Positions 1 through 64,000 of a stretch of 64,000 nucleotides of DNA are shown piece by piece. The notes beneath the pieces were generated by a model. The model was not told the origin of the DNA. It searched no databases and saw only the letters and a program-made list of their open reading frames with translations. A program made the translations under genes and the position numbers. Each line of letters opens with the position of its first letter. Positions within the stretch are counted from its first letter, which is position 1. The DNA is from a virus (taxonomy: Duplodnaviria; Heunggongvirae; Uroviricota; Caudoviricetes), in the IMG/VR virus record IMGVR_UViG_2821091796_000001, positions 1 through 64,000 of that record. One strand, written 5' to 3'.

Positions 1-143
1 GCCATGCAAATCTCCAGTTAGTCCTGGAAACCTTCTCGCACACGCAGCAAGCCTCAAAATATAGCCAATCCAATGGGGCGGAGACGGCGCTTACGATAAT
101 CACAACCAAGCTCCAAGAGGAAAAACTTCGCAAGGCCGGCGCA

Positions 144-698
144 GTGAACGTGGCGGAAGAAATTGTCAGGCGTCTTCAGAAGCTTGGGAAGATTCGAGAG
201 GTCCAGTATGGACTTGCCGTGCAGGATCGCGCATTCGTTATCGGCGCTTTCGCACGCTGGGCAAGCAGTGTTGGTGACGTAGCGCTAGAGCTGGCAAACC
301 TTCATTCGGACATTGCGAAAACCATCTTTCCGGATCGCGTAACGATTGGCGAAATATGGAAAGAAGCACGCCAGCTCATCCACATTCTTAGAGTGTTTCC
401 CGGTGGGCAAGAATTGCAGTTGCCGAACGGCTTCGTCGATCCGCTAGAGGTCGTCGTTCAGATTGGAACTGCAGCTCAAAAGACTTTCGGGCATTTATTT
501 GTCAGACAGATCGAAGCAGACAAAAAGTTTGCTTATCTGTCCCTCCTCGTCGGTTCCAGCTGGCTCGAAAACAAATCTCTCTTGGATGAAGAAAAGCGAG
601 CAAAGCTGATCGGGGTAATTCGCTATTTGCAGCGCTCAAACAGTAAATCAAAATTGACTTATGCGGCGAGTGCCGCCGTCATGAAGGAGGCAGCATGA
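144..698 (+). CDS. hypothetical protein
   Basis: 184 aa ORF, coding-like, stop overlaps next start (ATGA); no motif recognised. Confidence 0.45.
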   Translation: MNVAEEIVRRLQKLGKIREVQYGLAVQDRAFVIGAFARWASSVGDVALELANLHSDIAKTIFPDRVTIGEIWKEARQLIHILRVFPGGQELQLPNGFVDPLEVVVQIGTAAQKTFGHLFVRQIEADKKFAYLSLLVGSSWLENKSLLDEEKRAKLIGVIRYLQRSNSKSKLTYAASAAVMKEAA

Positions 699-2170
699 AC
701 AAGACCATTGTAGTTATCGTTGGCGCGATAGCCGGCGCCAAGGGCATTACGCTCTACCATGAGGATGGCCGCGAAACGAACCTTGCGCTCGACAGTTGGC
801 GCACAAAGCAAATCATGGACAAGGTGACGCCCTACATTGCGCGCCACGAGAAAGTCGAGATTGACCTAGCGACCTTCGATGTTCACGCGCACTTGGAACA
901 GAAGACGGGCGGATTCATCCGTTTTGTTCGCGAGAAAGTTGCTTCTGTTCGTCAGTGGTTCCGCCCATCTGCGGAAGACGATGCGTCCAAGAATGTTGAA
1001 GCTTTCGCGGAAACTAGCGTTGTGGACGGTCACAGATACGGTGTTCCGGCGGCTAATCCCGAAGCGGACACCATCGTTGCCATCATCGGCGGATCGAAAG
1101 TGCCGGGCATTGAGGCGCTCGAAAAGCATATTGAGCACGCAATCAATTCGGGCGACACCGAAGGGGTCGAGAACTTCATGAAGCGGATCGCATCCGTCAT
1201 TGATAAGCGCGGCCACTCTGTTCAAGAACTTCTGCATTTCATGCAGAAAGGCGACCTTCCTATCGCAAAGGATGGCTCGATCATTGCTTACAAGGTTCTC
1301 ACGAATACATCCGACCACCAAATCGTAGATTGTCATTCTCGCAAGGTCATACAGAAAGTCGGTTCGCGCGTTGTTATGGATGAACATCTCGTTGATCCGA
1401 GCCGCCGAACTCAATGCTCGTCTGGGCTTCATATTGCTCGACGCGGTTATCTGCATGGTTTTAGCGGCGACGTTATCATGATGGTGAAAATCGCGCCGGA
1501 AGAAGTCATAGCCGTTCCACTTGGCGAACCCAACAAGATGCGCGTTGCCGCTTATCATATCGTCGGTGAAATTCCCAAAACGGTTCACGATCTTCTTCGC
1601 TCGAACCAGCCGATGACAAAGGATGATGCCGCGAGCCGGCTCTTGGCTGATGTTATCGCGGGAAATCACGTCGGAGTGCTGGAAGAGGTTCGGATCACAG
1701 GCCCCAAAGGCGATGGGCTGAAGATAACTTCGCTTATTGAAAACGCACCTGGAATTGTTCACGGCGTAAATGGTGCGGCCAAAGCGCTCGATGACGGCGC
1801 TGAGAAGCCGTCAATTACGGTGCAGGCGCTCCGCGAGGCAGCCAAAGCTGCTGCTCCAACTGTCCCCGCACAAGTGGCGGAAATCACAACGCAACACGTC
1901 CAGATGATTAACGGCGACCTGCATGTGGACGGGAAATTGATCGAAAGCGAAACCACAAAGGAGCGCGGCGCACGTTTGAAGCGTGAAAGTCGCGCCGCAT
2001 TAACAAAGAAGCCAACGCCGGCTCCCGTAAAGACAACGAATGCCGAGCAGCTTTCGGAACGTCATGCAAAGGCTCTCAAACTGCACGCAGGTGGAATGTC
2101 GCTGCGCAAGATCGAGAAGGAACTCAAAATCTGCCGCAAGACCGTTCGGCGTCTGATCGACAAAGCGTAA
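695..2170 (+). CDS. hypothetical protein with C-terminal helix-turn-helix
   Basis: 491 aa ORF; C-terminal ...GGMSLRKIEKELKICRKTVRRLIDKA resembles sigma70-region4/resolvase-type HTH; rest unrecognised. Confidence 0.5.
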   Translation: MNKTIVVIVGAIAGAKGITLYHEDGRETNLALDSWRTKQIMDKVTPYIARHEKVEIDLATFDVHAHLEQKTGGFIRFVREKVASVRQWFRPSAEDDASKNVEAFAETSVVDGHRYGVPAANPEADTIVAIIGGSKVPGIEALEKHIEHAINSGDTEGVENFMKRIASVIDKRGHSVQELLHFMQKGDLPIAKDGSIIAYKVLTNTSDHQIVDCHSRKVIQKVGSRVVMDEHLVDPSRRTQCSSGLHIARRGYLHGFSGDVIMMVKIAPEEVIAVPLGEPNKMRVAAYHIVGEIPKTVHDLLRSNQPMTKDDAASRLLADVIAGNHVGVLEEVRITGPKGDGLKITSLIENAPGIVHGVNGAAKALDDGAEKPSITVQALREAAKAAAPTVPAQVAEITTQHVQMINGDLHVDGKLIESETTKERGARLKRESRAALTKKPTPAPVKTTNAEQLSERHAKALKLHAGGMSLRKIEKELKICRKTVRRLIDKA

Positions 2171-2925
2171 TGGAGAGTGAAATGACCATTGTTCACAAAC
2201 ACACAAGCATCAACGGTCCAAAGGAGACCGTCACCGTGCGCCGGCATACGGATTTCAGCACGAATGATGGCACCGAGTTCTTCCAGGTTGAAGTGCCGGC
2301 CCGCAAGGGTCGCTACATGCACACCTCGAACGGTCGCAAATATTACCCACTCGATCCTCGGCCGGACGAAGTTGATCCGCAGGTTGTCGCTCATCACCTC
2401 GCAACGCGCTGCCGCTACAACGGCGCAACACAGCATCCGATATTCCGCACCAAAATCTTCTACTCGGTTGCAGAACATTCGGTCTATGTTTCGCTCTACC
2501 TGGAAAAGGAGCTCGGCCTGCCGCAATACGCACTCGAAGGACTCTTCCACGACGGCTCCGAAGCTTACAATGGCGATCTGATCCGGCCGCTCAAATATGA
2601 CGAGCTGTTCCGCGCTCCGTTCAAGATCGTCGAGGATTTGAATGAACATGCCGGCGCTGAGGCTCTCAATCTGATCTACCCGTATCCAAAAGAGATCAAA
2701 ATCGCTGACGAGGCAGTTACTGCGGCCGAAGTGATCCAGATTGTGCCCAAGGATCCCACTGAAGAGTGGGGAAGTGGAAAACTTCACGACGACACCCGAG
2801 TTGCTCCCTACGAGATTAAGATGATGGATCCGTGGGAAGCGAAGAACTTCTTTCTTGATCGCTATGAGGAGGTCATTGCAAAACGATCGAAATACCGAGA
2901 GCTACCCAAACGATTTACGCTATAA
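2170..2925 (+). CDS. HD-domain phosphohydrolase (YfbR-like 5'-deoxynucleotidase family)
   Basis: motifs AEHSVYV ... LFHDGSEAYNGD typical of HD-domain H..HD..E..GD metal site. Confidence 0.55.
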   Translation: MESEMTIVHKHTSINGPKETVTVRRHTDFSTNDGTEFFQVEVPARKGRYMHTSNGRKYYPLDPRPDEVDPQVVAHHLATRCRYNGATQHPIFRTKIFYSVAEHSVYVSLYLEKELGLPQYALEGLFHDGSEAYNGDLIRPLKYDELFRAPFKIVEDLNEHAGAEALNLIYPYPKEIKIADEAVTAAEVIQIVPKDPTEEWGSGKLHDDTRVAPYEIKMMDPWEAKNFFLDRYEEVIAKRSKYRELPKRFTL

Positions 2926-2943
2926 AGTAAATCAATGATGACT
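2924..2943. promoter_or_regulatory. palindromic motif copy (degenerate right arm), overlaps start codon of 2935 gene
   Basis: aaagtaaatcaATGatgact. Confidence 0.4.
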
Positions 2944-3192
2944 GATACTCACACAAATGATGCAACGGAATGGCCGAGCTTCGCACAGGAGCTCGGTCGC
3001 AAATCGCTCGAGACCGTCGAGACGTGGGTGAAACGCTACAACGCCAGAAAGATTACGGCGCGTGAGCTCTTCATCCTGGTCAGCGCGATCTACGACAGCG
3101 TTTCCGGACTGGTCCCGCGTGATGATCTTGACGTGATTGGCGCTGTCCACGAGGAACTGCGTCAAGCTTCGAAGAAGGCAAAAGCGAAATGA
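2935..3192 (+). CDS. hypothetical small protein
   Basis: 85 aa ORF; start codon lies inside a copy of the palindromic motif. Confidence 0.35.
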   Translation: MMTDTHTNDATEWPSFAQELGRKSLETVETWVKRYNARKITARELFILVSAIYDSVSGLVPRDDLDVIGAVHEELRQASKKAKAK

Positions 3193-3740
3193 CACCAGAG
3201 GAGAAGAACGCATGGATTTTATCCGCTATCAACGCTGGATACATCATTCCGCAAAAAGATGGCTCGATCTATCGGCGCAGCTATGCATCGAAGGACGGGA
3301 CGACAGTGGGTGGGGATCTGCGTCTGGTCAAATACACAGTGCAGAAAAAGTCCGGTCGCGTCTTCTTCAATATGACGTGGTTGGGCATCACGAAATCCGT
3401 TCTCGTGAACCGCGTTATCGCCCTCGCGTTTCTGCCAAACCCTCTCAATCTACCGCAGGTTAATCACATCGACGGCAATAAGGAGAATAACGCGCTCTAC
3501 CAGGCGGACGGCACTTATCAGCTCGAATGGTCCACTGGCCGCGATAACGAGAAGCACGCGCATAACACAGGCCTCAAGACCGGACGCGGTTCAGCGAACT
3601 CGAATGCCAAGCTGTCGAGTGCCGACGTTATAGCGATCCGCGAGTCCCACAAGAGCATTTCCGAAATCGCGGCAGAGCGAGGCGTTGCAAGATCAACGAT
3701 CGCCAACATTCTGGCGCGGAAAACCTGGATTCACTTATGA
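3189..3740 (+). CDS. HNH homing endonuclease
   Basis: NHIDGNKENN ... LEWSTGRDNEKHAHN HNH motif plus C-terminal HTH (STIANILARKTW). Confidence 0.7.
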   Translation: MTPEEKNAWILSAINAGYIIPQKDGSIYRRSYASKDGTTVGGDLRLVKYTVQKKSGRVFFNMTWLGITKSVLVNRVIALAFLPNPLNLPQVNHIDGNKENNALYQADGTYQLEWSTGRDNEKHAHNTGLKTGRGSANSNAKLSSADVIAIRESHKSISEIAAERGVARSTIANILARKTWIHL

Positions 3741-3955
3741 GCGAAGTAAGCTGGAAATCACCTACCCTGAACAAGGGCAAGAGCATGTTTCGCCAGAGCG
3801 GCGACATCACGATGACCGTCGATCACGTGGATCGCGTAATCGATCCGTATCTTGCAGGTGTCATGCACAAGGGGCGGATCGTGTATTCCGGTCTTCATGC
3901 CAGCCTTTCGGAAGCGCGAGCCGAATGTGAGCAAAAAGCTAAGGATCTTTCCTGA
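3737..3955 (+). CDS. hypothetical protein
   Basis: 72 aa ORF translationally coupled. Confidence 0.35.
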   Translation: MSEVSWKSPTLNKGKSMFRQSGDITMTVDHVDRVIDPYLAGVMHKGRIVYSGLHASLSEARAECEQKAKDLS

Positions 3956-4242
3956 TGGCATTTGCATCACGCAATGAAAGCGGCACCTGGCGTCTGTGTC
4001 TGCGAATGGGAAAAACCATCACGCATATTAACGCCGCACAGCTTCCTGGAGTCGAAATCGGGTTCTCTTCGCAGGCTACAGCCAAAAAGTGCGCCGACGC
4101 ACTGAATGAGCGCTTCTGGAAGGAATACGACCGGCATGAGCGCCTGGCTACCGGCCAGCCCTCGCCGCTCGAGAACGACATCATCGAACTGATCCACCAG
4201 ATGGGCGGCATCAGCAAAGCAGATTATGAAAGGTTGCAGTAA
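3955..4242 (+). CDS. hypothetical protein
   Basis: 95 aa ORF coupled to flanking genes. Confidence 0.35.
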   Translation: MAFASRNESGTWRLCLRMGKTITHINAAQLPGVEIGFSSQATAKKCADALNERFWKEYDRHERLATGQPSPLENDIIELIHQMGGISKADYERLQ

Positions 4243-4796
4243 TGCCAATTGAAGCGGGTATCGATATTGAAACGACCGGCTTGGAGAAGGGTGATCATCG
4301 GATCATCGAGGTCTACGCCGGCCTGTGGTCCAACGGCATACTTAAATACGAGTTCAACCAACGTGTTGATCCGCAGCGCTCGATCGCCGCCGACGCCCAG
4401 CGTGTCCATGGAATCTCGTCAGCTGACCTAATGGGCAAGCCTACCTGGGACGCGATCGCGCCGAGTTTGATCAAGGTTGTCGAGAAGGCTGATTTGATCG
4501 TCTGGCACAATGGCGACTGGTTCGATGGCCCATTCCTTGCATACGAATGCTCGCGTGTTGGTCTCGTCTTTCCGAAGAAGCCAACTCTCGACACGATGGC
4601 GGCTGGAATATGGGCAACTCCGGACGGCAAGAAGCCGTCGCTGAAGGAGCTCGCCTTTGCAATGAACGTTCCCTACGACACCGCCCTCGCACATGCCGCG
4701 GACTACGACGTGAAGGTCATGATGGAGTGCTACTTCCGCGCCAAGCAAGAAGGTTACTTCCAGCCCACTGATGATGACGTTTCAATCGCAGCTTAA
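4242..4796 (+). CDS. DnaQ-like 3'-5' exonuclease (DEDDh)
   Basis: Exo I IDIETTGL, Exo II HNGDWFDGPFL, Exo III HAADYDV motifs. Confidence 0.7.
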   Translation: MPIEAGIDIETTGLEKGDHRIIEVYAGLWSNGILKYEFNQRVDPQRSIAADAQRVHGISSADLMGKPTWDAIAPSLIKVVEKADLIVWHNGDWFDGPFLAYECSRVGLVFPKKPTLDTMAAGIWATPDGKKPSLKELAFAMNVPYDTALAHAADYDVKVMMECYFRAKQEGYFQPTDDDVSIAA

Positions 4797-4831
4797 TATC
4801 CATCCTCTTACCATTAGTGTCCCTAAATATC

Positions 4832-5647
4832 ATGCGCTATAAAGACAATGTAAGCAAAAACAATGACTTATCGGACATTGCAGAGGAGATTATTGACATG
4901 CCCGAGACACAGAATGCGACTGCTGGAATAACGGAGGCCGATCAGGAAGCGATCGGCGCATTGCTTGACGACTTGGATCTTGGCGATGATGAAATCATCG
5001 AAACCAGTGCCGTCGAGGACGACCTGCTCGGTGAGCTTTCGATCGAAGATACCGAGATCAATGAAAGCGAGGAAGCAGCTGCTCTGCGCGCAATCGACCG
5101 CGAGGCGCATTACGAGGAGCAGGAATCCGAAATCGCCGTCGATACATTGGCTGAAAAAGCCGACAAGACGGCAAAGAAAGCGAAAGCTCCAAAGACCCCG
5201 CGCGCTCCGAAGGCGCCAGCCGTGCCACGCACGCCGCGTGACCTTGCGTCGATCGACCCTTCAGCCTTCGTGCTGGAAGGAGCGCCAGAAGACCTTGATG
5301 CGAATAAAGCGACTGTCATGGCGGCCGTTCCATCCCAGAAGAAAATCGCGGAGAAATTCGAGAATATCTTCGCCGCAATCAGCGTCGGAAAACAACCGTC
5401 CGTCTACGTCGTTCAGGCCTTCAAACTTCTGGATGATCGCAAGGAGCTTACCGCGAGCGACCTGACGAGCTCCTTCAAGCTTCGCTACAAGCAGGGCACG
5501 GCGATGAGCCAGTCCGGCCAGATCATGAAGCTCTTCGAAGTTCTCAAGATCGCCACCCGCGACAAGAACAAGCTGACCTTGAATGCAAACTCGGTCATCG
5601 CGTCCAAGCTTCGCGACATTCTTACCCCTGCGCCGGCAGCCGCCTAA
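4832..5647 (+). CDS. acidic hypothetical protein
   Basis: Asp/Glu-rich N-terminus, Lys/Pro-rich linker; start at internal ATG of track ORF 4817. Confidence 0.4.
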   Translation: MRYKDNVSKNNDLSDIAEEIIDMPETQNATAGITEADQEAIGALLDDLDLGDDEIIETSAVEDDLLGELSIEDTEINESEEAAALRAIDREAHYEEQESEIAVDTLAEKADKTAKKAKAPKTPRAPKAPAVPRTPRDLASIDPSAFVLEGAPEDLDANKATVMAAVPSQKKIAEKFENIFAAISVGKQPSVYVVQAFKLLDDRKELTASDLTSSFKLRYKQGTAMSQSGQIMKLFEVLKIATRDKNKLTLNANSVIASKLRDILTPAPAAA

Positions 5648-5720
5648 GCAGAACACAATTCATCGGCGAGTCCCAGGCACGCCAATATCAATCAATTATG
5701 ATTTATCCCAAGGAGGGATC

Positions 5721-5981
5721 ATGAAATACAAGCTATTCACTGCAATCACAGCCGTTTCTCTGCTTGCCATTACAGGCTGCAGCACGACCGGCACATTCGA
5801 GGCTCACGACAAATACGAGTATGTCGCCGGCTACGCGTTCAAGACTAATCTTTCATGCGAGCGTAAGACGCCCAAGGATCAGTTCGATCGCAAGTGTGAC
5901 TATCCTCGCCTCGGCTTTAAGGGCTTCTCGCCTGATCCAGGCTTCAGCGTCGGTAGCGCTGGTGCTGGAACCGGTCCGTAA
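5721..5981 (+). CDS. putative lipoprotein
   Basis: SD aaggagg, signal peptide MKYKLFTAITAVSLLAITGC with lipobox. Confidence 0.5.
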   Translation: MKYKLFTAITAVSLLAITGCSTTGTFEAHDKYEYVAGYAFKTNLSCERKTPKDQFDRKCDYPRLGFKGFSPDPGFSVGSAGAGTGP

Positions 5982-5998
5982 GACCTAACAATCCCATC

Positions 5999-6033
5999 GG
6001 CGCGCTCTTAGGGGCGCGCCTATTCTTTTCGTT
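5999..6033 (+). terminator. rho-independent terminator-like hairpin
   Basis: ggcgcgc-tcttagg-ggcgcgcc followed by T-rich tract. Confidence 0.45.
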
Positions 6034-6051
6034 TGATGGTGGAGAATACTG

Positions 6052-6297
6052 ATGCTTGATCCGCTTTATCGCGCCGGCGATCGTCTGGAACTCGTTCACA
6101 TGCCTGATGACCCGTCCCCTATTCCAGTGGGCACAAAGGGCACAGTTGCCATGGACTCGACACATATCGGTAAAGGCAGATGGCAGACAGCGATGAAGTG
6201 GGACAACGGTCGCACCCTGTCGATTGTCTCTCCGGAAGACAAAGTTCGAATCCTTCCGAATGACGAAGATTCCTCTGTCGCTCCTAACGATATTTGA
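6052..6297 (+). CDS. hypothetical protein
   Basis: 81 aa ORF. Confidence 0.35.
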   Translation: MLDPLYRAGDRLELVHMPDDPSPIPVGTKGTVAMDSTHIGKGRWQTAMKWDNGRTLSIVSPEDKVRILPNDEDSSVAPNDI

Positions 6298-6306
6298 TAT
6301 AAATTT

Positions 6307-6328
6307 AGTCAATCATCATTGATTTACT
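6307..6328. promoter_or_regulatory. palindromic motif copy
   Basis: agtcaatcatcattgatttact, 17 nt before ATG 6346. Confidence 0.55.
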
Positions 6329-6345
6329 TTTGAGGACACACAGAG

Positions 6346-6741
6346 ATGCCGCGTTTTATCGTAGAGAAGCTGCAGGACGCATATGTGCGCTATCAGACCG
6401 TCGTTGATGCGGACAATGCACAGGACGCCAAAGACAAGGTCAAAGCCTGGACATTCGTCGGCCAATGGGTGCCAACCGGACATGTCGATGAGTATGACCA
6501 TTTCGATATCTCGGACAATGATCCGGAGAAGGTCGAGGACGATCACGTCATTGCAGAGGATGTTGCAATCAGCGTCTCCGAGCAGGCTCGTGACATCATC
6601 ATTGCCGCGCTTCGGCTATGGCAGCGGCTTGATACATTCAGCATTCCACACTCCATCGAGGAGCTCGCTCGTAACGGTCGCGCATCCTACTTATCAAATG
6701 AAGAAATTGATGAGTTGGTGGAGTCAGTCAATCATGATTGA
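6346..6741 (+). CDS. hypothetical protein
   Basis: 131 aa acidic ORF preceded by palindromic motif. Confidence 0.4.
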   Translation: MPRFIVEKLQDAYVRYQTVVDADNAQDAKDKVKAWTFVGQWVPTGHVDEYDHFDISDNDPEKVEDDHVIAEDVAISVSEQARDIIIAALRLWQRLDTFSIPHSIEELARNGRASYLSNEEIDELVESVNHD

Positions 6742-6982
6742 TCTTTACCACGTGCACGAACGCTACAGTGACGACGACAATTCGCTCCTCGTGCGCGCAT
6801 CTTCCCCGGAAGAGGCCGCGAAACTCTGGTGGGAATATTACGAGTATGAACCGGATCCGATGATGGGTGAGATCGCCATCTCGCTTTGCATGGCTGACCT
6901 CAACGTAATTGGCGCAATTCCTTGGAACCAGACTCTTGGCATGTTCGAGGTCGGCGCAAAGAAGATCGAGGACTGGCTCTGA
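6734..6982 (+). CDS. hypothetical protein
   Basis: 82 aa ORF from internal ATG of track ORF 6383, overlaps neighbours. Confidence 0.3.
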   Translation: MIDLYHVHERYSDDDNSLLVRASSPEEAAKLWWEYYEYEPDPMMGEIAISLCMADLNVIGAIPWNQTLGMFEVGAKKIEDWL

Positions 6983-7440
6983 TGTGGATCAACTTTGACG
7001 ATAAGCAGCTCGAATACGTTAAAGCAGCAATGATTGCCTTTGCGGACGGCAACGAGCGCGATGCCAAGTTATTTTGGCTCGAAGAGCTTCGCGACTTACG
7101 TGAACGTCTGGAACAAGAAGCCAAGGACTATCGCTCAATCGCCGCAAAGATCGATGAGAGCAAGGCCAACTTTGATCCGAACGATCCGTATCTCGCTGCG
7201 GCAAGGGAAGCCGCCAATCACGAGCTCGAAATCGATGAAGATGCCGCCGTTTCACCTGGTGCTGATCCGGGCGCATGGGTTCAGGCCTGGATTTGGGTAT
7301 CGAACGAAGCAGCAGGTCTCGATGTCGAAGATACCTGTCGGGATTGCTTAGAGGAGTATGCGGAAGGCGGAGACGGTTACAACGGTCGCTGTCCGGATTG
7401 TGCCGACGCCGCAGAGGCCAGAGGAGATTCCGATGACTAA
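6982..7440 (+). CDS. hypothetical protein with C-terminal Cys4 zinc ribbon
   Basis: CRDC...CPDC near C-terminus. Confidence 0.35.
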   Translation: MWINFDDKQLEYVKAAMIAFADGNERDAKLFWLEELRDLRERLEQEAKDYRSIAAKIDESKANFDPNDPYLAAAREAANHELEIDEDAAVSPGADPGAWVQAWIWVSNEAAGLDVEDTCRDCLEEYAEGGDGYNGRCPDCADAAEARGDSDD

Positions 7441-7603
7441 TAACCACGAAGCCATCGACAAGATTGCCAACGCAATAATTGACAGCCGCCCCGATCTTGA
7501 GCCGTTAAGTCTCGATGAGTGGTTACTTGAGCATTCGGAAAAACTGTCGCTGCGCGAGACGGATGCGGCTATCGCAATCCTTCGTCTCTATGACGAACAA
7601 TAG
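7433..7603 (+). CDS. hypothetical small protein
   Basis: 56 aa from internal ATG. Confidence 0.3.
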   Translation: MTNNHEAIDKIANAIIDSRPDLEPLSLDEWLLEHSEKLSLRETDAAIAILRLYDEQ

Positions 7604-7612
7604 GAGAATAAC

Positions 7613-8998
7613 TTGATTGATGGTTTCAAGCTGATCTCGTGGGGCTTTCCTACGGGCAAATGGTTCGGCTCTGCACTGGAAGAGGCTCAGAACATGGAGC
7701 GTCTCGGAGCGAGCGAACAGGAAATTTTCGACGCGCTTAAGGATCACGTTCCGGTTGAGATCGGCATGCGCACAAACTCCATTCCCTACAGCGTCTTCCT
7801 TGAGCCGGAGAACGACGAAGAGCGTGCAAATCTGGCTTCGGTCAACGCACATATGGACGCTCTTTTGCGAGTTCCTACGATTGTTTCTGGCGCTATCATG
7901 CCGGACGCCTGTCCTGCTGGCTCGCAGCTTGGAACGATCCCGGTAGGCGGTGTCGTTGCGACAAAGGATGCGATTCATCCTGGCTTTCATTCAGCGGATA
8001 TTTGCTGCTCGATGTTCATGACAGTCTTCAATCGTCAGGACGATCTGAAGCGGATCTTGGATATCGCAATGAAGGTTACGCATTTCGGACCTGGCGGCCG
8101 GGAAGACTTTAATATGAGCCCAGCGCTCCATGCTCAGTTCGATCAGAACCACTTCCTAAAGGGTCTGAACAATATCGGTGATTATGCGATGGGAACACAG
8201 GGCGACGGCAATCACTTCCTTTACGTCGGCACGCTCGAATCTACAGGACAGCCAGCGATCGTCACGCATCACGGTTCGCGCAATGTCGGCGCCCAGCTTT
8301 ACAAGCGAGGCATGGCTGCAGCAAAACGGCACACTTCGATTGTGGCACCGCGGATCCCATCGCACAATGCTTGGATCGATGCGAATAGCGCCGATGGCGA
8401 GTCCTATTGGGAGGCACTCCAGATTGTGCGCGAGTGGACGAAGGCCAATCACGCCATAATTCACGATACGATTGCGCGAATCCTCGGTAACAAGGTCGTC
8501 GGGCAAATGTGGAACGAACACAACTTTGTCTTCCGGCGGACAGATGGGCTTTTCTATCACGGAAAAGGCGCAACGCCGTCTTTCAAGGGCTTTGCGGCGG
8601 ACGAAACAGGACGGACTTTGATCCCATTGAATATGAGCGAGCCAATCCTGATCGCTGAACCAACAGATAAGAAAGAAGCCCTTGGCTTTGCGCCGCATGG
8701 TGCCGGACGAAACACTGGACGCAAGAATTATCTGCGCGGTCTAGCCGCGAAGTTTGGAGATCCGGAAGGTCTGTCTCCAATCATGGAGAAAGCAATCTTT
8801 GAAGATCAGACGGAGGGTCTAGACATTCGCTCCTACTCCGGAACGCCAGATTTGTCAGAACTACCTGGCGCTTACAAGAACGCAGCCGCTGTCACGCAGC
8901 AAATCCACAAATTCGGTCTCGCCAATCTGGTGGACTCGGTAATTCCCTACGGCTCAATCATGGCTGGCGAACAGAAGTGGGATAGAGGCAGAAAATGA
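7613..8998 (+). CDS. rtcB: RtcB-family RNA 3'-phosphate ligase
   Basis: GTQGDGNHF, NEHNFVFR, PHGAGRN motifs of RtcB; TTG start after aggaga SD. Confidence 0.75.
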   Translation: MIDGFKLISWGFPTGKWFGSALEEAQNMERLGASEQEIFDALKDHVPVEIGMRTNSIPYSVFLEPENDEERANLASVNAHMDALLRVPTIVSGAIMPDACPAGSQLGTIPVGGVVATKDAIHPGFHSADICCSMFMTVFNRQDDLKRILDIAMKVTHFGPGGREDFNMSPALHAQFDQNHFLKGLNNIGDYAMGTQGDGNHFLYVGTLESTGQPAIVTHHGSRNVGAQLYKRGMAAAKRHTSIVAPRIPSHNAWIDANSADGESYWEALQIVREWTKANHAIIHDTIARILGNKVVGQMWNEHNFVFRRTDGLFYHGKGATPSFKGFAADETGRTLIPLNMSEPILIAEPTDKKEALGFAPHGAGRNTGRKNYLRGLAAKFGDPEGLSPIMEKAIFEDQTEGLDIRSYSGTPDLSELPGAYKNAAAVTQQIHKFGLANLVDSVIPYGSIMAGEQKWDRGRK

Positions 8999-9186
8999 GT
9001 GAAGACCTCCGCCGGGAGATTGCTGAAATCCTGGAGATCATCGCCAAGGATGGTCTGCCAGGTCCACGCGATCTGGACGTTGCGCTTGACGCCATCGAGT
9101 GCAGTATTAGGGCGCATAATAAACTGTCTGATCAGGAATCTACATAATCCAGATGCAGCCCTGATCAGCTTTGCTATAACTGCAAC

Positions 9187-9206
9187 AGTCAATCAATTTT
9201 GACTTA
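9187..9206. promoter_or_regulatory. palindromic motif copy
   Basis: agtcaatcaattttgactta, 23 nt before ATG 9230; TTGCTATAAC box just upstream (approx 9166-9176). Confidence 0.55.
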
Positions 9207-9229
9207 TCTTTAAGAGAGAGAGAACAAAT

Positions 9230-9583
9230 ATGAACCTTTCAAATATTGAACTCGGCACGAAGCTTGCTGGCGAACTCACGGTTTTACGTCGCCGCGCACG
9301 AAACATTCGCGACGGAGGTATGAGCATTAGCGTCGGTCGTGAAGGCTGGACGCCAAGCGAAACTGTTCGTGAACGCACTGCTCAACTGATGCTGGAAGAG
9401 CTCGCCGGCCAAGAACGCAAGATACTTGAAGAACTCAGCCATATCGGCATCTACGACGATGGCAAAAGCCGGCCGGCTGCAGTGGGCGAAAGCAAGTCCG
9501 CCGATGAGTGCGGATTCACCCACATCGGCGATGTTATCATTCCCGGCTTTGGCTCAGTGCCGGGCTTCGCATTCCGATCGTAG
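9230..9583 (+). CDS. hypothetical protein
   Basis: 117 aa ORF preceded by TTGCTATAAC promoter-like box and palindromic motif. Confidence 0.4.
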   Translation: MNLSNIELGTKLAGELTVLRRRARNIRDGGMSISVGREGWTPSETVRERTAQLMLEELAGQERKILEELSHIGIYDDGKSRPAAVGESKSADECGFTHIGDVIIPGFGSVPGFAFRS

Positions 9584-9744
9584 CCCCCAGCAACTCTTCG
9601 GAGTGATCATCCTTCCAACCGAGCGAGAAGCATCATGCAATTTTTCCTGGCCAGTCTCGGGTTCGCAGTCATTGCCCTGCTCTTGGGCTACGGCGTCTAC
9701 AAACTGATCGGCGACGTCCGGTTCAATTCCCACAACAAACGCAA

Positions 9745-10597
9745 ATGAGGTTTACCTTGCGTCCAATTCACATTCTATCCGGTATCGTCTTTCTCGCCCT
9801 GGCGTTTCTCAGCGTCACTTCGTTCTACACGGTCGATGAAGGCGAACGAGCGGTGATTATCACTCAAGGAAAGATCGTCGGCGTGTCCGAACCTGGTTTT
9901 CATTGGAAGTGGCCATTCATTACTGAAGCTCATACCGTTTCGCTTCGCGATGGTCTCGCCCAGTATGAGAACATAGAGGCCTATACCCGCGATGCGCAGA
10001 CGGCGACGATTCACAAGGTATCGCGTGAAGGCTGAAACGAAGTCAATCCTTGAGGTCTACACCCGCTACGGCACGGCAGAGAATGCCGTTCGCCAGATGA
10101 TTGATCGCAGGATCTCCGAGAGCCTTGAGCGTGTCTTCGGTCAGTTCACAGCTGATACTGCCATCCAGAAACGTGCTGAGCTGGGCGCGCAGTTCTCCGC
10201 GCAGATCAGGGACGCTATAGGTCCGGTCGAGATTGTGAGTGTCCAGATCGAGAACTTCTCGTTCTCCGATGGCTACGAAAAGAACGTAGCCGAGAAGATG
10301 ACGCAGGAGGTAGAGGTCAAGAAGCTTGAGCAGAAAGCTCTGCAGGCCAAAATCACCGCCGATATCACCGTGACCAATGCGAGGGCCGAGGCTGACGCTA
10401 ATCTTGCCCGCGCAACGGCATCTGCTGAAGGTGTGCGTCTGCAGGGTGAAGCCGAGGCCAGTGCGATTAAAGCGAAGTCTGACGCTCTGCGCGAAAGCCC
10501 GAACCTGGTTGAACTGACCAAAGCCGAGCGATGGGATGGAAAACTGCCGACGAGCTTCGTGCCTGGCTCAACAATTCCCTTCGTCAACATCAAGTAA
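9745..10597 (+). CDS. SPFH/Band-7 (prohibitin/HflKC-like) membrane protein, reading frame interrupted (+1 change near 9992-10035)
   Basis: N-terminal TM helix; SPFH core spans two overlapping track ORFs (9745..10035 and 9992..10597) in different frames; C-terminal coiled coil. Confidence 0.55.
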
Positions 10598-10621
10598 CAG
10601 TCCTCCCAGGCTGAAACGAAA

Positions 10622-10648
10622 GGGCGTGCTGCGGCACGCCCTTTTTCG
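10622..10648 (+). terminator. rho-independent terminator
   Basis: gggcgtgc-tgcg-gcacgccc followed by TTTTT. Confidence 0.6.
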
Positions 10649-10749
10649 TTGTCTACAGCGTGCCACGGCTGATCCCATGCGCATTTACCAGCCGATCGCC
10701 ATTTCAGCGCGTGCGAGTATCAATCATCGCAACACGAAGGAGACGCGCG

Positions 10750-11028
10750 ATGGCTTTGATTTACGATGAGAACAACAAATCAGACTTCACTGGCTCGATT
10801 GATCGCATCAACGGCACGAACGCTTATCTGCGCCATTACGCAAACTACCTCTATTTAACTTTTATCCTTGCCAATGGCACGCGCGTCGAAAAGCAGGACG
10901 CATCCAAGGAACTGATCATATGCGAGCGCAAGATGAAGTTCTGGCAAAGACACCCTCGCTACGTCCACGAAGATGCAATGCGTGGCATCGAGCAGCTCAA
11001 GCGAGATTGGGACTCAAAGGCAGCATAG
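10750..11028 (+). CDS. hypothetical protein
   Basis: 92 aa ORF. Confidence 0.4.
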   Translation: MALIYDENNKSDFTGSIDRINGTNAYLRHYANYLYLTFILANGTRVEKQDASKELIICERKMKFWQRHPRYVHEDAMRGIEQLKRDWDSKAA

Positions 11029-11135
11029 ATACCCGATTTCAACCCAAAGTGCTTCGTGAGATAGTAACGATATGACGATTTCGTTATTTCGTTCTCTGAA
11101 CTACAATGCGCTTTCACGCACAAGGAGACGATATA

Positions 11136-11300
11136 ATGAAACGAAATCCGATTGCTCGGGCGCTGGCGTCCGGACACCTCAAACAGCAGAAGATCCGCCC
11201 GAAGAAAGGGAAAGGATCATTTAGACGCAAAAAGGATGACACGGATGCAGATCGACAAGTTCGACAAGATCGCCTACGCGAATATCACACACGCCATTAG
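11136..11300 (+). CDS. ArfA-like (alternative ribosome-rescue factor A family) small protein
   Basis: MKRNPIARALASGHLKQQKIRPKKGKGSFRRKK resembles ArfA core ...LFRQRVEKNKKGKGSYMRK; overlaps next gene in another frame. Confidence 0.4.
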   Translation: MKRNPIARALASGHLKQQKIRPKKGKGSFRRKKDDTDADRQVRQDRLREYHTRH

Positions 11301-11658
11301 CCTTGCTCTCAAAGAAGTTGGCGATCGCTTCGGCGTTGATTTCAGACCAAATGGCGGACAGACCGGTGTTTCGCAGGGTCGCATTGACCTTCAGGTCAAT
11401 GTTCGCAAGCCATCAGACGGACTCCGCCCAGGCGAGAAGAAGTTCCGAATTGACGCAGGCTACTTCGGACTGCCCAATGAAGCCTTTCACACCATTCTCA
11501 CGCACAAAGGTCGCCGCTTTCGAGTTGTGGGCCTCAATTCCAACGCTCCCGTTTATCCGGTCGAGTGTGAAGCACTGAGTGGCGGGCGCGGCTGCAGGTT
11601 CCCTATTCACACTTTACGGAATGCACTTGAAATGGCAAAAGTGGCCAAAGCTGCCTAA
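11236..11658 (+). CDS. hypothetical protein
   Basis: 141 aa ORF. Confidence 0.4.
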   Translation: MTRMQIDKFDKIAYANITHAISLALKEVGDRFGVDFRPNGGQTGVSQGRIDLQVNVRKPSDGLRPGEKKFRIDAGYFGLPNEAFHTILTHKGRRFRVVGLNSNAPVYPVECEALSGGRGCRFPIHTLRNALEMAKVAKAA

Positions 11659-11686
11659 GCCCAATTCACTTGCATACGGAGACGTG

Positions 11687-11929
11687 ATGATCCTTGAAAT
11701 GATGGTTGTTGTTAAAGTCCTCGGTGGCGCTCCTGGCCCCGAGGTCGTCGTTCATACAGGATCCATCACGGAGCGGGATGTATGTCAGAGCCGGATCGTC
11801 AAGATGAATGCTGCGGAACCGATCGATAAGTTCGATTCCAAGGGACGCCCTATTCTGTCGCAGACCTATAAGTGCCTTCCTATCAGTAACAGCGACATTG
11901 AGGACGCCTATAAAGTTCTCCACAAATAA
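11687..11929 (+). CDS. hypothetical protein
   Basis: 80 aa ORF. Confidence 0.35.
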   Translation: MILEMMVVVKVLGGAPGPEVVVHTGSITERDVCQSRIVKMNAAEPIDKFDSKGRPILSQTYKCLPISNSDIEDAYKVLHK

Positions 11930-11932
11930 CAA

Positions 11933-11957
11933 AAAGCCCGCCGAAAGCGGGCTAAAC
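11933..11957 (-). terminator. rho-independent terminator for minus-strand gene
   Basis: A-run then agcccgc-cgaa-agcgggct on + strand = hairpin plus U-tract on minus strand. Confidence 0.55.
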
Positions 11958-11962
11958 TCTAC

Positions 11963-12190
11963 CTAAGCAGCCTTATCGGCTGAATGCGCGCTCTCATCAT
12001 CGCTGATTGGAAACGTATCTGCGCCAAAGTGCGTTAGGTCGCGTGAAACATCCTCAAGGTTCACGGACTTGTAGGCGTTAAAGTCGTCCAGATTGAAGCT
12101 AATTTTGCGCTCCGCGAAAAACTTCGCGGCGGCGTATTCAATCGCGGTTGTCAGTTGGCAGATGAGGACGGCATACTCAGCATGGCGCAT
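11963..12190 (-). CDS. hypothetical protein (divergently transcribed)
   Basis: 75 aa ORF on minus strand followed by AT-rich divergent promoter region 12191-12433 containing TATAAT. Confidence 0.4.
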   Translation of the reverse strand: MRHAEYAVLICQLTTAIEYAAAKFFAERKISFNLDDFNAYKSVNLEDVSRDLTHFGADTFPISDDESAHSADKAA

Positions 12191-12433
12191 CTTTTGTTAT
12201 CTTTCTTTGGCATGATACTCGGTGATTTCTAGGATTGAATTCCTATCATTAATCTCCCACAAGGGCAATATAGAGTCTGTGCAGGAACGGTCAATTATGA
12301 CCAAAGGGTAAAATATCCGGGTCAGGTGCGACATTCTGTCATCTAGTGGAATTTCGTGCAGCCCACCGAAATTTAGCTATAATGAATAGAAGAATGAACA
12401 ACATTAATAATTTAAATCAAGGAGTTAGTTTTT

Positions 12434-12754
12434 ATGTCGTGCAACGCGCCGAACCTGTTCAAGGAAGTAAAGAGTGAATCTCTGCCTGTGGATAAAGTGT
12501 TTGGTGAAATCAATTGTGGCATAATCATGGCACCCGATGGTTCATCAAAGGTGTTCTCCCACGGAGTAAATCAGGAAGGGTTGCTTAAGCGAGTTGAGGA
12601 CATGACCAAGGACGAGCTCGCGATCTATTGGATGGGACAGAAACTGTTCGCTTTGAACCTTGCTCTTAACAATGAGCAATTGATGGCTATTCTGCTCGAC
12701 GCAGCTACCAATCTTGAAGGTGTCAACGCGGATCCACACCATGCCATCCAATAA
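12434..12754 (+). CDS. hypothetical protein
   Basis: 106 aa ORF with SD aaggag. Confidence 0.4.
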   Translation: MSCNAPNLFKEVKSESLPVDKVFGEINCGIIMAPDGSSKVFSHGVNQEGLLKRVEDMTKDELAIYWMGQKLFALNLALNNEQLMAILLDAATNLEGVNADPHHAIQ

Positions 12755-13163
12755 TTCTCTCGAAGCCATGATCAATGAAATGATCGCCACAGGCATTGGC
12801 GCCAATGGCGGATCAGTCATTGCGTCCATTCGCAACCGGTTGATCAAGGATCCTGAGCTTATTGAGCAGATCGTTCCTGGCAAAAAGCTAGTGGACCGGA
12901 AGATGACGCCGGTTGAACGCAGCAAGATTGCTACGAAAGCGGCCTCTGAACTCCGGAGCCAGGAGGCGGAAAAGCGCGACCAGACGGTATTGCCAATACT
13001 TCGCGAAGCAATCGCGGCAAATCCCGCTATATCACTTCGTGAATTGGCAGCAATTCTGAACAAGAGCGGCATCTATCCACTGCGCGCAAAGAGCTGGTCG
13101 CCTGTCGTAGTCAACAACATACTTTTGAGATCGGAAATCTTTCGTGAACCGTCAGAGAATTGA
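12741..13163 (+). CDS. hypothetical protein
   Basis: 140 aa ORF. Confidence 0.4.
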   Translation: MPSNNSLEAMINEMIATGIGANGGSVIASIRNRLIKDPELIEQIVPGKKLVDRKMTPVERSKIATKAASELRSQEAEKRDQTVLPILREAIAANPAISLRELAAILNKSGIYPLRAKSWSPVVVNNILLRSEIFREPSEN

Positions 13164-13392
13164 ATATGCAACCGAGGGCTTTCTTTCAGCGATGCGTCGT
13201 GAGTTCTTGAAACTGCATCCGGCGGATCCCTGTCCCATCAAGCGGCTGGCTGACTACTCGCCGGCACATCGCAGCGCCTTGATGAATGCAATCGGCATTT
13301 CAATGCGGTTTGGCGAGAAGGAGCGCGACAAGGATTTTGATGCATGGATGAAGAAGCGCGCTGAGGATGTAGCCGCAGCGAACGACGCTTAA
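13144..13392 (+). CDS. hypothetical protein
   Basis: 82 aa ORF. Confidence 0.35.
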   Translation: MNRQRIEYATEGFLSAMRREFLKLHPADPCPIKRLADYSPAHRSALMNAIGISMRFGEKERDKDFDAWMKKRAEDVAAANDA

Positions 13393-13430
13393 CTAAACCG
13401 CCCGACACCCGTTGTCGATTCCGTTAATAA

Positions 13431-13450
13431 GTAAGTCAATAATGATTGAC
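13431..13450. promoter_or_regulatory. palindromic motif copy
   Basis: gtaagtcaataatgattgac. Confidence 0.55.
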
Positions 13451-13463
13451 ATTGGAGAGCCGC

Positions 13464-13631
13464 ATGCTCTACACAATCCTCGTCAACGCAGCGCTGCAAG
13501 ACGGAAAAATGCGCGTTCAGCAGGTTTCAGAAGATGAATTCAAGCTTCAAGTCGGAGTCTTAGGCGCCTGGATAACGATCCAGCGTGCCAAGATCGAACG
13601 ACCAAAGTCAAAACTAGAGGTGGTCGCATGA
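13464..13631 (+). CDS. hypothetical small protein
   Basis: 55 aa; palindromic motif 14 nt upstream. Confidence 0.3.
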   Translation: MLYTILVNAALQDGKMRVQQVSEDEFKLQVGVLGAWITIQRAKIERPKSKLEVVA

Positions 13632-13864
13632 GTGCGATGAAACGGATCATCGCGGCGATCTCGCGGGAAGCCAGGGGCGACCAAGATATTGGCCCCCGCA
13701 AGCTTGAGAGTGTTATTTTATACCTGCGCTGCGGCGAGCGCATTGAAGGCGAGTTATTGCCGGTTACAGATGACAGTTTCGTCCGGATTCTGAGCAGCGG
13801 CGGCATTGTTGAATATGTGCCAAATGACGCGATTGATCTTGCGAGGCCGGTATGGCGGAACTAA
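13628..13864 (+). CDS. hypothetical protein
   Basis: 78 aa ORF. Confidence 0.35.
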   Translation: MSAMKRIIAAISREARGDQDIGPRKLESVILYLRCGERIEGELLPVTDDSFVRILSSGGIVEYVPNDAIDLARPVWRN

Positions 13865-14439
13865 CCCTTACCGAAATTATTAGCGACGGCGTCGTCATGG
13901 TTGAGCCCAAAGCAGACGTTACGGCTTTTCAGAAAATCATGGCTGAGTCCATGAAGAAGATGGCGAGCGAGATAGCCGCCAACTATCTGCTGACGCCGCT
14001 GACCGGCCAGCCCACCGGCACGACATTAACTGCCGAAGCAATGTCATGGGCAATCGGCGGTGCGTATCGTGGCGGTAAGAGCGCCATGCGGGACCTTATT
14101 TACGGAATGAAGATGGAGATGGAGCCTCCTGAGAGGATTGAAGTCATCAAGCCTCGAACCATGGACACATTTCACCATCTATACACGCAGAAATGGTCGG
14201 AAGCGCCAATCACCAAAACGGATATGCCCGTAGCGAAATACGAGACTGAGGGATATCCGTCAGCGACGGTGAAGGTGTTTAAGGAAACCATGGATCCGCG
14301 CGACCCTCTCAATCCGAATCCATCGGCCAAAGGCGGCGTTATCAATTATGTCATCAAATGTGGAGACCGGCGCCTCGGAAGATACCACGCAGAGCCGATT
14401 GCAAATTCAGGCGAAGACGTTTCACGAACGTCTCTGTAA
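13852..14439 (+). CDS. hypothetical protein
   Basis: 195 aa ORF. Confidence 0.4.
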   Translation: MAELTLTEIISDGVVMVEPKADVTAFQKIMAESMKKMASEIAANYLLTPLTGQPTGTTLTAEAMSWAIGGAYRGGKSAMRDLIYGMKMEMEPPERIEVIKPRTMDTFHHLYTQKWSEAPITKTDMPVAKYETEGYPSATVKVFKETMDPRDPLNPNPSAKGGVINYVIKCGDRRLGRYHAEPIANSGEDVSRTSL

Positions 14440-14540
14440 AGGACTCGATGAGAGAAACCATCAGATTAAGGTGGAAAAGCAAAAGAGAAATCCGAACTTC
14501 GGACGTTTCTAACCTGGACTTACCGTCCGCGATCCAACGC

Positions 14541-14569
14541 GAATATTGATATCAATCATTATTGATTGA
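14541..14569. promoter_or_regulatory. palindromic motif copy (composite, two overlapping palindromes)
   Basis: gaatattgatatcaatcattattgattga. Confidence 0.55.
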
Positions 14570-14586
14570 ACACACGGAGAGGACAA

Positions 14587-14868
14587 ATGAACACCACAAT
14601 GGAGTCAGCCGTCACGTTGAATTGGCGTCAAGGCTTCCGCGACCGCGGCATGGAACTATATGAGTTCAACGACGCAACGACTGTTCGCACCATGCTGCGT
14701 TTCGGGCGGGAGTGGATTAGGGACGACGATGCAGTTGTCGCCCTGCTCTGCGGTTTTCCGGACGATCAGGCGGAATGGATTGCGGATACGAAGCCGACGC
14801 GGGACAAGCTCATCACAGTGATCGAGGAATTAGAAGGCTGGCTCGAGTGCAAAGGGCTCGTCGAATGA
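14587..14868 (+). CDS. hypothetical protein
   Basis: 93 aa; SD ggagagga; palindromic motif upstream. Confidence 0.35.
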   Translation: MNTTMESAVTLNWRQGFRDRGMELYEFNDATTVRTMLRFGREWIRDDDAVVALLCGFPDDQAEWIADTKPTRDKLITVIEELEGWLECKGLVE

Positions 14869-15131
14869 GTCTCACCGTCCTCAAACCAGTCGTGATCAAG
14901 CCTGCTCCGGTTCAAACTCCGCAGTGCTGCATCGAAGTTCCCGCACCTGGCCACAACCAGACCTGGCGCAATCGCTACAGGAACAAGCGTCCGCATCTTG
15001 ATCCAGACCTCTGTCAGCACGCTTCGACCGTCAAGATTGACGGCAAGCATTACTGCACACCCCATGCCGGCCAGTTGGCACTCAAGAAGTGGCTCGCGGG
15101 TGAATTAATTGAGAAGGAAAAGAAACAATGA
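14865..15131 (+). CDS. hypothetical Cys-containing protein
   Basis: 88 aa, ATGA overlap with upstream gene. Confidence 0.35.
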   Translation: MSLTVLKPVVIKPAPVQTPQCCIEVPAPGHNQTWRNRYRNKRPHLDPDLCQHASTVKIDGKHYCTPHAGQLALKKWLAGELIEKEKKQ

Positions 15132-15610
15132 GACAAATCGCAAGGTATATGTTTGACGCCCTGGATGCCGAAGCTTTCCGCGGCGTCAGAGGCATTCAAG
15201 ATGGTGCTTGGCATGTGAACTGGTCTGTTCGCTCCTACAGGATCAACGACAAGGTAGAAGACAATGTTCTAGTCATCCATGCGATAGAGATTGCTGAGCA
15301 ATACCGTCGTCAGGGATACCTGACCGAAGTGTTTCAAGCAATAATCGACCAAGGTGAGATCGGACAGCAAAAGTTCAACTTTATCCTGTTCGAGAACTGC
15401 GGCGAACACCTTCTTGAGTGCCTTCGAACCAAGCTGATGTTCTCCATAACAGATCCTACCTGGCGTCGACTTGCTCATCGGGAAATCGCTCCGTTTCTGC
15501 CATTCGCCAATCGCGATATAGAAGCGCAGCAGAAGCGTTCGGGATCCCAAGCGCGCATTCCCTCGGAAACGTTGATGGATCGCGTGAGTGACGAACCTCG
15601 CGAATCCTGA
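15128..15610 (+). CDS. hypothetical protein
   Basis: 160 aa ORF. Confidence 0.4.
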   Translation: MRQIARYMFDALDAEAFRGVRGIQDGAWHVNWSVRSYRINDKVEDNVLVIHAIEIAEQYRRQGYLTEVFQAIIDQGEIGQQKFNFILFENCGEHLLECLRTKLMFSITDPTWRRLAHREIAPFLPFANRDIEAQQKRSGSQARIPSETLMDRVSDEPRES

Positions 15611-15675
15611 TCTACCCAATCGCTCCCCTGCGCGCATCTGCTATATTGAATAATGTAAGCAGTTAACGAAAAATA

Positions 15676-15695
15676 GTAAGTCATAATTGATTGAC
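15676..15695. promoter_or_regulatory. palindromic motif copy upstream of tRNA cluster
   Basis: gtaagtcataattgattgac, ~170 nt before tRNA-Met. Confidence 0.5.
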
Positions 15696-15863
15696 ATTTG
15701 GTCCCAGAAATGCGAGGAGATAGACATGAAGTTGTAAGCGTAATTGTCCTGGTAACATCACAAAAGCGCCAACCGCAATAAGCGGGACTTTCTGAGGGAT
15801 GCCTATCTCTCGTGCCTGCTCCGGGGCCTAATCCGGAGCAACCAATTCGCCGAAAGGCAACAT

Positions 15864-15941
15864 TGCGGAGTAGAGAAGTGGTCTATCTCGTCTGGCTCAT
15901 AACCAGAAGATCGTCGGTTCGAATCCGACCTTTCGCAACCA
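15864..15941 (+). tRNA. tRNA-Met (anticodon CAT; could be Ile2/initiator type)
   Basis: hand-folded cloverleaf: acceptor tgcggag/tttcgca (2 GU pairs), D-arm gaga-agtggtcta-tctc, anticodon arm tctgg-ctCATaa-ccaga, T-arm gtcgg-ttcgaat-ccgac with one extra nt before acceptor, encoded CCA. Confidence 0.6.
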
Positions 15942-15978
15942 AATTGGCTGGCGCTGAACAGCGACGGCAACGAACTAC

Positions 15979-16054
15979 GGTGTGGTAGCGGAATGGTTAC
16001 GCAGCAGACTGCAACTCTGCATGGATGCTGGTTCGAGCCCAGCCCACACCTCCA
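15979..16054 (+). tRNA. tRNA-Cys (anticodon GCA)
   Basis: acceptor ggtgtgg/ccacacc, anticodon arm gcaga-ctGCAac-tctgc, T-arm gctgg-ttcgagc-ccagc, discriminator T, encoded CCA. Confidence 0.7.
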
Positions 16055-16247
16055 GAGCACCAACGGGGCGGCTGCAGCCAGAGCCCGTTGCGTAAACGTC
16101 AGCGTAGGCGTGACAGTCGGGAGAGATCCGGCACATTGGTCCCGCCGCTCGAAGACTAAAGGATGGATAGTTCGAAACGTCCTTCTGGTGTCAGGGGTGG
16201 CCCTAGAGAGAGCAAGTGGTCAAGGTCGTGCGCAAGACCAAGATCCA

Positions 16248-16275
16248 AGAGGTTCGACTCCTCGGCGGGGCTCCA
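16248..16275 (+). ncRNA. tRNA-like 3' element (T-arm + acceptor strand + CCA); full tRNA not resolved by hand
   Basis: gagg-ttcgact-cctc then gcggggc-t-cca; no canonical 5' acceptor within 90 nt (possible partner gtcccgc at 16139 would give a 137-nt RNA). Confidence 0.3.
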
Positions 16276-16603
16276 AATTCGCCCGAAAGGGCAACCGAGA
16301 GTGGTCCGGTTCGATCCCGGCTCGTTGACCGAGATCTGGTGAGAAAAGCAGGTTCAACTCCTCGCCTCGCGAATGAGGTTCTCTGATCCATGTGGTGATG
16401 GATGGTCTGACAGCTCGGAAAGACGGCACGATATTCGAATGCTCTTGGGGCTCATTGCAGCCGAGGACTTTTCACAGCGGTAGGTGAAGATAGTCTCAAG
16501 AGCTTTGCAGGGCGCGGTTTGCGCATTCGGGAAGCCCCCTAGCTAGGGGCCGAGAGTTTGGCGGCAGATAGGTTCGCGGCCTCCGAGGTGATCGCCGGAG
16601 GCG

Positions 16604-16631
16604 TGAGGTTCAATTCCTCACCCATGCGCCA
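16604..16631 (+). ncRNA. tRNA-like 3' element (T-arm + acceptor strand + CCA); full tRNA not resolved by hand
   Basis: tgagg-ttcaatt-cctca then cccatgc-g-cca; upstream 7-bp hairpin gcctccg...cggaggc; no matching 5' acceptor found. Confidence 0.3.
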
Positions 16632-16648
16632 TTTCTTCGCGCAGTTTC

Positions 16649-16668
16649 GTCAATCAATGGTGATTGAC
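16649..16668. promoter_or_regulatory. palindromic motif copy
   Basis: gtcaatcaatggtgattgac. Confidence 0.55.
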
Positions 16669-16685
16669 TTCGAGGGGAACCACAA

Positions 16686-16829
16686 ATGCTCGATGACCTA
16701 GATACAGGATTCTTCCATACCAAGCCGCGCAAGAAGGAGCTTGGTGTCGTGACAGCGATTCTTGCCATCACCGTCGCGGCCGGCATCGTTGCGCTGCTAA
16801 CCGTCGTGGTCGACTTTATCCAGAACTAA
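16686..16829 (+). CDS. small hydrophobic membrane protein (47 aa, not in ORF track)
   Basis: MLDDLDTGFFHTKPRKKELGVVTAILAITVAAGIVALLTVVVDFIQN; palindromic motif 17 nt upstream. Confidence 0.35.
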   Translation: MLDDLDTGFFHTKPRKKELGVVTAILAITVAAGIVALLTVVVDFIQN

Positions 16830-16889
16830 CCAGCCGATCGCCTGCTCTGTTCGTGAGAAAAACGAGCATGTGCAACTCATGAGAGAAGC

Positions 16890-17174
16890 GTGATGAAACA
16901 ACAGTATAACGAAGCGGAAATAGCGGCGCGGTTCATCTGCGTAGATTGCTCGGTCGATACGTGTGAGAGCAATGAATACTACATGGTGCAGGATGCTGTT
17001 TGGAAAGAGGCAGGTATGACGCCGGATGGTGGAATGCTGTGCCTCGGCTGTCTCGAAGACAGGCTAAAACGCCAGCTCAAGCCGCATGACTTTCCCGACT
17101 ATCCTATCAATCACGGCGTATTCCCACGCTTCGATCGCATGATGAATCGGCTCGGCTATAGAAGAGCTGCATAA
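16890..17174 (+). CDS. hypothetical Cys-rich (zinc-finger-like) protein
   Basis: CVDC...CLGC pairs. Confidence 0.35.
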   Translation: MMKQQYNEAEIAARFICVDCSVDTCESNEYYMVQDAVWKEAGMTPDGGMLCLGCLEDRLKRQLKPHDFPDYPINHGVFPRFDRMMNRLGYRRAA

Positions 17175-17422
17175 TGAGTGAACGCTCTCGTCGATACGAG
17201 GTGCAGCTCTGCGCCATGAAAACCGATGCCGAGGGCTGCCTCACTTATTGCGACGCTACGGTCGAAACTCCGGAGCTCTATTGTGTCTACGTCAAGGAAT
17301 ACTCCGACAACGATGAGACTGAGATCCACGAGGACGAAGACTACGAATCCAAGATCGATGCGTTGGCTCGCGCTGACGAGCTGATCAAGAAATACCACAA
17401 CTGCCCGTTTGAGGAGTATTGA
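17174..17422 (+). CDS. acidic hypothetical protein
   Basis: 82 aa, ATGA overlap. Confidence 0.35.
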   Translation: MSERSRRYEVQLCAMKTDAEGCLTYCDATVETPELYCVYVKEYSDNDETEIHEDEDYESKIDALARADELIKKYHNCPFEEY

Positions 17423-17425
17423 TCC

Positions 17426-17650
17426 ATGTTTTCACTCTACGCCCTCGCCCGCTTCTTCAAGTGGCTCTTTCGCCCTGAGTTTCACCCTCGGTGTGCATAT
17501 ACGCGTGGCTACTATTCGGCGATTTCGCAGCAAGACTTTCACTCATATCCCAGTCCCAATCCGTTCATACCCGGATCTGATGAGTTCCGGGACTGGAATG
17601 CTGGGTTTGCCGACGGTCTTTGCGAAGTTCTGGACAGCACATCGTCGTGA
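17426..17650 (+). CDS. hypothetical protein
   Basis: 74 aa ORF. Confidence 0.3.
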   Translation: MFSLYALARFFKWLFRPEFHPRCAYTRGYYSAISQQDFHSYPSPNPFIPGSDEFRDWNAGFADGLCEVLDSTSS

Positions 17651-17804
17651 TTCGAACATGTGAGGTGTGGACGGAGGAATTGGGAACTCAGTTTTGCCTA
17701 TTCAAGACCGCAATTTAGACATTTTTGGACCGCGTTGCATTTGAGCAACAACGAGCCAATATCGCCTTAAATTCGATGATTTTGACCCTAATCCTTTTGG
17801 GTTA

Positions 17805-17820
17805 GCGTCAAATTTGATCC
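17805..17820. promoter_or_regulatory. palindromic motif copy (core only) upstream of OMP gene
   Basis: gcgtcaaatttgatcc; additional half-sites ttttgaccc, atcaaaattg nearby. Confidence 0.35.
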
Positions 17821-18000
17821 CTTTAACCATCAAAATTGGGCAAAAATGCCATAATTCGTCGCATGCGCGAACTTGGTAATGTCTTACGCTTGCGTCAAAG
17901 TTTGTTGCAGGTTTTCTGAGGTTCGTTACCTATAGAAATTCGTAAGGATTTGGCGAACACTATCGCCTAATCAGAGGTTTTCAGGTCTGGGGAGGACTTA

Positions 18001-19296
18001 ATGACAAAGACTATTTCCACAATTATCGGTGGGGCGCTTCTTCTAACCAGTGTCGCTACGGCAGCTCAGGCAGGTGGCCTTGAGCGCGGTGGTTACAACT
18101 GGGATCTCCTCTTCAGTGAAGAGCGTTTTGCGACCGAGGGCGGCGTGATCTATGTAATGCCTGATCGCAAGATCAAGAATGCCAAGGATACCTCCACAAA
18201 TCCGCGCCTTGGTCAGGACAATGAGAATTACAAAAAGTCCACAGCCAGTGAAACACCAGACTACTCGGTTTATAAGTTTGGTGCCAAGGTTGGCATCACC
18301 CCGGATTTGGACTGCCTTGGCTCCTACAGCCAGCCATGGGGCGTTCACACGAAGCCAGGTGCCAATTGGGCTGGTGACAATTCGAACATTGAAACGAAGA
18401 TCAGCTCCGACGATTGGGGCCTGACGTGCTCTTACAAATTCCAAGTTACTGAAAAAGGTTCGTTCCGAGTAATCGGCGGCGTTTCCTATCAGGAAGTCGA
18501 GGGTTTCAAGACACGCATGGTCAATGGCGGCATTCCTCTTTCACCTTACGGTAAAGCGGGTTTTGACGGCACCGGTCGTCTGGAACTTAAAGGCGACGGT
18601 GTAGGTTGGCGCATCGGTGGTGCATACGAAATTCCAGAAATCGCGCTCCGTGCCAGCGTCATGTATAATGCGGCCGTGGATCTCGGAGAAGTCGGCGGAA
18701 CTCTCGACCTGAGAGAAATTCCTGGTGCGTTGGCAACTCCTTCAAACCCACTTCCTGGCCGGATTACCGACGTTTATGGCCACGCGAAAATGCCACAGTC
18801 CGTTGAAATCAAACTTCAGAGCGGTTTTGCTCCAGGTTGGCTTGCTTACGGTTCGGTTAAGTGGGTCGACTGGAGTGTGCTGGACGTTATCGCGTTTTGC
18901 CCTGTTGCAACCAAGCCCAGAGGCGGTTGTTCTGCGAGTTCTTCAAATCGTGCAACATCGCTTGACCTGATGTTCCAGGATGGCTGGACGGTAACCGCAG
19001 GCGTCGGTCACAAATTCAACGACCATTGGAGCGGTCAGCTTCAAGTTAGCTGGGACAAGGGCACCACAACGGGTTTGACCACACAGACAGACACCTATCT
19101 GCTCTCGTCCGGTATCGCGTATTCACCAAACAAGAATGTTGAAATTCGTCTTGGCGGCGCAATCGGTTGGCTCTCGTCAGGATCCTACGGCCCAACAAAG
19201 TGCACTGGCAACCAGCCATGCGGCACAGATGTGTCCTATGACTTCGGTGATGACCTCGTGACCGCCGTATCATTGTCTGGCAAGATGAAGTTCTAA
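18001..19296 (+). CDS. FadL/OMPP1/TodX-family outer-membrane beta-barrel protein
   Basis: signal peptide ending AAQA, Gly/aromatic-rich beta-strand pattern, C-terminal ...SLSGKMKF ending in Phe; SD ggggagga. Confidence 0.6.
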   Translation: MTKTISTIIGGALLLTSVATAAQAGGLERGGYNWDLLFSEERFATEGGVIYVMPDRKIKNAKDTSTNPRLGQDNENYKKSTASETPDYSVYKFGAKVGITPDLDCLGSYSQPWGVHTKPGANWAGDNSNIETKISSDDWGLTCSYKFQVTEKGSFRVIGGVSYQEVEGFKTRMVNGGIPLSPYGKAGFDGTGRLELKGDGVGWRIGGAYEIPEIALRASVMYNAAVDLGEVGGTLDLREIPGALATPSNPLPGRITDVYGHAKMPQSVEIKLQSGFAPGWLAYGSVKWVDWSVLDVIAFCPVATKPRGGCSASSSNRATSLDLMFQDGWTVTAGVGHKFNDHWSGQLQVSWDKGTTTGLTTQTDTYLLSSGIAYSPNKNVEIRLGGAIGWLSSGSYGPTKCTGNQPCGTDVSYDFGDDLVTAVSLSGKMKF

Positions 19297-19319
19297 TTCA
19301 TCTATCGACTGCTCAAACA

Positions 19320-19352
19320 GAAAAGCCCGGTATCACTACCGGGCTTTTCTGT
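19320..19352 (+). terminator. rho-independent terminator
   Basis: aaaagcccggt-atcact-accgggctttt ctgtattt. Confidence 0.7.
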
Positions 19353-19372
19353 ATTTATCCTCTGTTCCACGC

Positions 19373-19849
19373 TTAGGACTTGAACGGAACCTTCGCCTCA
19401 TAGAGAATTTTTCGAATGCTGGCATTCGAACAATGATGCCGATGCGCAAGCTCATCTGGGGTAAAGCCTTCCTTGGCATCAGCTATCACCGCTTCGCGGT
19501 AAATCACTCCTGATGTCGGCAAGCTGATTCCACGCTTCTCCAGGGCAGTCCGGATCGTCGCATAGTTGCGGCCGCCAAATGCAATACCGATGTCCGTAAG
19601 GCTAAGATCACGCCGCCTGGAATACACTTCCACAATCGCATCTACCCGCACTTCGGCAATATCCGCGCGTCGTTTGTGGCTTATGATATCTTCCGAAGCA
19701 AATCGATTTTTGTCCGCATGGTGATTGATAATGCTCTCGATCGAAGGGCGCTTGCTGGTGTAATCGAGCGCTTCTTTATTGACGTCGTTATTTAGTGAAT
19801 CTGCCATGGTAAAATGAATCTTCTCGTGAGCTGGATGCTGCCGAACCAA
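19373..19849 (-). CDS. DnaA domain IV-like DNA-binding protein (C-terminal domain only)
   Basis: DIISHKRRADIAEVR ... SLTDIGIAFGGRNYATIRTALEK closely parallels DnaA C-terminal DLLSKRRSRSVARPRQ ... [20 protein letters not shown]. Confidence 0.55.
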   Translation of the reverse strand: MVRQHPAHEKIHFTMADSLNNDVNKEALDYTSKRPSIESIINHHADKNRFASEDIISHKRRADIAEVRVDAIVEVYSRRRDLSLTDIGIAFGGRNYATIRTALEKRGISLPTSGVIYREAVIADAKEGFTPDELAHRHHCSNASIRKILYEAKVPFKS

Positions 19850-19900
19850 TATCTACTCGGCCCAGAATTGTATACGCCTCGCCGTGTCGATGGTGCTGAG

Positions 19901-20485
19901 CTAGCGAAAAATCTTGTTAAATTTATTCCTTAGCCAATCGGGTGTAGGACGTGCACCCTTTGCGAGATCCAAAGATACTAGAAATTCCCACCAGTGATTC
20001 AGCAGCTGTTCGAATGTGTTGAAAGCAAAAGGGCTTGCGACCTCACCTGGCGTGATATGGTATAAAGCAAAACCCGGGGGAATGTCCTCGTCACCCTCTT
20101 CCCAGAATATTGATACTGTCCCGCCGAGCCAATTTTTCTCTTGAAACTTTGAATGTTTAGCCGTGTTAGCCACGTCCGAGCAAATTGATTGCTCTGGCAC
20201 TGATGCTAGGAGGAGACTGTTAAATTCTGGCTCGCCAATAACTTGTCCCTTATCGCGAAGGCTTCTTATTCCAATTGTTCTCGTCCAATCTTCAAGGCTT
20301 TTGGCGCATATACAAACATTGATCGCTGCATAAACCAATGGCTGAACTTCAGCTGGATAAGAGCGTTGGATATCCTGAAAGACATCTACATCCCACGCCA
20401 ATTTCTCCCACATCGCCACGGGATCCCCGATCGTGACGGTATGAGTCTCGGGGCCTTTGTTCGGATGGTTTTTGTTTCGTGACAT
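19901..20485 (-). CDS. hypothetical protein
   Basis: 194 aa ORF in AT-richer island. Confidence 0.4.
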   Translation of the reverse strand: MSRNKNHPNKGPETHTVTIGDPVAMWEKLAWDVDVFQDIQRSYPAEVQPLVYAAINVCICAKSLEDWTRTIGIRSLRDKGQVIGEPEFNSLLLASVPEQSICSDVANTAKHSKFQEKNWLGGTVSIFWEEGDEDIPPGFALYHITPGEVASPFAFNTFEQLLNHWWEFLVSLDLAKGARPTPDWLRNKFNKIFR

Positions 20486-21394
20486 ACCTTATGGCTAATC
20501 CAGAAATTGTGGATTTGCAAAATAGAATTCCGATTTCGCCGAATGACCCATACGAGCCGTTCCACATCTGTTCCATCCCTATCCACAAGCACTTTTTACT
20601 TGATCGCAAATGTGTGGGATATTGGAATTGGCAAACTGGAGTCGGAAGGAGAGTTGAAGGGTCACTTCGGGGTGGCGCAAAACGCCGGATTCAGTGGGGT
20701 CGTTCTGCTAAAACGACAATCCAACCCAGCCACTCAGAAAGGAGATCCTCATGTTCTTTGAAACAGTGATCTTAGTTTTGACGATACCGCTAGCGGTTGA
20801 CGCACTACTATCAATCGCCGACCGCTTTCGTAAGCGATAAGTGATGGGGTTGGTTACCACCCGAATGGTAGCCGCTTCCATAACAAAAAACCCGCGAGTT
20901 GCTAAGGCTCGCAGGCTTTCTGTATACATTCAGTTCAAGGGATCCTTGAACATGTCTTTGAAACAATATCGACACACTACCTGTGTCATTCTGTTTTGTC
21001 AAACAAACCGGCACATACGATTCAGCCAGCCCGTTCGTTTCATCCAATTGACCTTTCGGAAAATTGCACGCGTTTCAACCTATGTAGTCGTTGCACGTTA
21101 AACATTCAACAGACCATAACCGATTGGCCTTGTAGGGAGGTCTGTTCAAACACGGAAGTCATTAGAAAACGATCGTTTGTAAATGCCGATAATTGATATT
21201 CGGCGCCATATTCATTGGGTTCGTAGCGGGCACGGCGCTCAGTCTGGCCTTCGTTTTAGCGCTTTCCAACTGCATTTGTTAGGCTTTGAATTTGCGCCCA
21301 CCCAGTAGAATCCAAGGGTATATTAGCTACGGTTAACCGAGTATTAACCAATGAAAACAAGCCTGTATTAACCAACCGATATCCACTGTCACAC

Positions 21395-21406
21395 TTGCTA
21401 TAATCG
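21395..21406 (+). promoter_or_regulatory. extended -10 promoter-like box TTGCTATAAT
   Basis: cacTTGCTATAATcg ~30 nt before ATG 21435; same box at ~9166 and ~23085. Confidence 0.4.
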
Positions 21407-21434
21407 ATCATAAGCAACATGCAGAGAGCCGATT

Positions 21435-21728
21435 ATGAGCATCCTCAAAGATCTCCTTACAGCCGCAGTCGCATCCGGGTTCACACTCACCGCATTCTAC
21501 GACGATCACACAGATCCGGACTATCGTGGTCAGGACGTATCAAAGTGCATTGAGGCTCTGGAAGCTTGCGATGAAATGACCTTAACTCTGTATGACGGCT
21601 ATGGCGTTCACCAGGGCTGGGTAGCGATCATCAACGGGCTTGACGACGAGGAGCAGATCGCCAATTACAGTGGTGATTTCATCGGTAAGTTTCACGCCGC
21701 GCTTGAAACGAGGGAACAGGACCAATGA
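21435..21728 (+). CDS. hypothetical protein
   Basis: 97 aa; preceded by TTGCTATAAT box. Confidence 0.4.
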   Translation: MSILKDLLTAAVASGFTLTAFYDDHTDPDYRGQDVSKCIEALEACDEMTLTLYDGYGVHQGWVAIINGLDDEEQIANYSGDFIGKFHAALETREQDQ

Positions 21729-21915
21729 CAAGTCGATACACGATTGGAAGCGGTGCCACGCTATATGAACAGGTGTTCGCGAGAGCCGTGCCCGAAGATG
21801 TCTATGAATTGGCGGTCGAAATCGAAAAGCATATGTTCCAAGGCTCACTCGACACCAACCAATCCACTATGGTGCGAGAATGCATGTGCAGGGCAATTCT
21901 TGTCGAAAGAGAACG

Positions 21916-22155
21916 ATGACAACCCGAAATGATGTCTACAACCACATCGCAGAGGCGCTGAACGATCATCTTCCGGAGGATGGCTCAGCTGAGCTGGGAA
22001 TGGATCACACGAAACTCTTCCTTCGTATGGGCGGTCAAGTGTTCGCGATATCTGTCGAGGAAAAGCAACAGATTGCAAAAGCGAATGATCCTGTAAGCGC
22101 CGGCAGAAACTTCATGGCTACCCTGCCCTTCTGGCCCTGGAGAAGCGAACGATGA
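21916..22155 (+). CDS. hypothetical protein
   Basis: 79 aa. Confidence 0.3.
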   Translation: MTTRNDVYNHIAEALNDHLPEDGSAELGMDHTKLFLRMGGQVFAISVEEKQQIAKANDPVSAGRNFMATLPFWPWRSER

Positions 22156-22355
22156 GCGATATCTGTTTCGCCAAGCCGCCTACCAAAGCAGAGCGGGATA
22201 CGCTAGAGCGCGTCTATCGGGAGATGCGAGAGATCGCCAAGTCACTGAATGTGGCGATTATTATCAATGGACGAGTTTACGGAGGGCTTTCGCATGACAG
22301 ATCACCTGATTGCCACTCGGATCGTGCTAAAGAGGATAAGACGCTAAATGGCTGA
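22152..22355 (+). CDS. hypothetical protein
   Basis: 67 aa, ATGA overlap. Confidence 0.3.
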   Translation: MSDICFAKPPTKAERDTLERVYREMREIAKSLNVAIIINGRVYGGLSHDRSPDCHSDRAKEDKTLNG

Positions 22356-22653
22356 CGAAAAGAGCCTCGACGAACAAGAGGACGCCTTGATCGAGGAACT
22401 GGAGACGATTGCCGTCCAGGATCATCCTCAACATAATGAGCTTATTAAATACACCGCAGCAGCGTGGGATCGGTTCTCGACGGGCTGCTTTCTAGCTGCT
22501 TTGGTTGCGTCTCCTTTTGCCTTTACAACCAACTGGGCAAATTGGGATGAAGCCATCCGCGGAACCTACCTTGCATTGTGCTTGGGTTTGTTTGTGATAG
22601 GATACTCCCTACATAGAGTGGGAATGCACACTCTTGAGAAAGGGCTGAAATGA
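22348..22653 (+). CDS. hypothetical membrane protein
   Basis: two predicted TM segments in C-terminal half. Confidence 0.35.
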   Translation: MADEKSLDEQEDALIEELETIAVQDHPQHNELIKYTAAAWDRFSTGCFLAALVASPFAFTTNWANWDEAIRGTYLALCLGLFVIGYSLHRVGMHTLEKGLK

Positions 22654-23054
22654 CAGTTCTCCTTTACGTATTTGGCTTCGGCCTGCCAATCGCAGCTCTC
22701 GCGATCGCAATGTGGGAGAGCCGCGGCTTGATAGCAAAGTCAAACGATCTGGAAGCGCGCCGGAAAGACCTGGAGAAGCGCTTGGGCGAGGTGCGCGCAA
22801 AAAAGCTTGAGACTTTGAAAGTAGAAACCCCCGATGTTTCTGCCAGACTGTCTATTTCCAAACTCCTTGAGGAGCTTACCTCGGGCCAAAATTCAGTCAG
22901 AGCCGCTGGGTTAAGAAATTTAGATGTGACAAGCCACATTCTTGCCGCTTCCAGGCGCCGCGAAAACAATCCCATTGTTTACGTTTTTGATTATCAGGGC
23001 AAGCCACGGACAATGCCCGCTGGCGGCATGATACCAACTCCGCGACTGAAATAG
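22650..23054 (+). CDS. N-terminal TM + coiled-coil protein (spanin-like architecture, speculative)
   Basis: MTVLLYVFGFGLPIAALAIAMW then charged coiled-coil region. Confidence 0.3.
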   Translation: MTVLLYVFGFGLPIAALAIAMWESRGLIAKSNDLEARRKDLEKRLGEVRAKKLETLKVETPDVSARLSISKLLEELTSGQNSVRAAGLRNLDVTSHILAASRRRENNPIVYVFDYQGKPRTMPAGGMIPTPRLK

Positions 23055-23083
23055 TCCAATAGGTTCCATCCGACTTCCTGCTT

Positions 23084-23095
23084 TCTGCTTGCTAT
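23084..23095 (+). promoter_or_regulatory. extended -10 promoter-like box TTGCTATAAC
   Basis: gcTTGCTATAACtg ~40 nt before ATG 23133. Confidence 0.4.
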
Positions 23096-23132
23096 AACTG
23101 AACATAAGCACAGCAAAACAGAGAGCAGCAAA

Positions 23133-23405
23133 ATGTCCCTTGAAATCCGTAAGTTCATCACGGTCTCCACAGCTCACGTATCATTTGAGACAGCCGCGTT
23201 ATTGAACGACAACGTCAACCGTCCGTGCTTGGGCGGCACATATGGCGACTATGGCTGGTTTCTCTATGCGAGGGACGATGATCAGGGCGAAATTCCTGAT
23301 GACCTCTGGAAGGTATTTCAGTGGGTCGTGCAACAGGGTATCGATTACGTCGTTCTTGACCGCGATGCAGATCACATCGACAGCCTTCCTACCTTTGATT
23401 GGTAA
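23133..23405 (+). CDS. hypothetical protein
   Basis: 90 aa; TTGCTATAAC box upstream. Confidence 0.4.
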   Translation: MSLEIRKFITVSTAHVSFETAALLNDNVNRPCLGGTYGDYGWFLYARDDDQGEIPDDLWKVFQWVVQQGIDYVVLDRDADHIDSLPTFDW

Positions 23406-23524
23406 CACCGACTAACAAGTAAAGGCGGCTCTCACCGTCTTTTTCTTGCAGGTGAGCTCAGCCATGGACCGCCCTGCCCTCTCGTTACCAACAGCAACCA
23501 TTTGAACGCCTCGTCAAATCGTCA

Positions 23525-23562
23525 TATAACTAAAGAACGAAAAGACGAAAGCGCGAAAGAAC
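23525..23562 (+). repeat. ACGAAA tandem-hexamer element
   Basis: aagaACGAAAagACGAAAgcgCGAAAgaACGAgaac. Confidence 0.4.
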
Positions 23563-24043
23563 GAGAACAGCAAATGACCTGGAATTACATGAGAGGGTGG
23601 CTACCTCAGATCAAATGAGCCCGGCTGAAAGAAGCGCCGACACACATACGGTAATGCTGCCATTTGGAGCAAAGTCCGATAGTCGCCCATCCGTCAGGAT
23701 TATCTGGGTGAGATCTTCTCAAACGTATGCCTCACATTGTCCGGCTCGACCGGCAGCAGGTGTTGTTACGGAACTAACCCGCTTGATTGCTCACGATCCG
23801 CACCCTTCGTTGACCTGCACCTGCGGCAGGACTCAATGGGCACTGTCAACTCGGTGCGCGATCAATGAACAATCGTGAAGACAGATATAACCAGGAACGC
23901 GCTACGGCGCGTTTTCTCGTATCTGCACGCAGCCATGGCTGACCTTGGGCGAATCCCATGGCGGCCGGCGGATTAGCGATTTTGTCACTTGCATCAATTA
24001 GGCACATCATTGAATCCTAACCTCAGCTAGTGGGAGATAATCA

Positions 24044-24427
24044 ATGCCTGAGCTTACACCACCTTTCGGACTAACCCGTCTCGAAGGCGAATACATGGGC
24101 GACTTCAGTTCTCGATATGTGGAGTTCTTTAAAGAAGCTGTAGAGGACGCCCATAATCACCATGATATCGTCTCGCTCGTCTACACCGAGGATACTGCGA
24201 TGGCCCACGGCGGATCATCGCCGGATTTCTTTAACGAGAGATTCTTCGAGTTGGGTGCGCATCGCTACAACGATCCGATTTTGCTTCTGCTTGCTGACAG
24301 GGTGATCTTCCGAACCGAATATTATCCAGAGCGCGTAGTCGTAGATCGCTCAATCGGGTTCATTTCCCCTGAATTCGAGAACTTCGCCACCCGGCCCGAG
24401 GATGACTTGGAACTCTCTCAGGACTAG
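24044..24427 (+). CDS. hypothetical protein
   Basis: 127 aa. Confidence 0.4.
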   Translation: MPELTPPFGLTRLEGEYMGDFSSRYVEFFKEAVEDAHNHHDIVSLVYTEDTAMAHGGSSPDFFNERFFELGAHRYNDPILLLLADRVIFRTEYYPERVVVDRSIGFISPEFENFATRPEDDLELSQD

Positions 24428-24479
24428 TTCCAGCGCAACCTTTTCCTGATCCACCCGTTAGACTCGCCTTAAGCACCGA

Positions 24480-24803
24480 GTGAGGCGAGTCATGATGGAC
24501 TATGCGGTAAAGGAAGTCGCCGTTGAAACAGCTCAGATTGGCCGTATGCGCGTTTTAGCGAGCGTGGGCGACTTGGCAAGGTATTTGCTGGAGGAATGGC
24601 CTGACGACGCGGGAGAGAAGCACAGGGCAGCGCGAGAAGCCTGTCTTGAAGCGCTTGCGGGCAAAATCTCTCCGGGCGTCGCGAGGATCGCATTTCTAGA
24701 GGCGGCCGAACAGGACAACGTATGGACCATGGCAACCCAGAGACCTGAATCGACCGGCAAGGTTGAGCACAGATTCAAGCGCCGTGGCGCATATCGCCGC
24801 TAA
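24480..24803 (+). CDS. hypothetical protein
   Basis: 107 aa. Confidence 0.35.
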   Translation: MRRVMMDYAVKEVAVETAQIGRMRVLASVGDLARYLLEEWPDDAGEKHRAAREACLEALAGKISPGVARIAFLEAAEQDNVWTMATQRPESTGKVEHRFKRRGAYRR

Positions 24804-25438
24804 TTCACAATCAACAGCGTGTCGTCGGGAAGCGGCTTCTGTAATTGGAGAGCCTCTTTGAAGGGTGCGGTCATCCAATGATCGACCTCCTCTGGTGTGC
24901 GCAAGATCACCGGCATTGCCTTTGGATGAATCGGCTTGACGACATTGTTTGGATCAGTCGTGAGAAAGCCAAACAGGGTGAAATCACCAGGCCCATCTTT
25001 GACGCGCCTCACGCCGGTCCACTGTGTCCACATACCGGCAAAGAAGAACAGCGGCTTGGTCTGATCCAGGGCGAAGAACACATTGGGCGTCTTTCCCGCC
25101 TCATCCTTGTAAGGGGCCGGCTCAGCAAAGCTGGTCACGGGCACGACGCACCGGTTTTCAAGCCCGTGATATTGTCTCCACCAAGGAAAATGTGAATTGC
25201 GGATATTTGACTGACCGGGATCGTAGTTCTTGCCGACCAGATGCTTAGGATCCGTGGGCAGCCCAAATTGCATAGTCGCCATCTCTCGCACACCATCGGT
25301 GCCATTACGGACGATAGGGGCAAAGGAGTTCTTGTAGACGTTGATATCGGGCTCAAGGTTGCGAGAGATATCTCGCAGAGCGCGAGTGAACAGAGTGATC
25401 TCCGCCTGATTGCTCGCCAGCTTAAAGTAGTTGCACAT
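24800..25438 (-). CDS. SRAP (SOS-response-associated peptidase, YedK/HMCES-like) abasic-site processing protein
   Basis: start MCNYF.. (Met1-Cys2 catalytic nucleophile), ~212 aa, conserved ...PIVRNGTDG ... HSHFPWW-like segments. Confidence 0.6.
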   Translation of the reverse strand: MCNYFKLASNQAEITLFTRALRDISRNLEPDINVYKNSFAPIVRNGTDGVREMATMQFGLPTDPKHLVGKNYDPGQSNIRNSHFPWWRQYHGLENRCVVPVTSFAEPAPYKDEAGKTPNVFFALDQTKPLFFFAGMWTQWTGVRRVKDGPGDFTLFGFLTTDPNNVVKPIHPKAMPVILRTPEEVDHWMTAPFKEALQLQKPLPDDTLLIVN

Positions 25439-25512
25439 CGACGTTCGCCTTCTTGACTCTTTTCCTAAATGAGAACAAATAAGGAACATATTCCGTTTTG
25501 AGCGTCAAGGAT

Positions 25513-25761
25513 ATGTCCGGACCTAAGCATTTACGCCTCGTTGCCGACGTCACCAAGTTCTCCGATTTGGACAGCTGGGAGCATCTCTATGCCTATTGCC
25601 CAGACTGTTTCAGGAAGATGCGTCTGGATAAAAATCGCCTCGGAAGAAAATATGGTTTTCACGCGAGGATCAATACGCTCAGAAAGTTCCTCGCATGCAA
25701 AAATGTGAATTGCAAAAACAAGGTGGGCAACGTGTTTGGCACCGCCAATGAGGCTCGTTAG
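25513..25761 (+). CDS. hypothetical Cys-containing small protein
   Basis: CPDC ... CKNVNC pairs. Confidence 0.3.
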   Translation: MSGPKHLRLVADVTKFSDLDSWEHLYAYCPDCFRKMRLDKNRLGRKYGFHARINTLRKFLACKNVNCKNKVGNVFGTANEAR

Positions 25762-26099
25762 GGCTTCGAACAGAATGCCTCTGTCAATGCTTTGTTGACG
25801 AGAAACCCACCAGGCTCGTGACGTTTGTCAGGATTGTTCTTCAGATACTTTGTCACAACATCCGCTACCTGCTCGCCGCTGATAGGGCTTAAAAGACACG
25901 GCTCTTTCTTTGAAAGCAAACGGATCACATCGAACGAGTCTGCAGATCCCTGCGTATAACCTAGACAGAGAATGTATTCGTCCTTCGTATTATCCTTGCA
26001 TACATTATAGAGATCGTTGCCATTATAGAAACCCGCATGTGCGGAGTTCACACTCGCAGCGCACGCAATCGCAAACAATGCAATTCTCCAGATTCTCAT
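25758..26099 (-). CDS. secreted small Cys-containing protein
   Basis: signal peptide MRIWRIALFAIACAASVNSAHA, four Cys. Confidence 0.45.
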   Translation of the reverse strand: MRIWRIALFAIACAASVNSAHAGFYNGNDLYNVCKDNTKDEYILCLGYTQGSADSFDVIRLLSKKEPCLLSPISGEQVADVVTKYLKNNPDKRHEPGGFLVNKALTEAFCSKP

Positions 26100-26141
26100 A
26101 GCCCCACCCTTCCCCAAGATTCAGTCACATTCTAGTGCAAC

Positions 26142-26483
26142 CTAAATATCAATATCATTCAGCATCAGTTCGTAGGCAGTGGAAAGACGTCTGATCGCAA
26201 GTTGAACCTCCTCCTGACCCCAGCCTGCAGCCTTCGCCTCGCTTACCAAATCGTTCCGGAGATAAGTCTCCCAGAAGATCGTCAGATCCACATTCGCAAG
26301 ATACTCGAAGAACCGCGGCTCGATCGCCTCCTCGCAATCGATGTCACGATCGGGATATGGCTCCGTTCGCTTAGGTGGCGTTACCAGAACCATATGAGCG
26401 GTCCTTCCTCCAACAGGCATTTTGTCAACATCGCGTAACATTGGGTAACGTTCTACCACACAAATGGCACGCGAAGTTGTCAA
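26142..26483 (-). CDS. hypothetical protein
   Basis: 113 aa. Confidence 0.4.
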   Translation of the reverse strand: MTTSRAICVVERYPMLRDVDKMPVGGRTAHMVLVTPPKRTEPYPDRDIDCEEAIEPRFFEYLANVDLTIFWETYLRNDLVSEAKAAGWGQEEVQLAIRRLSTAYELMLNDIDI

Positions 26484-27556
26484 AACTGTAAGCTCACCAA
26501 GTCAAAATAGGTAAATTTGATACGTGATGTTTACGTGATGTTGACAAAACCATCCCCAAAACCGGTTTTTCGGCAATCTGACAACATAGCGTAACATTTC
26601 CGGCAAGCTCTACAGAAGCTCACAGAGAGCGGCCATCAGCTAAGACGAACGAGACAACAGATCGGCAGCACGGAATACACTCAGAACTAAACCTCGAGCG
26701 AAACAGCGCAGCATACGCACCACAGAGAAAAGCTAGACCAGCGCTGCTCGGAAACATATTCGAACCAAGGCTCACTATTCGCACCAGAGCATAGAGGTCA
26801 GATATACGCATGAGCGTCTACAGAAGAGACAGAGAGGCTGCGATCAGACCTATAGAGAGCACAAAGGTCGTATAGATGCATTAGAGCAGAGAGAGGGTGG
26901 ATAGACGGCTGAAAGTGAGTGCTGAGGAACGGTTGGCGCCGCGCCATCGTTGCCTCTCACCAAACCGAACCGCCCTACCCTTCTGCCATGGCGATCCACA
27001 ACTTACCTGCACACACCATTTTCAACCCGATCGAGCCTCTGCTACAACACAGATGCAGACGTTCACTGCACACGGCGCGATTTCTTACGCGCCTCTTTCT
27101 AGTGTGTTGCATGGCACGTTGAACGCGTGCACGACTTGAGGCGGTGTCTTTGCGGATGCCGCCTCACCTTTTCGCCAGGTCGATGCCGTTTTCAGGAACC
27201 GAGCGCGTGTCTTGTCCGGAGATCCAGAAACCATGGGTTGCTCCGGAACCTTCTTTCCCTTTCACACAATTCGCCTTGCTTCGTCTATTACGTATATCTT
27301 TAGGTAGTAGAATATAGACGAACGATGGCGAAGGGAGAAAACGGGAAACCATGGACTCCGGCTCTGAACCGCGGCGTTCCAAGGTCTACCAAGGTCAACC
27401 GCGGCGGATCCCTGCGGTGCCAGTGTATTCCTTGCCGTTCCGCGTCGTCACTTGCCTATACTAGCCAGTATTATGCCAGCATTCCGTGCGATATTGTTTG
27501 AACATCGAAAGCAATCAAGCATTTCGAACAAGCAAACACACATAAGGAATACTGAC
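26484..27556. repeat. approx. 1 kb ORF-free region with short direct repeats and strand-asymmetric (T-poor) degenerate repeats; candidate origin/iteron or ncRNA region
   Basis: GTAACRTT x3, acgtgatgtt x2, TTGACAAAAC-like copies, then ~350 nt A/G/C-rich tract with spaced AGAG...GGTC/AGAC units; no ORF >=60 aa with coding character. Confidence 0.5.
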
Positions 27557-28321
27557 ATGCCCCGTAAGAATTCAAAGAATACACCCGCCGTTGAAACTGT
27601 TACTGTTGAGGAAGAGTCCGTGCTTGTGCAGGCACTTGCCGAGATCGAGTCCGATACAATCGAGGCATCGGCCGAGACCGCTGAGCCGGACGTGAAGCCC
27701 ACCTATCAGACCATTTTTGAGACCTTCGCCCAGGATGAGGCGAGCATCAACCAGACACGCATCGAGGTTGCCAATGCCTTTGATGAGCGTTCAGCCTTTC
27801 AGAAGGCGAAGAACCCGGACAATGAGAACATCCAGAAGACGCTGGCCAAGGGCCGCGCCAAGATGATCGAAGGAGCCAAGGTCGCTGGCCTGCTCTCTTC
27901 CGGCATCTCCTCAGGCTTCATCAACCGATCTGTGTCTGACGGCGAGCGCTTCAACGTCTACGCCGTCGATAAGATGATCGATATCATCAACGCACTCAAT
28001 ACCGGCTCCGAGCTGTCAAATGCCATCAACAATGCGATCTGCCGGTCGCTGTTCCGCTTCAAGAATGCCGGCGAGAAGTTCACGACGGAAATGGCGCTCG
28101 GCGCAACGTCCGACAAGATCCGCATTCAAGGCACTCTGCACAAGATGCTGGTTCGCCATACTGTCTCGGCCAACACTGCGCCGACACAGAAGTCATCCAC
28201 GATCGTCGCCCTGGAGACGCTCGGTATCATCCGCAACGCCGGCACTGGAAAAGCTGCGATCTACGAGGTGCTCGACACACCGCAGGCGCGCCGTTTGGAA
28301 GAGGTGTTGATGGCAGCATAA
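27557..28321 (+). CDS. hypothetical protein with C-terminal winged-helix-like segment (possible replication initiator/regulator; inference from context)
   Basis: 254 aa; ...LETLGIIRNAGTGKAAIYEVLD; sits directly after repeat region. Confidence 0.4.
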   Translation: MPRKNSKNTPAVETVTVEEESVLVQALAEIESDTIEASAETAEPDVKPTYQTIFETFAQDEASINQTRIEVANAFDERSAFQKAKNPDNENIQKTLAKGRAKMIEGAKVAGLLSSGISSGFINRSVSDGERFNVYAVDKMIDIINALNTGSELSNAINNAICRSLFRFKNAGEKFTTEMALGATSDKIRIQGTLHKMLVRHTVSANTAPTQKSSTIVALETLGIIRNAGTGKAAIYEVLDTPQARRLEEVLMAA

Positions 28322-28342
28322 CAGAGCAGAGCATGGAAGATT

Positions 28343-28378
28343 GATGAAGGAGACGGTTGAGGGACCGTCTCTTTTTTT
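28343..28378 (+). terminator. rho-independent terminator
   Basis: ggagacgg-ttgagggacc-gtctc followed by TTTTTTT. Confidence 0.65.
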
Positions 28379-28595
28379 CTTTGGATCAGGGCTGCCTTGG
28401 TATGCCGAGGCGGAATTAGGAACCGGTGGGCTCCATGGGAGCCGGCGTCAGGAATGGCTTGCTATTCCCTGATGATGATCCGGGAAGGCGATCCAATGCC
28501 CGGACCATGGCAAACCCGTCCCCAGGGCTGAACCGCATCGCTCTCATTGCCAGGACTTACCGTTCGATCACCTTCGTGCATTCGTTACACTCAGA

Positions 28596-28622
28596 ATAGA
28601 CGAAAACACGAAAGGACGAATT
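28596..28622 (+). repeat. ACGAAA tandem-hexamer leader element
   Basis: gACGAAAacACGAAAggACGAAttg then ATG 28625. Confidence 0.45.
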
Positions 28623-28624
28623 GA

Positions 28625-28819
28625 ATGCGCGACACCATGACAATCCGCGATTTGGAGAGGCAGTTCATGATCGACACCAGGTCCAAGACGAACCAGGCAC
28701 AGTCCAGTGAGGATGAGGCGTTCACCATCGATGGCAAGGATCTGCTCGCAGCCTTTGCCATCGCCTCCTTCATTTCCGCCGTCGCATTCATCTCCTGGAT
28801 GACCATCTACGCATTCTAG
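28625..28819 (+). CDS. small protein with C-terminal TM helix
   Basis: 64 aa; ACGAAA-repeat leader upstream. Confidence 0.4.
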   Translation: MRDTMTIRDLERQFMIDTRSKTNQAQSSEDEAFTIDGKDLLAAFAIASFISAVAFISWMTIYAF

Positions 28820-29004
28820 GCAACAAGCCAATCGCAGCGTGGGCTGCGATTGGCTTCGCACTGACCTAGCCTCGGTATGCCAAGGCACGAGGCCCCTTCC
28901 CTCTCCATGGGCTCGCCATGGCGTCAGTGCCGGTCCCTTCCCTCGTCACTTAACCTGAACAAGCCGTCCGACATCCATCAGGGCATTTGCGAATCTGTTC
29001 TTGT

Positions 29005-29040
29005 CGAAAACGACTTAACGAAATGACGAAAGGACGACTC
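29005..29040 (+). repeat. ACGAAA tandem-hexamer leader element
   Basis: aacgacttaACGAAAtgACGAAAggACGActc; near-identical copy at ~32908-32945. Confidence 0.5.
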
Positions 29041-29042
29041 AA

Positions 29043-29390
29043 ATGGCAAATCTTCTCAAGCGCGTATTCTCTCCGGCGGTTCGCAAGGCCGCAGAGGCAC
29101 TCGAGCACGCTCTGGCGCTGTCGGACTATACGCAGCAGGCGAAGATGTCGGCTGAGGAGGGCCTGAATACGCAAAAGGCAATCAATGACACAATCAAGCG
29201 TTATGCCGCGCAGCTGAAGGGCATCGGTCTTATGACGCCGGAGGAAGTCTCGACGGAGATTCAGGCATGTCTCGATCAGATGCGGCTCGAGCGTGCGAAA
29301 TCGCTCAAGGCAAAGCGCGAGGCCTGGGAGCGTCGCCAGGAGGAACGCGCGGCACTCAAGCGTGACTATCCGGAACTGGCACAGATCTAG
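29043..29390 (+). CDS. hypothetical coiled-coil protein
   Basis: 115 aa; leader nearly identical to that of 32952 gene. Confidence 0.4.
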   Translation: MANLLKRVFSPAVRKAAEALEHALALSDYTQQAKMSAEEGLNTQKAINDTIKRYAAQLKGIGLMTPEEVSTEIQACLDQMRLERAKSLKAKREAWERRQEERAALKRDYPELAQI

Positions 29391-29810
29391 ACTGGGCGGA
29401 ACTGTTAGGATCAACAGGGCGTCTCGCAAGGGGCGCCTTTTGTCTGGGGACTGGGTTGGCGTGCCAAGGCACGGTAGTTTGGGGAACGGGGCCATATTCA
29501 GGCATGGGCAGCTAGAACGCCTTGGCAGACCATCCTCCGCCGCCTCCCGCGCCAGGCGCCTTGAAATGCGCCATTTTCGCGCGAAAAGCGCGCTACAAGT
29601 AGCGCGCTAGTGCTTCAAGCGTATAGTTTGCATCGTCTCGCGTCTCGCGAATTGCATCTCTAAAGACGTTGCAGTCTGTTGTAGTATCGACTTCGATCAG
29701 TTCGCTTGCTGCATTGTCATACGCATGTGCTTGCGCGCTCAATACGTGTTTCTTCACTTTGTTCTTTTTCATGATGTTTCTCGCAAGTGTGATCGACTAG
29801 CATTCGCGCT

Positions 29811-29832
29811 AGTCAATCAATTTTGATTTACT
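29811..29832. promoter_or_regulatory. palindromic motif copy between two minus-strand genes
   Basis: agtcaatcaattttgatttact. Confidence 0.5.
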
Positions 29833-30406
29833 TTGTTTCGATAACAGAACGAAGCTTCTGCACAATTGTGCTATCTGCATTGAGCTTATATGTGTGCTTC
29901 GAAACGAGAATGATCATGTTGAGCGCTTGCAGCGACTTCAATGACATTTCAGCTTGACGCTTTGCAGCCTCAAGCATCTGCTCGCGACGTGAAATATACT
30001 GCTCATGATCTTTAGCGATTGCAAAACGCTTGTCTTTCGCGCTTGTGCAGCTTGCACATGCATCATTGAGCGTCATGTGCTTGTCAGCATCAAACAGCTT
30101 GCACGCTGTCATGAATACAGTGCGCGCATTGTCAGTGAACTTGTCTAGTGAAAGCGACTTAAGCGCGACTTGCAGATAAACGGTAGTGCGATCAATCGCT
30201 TTCATGTCGAAGAAATTCGTCGCGTTCTGCTGCTTGTTGATGAATGCAGCATCGATTGCGTTTTCTTCAAGTATTTCTGCGATAGCTGCTTGCTGAAAAT
30301 AAGCATAATTCTTTTTGAGCTTAGCAAGTGTTGCACTGCAAGCTTTGTCTTGCTCGCGTTCAATACGTGCTGCGAACATGTCTGCGATTGCGTTAGTCTG
30401 TGTCAT
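29828..30406 (-). CDS. hypothetical protein
   Basis: 192 aa in AT-richer segment; palindromic motif overlaps its stop. Confidence 0.4.
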   Translation of the reverse strand: MTQTNAIADMFAARIEREQDKACSATLAKLKKNYAYFQQAAIAEILEENAIDAAFINKQQNATNFFDMKAIDRTTVYLQVALKSLSLDKFTDNARTVFMTACKLFDADKHMTLNDACASCTSAKDKRFAIAKDHEQYISRREQMLEAAKRQAEMSLKSLQALNMIILVSKHTYKLNADSTIVQKLRSVIETK

Positions 30407-30864
30407 GATGTTTCTCTTTCTGCGTTGCTTCGAAGTCTCTTATTCGCTTCGATGATTTGACTATAAGCATTTCTCTAAGCTTGTAAAGTCACTTACTGCA
30501 AAATAGATAACTTTTCTTTCATGTGCACATTTGACTCACAGAGCGCGCTAGAGCGCGTTGACGTGTTGCTAAGTGTATGTGAACGCGAAAGAGCTAGAAC
30601 GCGCTGTGTGACGCGCTGTGTTCGAATGCGTATATGTCGCGCGAGTTATCGAGCGTGCATTGAACGAAGTCTTAGAAAATTCGCGTGGTCGCTGTATGGG
30701 ATGCCTTCTGTCGCCTGAGCACTCCGGAAACGAAGCACCTCTATTCGTGGCAGAATGGCGCTCTACGGACGATAGGACGAAGGGACGAAATAGCGAATTC
30801 GCCATTTACCGGACTCGCTGCATTTGGTAATACGCAAGTGGGGACTTGGAGGAGTTGGGGTATC

Positions 30865-31713
30865 TTGTGGCATTTCGTAGAGAATGAAGCTCCTGTCGGG
30901 CCAGTGTCCGAGCAGGAAATGATTGATCGTATTCGTGACGGCCGAATTAAACCGTCAACGCTGGTCTGGTCCGAAGGCGCTGTTGGCTGGGAACCAGCGG
31001 ATACTGTGGAAGCTTTCAACAGGGTGTTCCGCGTAACTCCGCCTCCTCTTCCCTCTGCCACAAAAGAGCCGCCTCCTGTCGTTGCATCCGCTACTGTAAA
31101 AGAAGAACCAAGAGTATCCCTTCGGCCCGAACCGCCCGTAATCGAAGTGCAGGGCTCACCATGGTCTCGCTTCGCAGCTAGAGGGCTCGACCAGGTCATA
31201 TGGTCGATTCCAATGATTTTCGTGCTGTTGATGATTGTGGCGATCACTCACAGTCAGACGTTCATCAAGCTATTGGATAATCGCGTAGCCGCGATCCTGA
31301 TGTCGCTGCCCATCTTCGGTTTGTTCAACGCGCTATCGATGTCGATATTTGGGAACACTCTCGGAAAGGCCCTTATGGGCGTAGTCGTCAAAGCCAAGGA
31401 CGGAGCCAGGGAGGGCTTTCTGTTCTATCTCATTCGCGAGCTAAATGTTCTCGTTGTTGGCTTTGGATTTGGGATTCCATTCGTTTCTCTATTCACGCAA
31501 TTGTATCAGCACAGCCAGGTGAAAACAAAAGGTCAGGCAAGCTACGATAAAGGCGTTGCTCGGGTAGAGGTATATTTCACCAGCAATGTCCGCGTGGGTG
31601 TTGTGCTTACGGCTGTCGTGCTTGCAACCGTGTATTTCAATTCACCTGCCGCGGAACCTCTCGCAATTGCGTTGGGCAAAGCCGCCGGCAGTCTGGTCGC
31701 AAGTTTTCGCTAA
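30865..31713 (+). CDS. DUF4339(GYF-like)-RDD family membrane protein
   Basis: WHFVENEAPVGPVSEQEMIDRIRDGRIKPSTLVWSEGAVGWEPA (DUF4339-like) followed by multi-TM RDD-like domain; start uncertain (TTG 30865 or GTG 30838). Confidence 0.45.
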   Translation: MWHFVENEAPVGPVSEQEMIDRIRDGRIKPSTLVWSEGAVGWEPADTVEAFNRVFRVTPPPLPSATKEPPPVVASATVKEEPRVSLRPEPPVIEVQGSPWSRFAARGLDQVIWSIPMIFVLLMIVAITHSQTFIKLLDNRVAAILMSLPIFGLFNALSMSIFGNTLGKALMGVVVKAKDGAREGFLFYLIRELNVLVVGFGFGIPFVSLFTQLYQHSQVKTKGQASYDKGVARVEVYFTSNVRVGVVLTAVVLATVYFNSPAAEPLAIALGKAAGSLVASFR

Positions 31714-31949
31714 TTAACGAAGAGACGAAATGGCGAAAGCGCGGCTTTCACGTCCAGAGAAAAACCATGTATGTCGAGAAGAGCTACGCATGGTATTTCA
31801 GCCTCCTGAGTTCCAGTCTCTGTTCCTTGTCCAGTCCGCCGTGCTTCTTCAACCAGATGAGAAGCTGTAACCGGGCCGCATTACGGCGCTGCTGAATCTC
31901 GAGGGAACGAAAGGACGATTCCAATACTTCGTTCATTCGTTCAAATGCC

Positions 31950-32480
31950 TCAGACATAGGGTTTGCCCATCCAGTAATCGCGCACGATCTTGTCGGCGCG
32001 CTGCCAAAGGCCGAAATCTCCTCCCTGCAGAACAGTCAGGAGAACTTGCTTCTCGCGCATGTAGACTTTGGCAAAATCCGGGTCGTGTGCGACGATTGTG
32101 GCTGTGTTGTCGATGAGATCGCACAGCTTGATGGTCATGGCATCGTTCGAGATTGTGGCGATCCGCTCCGTCTCAAGCTTAAACCGTGTCTTCCGATTGC
32201 CAGCGCTCATGGGAACCTTGTTGGTCAGTTCATCAACCAGCTTGCAGACACGGACATCGAAATATTCGCGCAGCAGAGCCAGGGTGACGCCGGTATCCTC
32301 GACCACGTCATGCAGGTAGGCGGCGCAGAGCATGGCATCATCATAGTTCGCTGCTTGCTTAACGAGCTGCGCCACTGCGACTGGATGAACGATATAGGGT
32401 AGTCCCGTGTATTTACGGCGTTGATCGATTGCCGCATGCGCAGCATTGGCAAATAAGAGTGCATTTCCTGGAATATTCAT
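31950..32480 (-). CDS. small alarmone hydrolase (RelA/SpoT-type HD domain, (p)ppGpp hydrolase)
   Basis: AAYLHDVVEDTGVTLALLREYFDVRVCKLVDELT matches SpoT/Mesh1 HD hydrolase core; 176 aa single domain. Confidence 0.65.
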   Translation of the reverse strand: MNIPGNALLFANAAHAAIDQRRKYTGLPYIVHPVAVAQLVKQAANYDDAMLCAAYLHDVVEDTGVTLALLREYFDVRVCKLVDELTNKVPMSAGNRKTRFKLETERIATISNDAMTIKLCDLIDNTATIVAHDPDFAKVYMREKQVLLTVLQGGDFGLWQRADKIVRDYWMGKPYV

Positions 32481-32543
32481 CGCTGTGTTCTCTCTATCGT
32501 CAAATCGTCATTTCGCTTTATAGCGAAATAGCGCTAGAATATC

Positions 32544-32560
32544 AGTCAATTTTGATTTAC
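32544..32560. promoter_or_regulatory. palindromic motif copy in divergent region
   Basis: agtcaattttgatttac. Confidence 0.5.
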
Positions 32561-32590
32561 CTTTTGGTATTCAAAACAACGGAGACAAGC

Positions 32591-32833
32591 ATGTCTGAAA
32601 GACTATCAATCAAAGGCGATGTGAGCCACTCAGCAACAGAGCGGCAGAACCTCGAGTTCGTCGGTGCAGGTGGGCCGGGAATTATGGTTTCACTCGGGAC
32701 GGCCGATAATCTGCACACAGCAATCGCCAAGACACGTCTCGGGATCCTGCAGGACCAGGCGAACGGCGTGAAAGACCGCGACTATACACTTCATGTAGAG
32801 CCGGCTGCTTCCTCATGCACGACGGGAGAATGA
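32591..32833 (+). CDS. hypothetical protein
   Basis: 80 aa. Confidence 0.35.
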   Translation: MSERLSIKGDVSHSATERQNLEFVGAGGPGIMVSLGTADNLHTAIAKTRLGILQDQANGVKDRDYTLHVEPAASSCTTGE

Positions 32834-32907
32834 TCGTGGCTTGGGTTTTGCGGAAAGTAGCGCGCTATCTCGGTTCGGCTGGCAATGAGAGCCTCGGCGC
32901 CTGGGCG

Positions 32908-32948
32908 AGCTATGAACGACTTAACGAAATGGCGAAAGGACGAAAGCT
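32908..32948 (+). repeat. ACGAAA tandem-hexamer leader element
   Basis: aacgacttaACGAAAtggCGAAAggACGAAAgct then ATG 32952. Confidence 0.5.
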
Positions 32949-32951
32949 CTG

Positions 32952-33161
32952 ATGTTCGATATCTTCAAGGGAATCTTTCAATTCCTCATCTTTCTGATCG
33001 GCTTCGTCGTCACAATCATTGCGGCTTTGCTCGGCGGCACTATTCTGACGCTATTCTGGGCTGTGCCGGTATGGATGATAGCCGTCATTTCCATTGCGCT
33101 GGCTATCATCGTTGGTGCCTTGCTGGTCGAACTGTCAGACCTGCATATCGAGATCAGATGA
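32952..33161 (+). CDS. small hydrophobic two-TM protein
   Basis: 69 aa, almost entirely hydrophobic; shares leader with 29043 gene. Confidence 0.45.
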   Translation: MFDIFKGIFQFLIFLIGFVVTIIAALLGGTILTLFWAVPVWMIAVISIALAIIVGALLVELSDLHIEIR

Positions 33162-33434
33162 TCACTTCGCCGCCTTGTGCTTTTCGACCCAGGCGGCGAA
33201 GGCCTGCTCAAGCAGATCGCGATAACTGATATCGTGCGTTGCAGCCGTCAATTTAAACACGCGTTTGAACTCCTTATCGACCTTGAAGTTCAAATTTGCA
33301 TACTCTGTTTCAGTCATATTGTTCGGAACAGAAGTCGGCGCAAAGGTCGGCACTTCTGACAAACCACCCAGAAACGACGCCCTCGCGCGTTTTGGTGCCG
33401 GAACAGGGGCCTTCGTTGTCTTTGTGTCAGCCAT
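33162..33434 (-). CDS. ParG-like ribbon-helix-helix partition protein
   Basis: 90 aa, disordered basic N-terminus then short helical C-terminus; immediately downstream of and overlapping parA. Confidence 0.45.
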   Translation of the reverse strand: MADTKTTKAPVPAPKRARASFLGGLSEVPTFAPTSVPNNMTETEYANLNFKVDKEFKRVFKLTAATHDISYRDLLEQAFAAWVEKHKAAK

Positions 33435-34074
33435 TATACTTCTCCTCTATCTCGTTAACACGTGACACGATCTCCGCGGCCAACTGGTCCGCCCGCTCGT
33501 TCAATGTGGGGAAATTCGTCTCGGCAATCGTCAAGCCAACGTTCTGCGCCATTTGGTAGCCAGTCTTATGGCCGAGATCCGTCTCTGCAACGCGGTAGAT
33601 GCTCGACAGATATTGTCTGGCCTCCTGCACCGCGAGCTTGCTGTCCGTTGTCTTGTTGAGAACAAACAGAATGGTTTCCTTATCGACACCGCGCTCCACG
33701 AGCTCGTTGGCGAAGAGAATTTGCGGCTCCAGGTCGTCCAGCGTCAGTCCGGTCGGTATAACGTTGAGCGTGGCAATCCTGGCGATCTCAAGCGAGGATT
33801 GATCACTATCTGGCGTCCCATCGGCGACGATCAGGTCGTAATTGTCGCGCCGGATTGAGCGGATCGTTGTGCAGACCTCGGCAGCAATTTCAGGCGTCGC
33901 CCCAAGCGCCATTCGACGCGCCGCCCATTTGGTCGAAGTGAGCTGATTGACGTTGAAGTCGGCGATCTTGACGCTCCAGCCCGCCGACGCGTAGGTCCGG
34001 GCGATGAGACGCGCAAACGTTGATTTGCCGACGCCGCCCTTCTGGGACAAGCACGATATGACGTTTTCGACCAT
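33427..34074 (-). CDS. parA: ParA/ParF-type partition ATPase (small type Ib)
   Basis: deviant Walker A SQKGGVGKST, 215 aa. Confidence 0.75.
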   Translation of the reverse strand: MVENVISCLSQKGGVGKSTFARLIARTYASAGWSVKIADFNVNQLTSTKWAARRMALGATPEIAAEVCTTIRSIRRDNYDLIVADGTPDSDQSSLEIARIATLNVIPTGLTLDDLEPQILFANELVERGVDKETILFVLNKTTDSKLAVQEARQYLSSIYRVAETDLGHKTGYQMAQNVGLTIAETNFPTLNERADQLAAEIVSRVNEIEEKYNG

Positions 34075-34077
34075 TAG

Positions 34078-34112
34078 TCTTTTCGCTCCTGCGTCTTTTC
34101 GTTCTTTCGTCC
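34078..34112 (-). repeat. ACGAAA tandem-hexamer leader element in parA 5' UTR
   Basis: minus-strand reads aaggACGAAAgaACGAAAagACGcagg then ggagcgaaaagacta ATG. Confidence 0.45.
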
Positions 34113-34191
34113 TTACATGATTCGTAGGGATTCTCGCAAGACACGAAAAAGGGGCCAGAAGGCCCCTTTACACTTATTCAGGTTTCGGCTG

Positions 34192-35610
34192 CTAAGCAGC
34201 GAGCTCCTCCTTCAGACGCTTCTCGGTGCGAGCACGCAGCTCAGAAAGGGAGGTTAGTGCTTCGAGATTTCCCTTCGAGTAGACCACTTTGAGCAGATTG
34301 TCTTGCAGTTCGACCTGATCTTCAGCCAGTGTTACGACCGGATAATCAATGAGCCTTGTCGCGCAGACTGCAAGACGACCCGCCTTTGACGCCTTCGTCG
34401 GATCTGTCGCCGGCCGCTTCTGAACCGGAACCCATTCGCCATTGTCGATCTGAATTGCATTTGCCTTCATAGCAAAGCGCAGGTCATCGCGCATGACGCC
34501 CTGGAGAAGTCCGCCTCCCATGCCAACAGCGATATTGTCAGCCGACCAGCCTTCAAGCAGAAGGGTGCAAAAGAGTCGGTCGATCTTCTCGAGGTCCATG
34601 CCGTCGCCCTGGATGACGCGCACCTTTGGGTTCAACACCTTGTAGCCTTTCGAATTGATCGTCCCGCCGAACTTTTCCCAAAGCGCGTGAAGGACATCAA
34701 GAGGAGTCGTTACCGGATCACCGCTATCAGGACGAACAACCAGCGTTCCGCCCATCTTGAGCACTTTTTCCTTCAATTCGCCGCCCCAGACGTTCTCGAC
34801 TGCATTCATGAGGTCGTAGCTGTCAGAAACGACCGCAACGATACCAGACCCGAACTGATCGATCATATTGCTGTAGGCATCGGCCTCGCGATCCTTGCCC
34901 CAAGAAGTGATGGTCGAATGTTCCGCGGCTGGGATTGAGAAAGCTGGCATCTCGTTGGCGCCATAGTATCGACGGGCAAATTCCAGCGCTTCCATCGTGT
35001 CAGTTCCTTTGAAATTGACCAGATGCGCGAACCCGCCAAGTGCTGCACTTTCGCTCGAAGAAACGCCCCTTGCGCCGAAATCATGCAGTTTGAAGGGTAT
35101 CTGACCATCCGGATCTTCGGAGCTTTGCAGAAGCGCCCTATAGATGATCTTTTTCACATGGTAAGAAAGCGTTGCGACAGTCGAGGGATACCAAATTGCG
35201 CGGAGCAGGGCGGTTTCGATGAAGGTCGAGAGCCAGGGAAGACGCGGATCCAGATTGCGCACCTGCACAAGCGGCGTTCCCAGCGGAACGACGGATCCTT
35301 CGGCAAGCGCCTGAATTTCGATCGGCAATCGGCCGTTATGCTCGAGCCGGATAATATCCCATCCTTCACGATTGAACGGCAGGCCATGCTCCTTGCAGAC
35401 CAGTTCGGCCTCATCGACATCAAGGCTGTCGATCTTCTCTGTGAGATACTGCTTGATGAACGCCTGCAGACCAACAAAAACGACCTCTTTGAAAATCCCG
35501 CCGGCGCGTGCTTCGACATAGGCCGAAACAGCGGTCGTCTGGGGCGGATATTGAAGGAAGTGAGACTGTTTGTAGCTATCGGTAGCAAGAATAAGATTGC
35601 GGAAAGACAT
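34192..35610 (-). CDS. nadV: nicotinamide phosphoribosyltransferase (NadV/Nampt)
   Basis: 472 aa; N-terminal ILATDSYKQSHF and overall Nampt-family layout. Confidence 0.8.
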   Translation of the reverse strand: MSFRNLILATDSYKQSHFLQYPPQTTAVSAYVEARAGGIFKEVVFVGLQAFIKQYLTEKIDSLDVDEAELVCKEHGLPFNREGWDIIRLEHNGRLPIEIQALAEGSVVPLGTPLVQVRNLDPRLPWLSTFIETALLRAIWYPSTVATLSYHVKKIIYRALLQSSEDPDGQIPFKLHDFGARGVSSSESAALGGFAHLVNFKGTDTMEALEFARRYYGANEMPAFSIPAAEHSTITSWGKDREADAYSNMIDQFGSGIVAVVSDSYDLMNAVENVWGGELKEKVLKMGGTLVVRPDSGDPVTTPLDVLHALWEKFGGTINSKGYKVLNPKVRVIQGDGMDLEKIDRLFCTLLLEGWSADNIAVGMGGGLLQGVMRDDLRFAMKANAIQIDNGEWVPVQKRPATDPTKASKAGRLAVCATRLIDYPVVTLAEDQVELQDNLLKVVYSKGNLEALTSLSELRARTEKRLKEELAA

Positions 35611-35660
35611 CGTGAACTCCTCACGTTTGAATTTTGATGGAACAGCGGACTCCCCGCTGC

Positions 35661-36719
35661 TTAGAAACCGATCATCTTCTGCAAGATTGACCAGTGATCC
35701 TCGAAGAACACCTGTGGCTCGAGGTCGCCAAGACGATACCAGTCGGCATGTTCGGCATCGTCGGAGCCCTTCACTGTGAAAAGCTCCTTTGAATCGGGTA
35801 GAACGAACCGATAGGCTGTTGTCACAATCCTACCGCGCAGTGAGCGCTTGGGGTGATCGAACAATTCGCTTCCGGTGATGAAGGATGCGAGCATCGAGGG
35901 CGGGATTTCGCCCTTTCTGTCAGAGATTTTGGTCTCTTCCTTCAGTTCACGCACCGAAGCATCGCGGATCTGCTCGTTCTCGTTGACGAAGCCGCCGGGA
36001 AGAGCGAGCAGGCCGTGACCGTATTCCTTGCCGCGACGGATCAACAGCACATGACCGGATTGTGTGACACAGGCGTCGGCCGTCAGGAACGGGCCTTTGC
36101 CATAGGTCTTGCGATAGTCGATCAGATATTGCTGCTCATACACGCGCCTCTTGAACTCTTCGGTGAGCATGTATTCTTCCAGAAAACCCGCCACCTGGTC
36201 ATCAAGACCGCGTGTAGGGATCAAGGGAAGGGGTTGAAAGTAGGCAGCACGAATGTTCGACGCATTGAATGTGCCGAACTGACTGCCGATCTGGATCGAC
36301 TCCCACTCAGGAAAGCGTTTCAGATAAAAGCCGGTAGCGTCCTTCCCGAAGCCGGCAAGAGCGACCTTGAAGTCATTGATGCCTGAAGTGTGGAAACCGT
36401 GATTGTTTCCGTATTCAAGAATGATATCGGTAATCGTGCGCTGCACGCTCGCGATCCAGGCACTATCATTGTAGAGATTATCTTCCAGCGGCTCAACGAT
36501 GAGACGTTCAGTTGCCATTTCGTGGCGAAAGACACGATGGATCATCTCCTTGCGTTCCTCGAAAGTGAACGGGTTGGCGAAGTCCCTGGCGATGTTGGAA
36601 GATCCGATCAGCACGATCACTCGCTCAGCCTGTTTTAAAGCTTCACGAATGACGTGCTGATGACCGATATGCAGTGGTTGAAATCTGCCGATGAATACGG
36701 CGAAGTGATACTTAGACAC
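35661..36719 (-). CDS. nadM: bifunctional NMN adenylyltransferase / Nudix hydrolase (NadM-Nudix)
   Basis: FIGRFQPLHIGH (H/T-x-G-H nucleotidyltransferase motif) N-terminal; C-terminal Nudix box GGFVNENEQIRDASVRELKEETKI. Confidence 0.8.
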   Translation of the reverse strand: MSKYHFAVFIGRFQPLHIGHQHVIREALKQAERVIVLIGSSNIARDFANPFTFEERKEMIHRVFRHEMATERLIVEPLEDNLYNDSAWIASVQRTITDIILEYGNNHGFHTSGINDFKVALAGFGKDATGFYLKRFPEWESIQIGSQFGTFNASNIRAAYFQPLPLIPTRGLDDQVAGFLEEYMLTEEFKRRVYEQQYLIDYRKTYGKGPFLTADACVTQSGHVLLIRRGKEYGHGLLALPGGFVNENEQIRDASVRELKEETKISDRKGEIPPSMLASFITGSELFDHPKRSLRGRIVTTAYRFVLPDSKELFTVKGSDDAEHADWYRLGDLEPQVFFEDHWSILQKMIGF

Positions 36720-36844
36720 TCGAGACTCCCTCGAACTATGTTGAATGCGCTGAACTCCTCAGCGCTCACACAGACTATTATAGCAGCGATCGTCAGGGCT
36801 ACATCGAGAAAATGCAGGAAAGTGCACGGCGGCTGATCCCGTAT

Positions 36845-36890
36845 AAGGACGAAAGGACGAAATCGCCCTTTCGTTTATTCGTTATACCCT
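36845..36890 (+). repeat. ACGAAA tandem-hexamer element with inverted partner
   Basis: aaggACGAAAggACGAAAtcgcccTTTCGTttattcgtt. Confidence 0.4.
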
Positions 36891-37358
36891 TGTATTCTCT
36901 ACCATTTTGAACTTCTTCTTGTCGCGAATGACAGAAATGAAGCCCGAGAGGAAACCGTAGTCGTGCATGACGGGACGATTCTTAAGCAAGCCCCAATTGC
37001 CTTGATGCACATCAGTGCAAAAGTCTGGCACTTGCTTGGGCACACGTTTGGCTGAAATCTCTTTTGTCCGTTCCATCACAAGAATGGATCCGCTGCGGGA
37101 GATAAAGTGGCAGGGAGCAAGCCATTGACCGGCTGGCGTGTCCTTCAACTGGTGCCAGACGTTCCATTCAGTCACATTACAGAAGTCTCGCTCCGCGTGT
37201 GGCGTCTCTATTTTGTAGACGAGATCCTCACGGCCAGGCACCGCGTAGACGTTGCGATACTTTCCTTGGCCGAGATTTCCGCCGAGCATGAAGTGATTGA
37301 ACTCTTCCTGAATCGGAGCGAGCCAGTCGTAGAGCGGAGTAGGGGTGTAATTGGTCAT
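36882..37358 (-). CDS. small protein-kinase-like fold protein
   Basis: GGNLGQGKYRNVY (Gly loop), VYKIE (beta3 Lys), DVHQGNWG (catalytic loop-like). Confidence 0.4.
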   Translation of the reverse strand: MTNYTPTPLYDWLAPIQEEFNHFMLGGNLGQGKYRNVYAVPGREDLVYKIETPHAERDFCNVTEWNVWHQLKDTPAGQWLAPCHFISRSGSILVMERTKEISAKRVPKQVPDFCTDVHQGNWGLLKNRPVMHDYGFLSGFISVIRDKKKFKMVENTRV

Positions 37359-37756
37359 GTCGGCTCAAACTCGTCTCTATCGAAGAGCTCTTCGAACACG
37401 TCGATATCGGCCCGAAGCGCGTTCCATCGAAACTCAATCTCTGTCCTGGCGGCCATATCATCGCGGAGTTCCACTATCTCGGCGTCATCCGGGACACAGT
37501 TTGCCGCACGAAACTCCAAAAGACGCAAATCACGAGACACTCGGGATGAAATATCTGCGAACTTGTCTTCCACGTAACGCACCCGACGTGGCTCAAGCCG
37601 ATAGACCGTTCTGGTGATATCGGTTGGCACTGGATCATCGGGATAAGGCAGGTCCACCGGAATTTCCCAGTTTTGAAACACGATGTCGCGCTGACCCGGT
37701 CGGAGCGGAAGGTGTAAATGTCCGACTAGCCTGTTGTCGTGATAAACCTGAATCAT
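37355..37756 (-). CDS. hypothetical protein
   Basis: 133 aa. Confidence 0.35.
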   Translation of the reverse strand: MIQVYHDNRLVGHLHLPLRPGQRDIVFQNWEIPVDLPYPDDPVPTDITRTVYRLEPRRVRYVEDKFADISSRVSRDLRLLEFRAANCVPDDAEIVELRDDMAARTEIEFRWNALRADIDVFEELFDRDEFEPT

Positions 37757-38313
37757 GCAACGCGACCTTCGATCACGTTTATCAGCTTGACTGCCAAGTC
37801 TTTGCGGGCATCTTCCTTCGAAAGACCCCGAGCAAGTCCATCATTAAGAATCTGCGCGTGCGCATGAACCGGATTGAAGGTGTCGAACTCAAACTTTGAG
37901 GGGCCGGCGAGAGGATTGACGATCTCGAGAACCAGCGCACCTTGATCTCGCCAGTATTTGCCCTGCTCACGACGGACGGAACCAAAGACCGCGGTTGCTT
38001 CCTTCGGTCTCGCGTTGTGACTCATGAGCGGAATGATGTCGCCACCGAACTTCTCTTCGAAGGCATTCCCAATCTCGCCGAGGATTTCGCGAACCTGCCA
38101 TTCCCTGCCGTTAAGCACGACGTTCTCGAGCTTGCCTTCCTGAGTGAATACCTGGTGCTGAGTGAGACCAAGGTAGTCGATGGCGATCTTGCGCAAGGGA
38201 AGTCCATCATCGGCCGTGGCGTGACCGTAGATTTCGCCGATGATTTCGGCTGCTGTGGTTTTTCCAGATGTTGGGTGACCACAAAGTGCAATGTATTGGG
38301 GGATTTCGGTCAT
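37753..38313 (-). CDS. P-loop kinase (phage dNMP kinase-like)
   Basis: Walker A GHPTSGKTTAAE near N-terminus, 186 aa. Confidence 0.5.
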   Translation of the reverse strand: MTEIPQYIALCGHPTSGKTTAAEIIGEIYGHATADDGLPLRKIAIDYLGLTQHQVFTQEGKLENVVLNGREWQVREILGEIGNAFEEKFGGDIIPLMSHNARPKEATAVFGSVRREQGKYWRDQGALVLEIVNPLAGPSKFEFDTFNPVHAHAQILNDGLARGLSKEDARKDLAVKLINVIEGRVA

Positions 38314-38328
38314 GTCTGTCTCTCATAA

Positions 38329-38349
38329 ATAAATCAATAATGATTTACT
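38329..38349. promoter_or_regulatory. palindromic motif copy upstream of minus-strand kinase gene
   Basis: ataaatcaataatgatttact, 15 nt from start 38313 (-). Confidence 0.55.
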
Positions 38350-38394
38350 TTATAGCGAGGAGAGACGGCGCTGCTCTCTACTAAGGGAGAGCAA

Positions 38395-38440
38395 CGCTAA
38401 TTCGCCTTTTCGTTACTTCGTTCTTTCGTAGTTTCGCAGC
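38395..38440 (-). repeat. ACGAAA tandem-hexamer element upstream of minus-strand kinase operon
   Basis: minus-strand reads ctACGAAAgaACGAAgtaACGAAAaggcgaa, ~60 nt upstream of palindromic motif and start. Confidence 0.45.
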
Positions 38441-38595
38441 TTCATTTCGGCAAGCCGCAGTTTGCGCTGCAATTTGGCATTCTCTTCCTGGAGCAGTTCA
38501 AGTTCGTGTTCGATCCGGTCCTCGGACAGAACCGACAGCCCTCGAGCGTTGAAAAAGTGGATTGGATCCACGAGGCGGGTTGGGGAGATGGTCAT
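38413..38595 (-). CDS. small coiled-coil protein
   Basis: 60 aa, coupled to helicase gene. Confidence 0.3.
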   Translation of the reverse strand: MTISPTRLVDPIHFFNARGLSVLSEDRIEHELELLQEENAKLQRKLRLAEMKLRNYERTK

Positions 38596-40190
38596 GCGGC
38601 TTCCTTCCGAGCAAATATAGACCAGTTGAAGTCCTGACCTTCAGGCAAGATGCCTTCAGCGAAGCCAGGTGTTTGCTGAATGATGGCGCGACGCTGCGCA
38701 TCATGCTCGCGTAGCGTCGTGTTGAGGTTGGCTGAATACATCGCGATGAACGCAAAATTCGGAATGCCTTTGGGCTTTCCACGCAAACCGCGGCCGATAC
38801 GCTGGCGTAGCGCAACTTCGGCCTTGCCGCCGCCTGCGAGCATCACCAGACCAACAGCCGGCACGTCAACGCCAACATCGAGAATGGTTGTGCCAATCAA
38901 CCCGTCTATCGTGCCATTCTTAAGAGCGGTGAGGGCGGCTTTGCGCTCCTTCTGGTTGTTCTCGCCGCGAATAAACATAATCCGCAGACCAACGCGCTTC
39001 ATCAGCTCGACCAGCGTGTCGCCATGCGACGTGTGCTGAACCAGAACCATAAAGGGCAGACCGACCTTGCGCGCCATCAGACCATCCCGGATGATGGCCT
39101 TGTGCATGTTCATGTTGTCGGTATAGCCAAGCTTATATGCGCGCTGCCAAGGCGAGGTGCGATGCAACCCCTGTGCACCCTCAACGCTCATGAACTTGAA
39201 GTGCGGTGTCGCAAGAATACCGCGCTTGATCAAAAGCTCTTCGGAGACTTTGATTAGAATCGAGCCAAAAGCTGCCATCAGACGCAGATTGTCCTGCGCA
39301 TTGGTGCGCATGAACGGCGTCGCAGTCAGTGCAACCCGGATCTGCGCATTCTTGCAGTATTTCAGAATCTCGTAATAGGAGTTGCCACCGGCCTCGTGCG
39401 CTTCCTCACCGATGACCACTTCCATCATCTCCAAGACCTTGATGATCTTGTTGCGTTTGGCCACCTTCTCATCATAGCGCTGCTTTGCCAGTTTGCCGAC
39501 ATCTTCCGGCGCAATGAACGTATCCTTCTTCTTGTTGAGGTGCTGAGATTTGGTGACTGCGCGCCGCTCTCGTGCAAGGTCAGGAACCTCGAGCGCCTGA
39601 ACAAGCGTTTGGACCATGCCAAGGTTCACGCCCTTGGTAACTTTCATCTCACCATCACCCATCAGGCCGGTGTTGAGACCGAGTGCATCAAGTTGATCCT
39701 TCATCTGATAGAGCAGAACTCCGCGCGTCGTGATGAACAGCGTCATGCGCCGGTAACGCGCCATGATCAGCTTGGCGATCTTCGACTTGCCGCCGCCGGT
39801 CGCCACTTGAATGATGCCGCGGCCGTATTTCTCCACACTTCGAAGGGCTTTGATCTGGAAATCATAGTCCGGATTGTCGTTTCCGAACTCGTCGACGATT
39901 GGACTAAACGGACCAAGTGGTTCTGGCAGAGCTTTGCGCACCAAGCGCACCTGATAGCCCTTCTTGATCAGCGTGCGCTCAACGAGGTGAACGAAGCCAG
40001 CCGGAAATGTGTGATTGGTCATCTGGTAGAAAGATGAATAGGCCGAGACCATACCCACATTGCTTGCGAAAGTGCCATCGATCGAGGAGTCGTTATAAGA
40101 CAGCAGGTCCGAAACGATCGCATCTACCGATTTGTCCGCATTCCGGATCTGGGCCGTCACAGCGTTGTGAGCCAGGATTACAGATTTCAT
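38592..40190 (-). CDS. superfamily-2 DEAD/DEAH-type helicase (type III restriction res-like/phage DNA helicase)
   Basis: motif I ATGGGKS, motif II-like VIGEEAHEAG, motif VI QRIGRGLRGK. Confidence 0.7.
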   Translation of the reverse strand: MKSVILAHNAVTAQIRNADKSVDAIVSDLLSYNDSSIDGTFASNVGMVSAYSSFYQMTNHTFPAGFVHLVERTLIKKGYQVRLVRKALPEPLGPFSPIVDEFGNDNPDYDFQIKALRSVEKYGRGIIQVATGGGKSKIAKLIMARYRRMTLFITTRGVLLYQMKDQLDALGLNTGLMGDGEMKVTKGVNLGMVQTLVQALEVPDLARERRAVTKSQHLNKKKDTFIAPEDVGKLAKQRYDEKVAKRNKIIKVLEMMEVVIGEEAHEAGGNSYYEILKYCKNAQIRVALTATPFMRTNAQDNLRLMAAFGSILIKVSEELLIKRGILATPHFKFMSVEGAQGLHRTSPWQRAYKLGYTDNMNMHKAIIRDGLMARKVGLPFMVLVQHTSHGDTLVELMKRVGLRIMFIRGENNQKERKAALTALKNGTIDGLIGTTILDVGVDVPAVGLVMLAGGGKAEVALRQRIGRGLRGKPKGIPNFAFIAMYSANLNTTLREHDAQRRAIIQQTPGFAEGILPEGQDFNWSIFARKEAA

Positions 40191-40234
40191 TCACATTCTT
40201 CCATTTGCCTATTGCCTTATTATGGCGTTATGAT

Positions 40235-40256
40235 AGTCAATCATTATTGACTTACT
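40235..40256. promoter_or_regulatory. palindromic motif copy in helicase/ParB divergent region
   Basis: agtcaatcattattgacttact. Confidence 0.55.
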
Positions 40257-40277
40257 TTTCTAACAGGGAATACCCCT

Positions 40278-40982
40278 TTGTCGCAACCGAAAACCGAACT
40301 GCTTGACCCGAATACGCTCCAGAAAAACCCCTGGAACACCAATATCACCACACCGGAGAACGACGCCAAGCTCGAGGAGTCGATTAAGAAGTTCGGCTTT
40401 ATTCGGCCAATACTCGTTCGCGAAGTAGAGGAGGGTCTTCAGATCCTTGGTGGTGAGCATCGATGGGAAATTGCCAAGAAGCTAGGAATCGACGTTCTGA
40501 TCCTCAACCTCGGCGCTCTCGATGATCCGACAGCCAAACAAGTCTCAATCCTCGACAATACGCGCTATGGAACGGATGACACGCTCGCCTTCGCCGAACT
40601 CTTGAAGGAACTCTCAGGCTACGATGACCTGCAGTATCTTCCCTACTCAGATGCCGATTTCGAAGAAATCTTCTCGACTACTCATATAGCGCTCGACGAC
40701 TTGGGTATTGAGGAGAACTTCGACAATGACGAGGAAATCGACAATACACCTCCCGAACCCAAGGCGCCAAAGACACACACTGTCATGCGCTTTAAGGTTC
40801 CCATCCTCGATGCCGAGCGCATCACGGCGAAAATCGCCGAAACTCGTCGCGATCATGATCTCAATTCCGCTGATGAACTCACCAATGCCGGCGATGCTCT
40901 TGTTCATCTTCTCGTCAGTCGATCGGCTCCTGTCGACGTTAGTGACATGGAAGAAGCCCTTCTGGCGGATCTCGACGTATGA
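40278..40982 (+). CDS. ParB-like nuclease domain protein
   Basis: FGFIRPILV ... ILGGEHRWEIAKKLG (ParB/Srx fold); TTG start. Confidence 0.6.
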   Translation: MSQPKTELLDPNTLQKNPWNTNITTPENDAKLEESIKKFGFIRPILVREVEEGLQILGGEHRWEIAKKLGIDVLILNLGALDDPTAKQVSILDNTRYGTDDTLAFAELLKELSGYDDLQYLPYSDADFEEIFSTTHIALDDLGIEENFDNDEEIDNTPPEPKAPKTHTVMRFKVPILDAERITAKIAETRRDHDLNSADELTNAGDALVHLLVSRSAPVDVSDMEEALLADLDV

Positions 40983-41164
40983 GCACCAAATTTCCTGATT
41001 GCGTATCCTGTAAATTCTACAACAAGCGCTTCGTCGGCAAACGCGCCAATCCAGTCTGCGGAGAGTGCGACAACGGTGAGTTCTATGAGGAGTGGGTGCG
41101 CAACAGGGCTCTGAACGACAATGAATTGATGTCCCTTTACGGAAAGATGCACCATGACAACTAA
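40979..41164 (+). CDS. zinc-ribbon protein
   Basis: CVSC ... CGEC. Confidence 0.4.
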   Translation: MSTKFPDCVSCKFYNKRFVGKRANPVCGECDNGEFYEEWVRNRALNDNELMSLYGKMHHDN

Positions 41165-41816
41165 GACCCCAGCTGAGACAGTTGAGCTCTGGGATATTGA
41201 CCGGATCAAGGAATACAAACTCAACGCCAAGATCCATAATGAAAAACAGGTCACTGACCTTGCAAAGTCGATTAAAGCATTCGGTTTCTCGCAACCGATC
41301 ATTGTCTGGACGGACGGCACCATCATTGCAGGTCATGGGCGTCGACTGGCTGCCATCTCACTGGGAATGAAGAAGGTTCCTGTCGTATGTCGCTCGGATC
41401 TTTCCAAGGCGGAAGCCGATGCTATGCGCCTTTCCGACAATAAGGTGACATCGGTCGAATACGATATGTCCATGCTGCAGGATGAGCTTCAGCGCCTCGT
41501 CGGCGAAGATATCGATATCGATCTGACCGGTTATTCCGACTTTGAAATCCAGTTTTCGACAGATGATATCGGAGAAATGGACGAGGGCGCCTTTGTTGGC
41601 GATATCGGCGCCGCTGTCGAGGTCCAAGCTGAAGAGAACAAAAGGGCTGCAGGCGTCGTTGATGATGTGGCTGCGCCAATCACCGATGCGCTTGGCTTCA
41701 AGCGCGTGACCATCGCCCAGTCCCGCACCATTCGGGAACTGGTCGCTCGCGTCGAAGCCAAGACCGGCAAAACTGGAGTGGATGCGCTGATAGCTGTGCT
41801 ATCGGCCGCCGCATAA
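41154..41816 (+). CDS. ParB-like nuclease domain protein
   Basis: FGFSQPIIVW ... IIAGHGRRLAAISLG. Confidence 0.6.
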   Translation: MTTKTPAETVELWDIDRIKEYKLNAKIHNEKQVTDLAKSIKAFGFSQPIIVWTDGTIIAGHGRRLAAISLGMKKVPVVCRSDLSKAEADAMRLSDNKVTSVEYDMSMLQDELQRLVGEDIDIDLTGYSDFEIQFSTDDIGEMDEGAFVGDIGAAVEVQAEENKRAAGVVDDVAAPITDALGFKRVTIAQSRTIRELVARVEAKTGKTGVDALIAVLSAAA

Positions 41817-41833
41817 ATCAACTTTGATTGACT
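41813..41833. promoter_or_regulatory. palindromic motif copy
   Basis: ataaatcaactttgattgact. Confidence 0.5.
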
Positions 41834-41845
41834 ATTGAGGCTTAT

Positions 41846-42244
41846 ATGTTCAACGACAACGTTATCTCTCTCGGCTCCCGCAAACCCCTCAGCCAAGTGA
41901 TCGAGGAGCAAAAGGCCGAAGAGAAAGAGATCGAGAAGCTAACCAAGGATTGCCTCCTTGAAATGCTCGGCAAGCTCACCAAGCTCGTCGAAACCGGTCG
42001 CTTGGAAAGCCTCATCATCGCCGGACGAGATCCTGAGTCAGGACTGTTTCTGTCTGACATGGTGTTTCCGGGCGAGACCAAGTTTAACGCGCACGCTTTT
42101 GCCTATGTCGGGCTGCTTGAGAGCCTCAAGCTTGAAATGGCCGATTGCGCCTCAATGTCGCCGGTCATCGGCCTCGATGGCAAAGAGATCAATCCGCACA
42201 TCGAATACGTCGAGGGCGAGGAGGGCGAGGAGGGCGAAAACTGA
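41846..42244 (+). CDS. hypothetical acidic protein
   Basis: 132 aa, C-terminal EGEEGEEGEN. Confidence 0.35.
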   Translation: MFNDNVISLGSRKPLSQVIEEQKAEEKEIEKLTKDCLLEMLGKLTKLVETGRLESLIIAGRDPESGLFLSDMVFPGETKFNAHAFAYVGLLESLKLEMADCASMSPVIGLDGKEINPHIEYVEGEEGEEGEN

Positions 42245-42885
42245 TGGAATACGTCATCAACCGCGCTTTCTCATCCTCTGTTGAGCGCACGCCGCGCGTG
42301 CTTGAACTTGCCGAGGGCTTCGGTCTTGGTCTGACCAACAAGGAATTCGTAATCTACGACAACCTGGCAATCAATATCGATCAGGGCGATGTCGTTTACA
42401 TCACAGGCCAATCAGGTTCCGGCAAGTCGGTTCTCCTGAAAGATCTCGCTGCGGAAATGAACAAGTCTCTTTCCGTGATGGATCTCAACCAAATCATACT
42501 CGATCCGCACCTTCCTGTGATCGATCAGGTCGGGCGCAATACGGTCGAGGCAACTGGGCTCCTGGCGAAGGCCGGTATCTCCGATGCCTGGATCTACATC
42601 CGCAAGCCAGGTGAACTCTCCGACGGACAGCGCTACCGCCTGAAGCTGGCAAAGATGATCGAAAACACCGTCGCTGATGTCTGGATCGCCGATGAATTTG
42701 GCGCCGTCCTCGACCGCGTCACGGCGAAGATCATCGCCTTCAACATGCAAAAAGTCGCTCGATCTCTCGGCAAGACACTGATGGTCGCCACGACACACAC
42801 CGACCTGGACGAGGAACTCGGCCCGGATCTTACAGTCACAAAACGCTTCCGCGAGAAGGTTGAAGTAACAGGAGAAAAGCAATGA
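42244..42885 (+). CDS. ABC-type ATPase domain protein (no TM domain)
   Basis: Walker A GQSGSGKS, signature LSDGQRYRL, Walker B IWIADEF, H-loop ATTHTD. Confidence 0.55.
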   Translation: MEYVINRAFSSSVERTPRVLELAEGFGLGLTNKEFVIYDNLAINIDQGDVVYITGQSGSGKSVLLKDLAAEMNKSLSVMDLNQIILDPHLPVIDQVGRNTVEATGLLAKAGISDAWIYIRKPGELSDGQRYRLKLAKMIENTVADVWIADEFGAVLDRVTAKIIAFNMQKVARSLGKTLMVATTHTDLDEELGPDLTVTKRFREKVEVTGEKQ

Positions 42886-43190
42886 ACTTTGGTCAAGCAA
42901 TCGAAATTGTAAAGCGCGGCGGGAAGGTCGCTCGTGAAGGCTGGAATGGAAAGCGCATGTTCGTCTTCCTACATCCCGGTTCTGCCCCGCGCGCAACCCA
43001 AGTCAAGCCGGTAAGTCCGGATTTGGATCTCATCGCCGGCATTGACAAGAACCATTTCGAAACCGGCGCCGAGGGCTCAACAATTCGCCTTCCATCTCTT
43101 GGGCTGCGGACAGTGGACGGCTCAATGCTGATCGGTTGGCTCGCCTCCCAGACGGATGTTCTGGCCGAAGACTGGCAAGAGGTTCGCTAA
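42882..43190 (+). CDS. DUF2829 family protein (Tad2-like, Thoeris anti-defence candidate)
   Basis: MNFGQAIEIVKRGGKVAREGWNGKRMFVFL opening typical of DUF2829; ~100 aa. Confidence 0.45.
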   Translation: MNFGQAIEIVKRGGKVAREGWNGKRMFVFLHPGSAPRATQVKPVSPDLDLIAGIDKNHFETGAEGSTIRLPSLGLRTVDGSMLIGWLASQTDVLAEDWQEVR

Positions 43191-43489
43191 TGCCAGACAC
43201 GATTGATCAGCATACGAGGCGCTTTCAGGTCACCAAAACCCCTCCGCAAGTTCATGACCCCGAGGGTATGACCAAGCATGATGTAAGTTGCGAAGCTTGG
43301 CGAGCATATGCGTTCAGTGACGGCTTCGAATATATGATTCAAGAGCCGAAGACGCTCTGGGTAAAGCGCAAGGACGATGGCGACAGTCACCGCATTCTCG
43401 ATGGCAAAGGTGTCATTCATTACGTCAATGCCGGTTGGCGCGCCCTGCGGTGGAAGAATCTTCCTGGTCGACCGGAAGTGTCATTTTGA
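43190..43489 (+). CDS. hypothetical protein
   Basis: 99 aa. Confidence 0.35.
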   Translation: MPDTIDQHTRRFQVTKTPPQVHDPEGMTKHDVSCEAWRAYAFSDGFEYMIQEPKTLWVKRKDDGDSHRILDGKGVIHYVNAGWRALRWKNLPGRPEVSF

Positions 43490-43812
43490 TGCTGACGGCC
43501 CTGTGGATCTATATCTATCGCGTGTTCATCGCAATCGACAGGACGGTCAACACTGTCTTGCTTGGCGACCTGGATCAGACGATCTCGTATCGGGCTGCCA
43601 CAGCATGGGCCGAAGAGCGCAAATGGGGCTGCTATCTGTGCCGGATCCTCGACTTTATCCACCGGGAGCATTGCCGCAATGTAATGCGCACTTACGGAGG
43701 AGCTCCACTAGCCGAACTCCTTCTGCCGCACTACTGCCCACACTGGAGTGATTTCAGCGGTCTTGCGCCACTGGTTCCATATCTGCCCGTCATTCTCTCG
43801 CACTACTGGTGA
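43489..43812 (+). CDS. hypothetical membrane protein
   Basis: N-terminal TM helix, Cys/His-rich. Confidence 0.3.
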   Translation: MLTALWIYIYRVFIAIDRTVNTVLLGDLDQTISYRAATAWAEERKWGCYLCRILDFIHREHCRNVMRTYGGAPLAELLLPHYCPHWSDFSGLAPLVPYLPVILSHYW

Positions 43813-43816
43813 AATC

Positions 43817-44725
43817 ATGGAAACGTCATACAGAGTCGCCGGTGAGCTTTGTGACTTCAGCGTATGTGAGACGCGCATAAGTCGAGCGGTCGCGCCCAGG
43901 GCGCGCTTCTCGCTGATAGACGACATGTTTGTCGAGCGCGGGACGATCGCAGACTGGAATCTCTTGCACGATCTGCATTACAAGGCCGAAAAACTGCCGC
44001 TGGGTCCGCGCTTCTATCGTCTCGATCTGCACGGAGAGACTATTGGCGTTCTTGTGACTGGCACTCCGAAGGGAATGCTGCGCGAAAGACATATTATCTT
44101 CCCGAAGATCAAGCCGACCGGACAGGATACCAAGCTCACCAATACCAACCGCTATCGCTATATCAACGCCAACTTTCGGGTGATCTCGCGCTTTGTAGTC
44201 GATACAATGTATCGCGGCATCGGCGCCGGCTATCGCATGATGAACTTGGTCTCGCGCATGGAGGGAAACACCTTTACAGAGATCCAGTCATCGATGTCGA
44301 AATTCAATGTTTTCGGTCAGAAGGCAGGCTTCCGCTTTGCGCCGCCCCAGAACGCCAACAAGTTCGAAGCCGGCATGAAATTCTTTCGCTCCAATTTCGT
44401 GAGCAACCCCCAAGACTTTGAAGCCATTGTAAACGAGATCCTGACGCAACCTGAAGCTCAACGTGACAAGACCGTGCAACTTTGCCGCGAGTTCTATCAG
44501 AAGAACTCAGCAATGGAAAATACGGGCGCAGCCAGAGAAAAGGCGAACGAGCGTGTTGCTGCGATGGATGTGCGATCGACCATCAAAGCGATCCAACAGG
44601 TTTCTCTCGCATCGCCGCTCTATGGCGTATGGAAATGCCCGGATCCGAAGGGATCTGTGCCCGATCGTTTGCCCTTAAGCGCATTTGACTGGCAGGGCGT
44701 CAATGAAAGGCTGCGCCTGCCATGA
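43817..44725 (+). CDS. hypothetical protein (possible GNAT-like segment)
   Basis: 302 aa; RFVVDTMYRGIGAGYRMM resembles acetyl-CoA binding motif A; weak. Confidence 0.35.
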   Translation: METSYRVAGELCDFSVCETRISRAVAPRARFSLIDDMFVERGTIADWNLLHDLHYKAEKLPLGPRFYRLDLHGETIGVLVTGTPKGMLRERHIIFPKIKPTGQDTKLTNTNRYRYINANFRVISRFVVDTMYRGIGAGYRMMNLVSRMEGNTFTEIQSSMSKFNVFGQKAGFRFAPPQNANKFEAGMKFFRSNFVSNPQDFEAIVNEILTQPEAQRDKTVQLCREFYQKNSAMENTGAAREKANERVAAMDVRSTIKAIQQVSLASPLYGVWKCPDPKGSVPDRLPLSAFDWQGVNERLRLP

Positions 44726-44967
44726 TGCTGATGCGGACGGACAAGCAGAAAGCGATCATGGAGATCATTTTCAGGCACGTGAATGCCGGCAAGTTTCTCA
44801 GCGTGCGCGAACTTCACGCGCTACTGCCATATTCCTGCGCATATGGTTCATTCCGGATGAGTTTGAAGCAACTTGAAATACACAGGATCATCGAGAAGGA
44901 GAAAGCCGGACGATCTGCTTTGGTCAAGCCTACAAAACTAGGTTACGACTGGTTCAGATCCGGATGA
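44722..44967 (+). CDS. winged-helix DNA-binding protein
   Basis: 81 aa MarR/PadR-like pattern. Confidence 0.35.
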   Translation: MMLMRTDKQKAIMEIIFRHVNAGKFLSVRELHALLPYSCAYGSFRMSLKQLEIHRIIEKEKAGRSALVKPTKLGYDWFRSG

Positions 44968-45063
44968 GCTCTTCCCTCGCCTCGTTTCGTCTATACGTAT
45001 ATGTATTCTAATAGATAATAATACACATAGACGAAGCATGGACGGGAAGAACCTTTTCATTTA

Positions 45064-45085
45064 AAGTAAATCAACATTGATTGAT
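45064..45085. promoter_or_regulatory. palindromic motif copy before terminase small subunit
   Basis: aagtaaatcaacattgattgat, 10 nt before ATG 45096. Confidence 0.55.
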
Positions 45086-45095
45086 AATTGAGACC

Positions 45096-45758
45096 ATGAG
45101 CGAAGAAGCACTCTCCGGAACTGAGCTAGGCGAAGACGCTGAAGAAGCAGGTAAGAAGTTCCGCAAACTAACACCTGCGGAACGTGCGGAAATCCGCGAG
45201 CTATATGAATTGGGTAAGGCTCGAATGACCGAACTTGCCGATAAATACGGCTGTTCACGTCAGACGCTCTCAAGATGGTTCCGGGACGAGAAGATTAAAT
45301 GGGGCTCGCGCGCCGAAGAAGTGAAGGAGGCGGCCAAGGCGGCCATCACTGCCTCGACCACTGCAACCGTAACGTCGATCGCGGAGCGGTTCCAGGATCA
45401 TCGGGCGGATTGGATCGAGGAAACGCGCGTCAATTCCTACAAAGCGTTGCGTATGGCCGAGCTCCTGGCAAAAAAAACAGTCCAGGAAGCAATGAAAGCG
45501 GCCAAGCCGCTTGCCACGATCGACGAAGAGATGAAGGCGATCCACCGCTATCAAAAAGTGCTCTTGGAGAATGCTGACGCACGTTTGCGCATCCTAAATG
45601 CAGACGACGTTGTTGCCGAAGACGATCTTCCGTCGATCCAGATTGACGATCTGACGGCTGAGGATCTAGTCCGCTTCCACCGCGAGAATGGCGTGGATGA
45701 TGAAGAGGAGATCGACGAGATCCTCAAGAATTTCGATGAGCCGGTGGTCATCGAATAA
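45096..45758 (+). CDS. terminase small subunit (putative)
   Basis: HTH near N-terminus (RMTELADKYGCSRQTLSRWF), acidic C-terminus, immediately upstream of TerL. Confidence 0.5.
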   Translation: MSEEALSGTELGEDAEEAGKKFRKLTPAERAEIRELYELGKARMTELADKYGCSRQTLSRWFRDEKIKWGSRAEEVKEAAKAAITASTTATVTSIAERFQDHRADWIEETRVNSYKALRMAELLAKKTVQEAMKAAKPLATIDEEMKAIHRYQKVLLENADARLRILNADDVVAEDDLPSIQIDDLTAEDLVRFHRENGVDDEEEIDEILKNFDEPVVIE

Positions 45759-47017
45759 TGCTGTTCCTGCATAAAGGCCAAAAGACAGTCCTGTCTGATC
45801 TGCACCGCTTCCGGGTGATCGTGGCCGGCCGTCGTTGGGGCAAGACACAGGTTAGCCGCGTCGCACTGATCAAGGCCGCTACGTCCAAGAAGAAGCAGCT
45901 CGTCTGGTATGTAGCGCCAACCTACTCAATGGCGCGCGGCATTCTCTGGGACGAATTGAAAAATTCAATTCCGCGCGCCCTTATCAAGAAGAACGGCATC
46001 AACGAAACACGCATGACCATTCGCCTGGTCAATGGCAGCCGTATCGAACTGAAAGGTGCCGATAAGCCCGACTCGCTACGCGGTGTCGGTATTCACTTCC
46101 TTGTCATCGACGAAGCCCAGGACATCCGCAAGGAGACCTGGTTCGAGGTTCTGCGTCCGACGCTCTCGACAACAGGCGGCCGAGTGCTGTTCATCGGCAC
46201 GCCAAAGGCATTCAACTGGCTCTACGATCTCTATGTTGAGGGCCAGCGCGGAGACGTTTATCTTGATGAACGCGGACGCAAGGTCGTCAATGATTGGAAG
46301 TCGTGGCAGTTCCGCACCTCGATGTCGCCATTTATTCCGCCGAGCGAAATCCGCTCTGCAAGAAAGGATCTAGATCCGCGCACGTTCCGCCAGGAATACG
46401 AAGCCTCGTTCGAGACCATGTCCGGCCGAGTCTACTACGCCTTCGACCGCCGTGTTCATACAGGTGACTATCCATTCAATGACAAGCTGCCCGTCGTCAT
46501 TGGTCTCGACTTCAACATCAATCCGATGTCGGCCATCATCATGCAGGAGCAGCCCAACGGCGAGATCTGGGTTGTCGATGAGGCCATTATGATGGGCTCC
46601 AATACGCAGGAAGTCTCCGACGAGATGGCAAAGCGGTTCTATCGCAATATGAACCAGGTCACATTCTTTCCGGATCCGGCCGGCGCATCCCGTAATCACG
46701 ACCGAGGCGAGTCCTCAATCGAGATCCTTCGAGATGCCGGCTTTAAGAAGATTTTGTTCAAGCGAAAACATCCGTTGGTTGCTGATCGCGTAAACTCGGT
46801 CAATCGTCTGCTTCTGTCGGCTGACGGCCAGAACCGTCTCAAGGTAAACCGCAACTGCAAGGGTCTCATCGATAGTCTTGAGCAGACAGTCTATAAGGAA
46901 GGCTCGCGCGACGTGGACAAGTCGGCCGGTGTTGAACATGCCACTGATGCTCTCGGCTACTATTCGGATTTCCGCCATCCCGTTGTCGTCAAGCGGGTTC
47001 ACGGCGCATCTTATTAA
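45758..47017 (+). CDS. terL: terminase large subunit
   Basis: Walker A VAGRRWGKT, Walker B LVIDEAQ, C-terminal nuclease-like region; ATGA coupling. Confidence 0.8.
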   Translation: MLFLHKGQKTVLSDLHRFRVIVAGRRWGKTQVSRVALIKAATSKKKQLVWYVAPTYSMARGILWDELKNSIPRALIKKNGINETRMTIRLVNGSRIELKGADKPDSLRGVGIHFLVIDEAQDIRKETWFEVLRPTLSTTGGRVLFIGTPKAFNWLYDLYVEGQRGDVYLDERGRKVVNDWKSWQFRTSMSPFIPPSEIRSARKDLDPRTFRQEYEASFETMSGRVYYAFDRRVHTGDYPFNDKLPVVIGLDFNINPMSAIIMQEQPNGEIWVVDEAIMMGSNTQEVSDEMAKRFYRNMNQVTFFPDPAGASRNHDRGESSIEILRDAGFKKILFKRKHPLVADRVNSVNRLLLSADGQNRLKVNRNCKGLIDSLEQTVYKEGSRDVDKSAGVEHATDALGYYSDFRHPVVVKRVHGASY

Positions 47018-47024
47018 GCTTGAT

Positions 47025-47046
47025 AGTAAATCAATATTGATTTACT
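47025..47046. promoter_or_regulatory. palindromic motif copy (perfect) before portal gene
   Basis: agtaaatcaatattgatttact. Confidence 0.6.
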
Positions 47047-47083
47047 ATTTTGGCAATAGTTCAATGAAGGTTCTGTGGCAGCG

Positions 47084-48643
47084 ATGAGTATTTCGAAAAA
47101 TGATGACCCTTTGCGCACGTTCTATGAGCGCAGGCATCCCGAATACCATCGCCTTGCCCCCGTATGGCGCTTTCTACAAGCGACCTATGATGGCGGCCGC
47201 GCTTGGTTTGCCGACAATATCTTCAAGTTCCACAAAGAAGGTCAGCAGGAGTTTAACGATCGCCTCAATCGCGCTTACCGCTTCAATCACACACGCGAGA
47301 CCGTCGATCTTGTGCAGAAGTATCTGTTCAAGGCTCCCGTATCACGCAGCGAAGACGCCCCACAGGTCGTAAAGGACTTCTGGGAAAACTCGACGCTTTC
47401 AAACCTGAATATCGACTCTCTAATGCGCATGTCCACTGCCTCCAACTCAGTGAAGGGCAGGGCGGCCATTTTCGTGGACAACAATATGCGAGAAGGCGGC
47501 ATGACAATCGCCGAGGCGCGCGCGGCCGGTATTCGCATCTATGCCTATCTCATCACGGCAACCGATCTGCTTGATTATGCCTGGGATGAAGAGGGTGATG
47601 GTGGACTGCTTTGGGTGAAGGTGCGCGAGTTCGTGCGCGACGACAAGGATCCGATTGCTTCGTGTGGTGATATCATCGAACGCGTTCGGCTCTGGACGCG
47701 CAAGGAATGGATCCTTTTTGAGGAGGTTGAGTCCGAAGTCGATCCTCTCAAACGCTCCAAGAAGAAGCAGAAAGTCATTCGTGAGATCGACCGCGGCGAG
47801 CACAATCTCGACGTGGTGCCTTGCGTCTTCGTTGATCACAATGTTGGCGATGCACCTTACGCAGTTCCGGGTCTCATCGATGATATCGGATATCTTGACC
47901 GCGCCGTTGCCAATTACCTTTCCAATCTTGATGCGATCATCCAGGACCAGACATTCTCCCAACTCGCCATGCCGGCTCAAGCAGTCATGCCAGGCGATGA
48001 CGAATACGATGCCGTTCTATCGATGGGCACCAAGCGCGTCTTCCTGTTCGACGGCGCAGGCGGCAAACCTGAATACCTTTCTCCGGATCCAAAGCAGGCA
48101 CAGATCATCCTGACGGTGATCGAAAAGATCATCAATGAAATCTACCACACTGTCGGGCTCGCCGGCGAGCGCACCAAGCAGGACAACGCGGTCGGCATCG
48201 ACAACTCGTCCGGTGTCGCTAAGGCTTACGATTTCGAGCGGGTGAACTCGCTACTCCTGTCCAAAGCGCAAAGCTGCGAGAACGCAGAAAACAAGCTTGT
48301 TCAGCTGGTCTGCAAGTGGGCGAACATCGCAATCCCAACAGACAAGCTCGTTCAGTATCCACTGACCTTCGACGTGATGCGCTTGGCTGACGAACTGTCG
48401 GTCGGCGAAGCGCTCGGCAAGCTGGCTGCTCCGAATGAAGTGCGCCGCGAGCAGATGCGTCAGATCGTCGACAAGCTTTTTCCTCGCCTCAAGAAAGACC
48501 TTCGCGAAGCAATGGAGAAAGACATCAAAACGTGGCTGGAGGGCGAAGATCTCGTTCTCAATCCACCATCAAGTTTCGGAAGCAAACCTGCAACGTCCCG
48601 ATCCCGTCAAGGCTCGGTCACAGCAAAAACGCCAACGAAATAA
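47084..48643 (+). CDS. portal protein
   Basis: ~520 aa gene directly after terminase, followed by scaffold and capsid. Confidence 0.6.
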   Translation: MSISKNDDPLRTFYERRHPEYHRLAPVWRFLQATYDGGRAWFADNIFKFHKEGQQEFNDRLNRAYRFNHTRETVDLVQKYLFKAPVSRSEDAPQVVKDFWENSTLSNLNIDSLMRMSTASNSVKGRAAIFVDNNMREGGMTIAEARAAGIRIYAYLITATDLLDYAWDEEGDGGLLWVKVREFVRDDKDPIASCGDIIERVRLWTRKEWILFEEVESEVDPLKRSKKKQKVIREIDRGEHNLDVVPCVFVDHNVGDAPYAVPGLIDDIGYLDRAVANYLSNLDAIIQDQTFSQLAMPAQAVMPGDDEYDAVLSMGTKRVFLFDGAGGKPEYLSPDPKQAQIILTVIEKIINEIYHTVGLAGERTKQDNAVGIDNSSGVAKAYDFERVNSLLLSKAQSCENAENKLVQLVCKWANIAIPTDKLVQYPLTFDVMRLADELSVGEALGKLAAPNEVRREQMRQIVDKLFPRLKKDLREAMEKDIKTWLEGEDLVLNPPSSFGSKPATSRSRQGSVTAKTPTK

Positions 48644-48725
48644 CGGGAGCATCCGCTCCGCCGAAACGACCGAGATACTGGTCAAAACTGAAGATAGGCC
48701 GAGATACTGGCCAAAGGAGAACTGA

Positions 48726-49673
48726 ATGACTACTCGTATGCCTGCATCTGTTGGTGCATCTGCTGCCCGCATTTTCGCATCCTCGCTTGGACCACGCATT
48801 GCGCTTGCCCCTGAGAACGAAGATGGCGGTGGTCAGACCCCTGAAGAGATCGCCGCGGCTACCGCCGCCGCTGCTGCTGCGACCGCCGAAGCGCTGGCTG
48901 CAGAAGAGGCTGAGACTGCACGTCTCGCCGATGAAGCTGAAGCTGAAGCTGCCCGCCTCGCAGAAGAAGAAAAGAACCTTACAGAGACTGAAAAGGCCAA
49001 CAAGAAGCTACTGCGCGAAACCATGGCGCGCAAGGCCAAGATCACCGAACTGGAAGCACTCCTCGAAACTAGCAGCAAGGAGCTGAAGAAGTTCGAGGGT
49101 ATCGATCTTACCGAAGTCCAGAAGCTTCTGAAGGAGAAGACTGAGCGAGAACGGAGCGAAGCTGAGCAACGCGGCGAATTTGAACGCGTCAAAGCCATGA
49201 TGATCGAAGAGGCCAAGAAAGATAAGGATGCGCTGCAGGCGACGATTGACGAACTGCGCGGCCAGATCGGCACTTCGGCAAAGACGATTGACGCCCTGAC
49301 TATCGGCAATGAATTTGCCACCTCGACTTTCATTCGAGAGGATCTTGTGCTCACTCCAGTCAAGGCTCGCCAGCTCTATGGTGCGCACTTTGAATTGAAG
49401 GACGGCACAATCGTTGCCTACGACAAGCCCGCTGGCGCAGAGGCACGCACGCCTTTGACTGGAGCCGATGGCAAGCAGCTTGGGTTCAACGAAGCGATGA
49501 AGAAGATTATCGACGGAGATCCGGATCGCGAATCTCTGGTCAAGGTCAAGACCAATCCGGGTGCCGCTTCGCGGACCACGAACAGTCAAACCAAGACCAA
49601 TCAGGATCTCGGACTGTCCGGCCGGAGCATCATCGTCAATGCTTTGAACAAGCGAAACAGTAACGGCAAATAA
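48726..49673 (+). CDS. scaffolding protein
   Basis: Ala/Glu-rich coiled coil between portal and capsid. Confidence 0.6.
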   Translation: MTTRMPASVGASAARIFASSLGPRIALAPENEDGGGQTPEEIAAATAAAAAATAEALAAEEAETARLADEAEAEAARLAEEEKNLTETEKANKKLLRETMARKAKITELEALLETSSKELKKFEGIDLTEVQKLLKEKTERERSEAEQRGEFERVKAMMIEEAKKDKDALQATIDELRGQIGTSAKTIDALTIGNEFATSTFIREDLVLTPVKARQLYGAHFELKDGTIVAYDKPAGAEARTPLTGADGKQLGFNEAMKKIIDGDPDRESLVKVKTNPGAASRTTNSQTKTNQDLGLSGRSIIVNALNKRNSNGK

Positions 49674-49676
49674 AAA

Positions 49677-49694
49677 AGTCAATGATTTTTGACT
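49677..49694. promoter_or_regulatory. palindromic motif copy (first of two before capsid gene)
   Basis: agtcaatgatttttgact. Confidence 0.5.
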
Positions 49695-49733
49695 TTTCTC
49701 CTTGTGAGCGTGGACTCGGTGAGTTACCATAAT

Positions 49734-49755
49734 AGTCAGTCAATATTGACTTACT
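49734..49755. promoter_or_regulatory. palindromic motif copy (second before capsid gene)
   Basis: agtcagtcaatattgacttact. Confidence 0.55.
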
Positions 49756-49784
49756 ATTTCACCGGCGCTCACAAGGAGTAGACT

Positions 49785-50684
49785 ATGCCGCTTTTGGTTG
49801 AAGAAGCCGCTAAACTGTCCCAGGAGGACATGGAACGCGGTATTATCGAGGAGATCATCGATCGCGATGAACTCTTCGCCCTCATGCCGTTCCTCCACGT
49901 GAACGACAAGGTTTACACTTACAATCGCGAGAAGGAACTCAGCTCGGCTACGTTCCTTGATCCTTACGAGGATTTCACGGAAGGCGCTGCAACGTTCGAT
50001 CCAGTATCGACTCGTCTGCGCGTTCTCGGCGGCGACATTCTTATGGACAAGTTCACCACGACTGTTCAGTCTGGTATCAATGACCAGATCGGCATTCAGC
50101 TTCAGTTGAAGGCCAAGTCGATCAACCGCGTATTCCGCAATGCTATCGTCAATGGCGACAGCGACGTGAACGCAAAGTCCTTTGACGGCATCAAGAAGCT
50201 GACACCTGCTTCCCAGACCCTTGTGGCTGGTGCAAACGGTGCTGCTGTTTCTCCGGAAATGCTGGACGAACTGAAGGACGCCGTGAAATATGGCGCCGAC
50301 GTTCTGATGATGAAGCAGGCCACTTGGCGTGCAATCCGCGCAATCCTGCGTGGTATGCCTGGCAACGCCGCTGACTCTATCACCATCAAGGATTTCGGCA
50401 CCGTGAAGGCGTATGATGGCACACCTGTCATCATCAACGACTTCCTGACGGATAACGAAGTCCAGGGAACTGCCAACGAAACTTGCTCGATCTACGCACT
50501 GCGTCTGAACGAGACCGATGGTTTCCACGGCATCTACGGCGGTCCTACCGCCGGCGTGCAGTTCGAGGACATCGGCACGCACGCTACGAAGGACGCTCAC
50601 AAGTGGCGCCTGAAGTGGTATGCCGGCACCGCACTCAAGGCCACTCACTCCGTTGCACGCCTCAAGGGCATCCTCAACATCTAA
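49785..50684 (+). CDS. major capsid protein
   Basis: 299 aa, strong SD aaggag, followed by strong terminator. Confidence 0.6.
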   Translation: MPLLVEEAAKLSQEDMERGIIEEIIDRDELFALMPFLHVNDKVYTYNREKELSSATFLDPYEDFTEGAATFDPVSTRLRVLGGDILMDKFTTTVQSGINDQIGIQLQLKAKSINRVFRNAIVNGDSDVNAKSFDGIKKLTPASQTLVAGANGAAVSPEMLDELKDAVKYGADVLMMKQATWRAIRAILRGMPGNAADSITIKDFGTVKAYDGTPVIINDFLTDNEVQGTANETCSIYALRLNETDGFHGIYGGPTAGVQFEDIGTHATKDAHKWRLKWYAGTALKATHSVARLKGILNI

Positions 50685-50692
50685 GCTTGAAT

Positions 50693-50713
50693 GTAAATCA
50701 ACATTGATTTACT
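50693..50713. promoter_or_regulatory. palindromic motif copy
   Basis: gtaaatcaacattgatttact. Confidence 0.55.
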
Positions 50714-50719
50714 ATCTGA

Positions 50720-50750
50720 GGGCGGGATTATTCCCGCCCTTTGTTTATTT
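50720..50750 (+). terminator. rho-independent terminator after capsid gene
   Basis: gggcggg-attatt-cccgccc then TTTGTTTATTT. Confidence 0.7.
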
Positions 50751-50761
50751 GTGAGGAACCG

Positions 50762-51013
50762 ATGCGCTCCATTGATGTGTATGGAAAAGAAAACTGCCGT
50801 TACTGCAAGGATGCGGTGACCCTGCTCGACCACTATGAGCTTCCATATGTCTACCGCGATGTCGCTGACGAGGCGAGCCGCCTTGAGGTCTTTCGGCGCA
50901 ATCCCGCCACCGCAACGTTCCCACAGATCTTCATTGGCGAAACCCTCATTGGCGGCTGCGATGACCTGGTTGCCACGCCGCTATCCCGACTCCAGCAAAT
51001 GATTGGTGAATAA
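50762..51013 (+). CDS. glutaredoxin-like protein
   Basis: VYGKENCRYCKDAV ... TFPQIFIGETLIGGCDDL (CxxC + TVP/GG glutaredoxin signature). Confidence 0.7.
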   Translation: MRSIDVYGKENCRYCKDAVTLLDHYELPYVYRDVADEASRLEVFRRNPATATFPQIFIGETLIGGCDDLVATPLSRLQQMIGE

Positions 51014-51978
51014 TGAACAAGGTAAAGATTACCTCGAAGGGCTGGCACACCTATTCCAGCCACCTTTGCGGTGTGAAATTTCACGACGGTGTATCAGTTG
51101 AGCCGCTCAATGACGCCACGATCAATCGCCTGGCCGCGACAATCACGATCGTCCGGCTTGATGAAGAGGGCGTTGAGTCTCCAGCCGGCGCTGCTTATGA
51201 CCTGATTGCTGCATCTGCTGCTCGCGCGCCGGTTCTTCCAAAGCTGATGCGTCAGTCCGATGCGGAAGCGGCTGCTGAAGCCAAGCGTGATCTTCTGTCG
51301 GCCGAGAAAGCACCGCACGGCAAGATGTATTCTCACGAAGAGTTGCAGGCTGTTGTTGATGCCGAGGGCTTGAAGGGTCTTCGCGTGATTGGTGATGCCT
51401 GGGGCGTCAAGCACCGCAATATCAACGTCCTCATTCAGATGATCCTGCGCGAGCAGTCTGATTTTGTGGAGAAGCGCAAGCAGCACTTCGAACGGATCAA
51501 CGACAAAATTCAGGCTGCCATTGATGAGCAGAAGATTGCGCAGGAAGCTGCCCGTAAGAAGGCAAAGGCGGAAGCTGACGAACTTGAACAGGCTGCTTCG
51601 ATCCTGCAGGGTGCCGATCACGTGGCCAAGGAATATGCCGTCGGCGAAATTATCCTGACTGGCGAAGCTGTGATCGAGGCGGCATGGAAGCGCTCCGGCA
51701 TGTCGGCTACTGGCTGGAACAAGACCAAGAGCGACCAGATCGCCGAGTTGATCGCAAACGAGCTGAAGCTGATCGGTGTCGAAGCTGCAAAGCCTGAAGT
51801 GCCAAGCATTCCAGTTGTTCCCGTCGCGCCGGTCGAAACAGTCGATGAGCGTGCTCAATTCGATGTGTCCCGTTTGCCAGCGCTTAGCGCTCAGCTTGGC
51901 TCAATCGCGGTTCACACCAACACAATTCCGGACGCAGAGCCGGTCGTGGGTGGCAATATCGAACGCGAGGGCGAGTAA
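51013..51978 (+). CDS. head-associated hypothetical protein
   Basis: 321 aa in head module. Confidence 0.35.
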   Translation: MNKVKITSKGWHTYSSHLCGVKFHDGVSVEPLNDATINRLAATITIVRLDEEGVESPAGAAYDLIAASAARAPVLPKLMRQSDAEAAAEAKRDLLSAEKAPHGKMYSHEELQAVVDAEGLKGLRVIGDAWGVKHRNINVLIQMILREQSDFVEKRKQHFERINDKIQAAIDEQKIAQEAARKKAKAEADELEQAASILQGADHVAKEYAVGEIILTGEAVIEAAWKRSGMSATGWNKTKSDQIAELIANELKLIGVEAAKPEVPSIPVVPVAPVETVDERAQFDVSRLPALSAQLGSIAVHTNTIPDAEPVVGGNIEREGE

Positions 51979-51981
51979 GTT

Positions 51982-52770
51982 ATGAAGCTCTACCCCGAGA
52001 ATTATGACGTGACGATCCGCGTTTCCTTTGTCGATCTCAATGGCGCAAAGATTACGCCATCTGAGGTTAGGGCCGTTCTGTTTAATGGCGAGGATGAAGT
52101 CGTAGTGAATTTCGGTTCGCTGCCGTTCGATCCTTTGGAGACGGGCAAGGATATAGTTATCCCGGCCGCGTTCAACATTCTCGGGGAGGGCGCTCTTAGC
52201 GAAGCGCGCATCCTCAAAGTGCAGCTCACAACCAATGCCGGCATCATTCGCTATTCATCCGTATATGCCATTGAGGGCGAGTTTCGTCTCGCCGTCATGG
52301 AGAATTCTTTCATGTCGATCGAAGCTGCAGAATTGTTGGCGCGCGACATTCCCAACTTGAAAGGCTGGTCTGAAGCAACCGAAGAGAGCCGCAACGCAGC
52401 TCTCATTAATGCCTTTGAACGGCTGATCCGGATCCCGATGAAATTCAAGCGCTACGAAGGTGTTGAAATGCGCCACTATGAGGAGACGGTCATTCCAACC
52501 GACGCCTGGCGTGAAATCACCAAGATCGAGTTCATGACCTTCCCGGCATCATTCCGCAAAGCGGTGCGCCAGGCTCAGATCGCAGAAGCCAACGAAATCC
52601 TTGAGAATGACGTGACCGCTTCCAAGCATCGCGCCGGCATTATCTCCGAAACCGTCGGAGAGTCGTCTGTCATGCTACGCGGTGGATTGCTCGAGCTCGG
52701 AATTGCCAAGCGTTCCAGCGAGTTCCTGAAGGGTCATATCTACTATCGTGCGAGACTGCTGCGCGGATGA
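51982..52770 (+). CDS. head-tail connector/adaptor candidate
   Basis: position in module. Confidence 0.35.
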   Translation: MKLYPENYDVTIRVSFVDLNGAKITPSEVRAVLFNGEDEVVVNFGSLPFDPLETGKDIVIPAAFNILGEGALSEARILKVQLTTNAGIIRYSSVYAIEGEFRLAVMENSFMSIEAAELLARDIPNLKGWSEATEESRNAALINAFERLIRIPMKFKRYEGVEMRHYEETVIPTDAWREITKIEFMTFPASFRKAVRQAQIAEANEILENDVTASKHRAGIISETVGESSVMLRGGLLELGIAKRSSEFLKGHIYYRARLLRG

Positions 52771-53540
52771 TCTCTCACACTCTCTCCGCCCATGCAGATC
52801 GCCAAGCGTTAAACTATGAGCGCCTCACTGACGCTTGGCGTTCGTTGTTCTTCAATGCACTTGGTTCCTCGAGCTTTGGCTCCCCAGCACTTGTAAACTC
52901 AATCGTCCGCCAAGCTTATGACCTGGCACAAACGTTTCTGGAAGATGTCGACGAGGACAGCGAGAACCTCGTCTTCGAAATTGCAACAGAAGCGCACACA
53001 GCGACGATTGACGAAATCATGAGTGATGCGAGCGACGAGTTAACGGTCGAAGCCCTGGAGCATCTGAATCAGACAAAGAGCTATTTAATCGACAGTCTGG
53101 GTGCGCAAATTCATCGTGACATCGCTTTGCTGCGACTAACACTGCAGCGTGTCAATCTCGAGGTCTCCCTAGCCTCGCGCTCGCGCCGTTTAAGCACAGC
53201 AAACGCCCTGATGGAATATCGCATCGGAAACAAGTCGGACTTGCAGTTCATCTTCCTCGATCGCAATTCCCGCAAGTGGCAGTCATCGAAATACATCCGC
53301 GGACTTTGGCGACATACGCTCTTGTCGGTTTACAACGAAGTCGTGCTTCACACGTTGTCCGAACACGGTCTCGAGCGCGCCCAGGTCAATCACATGAATG
53401 CCGACGCCCAGTCCCACGGCATGATCATCGCGATGGGCTCGAACGCCGACATGCCGACCTATTCGGAGATCCGCGACACAATCTTCCATCCAAATTCTAA
53501 TGCAGTCCTTTCCATGGAGACGCCGAATGTATCGTCCTAA
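52767..53540 (+). CDS. head-tail joining candidate
   Basis: position in module. Confidence 0.3.
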   Translation: MISHTLSAHADRQALNYERLTDAWRSLFFNALGSSSFGSPALVNSIVRQAYDLAQTFLEDVDEDSENLVFEIATEAHTATIDEIMSDASDELTVEALEHLNQTKSYLIDSLGAQIHRDIALLRLTLQRVNLEVSLASRSRRLSTANALMEYRIGNKSDLQFIFLDRNSRKWQSSKYIRGLWRHTLLSVYNEVVLHTLSEHGLERAQVNHMNADAQSHGMIIAMGSNADMPTYSEIRDTIFHPNSNAVLSMETPNVSS

Positions 53541-53871
53541 CCAGACCGTCAAATGGTCCAAGCGCATTGGTCGTGACGTTTACAACCGCACAAGCTTTGC
53601 CAAAGCTATCGATATCGGCTGCGCAATTGTCACCCTCCAGCGATCCTCACAGCAGACTACAGTTCGCGCTGACTCATCCGGATCGCGCGGCGCGGCTGAT
53701 GAAGTGGTCGCCAAGACCAAGATACTGGTTGGCGCGACTGCCAGGATTTCACGCGGTGATCTCTTTCTGATCAATGACGAGAACTATACCGTCATCAACC
53801 TGCATCCTCGCTTCACTGTTCACGGCAAACACGATCACACCGAAATCGACCTTGAGGCAGCAATCGCATGA
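53527..53871 (+). CDS. head closure / tail attachment candidate
   Basis: 114 aa, position. Confidence 0.3.
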   Translation: MYRPNQTVKWSKRIGRDVYNRTSFAKAIDIGCAIVTLQRSSQQTTVRADSSGSRGAADEVVAKTKILVGATARISRGDLFLINDENYTVINLHPRFTVHGKHDHTEIDLEAAIA

Positions 53872-54299
53872 TTAGGATGCGCTCGACGGGCGGCAGCCAG
53901 GTAGTTGTGGAACTGCGCAATATGGGTCAGCGGGTTGTTGAGAACGCTCGCAAGACCATGCACGCCTCTGCTGGGCGTATCGTCCAGGAGGCCAAACTCA
54001 ATACGCCCGTTGATACGCACGATCTGGAACAATCCATCCGAATTGAGAAGTCCTATGGCACCGCCGGCCGACTGCAAATCGACATCGTTGCCGGCGGAGG
54101 ACACATCGACGCTTATGCGGCTGAGGTGCATGAGAACTACAACCCCGAGCACGCAGGCGAGGGCACCAAGGAAAAGATGAGACAGAACCCCGGACGGCTC
54201 ATCGGAGAGAAGTATCTCGACCGCGCCGTCGAGGACGAGGAAGGCAAGCTCAACGCCAGAATAATTGGCGCAATTTCAAAGGTGACGACGAAGCTATGA
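53868..54299 (+). CDS. HK97 gp10-like tail-component protein
   Basis: ...ELRNMGQRVVENARKTMHASAGRIVQEAKLNTPVDTHDLEQSIRIEKS pattern of gp10 family. Confidence 0.5.
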   Translation: MIRMRSTGGSQVVVELRNMGQRVVENARKTMHASAGRIVQEAKLNTPVDTHDLEQSIRIEKSYGTAGRLQIDIVAGGGHIDAYAAEVHENYNPEHAGEGTKEKMRQNPGRLIGEKYLDRAVEDEEGKLNARIIGAISKVTTKL

Positions 54300-54706
54300 T
54301 TTGGGACATTCTTATTGCGAAGATCGAAGCGGCCGGCCTTGCAGCGGCCGGCAACGACATGTTCATCAATGACTTTCCAGCCGAAGTGGATACCGGTGTC
54401 ATGTTGAAATCGCCACTTGCTGGAATTGCTATCGATCCCAACCTGCCAGGCTACTATACGCCAAACCTTCAGATTATTGTTCGCCACAAGGATCCCGTTG
54501 AGGGTGAGAAGCTCGCGGCTAAGCTTAACCACATTCTCTATGTTGAAGCACCAGAGAGATATGAGCAGACTGCCGAGCGCGGTGCGGTTCAGATCAACAT
54601 CTTCCGGGCCCGGAGTTTGCCGATCCGGTATCCACGTCAAGAGGGCGGATCGATCGAATGGTCGCTCAACTACAGCACATCCTTCACCATTCAGGCTCGC
54701 TCATAA
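54296..54706 (+). CDS. tail completion/terminator candidate
   Basis: position before major tail gene. Confidence 0.35.
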   Translation: MIWDILIAKIEAAGLAAAGNDMFINDFPAEVDTGVMLKSPLAGIAIDPNLPGYYTPNLQIIVRHKDPVEGEKLAAKLNHILYVEAPERYEQTAERGAVQINIFRARSLPIRYPRQEGGSIEWSLNYSTSFTIQARS

Positions 54707-54726
54707 TAAATCAATATTGATTTACT
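54706..54726. promoter_or_regulatory. palindromic motif copy before major tail gene
   Basis: ataaatcaatattgatttact. Confidence 0.55.
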
Positions 54727-54790
54727 TTTTGCCGTCAGGTAAACTACTGGTCAAGTATGTCCTTTCCGCCTCTCAAGGAGTAAATCTATT

Positions 54791-55315
54791 ATGGCTGGTC
54801 CAACATCTAGCACTGAAAACGTCAAGCTTGGCGTCTGCACCGTCCTCTTTAATGCAGAGGATCTTGGTTTTACCAAGGGCGGCGTGGAAGTCGAAGTGAC
54901 GACGGATACGCACGAAGTCACCGTCGATCAGTTTGGCGATACGCCGATCGATGAACTTGTAACTGGCCGTAAGGTCACTGTTAAGGTTCCGCTCGCCGAA
55001 ACGACGCTCGACAACCTTGTCCGCATCATGCCTGGCGCAACCCTGATCGTCGATGGCACCGATCCGAAAAAGCGCCAGGTCGTTGTTGATACGGGTGTTT
55101 CCATTTCGCTTTTGTCTATTGCCAAGAAGCTCGTTCTGCGTCCGAAAGGCACAACTGGCGAAGAAGATTTCACGATTTTCAAGGCAATGACCGCCGGCGC
55201 GATTTCGTTCGCCTATCAGTCCGATACTGAACGAGTCTTCAACGTCTCCTTCAAGGGCTACGCTGACGCTACGGGAAAGCTTTTTGCCCTTGGTGATACT
55301 ACTGCAGCTGCTTAA
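54791..55315 (+). CDS. major tail protein
   Basis: 174 aa, follows palindromic motif, precedes G/T chaperones and tape measure. Confidence 0.6.
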   Translation: MAGPTSSTENVKLGVCTVLFNAEDLGFTKGGVEVEVTTDTHEVTVDQFGDTPIDELVTGRKVTVKVPLAETTLDNLVRIMPGATLIVDGTDPKKRQVVVDTGVSISLLSIAKKLVLRPKGTTGEEDFTIFKAMTAGAISFAYQSDTERVFNVSFKGYADATGKLFALGDTTAAA

Positions 55316-55336
55316 TCACTTGATTTCAAGCGCAAA

Positions 55337-55356
55337 GTAAATCAATATTGACTGAC
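55337..55356. promoter_or_regulatory. palindromic motif copy before G-like chaperone gene
   Basis: gtaaatcaatattgactgac plus downstream ctgaca...tgtcag hairpin. Confidence 0.5.
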
Positions 55357-55398
55357 ATTCTTCCGAGTGTCAGTCAATTTCATTTTCAGGGAAACACT

Positions 55399-55740
55399 AT
55401 GACGAAATACCTCAATCTGGACGAACTCTCCGCAGAGCGCGAATTCTTCATCAAGCTCAGTGGCAAAGACCATCTGGTCCAAGAGCCGACTGTTCAGGAC
55501 TTCCTCGACAATCTGAAGGAGCTCGAGGCATTGCCGATCAATGCGTCTCCGACAGAGGAACTCAATCTCACCATTAAGCAGCTTCTGCGCTCGGTGCCGA
55601 CACTGACCGACCCACAGTTGCGCAAGCTGACATTTTCTCAGGTCAAGGCAATCCACGATTTCGTTATGACCGCAGGTGGACAGAAGATTGAAACTGAAGA
55701 GACGAAGGATGGTGAAGTGGACCCCAAGCCGGCGAGCTGA
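55399..55740 (+). CDS. tail assembly chaperone (gpG-like)
   Basis: acidic 113 aa protein immediately before tape measure. Confidence 0.5.
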   Translation: MTKYLNLDELSAEREFFIKLSGKDHLVQEPTVQDFLDNLKELEALPINASPTEELNLTIKQLLRSVPTLTDPQLRKLTFSQVKAIHDFVMTAGGQKIETEETKDGEVDPKPAS

Positions 55741-55850
55741 AGTCTATAGATTTCGGATTTCTGTTCGCCAGATTAATAAAGTTCTTCCGCTTTGATCATG
55801 ATCATCTGCTCCGGTATCCGCTCAAACGGTTCTGGTTCTATCACCGGCAG

Positions 55851-56078
55851 GTGGATCGGCTCGCCGCAGAAGACGACTTGAGAATGATCAACCTGCTCGG
55901 CTCTGTTACCTCCGCCGAGTCTTACGGAAAAGCGGTAGATCAACTTCACAAGTCGATGGGTGAAATCTGGGTGATGGCCCCTAAAGCCCAAGTATTTGAT
56001 GCTGATGCGCCAGATGCGGAGTTCGACAGAACAGCATTCAAGGCGCTGAAGGCGAAAGTCCACAAAGCAAAAAGGTAA
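55851..56078 (+). CDS. gpT-like ORF in -1 frame relative to gpG-like gene (possible frameshift product)
   Basis: -1 frame stays open from ~55716, overlapping the 3' end of the G-like gene. Confidence 0.35.
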   Translation: MDRLAAEDDLRMINLLGSVTSAESYGKAVDQLHKSMGEIWVMAPKAQVFDADAPDAEFDRTAFKALKAKVHKAKR

Positions 56079-56095
56079 ATCAATAATGATTTACT
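56075..56095. promoter_or_regulatory. palindromic motif copy before tape measure gene
   Basis: gtaaatcaataatgatttact. Confidence 0.55.
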
Positions 56096-56109
56096 AGTTG
56101 AAGGAAGTC

Positions 56110-59100
56110 ATGACTGCGATCCGTGTTGAACTAGAACTTGCCGACGGTAATTTTACGACTCGCATGCTTCATGCCGGTCAATCGGTTGCTCAGTTTAATC
56201 GCGAGATCGCAGCATCTTCGCCACGTCTTCAGGCCGTCGCTAATGCAGGCGGTCAGGTGATTCGTTCCTATTCGCTTGCCGATATGAAGGCCAAGGGCTT
56301 TCTATCGACCATGCGTGACCTGTCGATTGTGCTCGGCGTCGTCGGTCTCGGTATGTCCAAGCTCGCCAATATTCAGTCGTCGTGGGTGGGCGACATCGTT
56401 CGCGTCAACATGGAGTTTCAGAAGCTCGCCTTCCAGATGAAGTCCATGAGCACAGCGCTCGATCCGATCCGGGAGGCAGCAGACAACGTAAAGTATCTAC
56501 GCGAGATGGCGATGAATGCGCCGTTCTCCATTCAGACCCTCAACAATGCCTTCGTCAAGTTGAAGGCAACCGGAATGAAGGATGTCAACGAGACGCTTCA
56601 GGCTCTCGTAGACGGCGTAGCGGCATTCGGCGGCACTGACGAAGCACTTCAGCGCATTACGCTTGGTATCAGCCAGATGGCTGGTAAGGGCGTCATCCAG
56701 ATGGAAGAGTTGCGTCAGCAGCTTGGTGAGTCCATGCCAACGGCCGTTCAGCAGATGGCGCAGGCCATGGGCATTTCCATGTCCGAGCTGATTAAGGAGA
56801 TCGGCACAGGCACCGTCGCCGCCAAGCCGGCGATTGCTGCACTTGTTGCTGAAATTGAACGTGGTTACGGCGGCCGCGCTCTATCAATGATGCAGACTTT
56901 CGAAGGTCAGTTGAAGAAGACCTATACGGCTCTTCAGACGCTTTCACTCGAGGCCGGTGGCCTGCAGAACGGATCATACACCGAAGGCGGTTTCATGAGC
57001 GAGCTGCGCAAGCAGCTACAGGATGTAAACCGGATCCTTTCTTCCGAAATCGGCACCAATCTTGCTCGTAGTCTCGGCTCCGGCCTGACTACCGCAGTTC
57101 AGTATATCCGCAAAGCCATTGATGCGCTCATCGCCTTCCGCGAGGAGGGTTTCCGCACGGCCATGATTGTTGGCAAGATCTTTGTTGCGTCGAAGATGAT
57201 CAGTGGCGTCTCCGCTATGATCGGCGGGATTGGTAGGCTGCGTCAGGCACTTGCATTGACCGGCACCGATTTCACGCGCTCCAAGCGCTCGCTCGACGTT
57301 CTGATGAATTCGTTCTCAAGCAGCGTCACCGGCATGACACGCGCTCGTCTGAGCTTTGCAACTGCTGGCAGCTTCCTGCGCGGCATTGCTGGTGCAGCTG
57401 CCGCCCTTCCTCCTGTTCTTTCCCTTATCGGCATCGGCGTTGTAGCTGTCGCTGAGTATTTCGACCTGTTCTCGAACAAGGGCAAGGATGCGATGAACAC
57501 GCTGAAGGAATTCGGCGCTGCGTCCAAAGACACGCTCGACATCGCATCGGACTACATCAAGAAGCAGGAAGAAGATTTCGCCAAGCTAACGCAGATGCGT
57601 GAAGCTTCGGCTCGCAACAGCGCCAATATGGCGCTTCCGGGTCTGGTCGCACGTTATCGCGGGATCTCTACCGAACAGGCTCGCAAAGAGCTTGAAGACG
57701 AGGCGCGCCAGGAATTCGACGTAGAGAACGACTACGCTGCAAAGTCGCTTGAGATCCAGGAGAACAAGCGTCTTCTTGCCAAACGCTCGAAGGAGCTGGA
57801 AAGCCGCGAACGCGCCGAAGCCCTCGATGAATACCGCAATCAGGTCAATGAGGAGCTGCAGCTTGAGCAGGCGGCCTATCTTCGCCGGCGTCAGCAAATC
57901 CAGGACGAGTTCGACGCTGAAGAAAAAGCGCTTGGACCTGGCAAGTCAGCAAGTGCCATTCGCGAGCGTCGCGGCAAGGCTCTGATCGAGCAGGCGGTCG
58001 AACTCTACAATACGCGCGAGCGCCTTATGAAGGAGATGCTGGCGAAGGAAGAAAAGGCGCTTGACGACTCTTCGAATGTAACGGCTCGCAAGGGCATTGA
58101 GGAGCGTATCACCTATATTCTCGATCAGATCAACCAGGTTAAGGAAGCGCGCCAGTCCGCGTCCGAACAGGAGATCGGTGCGCTTAAGTTCGAGGCTCCC
58201 CTCAATGACGAAAAGCTGTTTTCGAAAGGCGAGATTGCGCTCGAGCGTGTTCAGGCTGAGGTTAAGGGTCTGGTTGGTGAACTCTCCGGTGCGAATGCCG
58301 AAGTCGAGGAGCTGAAGGCCAAACTTGCAGCTAACCAGCCTTATGGCGACATGGGCCGCGCAGAAGTTCAGAAACTCGTAGACAAGCTGGTCGAAGCGAC
58401 CGCCGCCAAGGAGCTGTTGGACAAGCTGCTGAAGGGCAAGCGCGATCTAGCCGACGATATTGATAAGGCACGTCTCGATGCCCTCGAAGAGCAGGCAAAG
58501 CTCGAAGAGGAGCTTTCCGGCAAGACGCTCTCAACAGCCGAGAAGATCGAGCTCAAGATCAAGAACGGCGCTTACAAGGGCTTCGGTCCCGCGAAGCTGA
58601 CGCTCGACCAGTATAAGCTCATCGTTTCTGCACTCGACTTGCAGGGCAACGCTTTGACGCAGGTTGGCGATGTTGCACGCAACAATGCCTTCGGCTCTGC
58701 AACCCAGACTGCCATCCAGACAACGAACGACAAGCTTCGTGAAATGTCCGGCATCGTAACAGGGATCGGCAATGGTCTTACCGGCCTGTCATTCAATGGT
58801 CTCAACCAGTTTGCCGGGGGCGGACTTGCTCTGCCAGGCGGTAACTCCAAGAGCGCGCAGGAAGCGGCCGCGAAGGGCTTCCTGGACCTGATTGGTTATG
58901 CTGAGGGCACCGATAAGGGTCGCGGCTACAACGAGACACTCGGTTTCGGCAAGTTTACGGGCGGCGATCAGAACCTGGTGGGGATGACGCTTGATCAGAT
59001 TGACCAATTGCAATCTGCAATGCTCAAGCATCCCGACAACAATTTCAATTCTTCGGCGCTTGGCCGCTATCAGATTGTCCAGCAAACCTTGCGCGGACTG

Positions 59101-60834
59101 CGCGATGAAATGGGTTTGGGCGGTAACCAGCTCTTCTCGGCCGATCTTCAGGACTCGCTTGCGACCCGTCTGGCCTCACGTCGCGGCAATAGTGTCGCTG
59201 GTCTGCGCAATGAGTGGGAAGGTCTGCGCCGTATTGATCCGGGCCTTATTTCCAACGCCTATACAGGCGGCATCAATGCGAAAATGTCCGGGCCACGCGT
59301 TGGCAAAGCTCCGACGGTTAGTCCCGCTGCCGCACCTGCAATCCCAACCTACGCTCCCGACAAGAATGCGGTTGCCCTGCAACAGCAGATGAATGACCTG
59401 GAGGTCACTTACAAGCAGCAGATCTCCGACATCGTTAAGATCGAGCAGGAGAACGAAGGCAACAAGAAGCGCAACGATGCGGTCAAGCTTACCAAGTCTC
59501 TCAATGATGAGATTGAGGAACAGAAGAACGCAATCGATCAGGCCGACGTTGCCAACAAGCGCTACCTTGCAACCCGCCGCGCGCTCGAAAAGCGTGGCGT
59601 GGATCTCAATTCCGCTGAAGCAAAGGCCGCGCTTGCCGCAGCACGCGAGCTCGACCAGCTCACAGAGCGCTCCAAGAAGGTTTCCCAGGCGAACAACGCT
59701 GAAGAGAAGTTTAAGGAACGCCAGCTCGAGCTTAACAAGCAGCTTGAAGAAGCGCAGGCACGCATTGGTGATCCGAACAGTTTGAAGTCGTCCTCCGGCT
59801 ATCGAGCTCTACGACAAGAGCTCGAGGCGTATGTTCGCGACGTTGAAGCCGCCTACGGCAAGGAAAGCACCGCTTACTCCAACGCACAGGCCTACAAGAC
59901 CCAGATGCTTCGTCAGTTTTCAACTGTCGAGGGTATGGAAAAGGCTGCGACCTGGCGTAAGGATACGATCGAGCTGAACCGCTCGCTCGGCACTGAAATG
60001 CAGCAGCGCCGCGCAGCCCTCGATCAGCAAATTGCCGAGATCGATGCCGCGGTAGCCCAGTTCCAGGGCTCGGAAGAACAGAAGGTTGAATTCGTCCGAA
60101 TCGCCGAGGCCAAGAAGGCTGCTATCCGCGCGCAATACAACCAAGAAATGAATCCGATGCAGAAGCAGATGGCCGAATGGGGCGATATGCAGGGCAATCT
60201 GATCAAGCAATCTACGCAGTGGATGGACAATATCGCAGGCGGCATCACCGATCTCATCATGGGAACGGGAGATCTGAAGTCCGTCATCAGCAGCATCCTG
60301 AAAGACATGGTGAACATGGGCGTCAAATACATGATGTCGGGCATGTTCGGTAACAAAGGCCAGTCAGCAGGCGGCGGCGGGAAGAAAGCCGGCATGGCTG
60401 CGGGCGGCGGGGCGAAGAAAGGTGCGCCATTGATGGGTGTGGGTCTCTATCATGCCGGCGGAATGATCGGCCACACTAAGATGCACACTGCCGTAAATCC
60501 TCGTGCTTTCGTTGGCGCACAGAAGTTCCACGCCGGCGGGATCATTGGCGGCCCGAAGCTTCAGCGCGATGAAGTGCCTATTGTTACGCGCAAGGGCGAG
60601 GGGGTCTTCACCAAGGAGCAGATGGCAGCGATGGGCGCCGTCGGTGGAGCTCAGATGTATGCACCGCAGTTCAACATGCCGGTTACAGTCAATGCCAGTG
60701 GTGGATCCGCCGATCAGAACCGCGATTTGGCTCAGCAAACTAGTCGCGAACTAAAATCGATGGTGAAGTCGGTCATGGCCGAAGAGTTTCAAAACCAACG
60801 CCGCCCAGGCGGAATGATGAGTAAGACGAAATGA
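56110..60834 (+). CDS. tail tape measure protein with embedded lambda-R-like lytic transglycosylase domain
   Basis: 1570+ aa coiled-coil-rich; internal GYAEGTDKGRGYNETLGFG ... SSALGRYQI matches lambda R motif WSEGTDNGR ... TGAGRYQLL (nt ~58880-59240); Gly-rich C-terminus. Confidence 0.8.
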   Translation: MTAIRVELELADGNFTTRMLHAGQSVAQFNREIAASSPRLQAVANAGGQVIRSYSLADMKAKGFLSTMRDLSIVLGVVGLGMSKLANIQSSWVGDIVRVNMEFQKLAFQMKSMSTALDPIREAADNVKYLREMAMNAPFSIQTLNNAFVKLKATGMKDVNETLQALVDGVAAFGGTDEALQRITLGISQMAGKGVIQMEELRQQLGESMPTAVQQMAQAMGISMSELIKEIGTGTVAAKPAIAALVAEIERGYGGRALSMMQTFEGQLKKTYTALQTLSLEAGGLQNGSYTEGGFMSELRKQLQDVNRILSSEIGTNLARSLGSGLTTAVQYIRKAIDALIAFREEGFRTAMIVGKIFVASKMISGVSAMIGGIGRLRQALALTGTDFTRSKRSLDVLMNSFSSSVTGMTRARLSFATAGSFLRGIAGAAAALPPVLSLIGIGVVAVAEYFDLFSNKGKDAMNTLKEFGAASKDTLDIASDYIKKQEEDFAKLTQMREASARNSANMALPGLVARYRGISTEQARKELEDEARQEFDVENDYAAKSLEIQENKRLLAKRSKELESRERAEALDEYRNQVNEELQLEQAAYLRRRQQIQDEFDAEEKALGPGKSASAIRERRGKALIEQAVELYNTRERLMKEMLAKEEKALDDSSNVTARKGIEERITYILDQINQVKEARQSASEQEIGALKFEAPLNDEKLFSKGEIALERVQAEVKGLVGELSGANAEVEELKAKLAANQPYGDMGRAEVQKLVDKLVEATAAKELLDKLLKGKRDLADDIDKARLDALEEQAKLEEELSGKTLSTAEKIELKIKNGAYKGFGPAKLTLDQYKLIVSALDLQGNALTQVGDVARNNAFGSATQTAIQTTNDKLREMSGIVTGIGNGLTGLSFNGLNQFAGGGLALPGGNSKSAQEAAAKGFLDLIGYAEGTDKGRGYNETLGFGKFTGGDQNLVGMTLDQIDQLQSAMLKHPDNNFNSSALGRYQIVQQTLRGLRDEMGLGGNQLFSADLQDSLATRLASRRGNSVAGLRNEWEGLRRIDPGLISNAYTGGINAKMSGPRVGKAPTVSPAAAPAIPTYAPDKNAVALQQQMNDLEVTYKQQISDIVKIEQENEGNKKRNDAVKLTKSLNDEIEEQKNAIDQADVANKRYLATRRALEKRGVDLNSAEAKAALAAARELDQLTERSKKVSQANNAEEKFKERQLELNKQLEEAQARIGDPNSLKSSSGYRALRQELEAYVRDVEAAYGKESTAYSNAQAYKTQMLRQFSTVEGMEKAATWRKDTIELNRSLGTEMQQRRAALDQQIAEIDAAVAQFQGSEEQKVEFVRIAEAKKAAIRAQYNQEMNPMQKQMAEWGDMQGNLIKQSTQWMDNIAGGITDLIMGTGDLKSVISSILKDMVNMGVKYMMSGMFGNKGQSAGGGGKKAGMAAGGGAKKGAPLMGVGLYHAGGMIGHTKMHTAVNPRAFVGAQKFHAGGIIGGPKLQRDEVPIVTRKGEGVFTKEQMAAMGAVGGAQMYAPQFNMPVTVNASGGSADQNRDLAQQTSRELKSMVKSVMAEEFQNQRRPGGMMSKTK

Positions 60835-61184
60835 CCCTTCCAATCTTTGAACCAAGTGTGCCGCCTTCTAGCGGCACACGTCACAAGCCCGAGATCAAGC
60901 TTCTCGAAGCCGAGTTCGGCGACGGCTATACGCAATCGGCGCGGCGCGGAATCAATCACCTGCGCCGCACTCTTGCTCTATCTTGGGATAAACTTCTTCC
61001 ATGGCAGGAAGCTGAGATCATGGGCTTTCTCACAGAGCGAGGCGGCGATCGCCTGTTTTACTTCACACCAACCGGTGAGCGAAAAGCTTTGAAGTGGACA
61101 TGCCAGGAATTCGATAGTGCGCATAACAACGACGGCTTTCAGGTGTCAGCGACATTCAAGCAGAGCTTTAATCTGGAGAACTAA
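60831..61184 (+). CDS. minor tail protein M (lambda gpM-like)
   Basis: FGDGYTQSARRGIN ... FYFTPTGERKALKWTCQEF parallels lambda gpM FGDGYSQRA...WTPP...KVTCAKW. Confidence 0.75.
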   Translation: MTLPIFEPSVPPSSGTRHKPEIKLLEAEFGDGYTQSARRGINHLRRTLALSWDKLLPWQEAEIMGFLTERGGDRLFYFTPTGERKALKWTCQEFDSAHNNDGFQVSATFKQSFNLEN

Positions 61185-61224
61185 TTCGCTTTTTCGTCTT
61201 TTCGTTCCATACGGAGTCTGTTAA

Positions 61225-61246
61225 AGTAAATCATCATTGATTTACT
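61225..61246. promoter_or_regulatory. palindromic motif copy before gpL-like gene
   Basis: agtaaatcatcattgatttact. Confidence 0.55.
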
Positions 61247-61256
61247 TTAGGGCAAT

Positions 61257-61970
61257 ATGACCTCGTTAGCGACCACAGTTCAAACGTCTGCGCCTGGCGA
61301 ATATGTCGAGCTCTTTCGGCTCGACACATCTTCGATCGGCGGACAGGTGCTTTATTTCTGCCAATCGGCCTTTGAAACCAAAGGGCCGACATTCGGCGGC
61401 GTTTACTACACCCCTGTCGATGTTGAGTTCGAAGGCATGGAAACGAATGTCGGCGGATCTTTGCCGCGTCCGAAAGTGCGCGTCGCCAATATGAATGGCG
61501 TCTTTCAATCCATCATCAATCAGTATGGCGATCTTCTTGGCTGTCAGATCCAACGCGTTCGCACTTTCGCCCAGTATCTTGACGACGGAGCCGAAGCCGA
61601 TCCGACACAATATCGCGGACCCGATACATTCAAGATCGAGCGTAAGCTCTCCGAAAATCCCGTCTATGTAGAGTGGGAATTGTCGGCCAATATCGACCAA
61701 GAGGGCAAGCAGCTTCCGGGCCGTCAGTGTATTCGCGACACATGCCTTTGGCGCTACCGCCAATTTAATCCGGCGACCGGTAATTTCGACTACTCGAAAG
61801 CTCAGTGTCTTTACACCGGCAGTAACTATTTCGACCGCAATGGCAACCCCGTCGCCACGCGCGACAAGGACCAGTGCGGTCGCAAGCTTTCTGATTGCGA
61901 ACTGCGATTTGGCAAGGGCAATCCGCTCTATACGAGCGCCTTCCCAGGCGTCGGGCGGGTGCGCGCATGA
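61257..61970 (+). CDS. minor tail protein L (lambda gpL-like)
   Basis: 237 aa, conserved order after M, Cys cluster near C-terminus. Confidence 0.7.
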   Translation: MTSLATTVQTSAPGEYVELFRLDTSSIGGQVLYFCQSAFETKGPTFGGVYYTPVDVEFEGMETNVGGSLPRPKVRVANMNGVFQSIINQYGDLLGCQIQRVRTFAQYLDDGAEADPTQYRGPDTFKIERKLSENPVYVEWELSANIDQEGKQLPGRQCIRDTCLWRYRQFNPATGNFDYSKAQCLYTGSNYFDRNGNPVATRDKDQCGRKLSDCELRFGKGNPLYTSAFPGVGRVRA

Positions 61971-62752
61971 ACGCCTTCTTTGAAGCCTTTGAAGCCGCGA
62001 AAGCACATTCTCGAGCCGAATACCCCAAAGAGAGCTGTGGCGTTATCGCTGATGGCGTCTATGTGCCGTTCGAAAACGTCGCACTCCCTGAATTCGAGCA
62101 CGTCGCGGAAGGTAAATGCGGATGCCAGCTATGTTCCTTCGTCATCGATGGTGAGGACTATGCAGCGCGCACAGCGGGCAAGACGGTCAACTACATCGTC
62201 CATTCACATCCCGATGGTCCGCGTTATCCGTCCAAGGGTGACATGGAACAGCAAATTGCCACACAAGTTCCTTGGGCAATTATCACAACTGACGGCGAAC
62301 GCGTATCGGATCCCACGATCTGGGGTGAAGGTCAAATCGCACCGATGATCGGTCGCGAATTCATGCACGGCGTTCACGATTGCTATTCAATTATTCGAGA
62401 CACATTCCGGCTCGGCAAGGACAAACTCGCAGAACAGGACATCGAATGGCCGTTTGATCCAATCGAGCTGCCGGAAGTTCCGCGCGACGACGCCTGGTGG
62501 GAGCTTGAAGGCGAAGATCTCTACACGCAGCTATTTTCCAAGTTCGGTTTCGAGGTCATCAACATGGCGGATGCACGTCCAGGTGATGTGTTTCTGTGCG
62601 CTGTCGGCGATAGCGGCAAGCTCAATCACGGCGGTGTGCTCCTCGGTAACGACTGTCTTCTCCATCACCTGCCCAAGCGCCAGTCACGCAGAGATCCGTC
62701 CGGTCTCTGGGGTCGCTCGGCCGATCTGTGGATCCGTTACAAACATGCGTAA
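61967..62752 (+). CDS. tail assembly protein K (MPN/JAB + NlpC/P60-like)
   Basis: JAMM motif ...NYIVHSHPDGPRYPSKGD..., ATGA overlap with L. Confidence 0.7.
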   Translation: MNAFFEAFEAAKAHSRAEYPKESCGVIADGVYVPFENVALPEFEHVAEGKCGCQLCSFVIDGEDYAARTAGKTVNYIVHSHPDGPRYPSKGDMEQQIATQVPWAIITTDGERVSDPTIWGEGQIAPMIGREFMHGVHDCYSIIRDTFRLGKDKLAEQDIEWPFDPIELPEVPRDDAWWELEGEDLYTQLFSKFGFEVINMADARPGDVFLCAVGDSGKLNHGGVLLGNDCLLHHLPKRQSRRDPSGLWGRSADLWIRYKHA

Positions 62753-63335
62753 AATCTACCTTCATGGATATCTCGCCGAATTCGGCAAAGTGCACGAAAT
62801 GGAAGTGCAAACGGCTGCCGAAGCTGTGCGTGCTCTCGGGGTCTGTATTCCTGGCTTCTTTGAGCGTCTCAGAGAAGGCTCCTACAACATTGTCGTCGGA
62901 AAGAAGCGCTCAAGCGGTCGTTCTCTCTCAGAAGACGACCTCGGCGAAATCACGCTCGGACGCCAAGATCTGCACATCATGCCGGCAATTGCTGGTCGCA
63001 AACGCGGCGGTTTGCTGAAGGCCATTCTGGGCGTTGTGCTCGTTGGTGCTGCCATCTTCGGCGGTCTTGCTGCTGGCGGCCTTGGCGCTTCTTTTCTGGG
63101 AACGTCCTTCACCTACGGCAATGTCGCCATGTTCGGCGCAGCGCTCGCTCTTGCCGGCGTTTCTCAGCTCCTGGCTCCTTCCGACAAGAAGGATGACAAG
63201 GACGATTCTTCTTTCACCACATCCGGTCCCGGCAACACCTACGAGCAGGGCGGGGCCATTCCCCTTGTTTACGGCGAAGTGGTTACAGGCGGGATCATGG
63301 TCTCCGCCGGCGTTGATATCGAGAAGCTCAAATGA
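62745..63335 (+). CDS. tail assembly protein I (lambda gpI-like)
   Basis: MRKIYLHGYLAEFG ... hydrophobic Gly-rich C-terminal half. Confidence 0.65.
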   Translation: MRKIYLHGYLAEFGKVHEMEVQTAAEAVRALGVCIPGFFERLREGSYNIVVGKKRSSGRSLSEDDLGEITLGRQDLHIMPAIAGRKRGGLLKAILGVVLVGAAIFGGLAAGGLGASFLGTSFTYGNVAMFGAALALAGVSQLLAPSDKKDDKDDSSFTTSGPGNTYEQGGAIPLVYGEVVTGGIMVSAGVDIEKLK

Positions 63336-64000
63336 ATGCACATGTGAACGTCCGGAACATTTTCGGCAGCAAGAGCGGCGGTGGCGGCGGCGGAAAGAAG
63401 GGCGGCGGTTCTTCTGACGCCAAGAACACCCTGCAGTCGAAAGCACGCGCACGTCTTGTCGAAGTCTATTCGGAAGGTCCGTGCGAAGGTCTCGTCGACG
63501 GTCTGAAATCGATCTATTTCGATCAGACAGCCGTGACCGCGCCAAACGGCGAACAGAACATGAAGGGAATCACTTTCGAGGAGCGCAAAGGCACTCCCGA
63601 TCAGACCCACGTGACCGGATCTCCCTATGTCGAGACACCCGAACAGGTAGAAGCCCAGGTCACGTTCAACAACGGTCCCATCGTCCGAACCATTGTCGAA
63701 GAAAACGCCGATGCCGTGCGCGTGATCGTGCGCATCCCTTCGTTGTTCCGGCAGACAGACGAGGGCATGAAGACCAACAGTGTATCGTATGCAGTCGATG
63801 TTCGACCGTTTGATGGCGCCTGGACTGAAAAGGTCGTCAACAAGATCGAGAAAGAGAAGACGATCTCGGCCTATCAGATCGCTCACCGGATCGATCTGCC
63901 AATCAACGGCTCTCCATGGGATATCCGTGTTCGTCGCATCACTCCCGACAGTGATGATGAAAAGATCCAGAATGAAACCTGGTTTGACAGCTACGTTGTT
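63332..64000 (+). CDS. host specificity / central tail fibre protein J (N-terminal part, truncated by window end)
   Basis: MNAHVNVRNIFGSKSGGGGGGKKGGGSS...EGPCEGL..IYFD.T lambda J-like N-terminus; open to end of window. Confidence 0.7.
   Translation, partial: MNAHVNVRNIFGSKSGGGGGGKKGGGSSDAKNTLQSKARARLVEVYSEGPCEGLVDGLKSIYFDQTAVTAPNGEQNMKGITFEERKGTPDQTHVTGSPYVETPEQVEAQVTFNNGPIVRTIVEENADAVRVIVRIPSLFRQTDEGMKTNSVSYAVDVRPFDGAWTEKVVNKIEKEKTISAYQIAHRIDLPINGSPWDIRVRRITPDSDDEKIQNETWFDSYVV

Follow-up and report, generated by a model that had tools for sequence, protein, structure and literature searches.

The window analysed here, i.e. the whole stretch of 64,000 nucleotides of viral DNA, contains a gap between a leftward gene and a rightward gene encoding a winged-helix protein of 254 aa. 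The sequence-only reading found no credible ORF at positions 26484-27556; this is borne out by our analysis, and the ORF-free stretch is real. The gap is composite, and its elements, together with the winged-helix gene, are operator-like boxes, an A/G-rich tract, a short conserved island with a C-rich tract, a structured 3' domain and an AT-rich core (Table 1). A comparable gap is located 5' of the homologous gene in the rhizobial phage-plasmids pLM21S1, RHEph10 and V1VFA-S (110-122 kb). Related elements replicate as plasmids using a RepC-type initiator (PMC4447125, PMC12509600), and B1VFA and V1VFA-S have terminal repeats of 3.6-3.9 kb (PMC12509600). The region of the window showed hardly any nucleotide similarity to the other loci (blastn against all of them gave a sole match of 100 nt, in the 5' UTR) and it was therefore compared through structure and motifs. 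The order of the RNA-unit elements proved to be identical in the window and its relatives. tRNA genes were also observed in the neighbourhood of the relatives' loci.

Table 1. Features at the locus (positions in the window)
Feature	Position	Strand	Details
Leftward gene	26142-26483	-	operator-like boxes between this gene and the RNA unit
Four 17-bp operator-like boxes, TGWCAACATNGCGTAAC	26423-26439 (+), 26466-26482 (-), 26530-26546 (-), 26579-26595 (+)		
Promoter-like element	26541-26580	+	TTGACA (26541-26546), 19 nt, TTTTTCGGCAATCTG (26566-26580)
5' domain of candidate RNA	26600-26900	+	A/G-rich, T(U)-poor; AYAGAGAG-type motifs
Conserved island ACATATTCG	26754-26762	+	within the A/G-rich 5' domain
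Conserved island GCCGCGCC	26938-26945	+	purine-rich flank left, pyrimidine-rich flank right
C-rich, G-poor tract	26950-27045	+	equivalent CACCTCCCaCCCC-type tracts in relatives
3' domain	27054-27130	+	three hairpins P1-P3, loop-loop pseudoknot (predicted)
P1	27054-58/27066-70	+	loop ACGUUCA
P2	27074-79/27088-93	+	
Single-stranded joiner UCUUUCUAGUGUGUUGCAUG	27094-27113	+	
P3	27114-18/27126-30	+	loop UUGAACG
Intrinsic terminator of RNA (predicted)	27138-27172	+	stem GAGGCGG.../...GCCGCCUC (27138-27165), then ACC UUUU
DNA-level regulatory module	27231-27404	.	CCATGG boxes, inverted repeat, AT-rich core, CCNNGG boxes
CCATGG boxes	27231, 27349	.	in module 27231-27404
Imperfect inverted repeat, 35 nt	27254-27288 / 27314-27348	.	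surrounds AT-rich core
AT-rich core TTACGTATATCTTTAGGTAGTAGAA	27289-27313	.	
Four CCNNGG boxes	27369, 27379, 27389, 27399	.	exactly 10 bp apart
Sigma-70-like match TCGTCA-18-TATTAT	27445-27474	+	consensus match; 83 nt 5' of start codon
Winged-helix protein gene, 254 aa	27557-28321	+	acidic N-terminus, helical domain, C-terminal winged helix
Terminator of winged-helix gene	28346-28385	+	13-pair stem, then T run
CCATGG boxes, next intergenic region	28433, 28505 (28433-28510)	.	

The 17-bp operator-like box has five matches in the window (0.54 expected), four of which fall within 26423-26595, arranged as inverted pairs 43-49 bp apart and not as a phased direct array. Relatives carry other, lineage-specific boxes at the equivalent position, e.g. 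GACCTTTACA in loci L001 and L002. The promoter-like element overlaps the boxes, its TTGACA lying inside the third one, and the arrangement TTGACA-N18-20-TTTTYCGGCAA is common to loci L001, L027, L029, L031 and L039. No canonical -10 sequence was recognized in this element and it was not called by the sigma-70 scan; judging from its sequence, it is a candidate promoter for the RNA. Transcription probably starts here under repressor control: a phage or plasmid repressor would act on a promoter whose TTGACA sits in one of the four lineage-specific 17-bp boxes.

The A/G-rich tract that follows is composed of 35.5% A, 26.6% G, 24.9% C and 13% T. It had been described as almost devoid of T, which is an overstatement: its T content is the second lowest among 300-nt segments, the average over the window being 22.5% (sd 3.6). 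Similarly, only one half of the degenerate repeat unit proposed for this tract could be recovered, namely the AGAG part (consensus A-Y-AGAG-A-G), the GGTC/AGAC half not being evident in the logo. There are about nine AYAGAGAG-type motifs in the tract of the window; over the window as a whole, exact RYAGAGAG is no commoner than expected (8 copies, 8 expected), but four of these eight fall in a 270-nt stretch of the tract. Most of the 40 loci carry 6-14 copies of the motif per 350 nt, compared with a background of about 0.8 (an enrichment of about 10-fold), mostly on the + strand. Most of these loci also contain a comparable T-poor + strand tract, approximately 1 kb 5' of the winged-helix gene, despite undetectable nucleotide similarity. 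The spacing of the motifs is irregular (mode 14-18 nt) with no helical period, and TRF, the kind of tandem-repeat check that the sequence-only reading had proposed, identified no tandem array in the tract. A type III toxin-antitoxin system (ToxIN-like) was considered and rejected (no tandem array, irregular spacing, no toxin family match and 385 nt from terminator to gene). In systems of that type, the antitoxin RNA is encoded by exact tandem repeats of about 34-36 nt, with a terminator and an endoribonuclease toxin gene behind them. A DGR or retron template was also set aside, no reverse transcriptase being present among the proteins scanned.

Downstream of this tract, about 15 loci, as well as the window, carry the GCCGCGCC island. 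Its flanks are able to pair, yet no better than composition-matched shuffles, and a central hairpin at this site was dropped as a specific helix, since its arms pair like shuffled ones. The adjoining C-rich tract is, on its sequence, a possible candidate for a Rho loading site.

The three hairpins of the 3' domain are arranged such that the loops of P1 and P3 are complementary over 6 bp (CGUUCA/UGAACG). The terminator behind them has a run of only four T, and because of this short run it was not listed by the consensus scan. The family is defined by three covariance models seeded on a single subfamily (R1-R3, of which R3 is the model without the terminator). There are 15 matches among relatives, all on the + strand and all 5' of a winged-helix homologue. 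In these relatives, 94.1% of the cells of the 3' domain are paired, the corresponding values being 65% for shuffles and 34-47% for slid controls, and compensatory changes were detected at 32 of the 33 pairs, while the terminator helix (helix 4) is compensated at all 12 of its pairs. Some of the pairs are G-U, which would be A-C on the opposite strand. The loop-loop helix, which lies outside the model, is 96% paired in relatives with three compensated pairs, and seven different complementary P1/P3 loop pairs occur among them.

Full-length alignment of model R2 with 27045-27173 was the best match in 4 kb (E 0.008), although its score of 9.8 bits is weak and owes part of its value to the terminator. 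R3, which lacks the terminator, recruited no further members and failed to recover the window as well as seven other divergent loci, even with the filters off. When both strands of the window (128 kb) were searched with a structural descriptor, composed after the window had been seen and with a false-positive rate of about 1 per 78 kb, 27054-27130 was the single match. The divergent copy of the window is thus a candidate member of a new RNA family. Comparison of the window and ten relatives with Rfam 15 gave only tRNAs at the gathering score, and an E-value scan of 26300-27700 produced only chance-level matches.

The defined covarying fold is limited to the 3' ~130 nt, and the 5' half of the RNA is weakly structured. 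Folding of the whole RNA (26590-27180, 591 nt) was barely better than that of shuffles (z = -1.5), and RNAalifold, applied to ungapped, anchor-centred segments, yielded no consensus. For the 5' tract, less pairing is predicted than for the remaining RNA (0.45 vs 0.39, p 5e-6). The predicted exposure of the AYAGAGAG motifs is not above that of other purines, and this test therefore provides no specific support for the idea that the RNA is a sponge.

The RNA unit and the winged-helix gene are always adjacent and co-oriented, and the RNA might accordingly be regarded as the 5' part of the winged-helix mRNA, in which an attenuator would set the level of read-through into 27557-28321. By analogy with the anti-repressor operons of P1, P4 and N15, such a cis-acting leader would employ the kissing hairpins and the terminator, with Rho entering at the C-rich region. 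The structured domain placed directly before the terminator, the C-rich, G-poor tract upstream of it and the promoter overlapped by operator-like boxes all fit this arrangement. However, no pairing that competes with the terminator stem was found by eye, it is not obvious what a 300-nt repeat tract would do in an attenuator, and the terminator is separated from the start codon by ~385 nt that include an AT-rich, promoter-like core and a sigma-70-like match. We therefore consider a leader of this type unlikely.

The region between the RNA and the gene is occupied by a DNA-level module. A run of at least three phased CCNNGG boxes occurs only once in the 64 kb (0.04 expected), and across loci the distances between CCNNGG boxes show maxima at 10, 20 and 30 bp. 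The arms of the inverted repeat reach up to 23-25 perfect bp across loci, their sequence differing from one locus to another. In relatives, the enclosed core resembles (by eye) a promoter of the form TTAYGT-N17-TATAAT/TATATA; sigma-70-like matches in the region number three, with 1.7 expected. CCATGG boxes are also present in several other intergenic regions, and about 15 relatives have phased CCNNGG runs just 3' of the gene, at +1000 to +1250 relative to its start.

Two features that had been assigned to this gene were confirmed, since fold searches identified a generic winged helix at the C-terminus of its product, and a 13-pair stem with a T run is present 3' of the coding sequence. The acidic N-terminus of the protein is variable, while the recognition helix is nearly invariant (T207, T210, Q211, S214). 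The protein has no match in Pfam or PHROG and no sequence match in the PDB. A Foldseek search of the PDB returned nothing at E <= 0.001, with weak matches to TubR (probability 0.47-0.66), and the only matches in BFVD were two phage proteins without a name; no iteron-plasmid Rep (e.g. RepE, pi) was among the matches listed. The family comprises about 400 cluster representatives at 50% identity, and a profile search of 1.8 billion representatives revealed homologues of the same architecture only, with no informative fusions. A recognition helix that hardly varies is in keeping with a DNA target that is itself invariant, and the protein most probably binds the phased CCNNGG/CCATGG boxes. It would occupy the boxes flanking its own AT-rich promoter core as well as those in other intergenic regions, and would thus be an autoregulated transcription factor for a segment of the genome.

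Binding to phased boxes is also a property of partition systems. TubR is a winged-helix protein, and in both R1 parC/ParR and TubR/tubC, as at this locus, two phased sets of repeats flank a promoter core 5' of the gene that encodes the binding protein. The arrays of CCNNGG might accordingly form a centromere-like or autoregulatory site, at which the winged-helix protein would serve as adaptor for partition, acting together with the ParA encoded 5 kb away. The 10-bp phasing of the arrays on either side of the promoter-like core, their position just 5' of a DNA-binding gene, the weak TubR matches and the nearby ParA all speak for this. On the other hand, that ParA is accompanied by a small neighbour of its own, which is weakly RHH-like, and, unlike in parC/ParR and TubR/tubC, no cognate NTPase gene adjoins the winged-helix gene. 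The boxes are, moreover, scattered over several intergenic regions and not concentrated in one centromere, and such a site would account only for 27231-27404 and not for the RNA. We consider this explanation very doubtful.

The sequence-only reading had favoured an iteron-type plasmid origin, in which the repeats of 26484-26900 are the iterons and the 254-aa protein is the Rep. The repeats do adjoin the winged-helix gene, and the family lives as plasmids (PMC4447125). However, the plasmid initiator of this family is RepC, which is encoded elsewhere. In pLM21S1, repC is located about 64 kb from the homologous locus on a circle of 117.5 kb, and short RepC proteins are encoded by many contigs of 110-120 kb that also encode the winged-helix homologue. 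A tblastn search of the window with RepC of pLM21S1 gave no match, and no protein of a Phyllobacterium contig of 118,187 bp was among the 120 RepC matches listed. Since repC lies elsewhere in the relatives, the plasmid origin of the family is expected outside the region. In repABC plasmids oriV is located within repC, the gene that corresponds to Pfam families PF03428 and PF11800.

Nor do the protein or the repeats have the expected character. Replicons of the Rep_3/RepA-RepE-pi class have a Rep initiator with two winged-helix domains, regularly phased direct repeats of 17-22 bp that share one orientation at a period of about 22 bp, and DnaA boxes with an AT-rich unwinding element beside the iterons. 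Comparison of the 27557-28321 product with Rep and initiator families (Pfam, PHROG, PDB, fold searches) gave no match. The AGAG motifs (8 nt) are irregular and strand-specific, lying in a T-poor strand, the 17-bp boxes are inverted pairs, and the only phased repeats of the region are the 6-bp CCNNGG boxes with their 10-bp period. The AT-rich core is not accompanied by a cluster of DnaA boxes; a single match with one mismatch (at 26992) is at chance level, and no CtrA boxes were found in the region, with the scan likewise at chance level. The cumulative GC skew, suggested earlier as a check, shows no inflection here in complete pLM21S1; in the window and in pLM21S1 it tracks gene orientation, and is uninformative as to the site. 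An iteron origin is thus largely refuted, with very little probability left to it, and nothing tested marks 26484-27556 as a replication origin.

A lytic or secondary origin deserves separate consideration. Here the AT-rich core would be the unwinding element and the winged-helix protein a new initiator acting on the CCNNGG boxes, while the purine-rich transcript would activate or prime replication via an R-loop, by analogy with ColE1, T7 and T4. The core is indeed flanked by inverted repeats (up to 23-25 perfect bp) with locus-specific arms. Boxes with 10-bp phasing are present to either side of it and, in ~15 relatives, also 3' of the gene, which recalls the incC-repA-incA layout of P1. As in the P1 and F iteron replicons, a DNA-binding gene is bracketed by short phased boxes with an adjoining AT-rich core, and the purine-rich transcript upstream is reminiscent of ColE1 RNA II, T7 and T4 oriF. 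The RNA is 62% purine and U-poor, and purine-rich, U-poor RNA favours stable RNA:DNA hybrids. In addition, no lytic-phase initiator besides RepC was seen in the annotation of pLM21S1.

These similarities have clear limits. Unlike RNA II and the T7 and T4 oriF transcripts, the RNA stops at a terminator, about 115 nt before the core, its elaborate covarying 3' domain is unlike a primer, and the plasmid replicon is that of RepC, elsewhere. In contrast to the P1 and F replicons, the protein is not of the Rep_3/RepA type and lacks a Rep-like fold, and the boxes are of 6 bp with a 10-bp period and are found at several promoters. CCATGG boxes occur in several other intergenic regions, the core can also be read as a promoter, there is no DnaA/CtrA cluster, and the skew of pLM21S1 does not inflect here. 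A lytic or secondary origin is, in our opinion, rather improbable. Its more specific form, a new type of transcription-dependent origin, in which the U-depleted RNA would produce an R-loop or melting at the core and the winged-helix protein would act as initiator on CCNNGG boxes, we rate as decidedly improbable; if it existed, these phage-plasmids would have, besides the plasmid origin of RepC, a distinct origin for lytic growth.

The absence of ORFs, the conserved position, the enrichment and strand bias of the motif, the phased boxes and the winged-helix fold are established, as are, in relatives, the covarying + strand structure and the terminator. We propose, with a probability of roughly 0.6, that the locus comprises a non-coding RNA unit of ~575-590 nt (~26590-27172, + strand) and, 3' of it, a regulated promoter region serving the winged-helix gene, and that the locus is not a replication origin. 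A long non-coding RNA had been mentioned as an alternative in the sequence-only reading, and the covarying + strand structure and the terminator of the relatives argue in its favour. It should be stressed, however, that an AT-rich core within an inverted repeat, phased boxes and a DNA-binding gene also resemble some replication origins. According to the non-coding RNA model, the transcript would begin with a U-depleted, weakly structured A/G-rich domain containing about 9-14 AYAGAGAG motifs and continue via the GCCGCGCC island and the C-rich tract into the 3' domain, whose P1/P3 loop-loop pseudoknot, together with the intrinsic terminator, would give the RNA a defined, protected 3' end. Our best guess is that it is a stable RNA that regulates in trans. 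The motif repeated in its single-stranded part might sequester an RNA-binding protein by titration, or base-pair with targets rich in pyrimidines, and the RNA might act in the decision between lysogeny (or the plasmid state) and lytic growth.

Such an RNA has partial counterparts in well-known systems. P1/P7 c4, P4 CI and N15 CA RNA are about 70-100 nt long and are processed from a leader. They share with the candidate described here (i) a repressor-controlled promoter, (ii) an RNA with complementary loops, (iii) a terminator, (iv) a downstream regulatory gene, and (v) a temperate element living as a plasmid. Unlike these RNAs, however, the candidate is ~580 nt long with a 300-nt repeat tract, its complementary loops lie within the same RNA, and the downstream protein is not recognizable as an anti-repressor and belongs to no Pfam or PHROG family.

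Among protein-titrating RNAs, CsrB and RsmZ carry GGA motifs, while CrcZ carries A-rich motifs for Hfq/Crc. The likeness consists in a length of several hundred nucleotides, many degenerate, purine-rich motifs irregularly spaced on one strand, and a terminator. In contrast to CsrB and CrcZ, AYAGAGAG is not predicted in loops or as specially exposed, and the RNA has no Rfam match; to our knowledge, AYAGAGAG is not among the sites described for CsrA or Hfq. GOLLD and ROOL are similar in size class, in being phage- or prophage-borne, in the tRNA genes near the relatives' loci and in loop-loop complementarity, but the RNA described here differs from them in having no Rfam match and a covarying fold confined to the 3' ~130 nt.

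Most likely, then, this rhizobial phage-plasmid family contains a previously undescribed structured RNA of ~580 bases that is absent from Rfam 15. In relatives, this large covarying RNA occupies a fixed place beside a widespread, uncharacterized family of winged-helix proteins, and their copies form an alignment from which a new RNA family can be seeded; the result also corrects annotations with spurious ORFs in the gap. The part played by phage-plasmids in driving gene flow is increasingly recognized. Most genes of the rhizobial RHEph10/pLM21S1 group are unannotated, and the RNA represents a concrete candidate for a switch in lysogeny or plasmid maintenance. If it does titrate a host factor or take part in replication, this would constitute a new mechanism in agriculturally relevant rhizobia.

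The 254-aa protein encoded by 27557-28321 (+) has a 100% identical counterpart on a 118 kb Phyllobacterium myrsinacearum contig, and its homologues are found on contigs of 110-122 kb, in Rhizobium phages (RHEph10, B1VFA, V1VFA-S, RHph_X66 and RHph_N1_10) and on circular plasmids of Sinorhizobium (pLM21S1), Shinella, Rhizobium, Pararhizobium and Methylobacterium. The elements carrying these homologues constitute the RHEph10/pLM21S1 group of phage-plasmids, which are described as combining a RepC-like replication system with parA and parB (PMC4447125, PMC5537653, PMC12509600). The window encodes a terminase, portal, scaffold and tape-measure protein, an rIIB-like protein, RtcB, NAD-salvage enzymes, a helicase, and ParA and ParB-like proteins. 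It also carries a FadL/TodX-type outer-membrane protein gene, an unusual cargo for a phage-like element, and genes for tRNA-Met and tRNA-Cys; relatives instead have Met, Asn and pseudo-tRNA, 3-4 kb downstream of the winged-helix gene. The NAD genes of pLM21S1 are found on the opposite side of the winged-helix locus, and this region has therefore been rearranged between lineages.

The sequence-only reading had suggested that the ORF-free gap upstream of the gene might be an iteron-type origin, with the 254-aa protein as candidate Rep. This model now has hardly any credence, since the protein matches no Rep family, RepC is encoded elsewhere (repC lies ~64 kb from the homologous locus in pLM21S1) and box and skew analyses gave no origin signal. 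In the complete pLM21S1, cumulative GC skew declines monotonically, following gene orientation, and has no feature at the locus. In the gap of the window, DnaA and CtrA boxes occur at chance level. Among the RepC matches listed, short RepC proteins share many contigs with the winged-helix protein; nothing in the window corresponds to the RepC, DnaB-like helicase, primase or DnaE of pLM21S1. Away from the gap there are a perfect intergenic DnaA box and a gene for a protein with a DnaA C-terminal HTH-like domain. The proposed ParA/ParG-like pair was borne out as regards ParA, while its small neighbour is only weakly RHH-like. A centromere-like site at the locus is very unlikely; the 254-aa protein does show weak fold matches to TubR, as well as to the Cdc6/ORC winged-helix domain.

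The gap (26484-27556) indeed contains no convincing ORF: only short ones (<=80 aa) are present, and these have no relatives in ~70 related loci. In pLM21S1 and V1VFA-S the homologous gene follows a similar unannotated gap of 1.2-1.4 kb. The ORFs annotated in the equivalent gap of RHEph10 (gp141) and RHph_Y2_11 (EVC19_009), 172-187 aa long and rich in R, C, S and P, fall into different frames in close relatives, and are probably mis-annotations overlying an RNA and promoter module. The circular record of a Shinella plasmid (NZ_CP132310.1) begins ~100 nt before the gene homologue, so that the non-coding region is split across the record ends. Just left of the gap lie genes for an SRAP and a Rap1a-like protein; a Pararhizobium plasmid (L072) has a Rap1a/Tai gene at the equivalent relative position.

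The other proposal of the sequence-only reading, a long non-coding RNA, is favoured by a covarying + strand structure upstream of the gene in relatives. In the Rhizobium subfamily, the segment preceding a terminator forms three hairpins (P1, P2 and P3), with a conserved, single-stranded P2-P3 joiner, CUUUCGUAGUUGCUGAUG. A covariance model seeded with two nearly identical sequences and a hand-drawn structure yielded 13 copies; after rebuilding it gave 15 at E < 0.01, each of them on the + strand and upstream of the homologous gene. In the 15-copy alignment, standard pairs occupy 94.1% of cells (versus 65% when shuffled and 34-47% with partners slid) and 32 of 33 pairs have changed on both sides, figures biased towards structure, the alignment having been fitted to the model. 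Outside the model, a P1-P3 loop-loop helix is 96% paired with three compensated pairs, and seven different complementary loop pairs occur (e.g. CACCCGG/UCGGGUG, CGUCCGG/CCGGACG, AGGCGG/CCGCCU and GAUGUG/CACAUC). The polarity of the RNA is +, as its G-U pairs would become A-C mismatches if the opposite strand were read. Two loci (L016 and L032) have a 50-70 nt insertion in P3, and no P1/P3 loop complementarity is detectable in them. Rfam 15 contains no family matching the RNA in the window or in ten relatives, and no such RNA is mentioned in the literature found on this phage-plasmid group.

The window has the same RNA layout with different sequences. Run with filters off over 25000-29000, the model that includes the terminator gave its best and full-length match at 27045-27173 (+), with a low score (9.8 bits, E 0.008); the terminator-less model did not match this copy. 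A structural descriptor (P1, P2, GTTGC, P3, >=6-bp loop complementarity and terminator) matched exactly once in the two strands of the 64 kb, at the RNA copy. In 936 kb of related loci it gave nine matches at the expected place, two further true copies displaced by guessed gene starts, and ~12 elsewhere, i.e. roughly one false match per 78 kb. Taking into account the low score, the miss and this false-match rate, membership of the window copy in the RNA family is probable rather than proven. Folding of the full 591-nt stretch gave only a slight advantage over shuffled sequences, and a hairpin around GCCGCGCC was rejected, as composition alone (a purine-rich against a pyrimidine-rich arm) suffices.

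Coordinates of features in the window and in related loci
Feature	Location	Remark
P1	27054-58 / 27066-70	loop CGUUCA
P2	27074-79 / 27088-93	
Joiner	27094-27113	UCUUUCUAGUGUGUUGCAUG
P3	27114-18 / 27126-30	loop UGAACG, complementary to that of P1
RNA terminator	27138-27172	
tRNA-Met (CAT), tRNA-Cys (GCA)	15864-16054	
FadL/TodX-type beta-barrel protein	18001-19296 (+)	431 aa; Pfam Toluene_X, E 3e-17
DnaA box	12487-12495	TTATCCACA
DnaA C-terminal HTH-like protein	19373-19849 (-)	158 aa; Pfam Bac_DnaA_C, E 1.9e-7, just under cut-off
SRAP (SOS-response-associated peptidase); Rap1a-like type VI immunity protein	24800-26117 (-)	
Leftward ORF	26142-26483 (-)	weak PHROG matches only
GYF_2+RDD membrane protein, HD phosphohydrolase, NAMPT plus NadM/NUDIX NAD-salvage pair	30685-31713 (+), 31950-32480 (-), 34192-36719 (-)	
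CCATGG/CCTTGG boxes	23405-24044, 28376-28624, 28888-28950	after terminators, often 10-12 bp apart
CCATGG/CCTTGG boxes	L001, around 8710 and 10207	intergenic
RHEph10_gp141	L069, 1676-2239	'hypothetical protein' ORF inside non-coding region
EVC19_009	L071, 1649-2167	'hypothetical protein' ORF inside non-coding region
RNA with P3 insertion (extra domain)	L016, 5236-5407	
RNA with P3 insertion (extra domain)	L032, 5127-5294	
Winged-helix gene homologue	NZ_CP132310.1, 112-774	Shinella plasmid

At the nucleotide level the window resembles its relatives hardly at all, yet the order of elements recurs: (i) short boxes differing in each lineage, (ii) a conserved TTGACA-N18-20-TTTTYCGGCAA, (iii) ~1 kb upstream of the gene, an A/G-rich, T-poor tract that has AYAGAGAG motifs and includes a short conserved island, ACATATTCG, (iv) an GCCGCGCC island followed by a C-rich tract, (v) the hairpins and terminator, (vi) an AT-rich core enclosed by an inverted repeat, with CCNNGG boxes around it, and (vii) the winged-helix gene. 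The short repeats noticed earlier are fragments of a single 17-bp box, TGWCAACATNGCGTAAC, whose four copies within 26423-26595 form two inverted pairs; the remainder of the 64 kb contains one weak match. The tract described as almost devoid of T still contains 13% T, albeit a low value (z about -2.7) with only one lower in the window. Its repeat unit is A-Y-AGAG-A-G, irregularly spaced, lacking a helical period and not forming a tandem array. In most of 40 loci AYAGAGAG occurs 6-14 times per 350 nt against a background of ~0.8, mostly on the + strand. Predicted pairing is lower in the tract than in the remainder of the RNA (p 5e-6), but the AYAGAGAG motifs are no more exposed than other purines. 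A leftward ORF diverges from the RNA unit; its position is not conserved in the related loci L001 or L002, and since operator-like boxes (26423-26482) fall inside its longest frame, its true start is probably further downstream.

In most loci the start codon is preceded, at a distance of 200-360 nt, by the AT-rich core (GC 14-31%), which is enclosed by an inverted repeat; the arms of the repeat vary between loci and attain 23-25 perfect base pairs. A second, lytic origin at this module, dependent on the transcript, is improbable. By eye, the relatives' core contains TTAYGT-N17-TATAAT/TATATA directed at the gene. Around it, CCNNGG boxes are spaced across loci by 10 bp (79 cases), 11 bp (27), 20 bp (45) or 30 bp (18); the 64 kb contain one phased run of at least three boxes (27369-27404, four boxes; 0.04 runs expected), and ~15 relatives have such runs also just downstream of the winged-helix gene. 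The window contains more copies of CCATGG than expected (23 versus 13.5), with concentrations between genes at 23.4-24.0 kb and 27.0-28.9 kb, in many cases directly behind terminators. This distribution looks like that of operators of one regulator acting at several promoters (a regulon).

Fold searches confirmed that the gene product ends in a winged helix, and the terminator following the gene is present. Sequence searches of Pfam, PHROG and PDB gave no match for the protein; the folds recovered are generic winged helices (AF1382, Scc1/ScpA, Fur/PerR and ArsR/SmtB), with whole-fold matches to two phage proteins. Its family, uncharacterised, comprises ~400 clusters at 50% identity. The recognition helix is nearly invariant across homologues only ~40% identical, which suits an invariant target such as the CCNNGG/CCATGG boxes, not the lineage-specific 17-bp boxes; we infer that the protein may bind the former.

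We therefore propose, with a probability of about 0.6, that the locus consists of a ~580-nt non-coding RNA unit under an operator-controlled promoter, followed by a separately promoted winged-helix gene. The first promoter would drive an RNA with a defined 3' end, and the gene would be transcribed from its own regulated promoter. The location of the RNA upstream of the gene could also be that of a cis-acting leader or attenuator, which we consider unlikely; the RNA would end at a terminator, and the promoter-like core follows. For the non-coding RNA unit, a tentative suggestion, with the odds somewhat against it, is that the RNA is stable and trans-acting, titrating an RNA-binding factor or pairing with pyrimidine-rich targets. 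This new RNA family would be of a familiar general kind, i.e. a phage- or plasmid-borne regulatory or large structured RNA, unusual in its two-part build and its location beside an uncharacterised family of winged-helix proteins.

Follow-up and report, generated by a model that had tools for sequence, protein, structure and literature searches.

A minus-strand gene of a tailed phage (positions 31950..32480) encodes a protein of 176 residues which, judged by its sequence and its predicted structure, is a stand-alone small alarmone hydrolase (SAH) of the Mesh1/SpoT type with an intact active site; all features of the SAH class that could be tested were found in it. The stretch of viral DNA analysed here, referred to as the window, covers 64,000 nucleotides (positions 1 to 64,000 of IMG/VR record IMGVR_UViG_2821091796_000001). 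In our preferred reading, to which we assign a probability of roughly 55%, the enzyme would serve as a general 'alarmone eraser' that blunts the growth arrest brought about by the stringent response or by toxSAS enzymes; its activity, its substrate range and its benefit to the phage are what we infer here.

The gene and its protein family

On the minus strand, the open reading frame starts with the ATG at 32480 and is closed by the TGA at 31950-31952, exactly where the first-pass annotation had placed a 176-aa protein. Its product carries a single RSH hydrolase domain. The Pfam profile HD_4 matches with 54.6 bits (gathering score 27.2; E=1.3e-14) over profile positions 1-139 of 156, and PHROG 990, 'metal-dependent phosphohydrolase', matches with E=1.6e-38. 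The NCBIfam model TIGR00691 (spoT_relA) aligns with E=4e-24, the match being confined to the hydrolase part (positions 1-133 of 687). Pfam and TIGR00691 revealed no synthetase (RelA_SpoT), TGS or ACT domain in the 176-aa protein, HD_4 and HD being the only matches. Since these three domains are missing, the SAH should be active whenever it is expressed.

The closest sequence matches in the PDB are human MESH1 (3nr1, E=3e-13), Drosophila Mesh1, the N-terminal domains of Rel/SpoT proteins and bacterial SAHs. A search of 5.8 billion proteins yielded 1,773 homologues with E<=1e-5. An identical protein, WP_182552244.1, is annotated by NCBI as 'HD domain-containing protein' and is encoded on a 118,187-bp contig of Phyllobacterium myrsinacearum. 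The family is found in 223 of 50,697 GenBank phage records, including many virulent and jumbo phages, and in at least 482 IMG/VR stretches.

Active site and predicted fold

The motif HDVVEDT, read from the sequence as residues 57-63 and encoded at 32292..32312 on the minus strand, contains two metal ligands (H57 and D58) and the catalytic pair (E61 and D62), and it aligns with H61, D62, E65 and D66 of human MESH1. Across 45 aligned members of the family, the residues H15, R22, Y24, Y29, H32, H57, D58, E61, D62, G94, R96, R99, K118, D121 and N125 are invariant. With human MESH1 included, R22, K23, Y29, H32, H57, D58, E61, D62, D121 and N125 still do not vary. Residues 17-128 of the human sequence in this alignment match the alignment with 3nr1, and its numbering agrees with the published MESH1 numbering.

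The individual positions can be assigned by comparison with this enzyme. The catalytic metal of MESH1 is bound by H35, H61, D62 and D122, its scissile phosphate is contacted by Y32, D66 and N126, and the purine is held by R24 and K25 (10.1101/325266). The metal tetrad is present in the phage protein as H32, H57, D58 and D121, and E61-D62, R22-K23, Y29 and N125 align with E65-D66, R24-K25, Y32 and N126 of the human enzyme. The His/Asp ligands expected from an alignment to Mesh1/SpoT domains are therefore conserved in the 45 relatives as well as in human MESH1.

An AlphaFold2 model built with 42 homologues in the alignment reached a mean pLDDT of 96.8 and a pTM of 0.92, and it predicts ten helices together with a two-residue bridge, in keeping with the compact all-helical fold of Mesh1 and the bacterial SAHs, which includes a short beta-hairpin. 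Searching with this model in Foldseek, Drosophila Mesh1 (3nqw) was matched over the full length with a TM score of 0.86 and an rmsd of 2.0 A. TM scores of about 0.8 were obtained for the human MESH1-NADPH complex 5vxa, the P. aeruginosa SAH, C. glutamicum RelH and a Leptospira SAH. The earlier description as a stand-alone HD hydrolase without a synthetase is thus upheld by the HD_4 score above threshold, the restriction of the TIGR00691 match to the hydrolase part, the invariant catalytic residues, the predicted fold and an identity of 43% to a phage SAH that has been tested experimentally.

Transcription unit and flanking sequence

Downstream of the SAH gene on the same strand lies a basic 57-aa open reading frame, orf57 (31784..31957), whose ATG overlaps the SAH stop codon by 8 nt (ATGTCTGA). 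The closest relative of the locus, a 118,412-bp contig from a public sequencing run (L001) whose SAH is 67% identical, contains a homologue of orf57 with 74% identity and the same overlap with the SAH gene. This conservation of both reading frame and overlap argues that orf57 is a real gene, and the arrangement suggests that it is probably translationally coupled to the SAH gene. The NCBI version of orf57 comprises 50 aa and begins at an internal Met that is absent from L001. No Pfam or PHROG profile matches orf57, and no homologue beyond that in L001 was found among the 5.8 billion proteins. We also looked for a conserved partner gene of the SAH in other phages and rejected the idea: orf57, the 180-aa product encoded after the SAH in Rhizobium phages and its 183-aa counterpart in SSU5 are mutually unrelated.

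A terminator-like hairpin at 31733..31751 (minus strand), 33 nt past the orf57 stop, may mark the end of an SAH-orf57 transcription unit; the consensus scan returned one such site in the region, where 2.2 would be expected by chance. On the other side, 110 bp separate the SAH gene from a divergent 80-aa open reading frame on the plus strand (32591-32833) that is preceded by GGAGA. This intergenic region (32481..32590) is presumed to be a promoter region. No sigma-70 consensus was detected within the 110 bp, a result that is uninformative for a phage of alpha-proteobacteria.

Phage genome and gene neighbourhood

The window belongs to a tailed phage of 118 kb, as is evident from genes for a large terminase, a portal, a scaffold, a major head protein, a tape measure protein of 1,578 aa and an RIIB-like protein. 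Its DNA is only distantly related to that of Rhizobium phages of 115-122 kb. It further encodes two tRNAs, an RtcB protein (7613-8998), two ParB_N proteins, a Rap1a-family protein resembling type VI secretion system (T6SS) immunity proteins (25758-26117), of which L001 has three, and a second HD-type protein, a dNMP phosphatase (2170-2925). The distance of RtcB and the tRNAs to the SAH gene is 16-24 kb.

The neighbours of the SAH gene are orf57, the 80-aa frame, a 69-aa membrane protein, an RHH protein (33162-33434, minus strand) and a ParA-like ATPase (33427-34074, minus strand), the latter two assigned by Pfam and PHROG. Two small plus-strand frames separate the SAH and RHH genes. The order ParA-RHH-SAH-orf57 is common to the window and L001, with identities of 85% for ParA and 62% for RHH. 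A RelA_SpoT synthetase domain was found by Pfam in none of the 38 accessory-region frames of the window, the SAH neighbours included. Accordingly, we rejected the idea that the SAH is a cis-acting antitoxin of a toxSAS carried by the phage itself.

Further upstream on the same strand follow a NAMPT (34192-35610; Pfam NAMPT_N and NAPRTase) and an NMNAT-Nudix fusion (35661-36719; Pfam CTP_transf_like and NUDIX). Such a pair constitutes a NARP2-type pathway, which phages use against NAD+-depleting defences (10.64898/2026.01.28.702374, PMC13464706). The first-pass annotation had placed the SAH in the same island as these NAD+ salvage genes. This holds in so far as a distance of 1.7 kb separates the pair from the SAH gene, all on one strand, with the ParA-like and RHH genes in between, but the association is not kept elsewhere. 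In L001 the orf158 and ParA homologues are separated by 63 bp, with no NAD+ genes in between; on this synteny the NAD+ pair is an insertion relative to L001 and stands outside the SAH unit. Among the 84 other SAH loci, NAD+ genes occur within 10 kb of the SAH in one or two, depending on whether a partial NMNAT match (L067) is counted beside the one locus with both genes (L029).

The GenBank phages with the closest SAHs, RHph_X66, V1VFA-S and B1VFA, are also those with the closest NAMPTs, and their NAMPT gene is located 6.7-7.7 kb upstream of the SAH on the same strand. This spacing indicates that SAH and NAMPT recur in one accessory arm rather than in an operon. We rejected a tight operon of SAH and NAD+ salvage genes in view of the L001 synteny and the neighbourhood census; a loose co-residence stays in Rhizobium-type phages. 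We also considered a link to the 'phage phosphatases' of NAD+ reconstitution and rejected it, those enzymes being Macro-domain Adpp proteins in NARP1 operons. The published pathways NARP1, NARP2, NARP3 (PnuC and NadR) and NARP1-AP have no HD or SAH component (10.64898/2026.01.28.702374, PMC13464706).

Comparison with known systems

The nearest tested relative is the SAH of Salmonella phage SSU5 (PaSpo), which neutralises five toxSAS classes (PMC7229694). The two proteins are 42.6% identical over 155 aa; by this similarity to a single PaSpo member, the window protein is a candidate for the PaSpo subfamily. Both are stand-alone, phage-encoded proteins with one HD_4 domain and the same invariant catalytic residues, and in both cases a downstream gene overlaps. 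The SSU5 protein differs in its length of 213 aa, which includes a C-terminal extension of about 45 aa, and its 183-aa downstream partner is unrelated to orf57.

Among solved structures, the Mesh1/MESH1 enzymes (3nqw, 3nr1, 5vxa) are the best match over the whole length, with TM scores of 0.82-0.86, rmsd values of 2.0-2.3 A and an identical metal tetrad, ED pair, R-K, Y and N. Sequence identity is nevertheless 28-30%, the residues with which MESH1 recognises nicotinamide riboside are absent from the phage protein, and Mesh1 works in the cytosol of eukaryotes, with NADPH as its proposed main substrate. Similarly, the chromosomal SAHs of bacteria (P. aeruginosa 6yvc, XccSAH and C. glutamicum RelH 7qod) are single-domain 'orphans' without an adjacent cognate synthetase and have TM scores of about 0.8. 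They are 22-27% identical to the phage protein and, unlike it, are host-encoded and serve self-protection and physiology.

The type IV antitoxin ATfaRel of Cellulomonas marina (PbcSpo) follows the same SAH logic, detoxifying toxSAS products without binding the toxin (PMC7229694). Its gene forms an operon with the toxSAS FaRel, whereas the phage SAH has no gene with a synthetase domain among the accessory frames scanned. Finally, the long RSH proteins Rel and SpoT contain a homologous hydrolase domain, as the match to positions 1-133 of TIGR00691 and those to Rel/SpoT N-terminal structures illustrate. The phage SAH differs from them in having no SYNTH, TGS, ACT or other regulatory domains, and it would for this reason be free of ribosome- or synthetase-coupled control.

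A proposed alarmone eraser

The mechanism that we propose follows from these comparisons. A single Mn2+ would be coordinated by H32, H57, D58 and D121, and the attacking water would be activated by the E61-D62 pair. R22/K23 and Y29 are predicted to hold the purine nucleotide, with N125 on the phosphate. The 3'-pyrophosphate would be cut from (p)ppGpp and/or (p)ppApp to give GDP/GTP or ADP/ATP and PPi. Produced from a two-gene unit together with orf57, the SAH may keep alarmone levels low in the infected or phage-carrying cell and so blunt alarmone-based growth arrest, whether this is imposed by the stringent response of host Rel/SpoT or by toxic alarmone synthetases of abortive-infection and toxin systems.

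Several published experiments are in line with such a role. In co-expression experiments in E. coli, rather than during infection, all five toxSAS classes tested were neutralised by stand-alone SAHs from two Salmonella phages, SSU5 (PaSpo) and PVP-SE1 (PbcSpo) (PMC7229694). The SSU5 enzyme is also in routine use for taming overexpressed CapRelSJ46 (PMC9712102) and likewise PhRel2 (10.1101/2021.04.30.441581). In addition, that the family is frequent in virulent and jumbo phages speaks for a function in the course of infection. The first-pass annotation had pointed to reports that phage SAHs degrade toxic alarmones made by toxSAS or CapRel-type defences, or reprogram host stringent signalling. 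Its wording is imprecise for CapRel, as toxSAS of this type pyrophosphorylate tRNA and make no alarmones (10.1101/2021.04.30.441581).

Some observations count against an alarmone eraser. Its conserved neighbours are partition-type genes (ParA-like and RHH) and an orphan reading frame, not recognised anti-defence genes. Furthermore, SAH enzymes are promiscuous, acting also on NADPH and on pyrophosphorylated tRNA, so that something other than an alarmone may be the substrate that matters. As was also stated for another phage SAH (PMC12846349), the sequence does not reveal whether (p)ppGpp, (p)ppApp or something else is preferred.

A sister sub-clade in RNA-repair neighbourhoods

Within the family, a sister sub-clade stands out by its genomic surroundings. 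In 42 IMG/VR loci, out of 85 SAH loci compared, the SAH gene adjoins, on the same strand, genes for a DSP-like phosphatase, an AAA_33 Pnk-like kinase and a Metallophos phosphoesterase, often accompanied by a T4 Rnl1-like RNA ligase and a TROVE-like RNA-binding protein. The SAHs of these loci share pairwise identities of 55-100% and form 18 groups at 90% identity; the window protein falls into the other group. The sister loci are embedded in large tRNA arrays and hold 222 tRNAs in 526 kb, whereas all other loci together have 15 in 650 kb. Among the top-ranked literature matches we found no description of SAHs of this kind in tRNA arrays and healing-and-sealing gene sets. The tRNA arrays and RNA-repair neighbours support a function on RNA ends for the sister sub-clade. 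The adjacency of SAH genes and tRNA arrays may, on the other hand, not be specific, because accessory genes generally accumulate in the tRNA regions of large phages.

Alternative roles

This neighbourhood bears on the strongest of the alternatives, namely that the SAH strips the 3'-pyrophosphate from tRNA CCA ends modified by CapRel, FaRel2 and PhRel-type toxSAS and thereby restores aminoacylation, as part of a phage toolkit for tRNA protection. In vitro, MESH1 and ATfaRel indeed restore the aminoacylation of tRNA modified by FaRel2 (10.1101/2021.04.30.441581), and the 43% identical SAH of SSU5 neutralises CapRel, PhRel, PhRel2 and FaRel2 in vivo (PMC7229694, PMC9712102). Next to the RNA-repair genes and tRNA arrays around the sister sub-clade, the presence of RtcB and two tRNAs in the window phage itself fits this role. 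The sub-clade in repair neighbourhoods is, however, at most 49% identical to the window protein, homologues of its repair genes are absent from the window, and the window's own RtcB and tRNA genes are many kilobases away from the SAH gene. We regard tRNA repair as the main role of the window protein as rather unlikely. The broader proposal, that phage SAHs of this family are primarily repair enzymes of tRNA 3' ends pyrophosphorylated by CapRel- or FaRel2-type defence toxins and work alongside phage tRNAs, Pnk-like kinases, phosphoesterases and RNA ligases (RtcB in the window phage, Rnl1-like enzymes in the sister sub-clade), has in our view about the same low probability. If it were true, an activity so far known as an in vitro side reaction would turn out to be the main role in vivo.

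Apart from functions during infection, the SAH might protect the cell that carries the phage. A plasmid-like phage could use it to detoxify (p)ppApp delivered by competitors through Tas1-type effectors of type VI secretion systems. Xanthomonas without XccSAH is more readily killed by Pseudomonas in competition (PMC9765508), and the title of Steinchen et al. 2021 places the P. aeruginosa SAH in the context of interbacterial antagonism. The ParA-like, RHH and two ParB_N proteins of the window would suit a plasmid-like phage, as would the position of the window sequence on a separate 118-kb contig of a bacterial assembly, and the Rap1a-family gene points towards T6SS immunity. The family is nonetheless abundant in strictly lytic and jumbo phages, where there would be no point in protecting a lysogen. 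Genes for an integrase, a repressor or plasmid replication were not identified within the window, and the plasmid-like lifestyle is itself a supposition. Protection of the carrier cell is unlikely to be the main role.

We find it more doubtful still that the SAH acts as an NADPH phosphatase beside the NARP2-type enzymes, converting NADP(H) to NAD(H) and refilling the NAD pool after NAD+-depleting defences. Human MESH1 and the Xanthomonas SAH do dephosphorylate NADPH, and a Xanthomonas sah mutant is low in NADH (10.1101/325266, PMC9765508). Moreover, the MESH1-NADPH complex 5vxa is among the best structural matches, and the NAMPT and NMNAT-Nudix genes are close by on the same strand. In the three Rhizobium phages and in L029, SAH and NAD+ salvage genes lie within 7-8 kb of each other, and an SAH is combined with NAD+ genes also in PVP-SE1 and in Pseudomonas phage Adele. 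Against this, the MESH1 residues that bind nicotinamide riboside (W138, H141, R142 and E145) are not conserved in either plausible register of the alignment, their counterparts being A137, Y140, M141 and K144 according to MAFFT or F136, V139, Y140 and E143 after a shift by one residue. The missing motif still leaves NADPH activity possible, because XccSAH, which also lacks it, keeps a weak NADPH activity. The genomic context speaks against the idea as well: L001 has the SAH without the NAD+ pair at the syntenic site, NAMPT or NMNAT are rare near the other SAHs surveyed, and the phosphatase associated with NARP1 is a Macro-domain protein, HD or SAH enzymes having no part in the published NARP pathways (10.64898/2026.01.28.702374, PMC13464706).

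Lastly, the HD superfamily is functionally diverse, and the window does contain another HD-type enzyme in its dNMP phosphatase, but a generic or decayed HD phosphohydrolase unrelated to alarmones, such as a nucleotidase or dNTPase, is very improbable because the RSH-specific catalytic and substrate-binding residues are all invariant, and the top matches in sequence and fold are all RSH hydrolases in a family conserved across more than 1,700 proteins.

Implications for phage biology

The description and functional testing of phage SAHs date from 2020 (PMC7229694), and such genes are routinely annotated, for example in Pseudomonas phage Adele (PMC12846349). By itself, the window gene changes nothing in the current understanding. 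If the enzyme is active, a phage of alpha-proteobacteria would join the viruses that possess a broad eraser of 3'-pyrophosphorylated nucleotides. The genome arm with the SAH also holds the NAD+-rebuilding pair, the RtcB tRNA ligase and the T6SS-immunity-like protein, and would thus carry a compact set of countermeasures at the level of metabolites and RNA. A more useful lead than the gene itself is the contrast between SAHs that reside in tRNA-repair modules and SAHs found elsewhere, which could help to decide whether alarmones or tRNAs are the target during infection.

SAH genes within putative tRNA supply and repair loci

Apart from the small alarmone hydrolase (SAH) of the window, gene neighbourhoods were compared for a sister sub-clade of SAHs found at L012, L014, L031, L036, L054, L064, L067 and about 35 further IMG/VR loci. 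Here the SAH gene lies directly behind genes for a DSP-like phosphatase, an AAA_33 Pnk-like kinase and a Metallophos phosphoesterase on the same strand, as exemplified by L012 (8183-11653) and L067 (5485-17060). The loci often also encode a T4 Rnl1-like RNA ligase and a TROVE/DUF2828 RNA-binding protein, and they are embedded in tRNA gene arrays with as many as 34 members. Taken together, the neighbourhood resembles a module for supplying and repairing tRNA, with the SAH as one of its members; one literature search did not list such a module among its ranked hits.

RNA-related genes also occur in the window. Because the phage encodes an RtcB-type tRNA/RNA ligase (7613-8998, + strand; PHROG 1075, E=2e-90) together with tRNA-Met and tRNA-Cys genes (15864-16054, + strand), its gene content suggests that it repairs or replaces damaged tRNA. 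Among other viral contigs with SAH relatives, L085 carries a tmRNA gene (10433-10847; tag peptide ANDEQFALAA, predicted by ARAGORN) about 6 kb downstream of its SAH gene.

NAD+ and nucleotide-pool genes

The window encodes a NAMPT and NMNAT-Nudix pair of the NAD+ reconstitution pathway type NARP2 (34075-36881), which constitutes a 2.8-kb insertion compared with L001, the most closely related contig. In L001, homologues of the genes flanking this pair, orf158 and ParA, are only 63 bp apart. A NARP3-like combination of NMNAT and a PnuC-like NMN transporter was found at 17275-20795 of L086, the Salmonella phage PVP-SE1, one of two phages with an experimentally tested SAH (PMC7229694); its SAH is encoded elsewhere in the genome.

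The co-occurrence of a RIIB-like protein (695-2170, + strand), another HD-type enzyme, a deoxyribonucleoside 5'-monophosphate phosphatase according to its PHROGs annotation (2170-2925, + strand), and a dNMP kinase-like protein (37753-38313, - strand) suggests further nucleotide-pool remodelling by the window phage.

Accessory genes and lifestyle

Immediately after the window SAH lies orf57, a basic orphan ORF of 57 aa (31784-31957, - strand) with an 8-nt overlap at the SAH stop codon. L001, the sole close relative, has kept it with 74% identity; the NCBI version comprises 50 aa and starts at an internal Met that is not kept in L001. Small accessory genes cluster at 23133-25489, namely a DUF5983 gene (23133-23405), a DUF982 gene (24480-24803) and an SRAP/SOS-response-associated peptidase (24800-25489, - strand). 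A type VI secretion immunity-like protein of the Rap1a family is encoded at 25758-26117 (- strand; PF18602, E=1.5e-14), and L001 holds three Rap1a-family copies (13979-15531). The 431-aa FadL/TodX-type outer-membrane beta-barrel transporter (18001-19296, + strand; PF03349, E=3e-17) is unusual cargo for a phage genome.

Partition-type genes comprise a type Ib partition-like pair, in which a ParA-like ATPase gene is overlapped by that of an RHH protein (33162-34074, - strand), and two ParB_N proteins (40278-41816, + strand). As the phage sequence additionally forms its own 118-kb contig in the genome assembly of a bacterium, plasmid-like persistence or a carrier state is possible.

Follow-up and report, generated by a model that had tools for sequence, protein, structure and literature searches.

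Why should a phage carry a gene pair that looks like the partition kit of a low-copy plasmid, and how much of the neighbourhood belongs to that kit? The question arises in the window, by which we mean the whole 64,000-nucleotide stretch analysed here (positions 1 to 64,000 of IMG/VR record IMGVR_UViG_2821091796_000001), 64 kb of a 118-kb Phyllobacterium siphovirus. The original prediction, made from the letters of the window, read positions 32952-34074 as a type Ib partition module with a tiny two-TM gene attached to it. The three ORFs on which it was built are real and lie where it had placed them:

33427..34074, minus strand: parA, 215 aa, a small type Ib, ParF-like Walker-type partition ATPase
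33162..33434, minus strand: parG-like gene, 90 aa, a predicted centromere-binding protein and autorepressor
32952..33161, plus strand: two-TM hydrophobic ORF, 69 aa, convergent on the 90-aa gene and last in an orf80-orf45-orf69 operon

NCBI annotates each of the three products in Phyllobacterium myrsinacearum (WP_182552246-8), all of them encoded on one 118,187-bp contig. The minus-strand pair is conserved in all relatives examined, the GC3 of the 69-aa ORF is coding-like and homologous clusters exist; none of the three ORFs is there by chance.

We asked to which Walker-type ATPases the 215-aa protein is related. It carries the deviant Walker A motif KGGVGKS with the signature lysine at residues 12-18 (SQKGGVGKST, residues 10-19), and the motif begins at residue 12 with no N-terminal DNA-binding, HTH or regulatory domain before it. 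The family profile finds TP228 ParA/ParF as its best PDB match over the full length (5u1g, 3.9e-9; 4dzz, 1e-8), with 3cwq also among the best full-length matches, and the protein aligns end to end with the 206-aa ParF and the 214-aa TP228 ParA, as expected from the small ParA/ParF ATPase that had been predicted. It matches PHROG 164, 'ParA-like partition protein', at 4.8e-24. Against NCBIfam NF041546 (ParA_partition) it reaches 70.8 bits (E 1.1e-19, positions 1-188 of 203) where the curated cut-off is 180 bits, such that it appears to belong to a diverged subfamily to which the equivalog name is not assignable. Residues K12, K17, D39 and D85 are invariant across 11 ParA orthologues of 48-83% identity. 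A MinD or Cpa/Tad identity, the grouping that the original prediction had named as speaking against itself, was rejected: the MinD match is weak (7e-4) with its best stretch limited to the N-terminal ~78 residues, and the best stretch for MipZ (1.4e-5) is likewise limited to the N-terminal part. The features of MinD itself were not found either, as TIGR01968 gives an E of 0.016, the C-terminus (...RVNEIEEKYNG) is acidic and min genes are absent nearby. By its sequence, the protein sides with ParF/Soj and stands further from MinD, MipZ, NUBPL and tyrosine-kinase P-loops, and by analogy it is predicted to dimerise upon ATP binding, to bind DNA non-specifically and to have its ATPase stimulated by a partner.

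The 90-aa protein had been described as a basic, ParG-like partner overlapping parA, and it answers to that description. Its ORF starts 8 nt before the parA stop codon (ATGGCTGA) and is preceded by GAGGAG; the overlap, a translationally coupled one, measures 4-11 nt in the phage and plasmid relatives L001-L010, the RHH gene adjoins or overlaps parA in the genome-contig loci, and the pair is kept in every relative examined. An inverted repeat (33165-33201) lies within the 3' end of the gene and, having no T-run, is a doubtful terminator. In the protein, a disordered basic N-tail (residues 1-45; pI 10.3, and 9.5 for the whole protein) is followed by a C-terminal ribbon-helix-helix (RHH) domain with the strand NLNFKVD and helices at 54-66 and 71-89. 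The AF2 model has a pLDDT of 87-96 over residues 41-90, above 90 over 46-89 and low over 1-45, and its Foldseek matches are RHH proteins including ParG 1p94, with TM(target) values of 0.75-0.88 among the top ones. A single-sequence phmmer search of the PDB gave noise only (a sorting nexin), and the family profile was required to bring up ParG (3e-3) and omega (3.5e-3) as the top two matches. This family comprises 1047 cluster representatives at E<=1e-3; among 70 members, Pfam recognised RHH_10 in 28, ParG in 15 and omega in 2, the ParG and omega matches being all weak, and the window protein itself matches RHH_10 alone, below cut-off (2e-3), and does not reach the gathering score of ParG (PF09274) or Omega_Repress (PF07764). 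At sequence level, its relation to ParG and omega is one of remote homology and not of family membership. Within the N-tail, P15, L22, N39 and M40 are nearly invariant, a K or R follows a PxP motif, and the conserved motif reads T-K/R-A-x-V-P-x-P-(K/R)..F-L..N-M. The ParA-RHH pair is also found on a 23-kb Bartonella plasmid, beside a RepA replicon. A ParF-like ParA together with a ParG/omega-like RHH partner supports the proposed type Ib module of the parFG type.

What kind of replicon carries the pair? The window element is a member of the already described pLM21S1/RHEph10 phage-plasmid group, whose members the literature calls plasmid-like prophages (PMC4447125, PMC12509600), and the extrachromosomal maintenance proposed for it fits that naming. 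The proposal is strongly supported by relatives in six bacteria that exist as closed circular plasmids of 115-119 kb and encode orthologues of ParA and of the terminase TerL. Other relatives are plaque-forming Rhizobium phages, and bacterial assemblies contain many contigs of 114-122 kb with homologues. For the window's own element, the 118,187-bp contig is replicon-sized and comes from an isolate assembly, the circular plasmid state being known from relatives. Phage morphogenesis genes and plasmid maintenance genes share this replicon: TerL (45758-47017) and the portal gene (47075-48643) lie within the window, 12 kb away from the parA-RHH pair, and a 1578-aa ORF (56098-60834), placed by position alone, occupies the position of the relatives' tape-measure gene. 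Neither a RepC-like protein nor an integrase was found among 36 window proteins scanned with Pfam, the window covering 64 of 118 kb. RepC is reported for relatives in the literature on the group, and the remaining ~54 kb of the element may hold RepC, an integrase or a parH-like site of larger size. The same literature describes mitomycin C induction of pLM21S1 as unsuccessful and reports no stability assay for close relatives. The genome-contig loci were found by an alignment-based scan, a query with a single ParA having given no confirmed locus; by that scan, the representative P. myrsinacearum genome in the genome-contig collection is without the element. A ParA and an RHH partner are the partition kit of low-copy plasmids, and meeting them in this phage is a largely expected finding.

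We then looked at the DNA upstream of parA, where a binding site, a promoter and a terminator can be proposed:

34075..34112, minus strand: an array of five boxes in 8-bp phase that takes up the parA leader as far as the ATG, a predicted operator and centromere-like site
34113..34140, minus strand: possible parA promoter, CTTGCG-N18-GTAAGG, a low-confidence reading of the sequence
34148..34169, minus strand: intrinsic-terminator-like hairpin, AAAGGGGCC-TTCT-GGCCCCTTT and then T's, a perfect 9-bp inverted repeat

On the minus strand, the boxes of the leader read GG ACGA AAGA ACGA AAAG ACGC AGGA GCGA AAAG ACTA, and the AGGAG Shine-Dalgarno sequence falls within the array. TRF gives it a period of 8 with 6.2 copies, and the phased-box test gives p=0.027. 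The boxes are likely the binding site of the RHH protein, a binding that we infer by analogy. Phased boxes also precede parA in L002, L005, L006, L007, L008, L011, L012, L015 and L017, and they follow the RHH gene in L001, L005, L006 and L008; unlike in these four, no array was found in the window immediately past its RHH gene (p=0.15). Centromere-like repeats had been suggested for two regions, of which the one upstream of parA holds the phased array, whereas 33150-33450 is coding and has none, a search for long repeats or iterons there giving only chance-level short matches within coding sequence. Judged by its sequence, the hairpin ends the upstream nadM-nadV operon and insulates parA, and because this terminator sits just upstream, parA needs a promoter of its own. 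The candidate promoter is conserved in outline in L004 (CTTGAT-N18-GTATAG); a sigma-70 consensus promoter scan of 31500-35000 returned no sites.

The parA array is short (five boxes) and not par-specific, a point that weighs against a partition role. ACGAAA-type phased arrays are found at ~10 other window leaders, always oriented with the downstream gene. The type of box appears to go with the strand of the RHH protein: across 30 ParA-RHH loci from two phyla, proteins with an NFK[VM] strand are associated with CGAAA boxes (p=0.003) and those with a TFNMP strand with TAGCT/CTAG boxes (p=0.0006), these p values ignoring phylogeny, and the pairing holds in Bacteroidota MAGs with a ParA only ~36% identical. 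The window combines NFKVD with CGAAA, RHph_Y2_11 NFKVD with GCGAA and pLM21S1 TFNMP with TAGCTA; counted genome-wide, the window has 7 CGAAA arrays and 0 TAGCT arrays, and pLM21S1 has 0 CGAAA and ~9 TAGCT loci. Such a strand-to-box code could aid the annotation of partition sites in an RHH family of ~1000 clusters. From these patterns we tentatively suggest, as a possibility that we do not favour strongly, that the RHH protein could be an omega-like master regulator of the phage-plasmid, with arrays at at least 10 transcription units. The putative regulon may include parA, the 69-aa membrane protein and a dNMP-kinase-like gene, among others. If the protein is such a regulator, the box arrays may have been rewritten in concert with its recognition strand, and one small RHH protein may couple partition with prophage gene control. 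The dispersed arrays may also be multiple centromere-like loading sites on the 118-kb replicon. If they are real binding sites, phage-plasmids of this kind would offer a natural case of a partition protein that also regulates genes across the whole genome.

On the other side of the pair, the 69-aa ORF ends an operon of the plus strand with the following elements:

32505..32563: control region of the operon, with inverted GCGAAA boxes (ATTTCGCT / AGCGAAAT, 32510-32529) and, after them, one copy of a dispersed palindrome (ATCAGTCAATTTTGATTTAC)
32591-32833, plus strand: orf80, 80 aa, no PHROG or PADLOC match
32815-32952, plus strand: orf45, 45 aa, overlapping the start of the 69-aa ORF (TGATG), no PHROG or PADLOC match
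32924..32946, plus strand: a phased array of three boxes (ACGAAATG GCGAAAGG ACGAAAGC) immediately ahead of the 69-aa ORF; ACGAAATGGCGAAAGGACGAAAG

The stop codon of the 69-aa ORF abuts that of the 90-aa ORF, its product has a GRAVY of 1.91 and its GC3 (0.66) is typical for window genes. The ACGAAA leader that the original prediction gave to this ORF as its own is indeed present, as a second array 217 bp past the RHH stop codon, but it is not private, similar arrays standing before the other window genes mentioned above. The orthologous leaders in L002 and L006 have the TAGCTA boxes of that lineage instead. Two-TM positional homologues exist in L001, L002, L003, L006 and L007, and the 16 homologous clusters are found mostly on 115-122 kb contigs. 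Searches of Pfam, PHROGs, NCBIfam and PADLOC gave no match for the protein, and the PADLOC defence models run on six local proteins gave nothing meaningful. A UniRef label, 'DUF983 family', was rejected (E=2.4, with 9 bits where the cut-off is 22.6). In relatives a bidirectional terminator separates the TM ORF from the RHH gene, and for this reason we also gave up reading the convergent ORF as an antisense or type I toxin arrangement.

Could this ORF nevertheless be a functional partner of par, as a post-segregational-killing membrane toxin, a holin or a superinfection-exclusion factor? Its two TM segments and its conserved position beside par in six elements speak for it. So does its leader, which in the window, L002 and L006 has an array of the box type proper to each lineage, such that the ORF may share its regulation with par and be active in the prophage. 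However, it is absent next to par in nine relatives (L004, the closest, L005, L009-L013, L015 and L016), and it is therefore not part of the partition module to which it had been assigned. The terminator of the relatives leaves no conserved antisense arrangement, and no endolysin is nearby, the neighbours being two small ORFs in the window and a peptidase in relatives; with no profile match and no endolysin neighbour, none of the three roles that had been proposed for the protein is supportable. We regard a partnership with par as decidedly unlikely; the ORF is a real, lineage-restricted gene and an accessory neighbour not required for partition. A different partner has been implied for ParA in the literature on the group, where 'parB' is the name given to two ParB_N-domain proteins (40278-40982 and 41154-41816) encoded ~6 kb from parA, in which case the RHH protein would merely be a transcription factor. 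These proteins match PHROG 'ParB-like partition protein' families strongly (1.6e-53 and 3.3e-73), all relatives keep them close to the helicase, and PGAP calls some of their orthologues ParB/RepB/Spo0J. Yet they have 220-234 aa in which Pfam sees the ParB_N domain alone, the same PHROG matches extend to nuclease families and to a DNA methyltransferase family (its N-terminal region), and their genes form part of a divergent operon across the helicase from parA. Moreover, a ParA of 215 aa that lacks an N-terminal domain belongs to the class that pairs with small RHH partners, and the RHH gene overlaps parA, whereas no ParB is among the genes listed within 3 kb on each side of the pair on the Bartonella plasmid. 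A ParB_N partner thus seems very improbable to us, and the annotation of the group can be corrected in that ParA likely works with the 90-aa RHH protein, which had been overlooked, and not with the 'ParB-like' nuclease-domain proteins.

Do the boxes belong to the pair at all? As the arrays are not par-specific, they could be generic 5' leader or translation signals read by something other than the RHH protein, the true centromere being elsewhere, possibly beyond the window. In keeping with this, the ~10 dispersed arrays precede unrelated genes, all in sense orientation and several adjoining start codons, the arrays contain AAGGA or AGGAG Shine-Dalgarno-like runs, and the one at parA is no longer than those at 23530-23566 or 38400-38436. 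A generic leader signal is harder to reconcile with the TAGCTA arrays of pLM21S1 and V1VFA-S, which are not purine-rich, or with the matching-type arrays that flank ParA-RHH pairs in unrelated small plasmids and in Bacteroidota contigs. Box type follows the RHH strand, up to the complete genome-wide switch of arrays between the strand types of the window and pLM21S1. Tandem 8-bp units are a mode of DNA binding found in MetJ. The RHH protein ParG likewise binds DNA in this manner (PMC3130281), and on balance we think a signal unrelated to the RHH protein unlikely. There is finally the question of whether the pair serves a prophage, for it might position or organise phage DNA during lytic growth, or be the decaying remnant of an essentially virulent phage. 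RHEph10, the RHph_* phages and B1VFA/V1VFA-S were isolated as plaque formers for which the literature reports no lysogens, and phages of 36-48 kb from Aeromonas, Vibrio and Rhodobacter have ParA genes as well. Against this stand the occurrence of the same phage as six closed circular plasmids and many replicon-sized isolate contigs, the strict conservation of the ParA catalytic residues, and the presence of the pair on ordinary small plasmids of Bartonella, Nostoc, Halomonas and Sulfitobacter, which together make a lytic role or a remnant most improbable.

We therefore retain partition, and consider that the locus is probably a partition cassette of type Ib, ParF/ParG-like, by which a temperate siphovirus is kept as a ~118-kb low-copy plasmid. 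The analysis bears directly on which genes are present, on the folds of their products, on synteny, on the plasmid state seen in relatives and on the phased arrays that covary with the RHH strand; binding to DNA, stimulation of the ATPase and a centromere function are predicted by analogy. In a mechanism modelled on TP228 ParFG and pSM19035 delta/omega, dimers of the 90-aa RHH protein would coat the 8-bp-phased ACGA(AA) boxes of the parA leader, and this coating would both repress parA-parG transcription and build the partition complex. The disordered N-tail would contact nucleoid-spread, ATP-bound ParA dimers and stimulate their ATPase, and the resulting ParA gradient would separate the sister prophage-plasmids before division.

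Among known systems, parFGH of TP228 offers the closest PDB matches. The likeness lies in a small ParA of ~206-215 aa, for which TP228 is the best full-length match, in an RHH partner whose gene comes next downstream and whose N-tail is disordered, for which ParG is the top match of the profile, and in a candidate site with 4+4 box geometry directly before the ATPase gene, OF and parH of TP228 being made of 4-bp boxes and 4-bp spacers (PMC3130281). The differences are a very low identity, with the Pfam ParG and NCBIfam ParA_partition thresholds unmet by the window proteins, a box of ACGA/GCGA(AA) and not ACTC, a parA array of five boxes where TP228 has 8+12, the occurrence of similar arrays all over the replicon, and a host replicon that is a 118-kb phage and not a resistance plasmid. 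The 8-bp-phased ACGA(AA) boxes are a concrete, testable prediction of a centromere and operator.

With delta/omega of pSM19035, the locus shares the likeness of its RHH family profile to omega, the second-best PDB match. Omega is both a centromere-binding protein and a regulator that binds short-repeat arrays at several promoters; it recognises 7-bp heptads in three promoter regions, and both copy number and a toxin-antitoxin system are under its control. The ten or more arrays of the window suggest that its RHH protein may behave like omega, but the period is 8 bp and the putative regulon is much larger and resides in a phage genome. P1 ParAB-parS and N15 SopAB also keep a prophage as a low-copy plasmid by means of a ParA-driven system. 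Those systems are type Ia, in which a large ParA with a regulatory domain at its N-terminus is combined with an HTH ParB and with parS or sopC sites, whereas that of the window is type Ib with an RHH partner.

The nearest comparison is with pLM21S1, RHEph10 and B1VFA, whose ParA and TerL are 57-64% and 65-70% identical to those of the window and which share the gene order of two ParB_N genes, helicase, parA, RHH gene and small TM ORF, a size of 115-122 kb and, in pLM21S1, the nadV-nadM module. The window differs from them in its host genus, Phyllobacterium, which is new, in a DNA identity of ~67% even within parA, in the insertion of nadV-nadM directly upstream of parA, in the loss of the downstream intergenic array, and in a TM ORF that abuts the RHH gene. 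PAR and REP modules were already annotated for the pLM21S1/RHEph10 group (PMC4447125, PMC12509600); its literature names parA and parB, whereas the RHH partner and its boxes are not mentioned there. The result places the Phyllobacterium element in this group of phage-plasmids.

The partition ATPase and its partner lie on the minus strand, beside a small hydrophobic ORF:

33427-34074 (-), parA-like ORF, 215 aa
33162-33434 (-), 90-aa ribbon-helix-helix (RHH) ORF, starting within the last parA codons with an 8-nt overlap
32952-33161 (+), 69-aa ORF with two transmembrane (TM) segments

All three were confirmed at these coordinates, and NCBI records their products as annotated proteins from Phyllobacterium myrsinacearum, encoded on a single 118,187-bp contig. 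The original prediction of a small ParA/ParF-type ATPase held. The protein carries SQKGGVGKST at residues 10-19, and it matches PHROG 164 "ParA-like partition protein" (4.8e-24) as well as the NCBIfam model ParA_partition (1.1e-19, almost the entire model covered, at 70.8 bits, below the cut-off of 180). Its length of 215 aa and the start of Walker A at residue 12 leave no space for a type Ia N-terminal domain. When a profile of 11 orthologues, all of which keep the Walker A lysines, D39 and D85, was searched against the PDB, TP228 ParA (5u1g, 3.9e-9) and ParF (4dzz, 1e-8) were the best, full-length matches, followed by other ParA/Soj proteins. MinD reached only 7e-4, with its best stretch inside the first ~78 residues, so the grouping with MinD or Cpa/Tad ATPases that would have refuted the original prediction is not supported.

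The overlap of parA with the gene of a basic 90-aa protein, noted originally, was confirmed: the genes share 8 nt (ATGGCTGA), a GAGGAG Shine-Dalgarno precedes the second ORF and the pI of its product is 9.5. As a single sequence this protein gave weak matches (RHH_10, 2e-3; phrog_6024, 5.5e-8; an Arc-like PHROG, 0.02). We then have an AlphaFold model, built from a 70-member family alignment, with a low-confidence N-terminal half and a C-terminal half at pLDDT 87-96 that comprises an extended segment (46-53) followed by helices 54-66 and 71-89. Its PDB matches in Foldseek were RHH proteins, among them CopA, StnY, ParG 1p94, CopG and Arc, with TM(target) of 0.75-0.88 for the top ones. The family has 1047 cluster representatives at E<=1e-3, and the best matches of its profile among 177,635 PDB sequences were ParG (3.1e-3), omega (3.5e-3) and omega again, ParG and omega being the two textbook type Ib centromere-binding proteins. 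The fold model and the profile thus uphold the idea of a ParG-like partner. The family alignment also displays a conserved tail motif, T-(K/R)-A-x-V-P-x-P-P-(R/K)..F-L..(D/N)-N-M, which by analogy with the ParG tail (PMC7308502) is a candidate ParA-activating peptide. On a 23-kb Bartonella plasmid, the ParA-RHH pair (ParA 58% identical) adjoins a RepA replication gene, an ordinary plasmid par context.

A different partner for ParA could be sought among the products of a second locus:

38592-40190, UvsW-like helicase, divergent from the two ParB_N genes
40278-40982 (+), ParB_N-domain paralogue of the phrog_723/phrog_930 pair, Pfam ParB_N only
41154-41816 (+), ParB_N-domain paralogue of the same pair, Pfam ParB_N only

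These two proteins are the "parB" of the literature and are kept in all relatives. However, they are 220-234 aa long with ParB_N as the sole domain found by Pfam, their PHROG matches extend to nuclease families and to the N-terminal part of a family of DNA methyltransferases, and their genes lie 6 kb from parA in a divergent operon beyond the helicase. It is very improbable that they serve as partners of ParA.

Also present in the window are genes for a large terminase and an SPP1-type portal, and an ORF of 1578 aa at the relatives' tape-measure position. The closest phage relatives are Rhizobium siphoviruses of 115-122 kb (RHEph10, RHph_Y2_11, RHph_N1_15, X66, B1VFA and V1VFA-S; ParA 57-62% and TerL 65-70% identity). 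Extrachromosomal maintenance, as originally proposed, is supported by ParA and TerL homologues on six closed circular plasmids of 115-119 kb, from Shinella zoogloeoides, Pararhizobium qamdonense, Sinorhizobium sp. LM21 (pLM21S1), Rhizobium beringeri (pRlX6), Methylobacterium oryzae and Methylobacterium sp. AMS5. Homologues of the RHH, TM and ParA proteins were also found on many ~109-122 kb contigs from assembled isolates of Ensifer, Rhizobium, Ancylobacter, Faunimonas and Paracoccus. One tier further out, the TerL relatives are ~110-kb plasmids of Acinetobacter together with similarly sized phages and plasmids of Klebsiella. Even inside parA the DNA is only about 67% identical. We therefore place the element in a known phage-plasmid group, as a new and rather divergent member from a new host genus. 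pLM21S1 and RHEph10 were described as archetypes of a plasmid-like prophage group (Dziewit et al., 2015; PMC4447125) with REP (RepC) and PAR modules and, in pLM21S1, nadV-nadM (PMC4447125); B1VFA and V1VFA-S were reported as phage-plasmid-like, with parA, parB and repC (Gunathilake et al., 2025; PMC12509600), and Pfeifer et al. placed RHEph10 at the edge of the Acinetobacter AB phage-plasmid group. The partition module and lifestyle are already noted for the group, and its published descriptions (PMC4447125, PMC12509600) make no mention of the RHH partner or of phased boxes. The window covers 64 of 118 kb, and the remainder could contain RepC, a master repressor, an integrase or a larger centromere. 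The closest relative, L004 (Logan contig SRR31344419_46, 118,412 bp; RHH 66-67%, ParA 83% identical), has at 16875-18427 three genes with a domain of the type VI immunity protein family Rap1a, none of which was seen in the window.

A ~20-bp palindrome, GT(A/C)A(A/G)TCA-N4-TGA(C/T)T(T/G)AC, has 23 intergenic sites in the window (for example at 2928, 6309, 9189, 13432, 15677, 29813, 32542, 38330, 40237, 45067, 47027, 49736, 50694, 54707, 55338, 56076 and 61227), often with a TATAA-like hexamer before it and an RBS 10-20 nt after it, including before terminase, portal and tail genes. The same type occurs 16 times in 50 kb of RHph_Y2_11, and pLM21S1 has a different palindrome, TAAGTAAG-N3-CTTACTTA, 14 times in 50 kb at equivalent places. 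These could be master-repressor operators, such as those of P1 C1, phage promoters or mRNA 5' hairpins. Cargo genes in the window are:

7613-8998 (+), RtcB RNA ligase
9992-10597 (+), SPFH/Band 7 protein
15864-16054 (+), tRNA-Met and tRNA-Cys
18001-19296 (+), FadL/TodX-type outer-membrane beta-barrel protein (Toluene_X, 3.2e-17)
19373-19849 (-), protein with DnaA C-terminal HTH
24800-25489 (-), SRAP (SOS-response-associated peptidase) protein

The FadL/TodX-type gene is unusual phage-plasmid cargo, possibly with a lysogenic-conversion or receptor-masking function.

Directly upstream of parA lies a NAD-salvage pair:

34148-34169, nadV terminator hairpin, just upstream of the parA leader
34192-35610 (-), nadV, nicotinamide phosphoribosyltransferase
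35661-36719 (-), nadM-Nudix

pLM21S1 is reported with the same nadV/nadM module, and its position relative to par differs in the window. Because of the terminator, parA must be transcribed from a promoter of its own within the ~35 bp that separate hairpin and leader; a candidate, CTTGCG-N18-GTAAGG, is partly conserved in L004, and a promoter scan found no consensus sigma-70 site at parA. A repeat search near 34075-34190, suggested with the original prediction, revealed that the leader up to the ATG is a phased array of five 8-bp units (minus strand, 34112 to 34075: GG ACGA AAGA ACGA AAAG ACGC AGGA GCGA AAAG ACTA; TRF period 8; phased-box test p=0.027). Eight loci of relatives (L001, L003, L007, L005, L002, L006, L009 and L010) have a conserved GTTAACC element ~50-60 nt upstream of the parA ATG, before the array; it is absent in the window and L004, where nadV and its terminator replace the upstream region.

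Most relatives have phased arrays before parA, often also after the RHH gene. The boxes are ACGA/GCGA(AA) in the window, L004, L001/3/7 and L005, ATAG/AGCT in L002 and L006, and GTAT/GTAA on the Bartonella plasmid, phased there over 72 and 64 bp on both operon sides. We compared box type with the RHH beta-strand in 30 ParA-RHH loci from the genome collection. Where the protein has an NFK[VM] strand, the boxes are of the CGAAA type, including in Bacteroidota MAGs with ParA only 36-38% identical (L034, ATTTAGCGA repeats on both sides; L041, AACGAAAT repeats; L018-25, GCACGA repeats), and proteins with a TFNMP strand have TAGCT/CTAG/GCTA boxes in 6/6 cases (Mann-Whitney p=0.003 and 0.0006, statistics that ignore phylogeny). 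Since RHH strand residues read the major groove (PMC3130281), this pattern is the one expected if the 90-aa protein reads the boxes. Just one window ORF has the NFKV strand.

CGAAA arrays are not confined to par. Seven arrays in the window pass a strict criterion (8-bp phase, three or more units), against 0-1 in shuffles, and looser criteria give about twelve:

11079-11092, CGAAA array
23530-23566, CGAAA array
28601-28621, CGAAA array
29018-29040, CGAAA array
30770-30798, CGAAA array
31718-31738, CGAAA array
32510-32529, inverted CGAAA-type boxes
32925-32945, CGAAA array, 69-aa ORF leader
34075-34112, CGAAA array, parA leader
36849-36862, CGAAA array
38400-38436, CGAAA array
61184-61204, CGAAA array

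The 30770-30798 array falls inside the longest ORF of a gene at 30685-31713 (+) for a membrane protein with GYF_2 and RDD domains, so the true start of this gene is probably downstream of the array. In other intergenic leaders the (A/G)CGAAA arrays always have the sense of the downstream gene, and several finish in CGAATTAG. Such orientation, together with a Shine-Dalgarno-like content, would suit a generic leader signal; however, that would leave unexplained both the TAGCTA arrays and the par-flanking arrays on unrelated plasmids. In 50 kb, pLM21S1 (TFNMP strand) has no CGAAA array and roughly nine of the TAGCT type; a stretch of 1.2 kb around par and the TM ORF contains three of these. RHph_Y2_11 has five GCGAA arrays in 50 kb; orthologous leaders, those of the gene after the helicase and of the TM ORF, carry their own lineage's box. 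The simplest reading of the dispersed arrays, which we put forward tentatively, is an omega-like regulon of the RHH protein.

The 69-aa ORF is, as originally noted, almost entirely hydrophobic (GRAVY 1.91) with an ACGAAA-type leader (ACGAAATGGCGAAAGGACGAAAG); its GC3 is coding-like, and it is a real gene. Homologues in the corresponding position, 62-73 aa long and with two TM segments plus a G-x-G...P turn, lie convergent after the RHH gene in RHEph10, RHph_Y2_11, V1VFA-S, pLM21S1 and the Pararhizobium plasmid, and a profile search gave 16 clusters, mostly on 115-122 kb contigs. In the window the operon orf80-orf45-orf69 ends with this gene, which overlaps orf45 at TGATG; in relatives the gene comes after a peptidase operon. 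The gene adjoining this small-ORF operon is:

31950-32480 (-), HD_4 / RelA-SpoT-type HD phosphohydrolase (1.3e-14), possibly acting on (p)ppGpp or nucleotides

There is no TM ORF beside par in L004, Shinella, both Methylobacterium plasmids, Ancylobacter, Chelativorans, Faunimonas, Paracoccus or Methylobacterium UNC378MF, which places it outside the partition module. The protein has no family match, and its UniRef label "DUF983" corresponded to nothing detectable (E=2.4). Of the functions originally considered, a holin is disfavoured by the lack of a nearby endolysin, and a hok-like membrane toxin by the bidirectional terminator that separates the TM ORF from the RHH gene in relatives. From the box array in its leader, we would guess that it is a membrane protein expressed from the prophage and regulated together with par.

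In TP228, the OF operator directly before parFG consists of eight ACTC boxes with 4-bp spacers, each bound by one ParG dimer; OF on its own shows centromere activity, about half of which is kept with four boxes (PMC3130281). The array in the parA leader of the window mirrors this layout.
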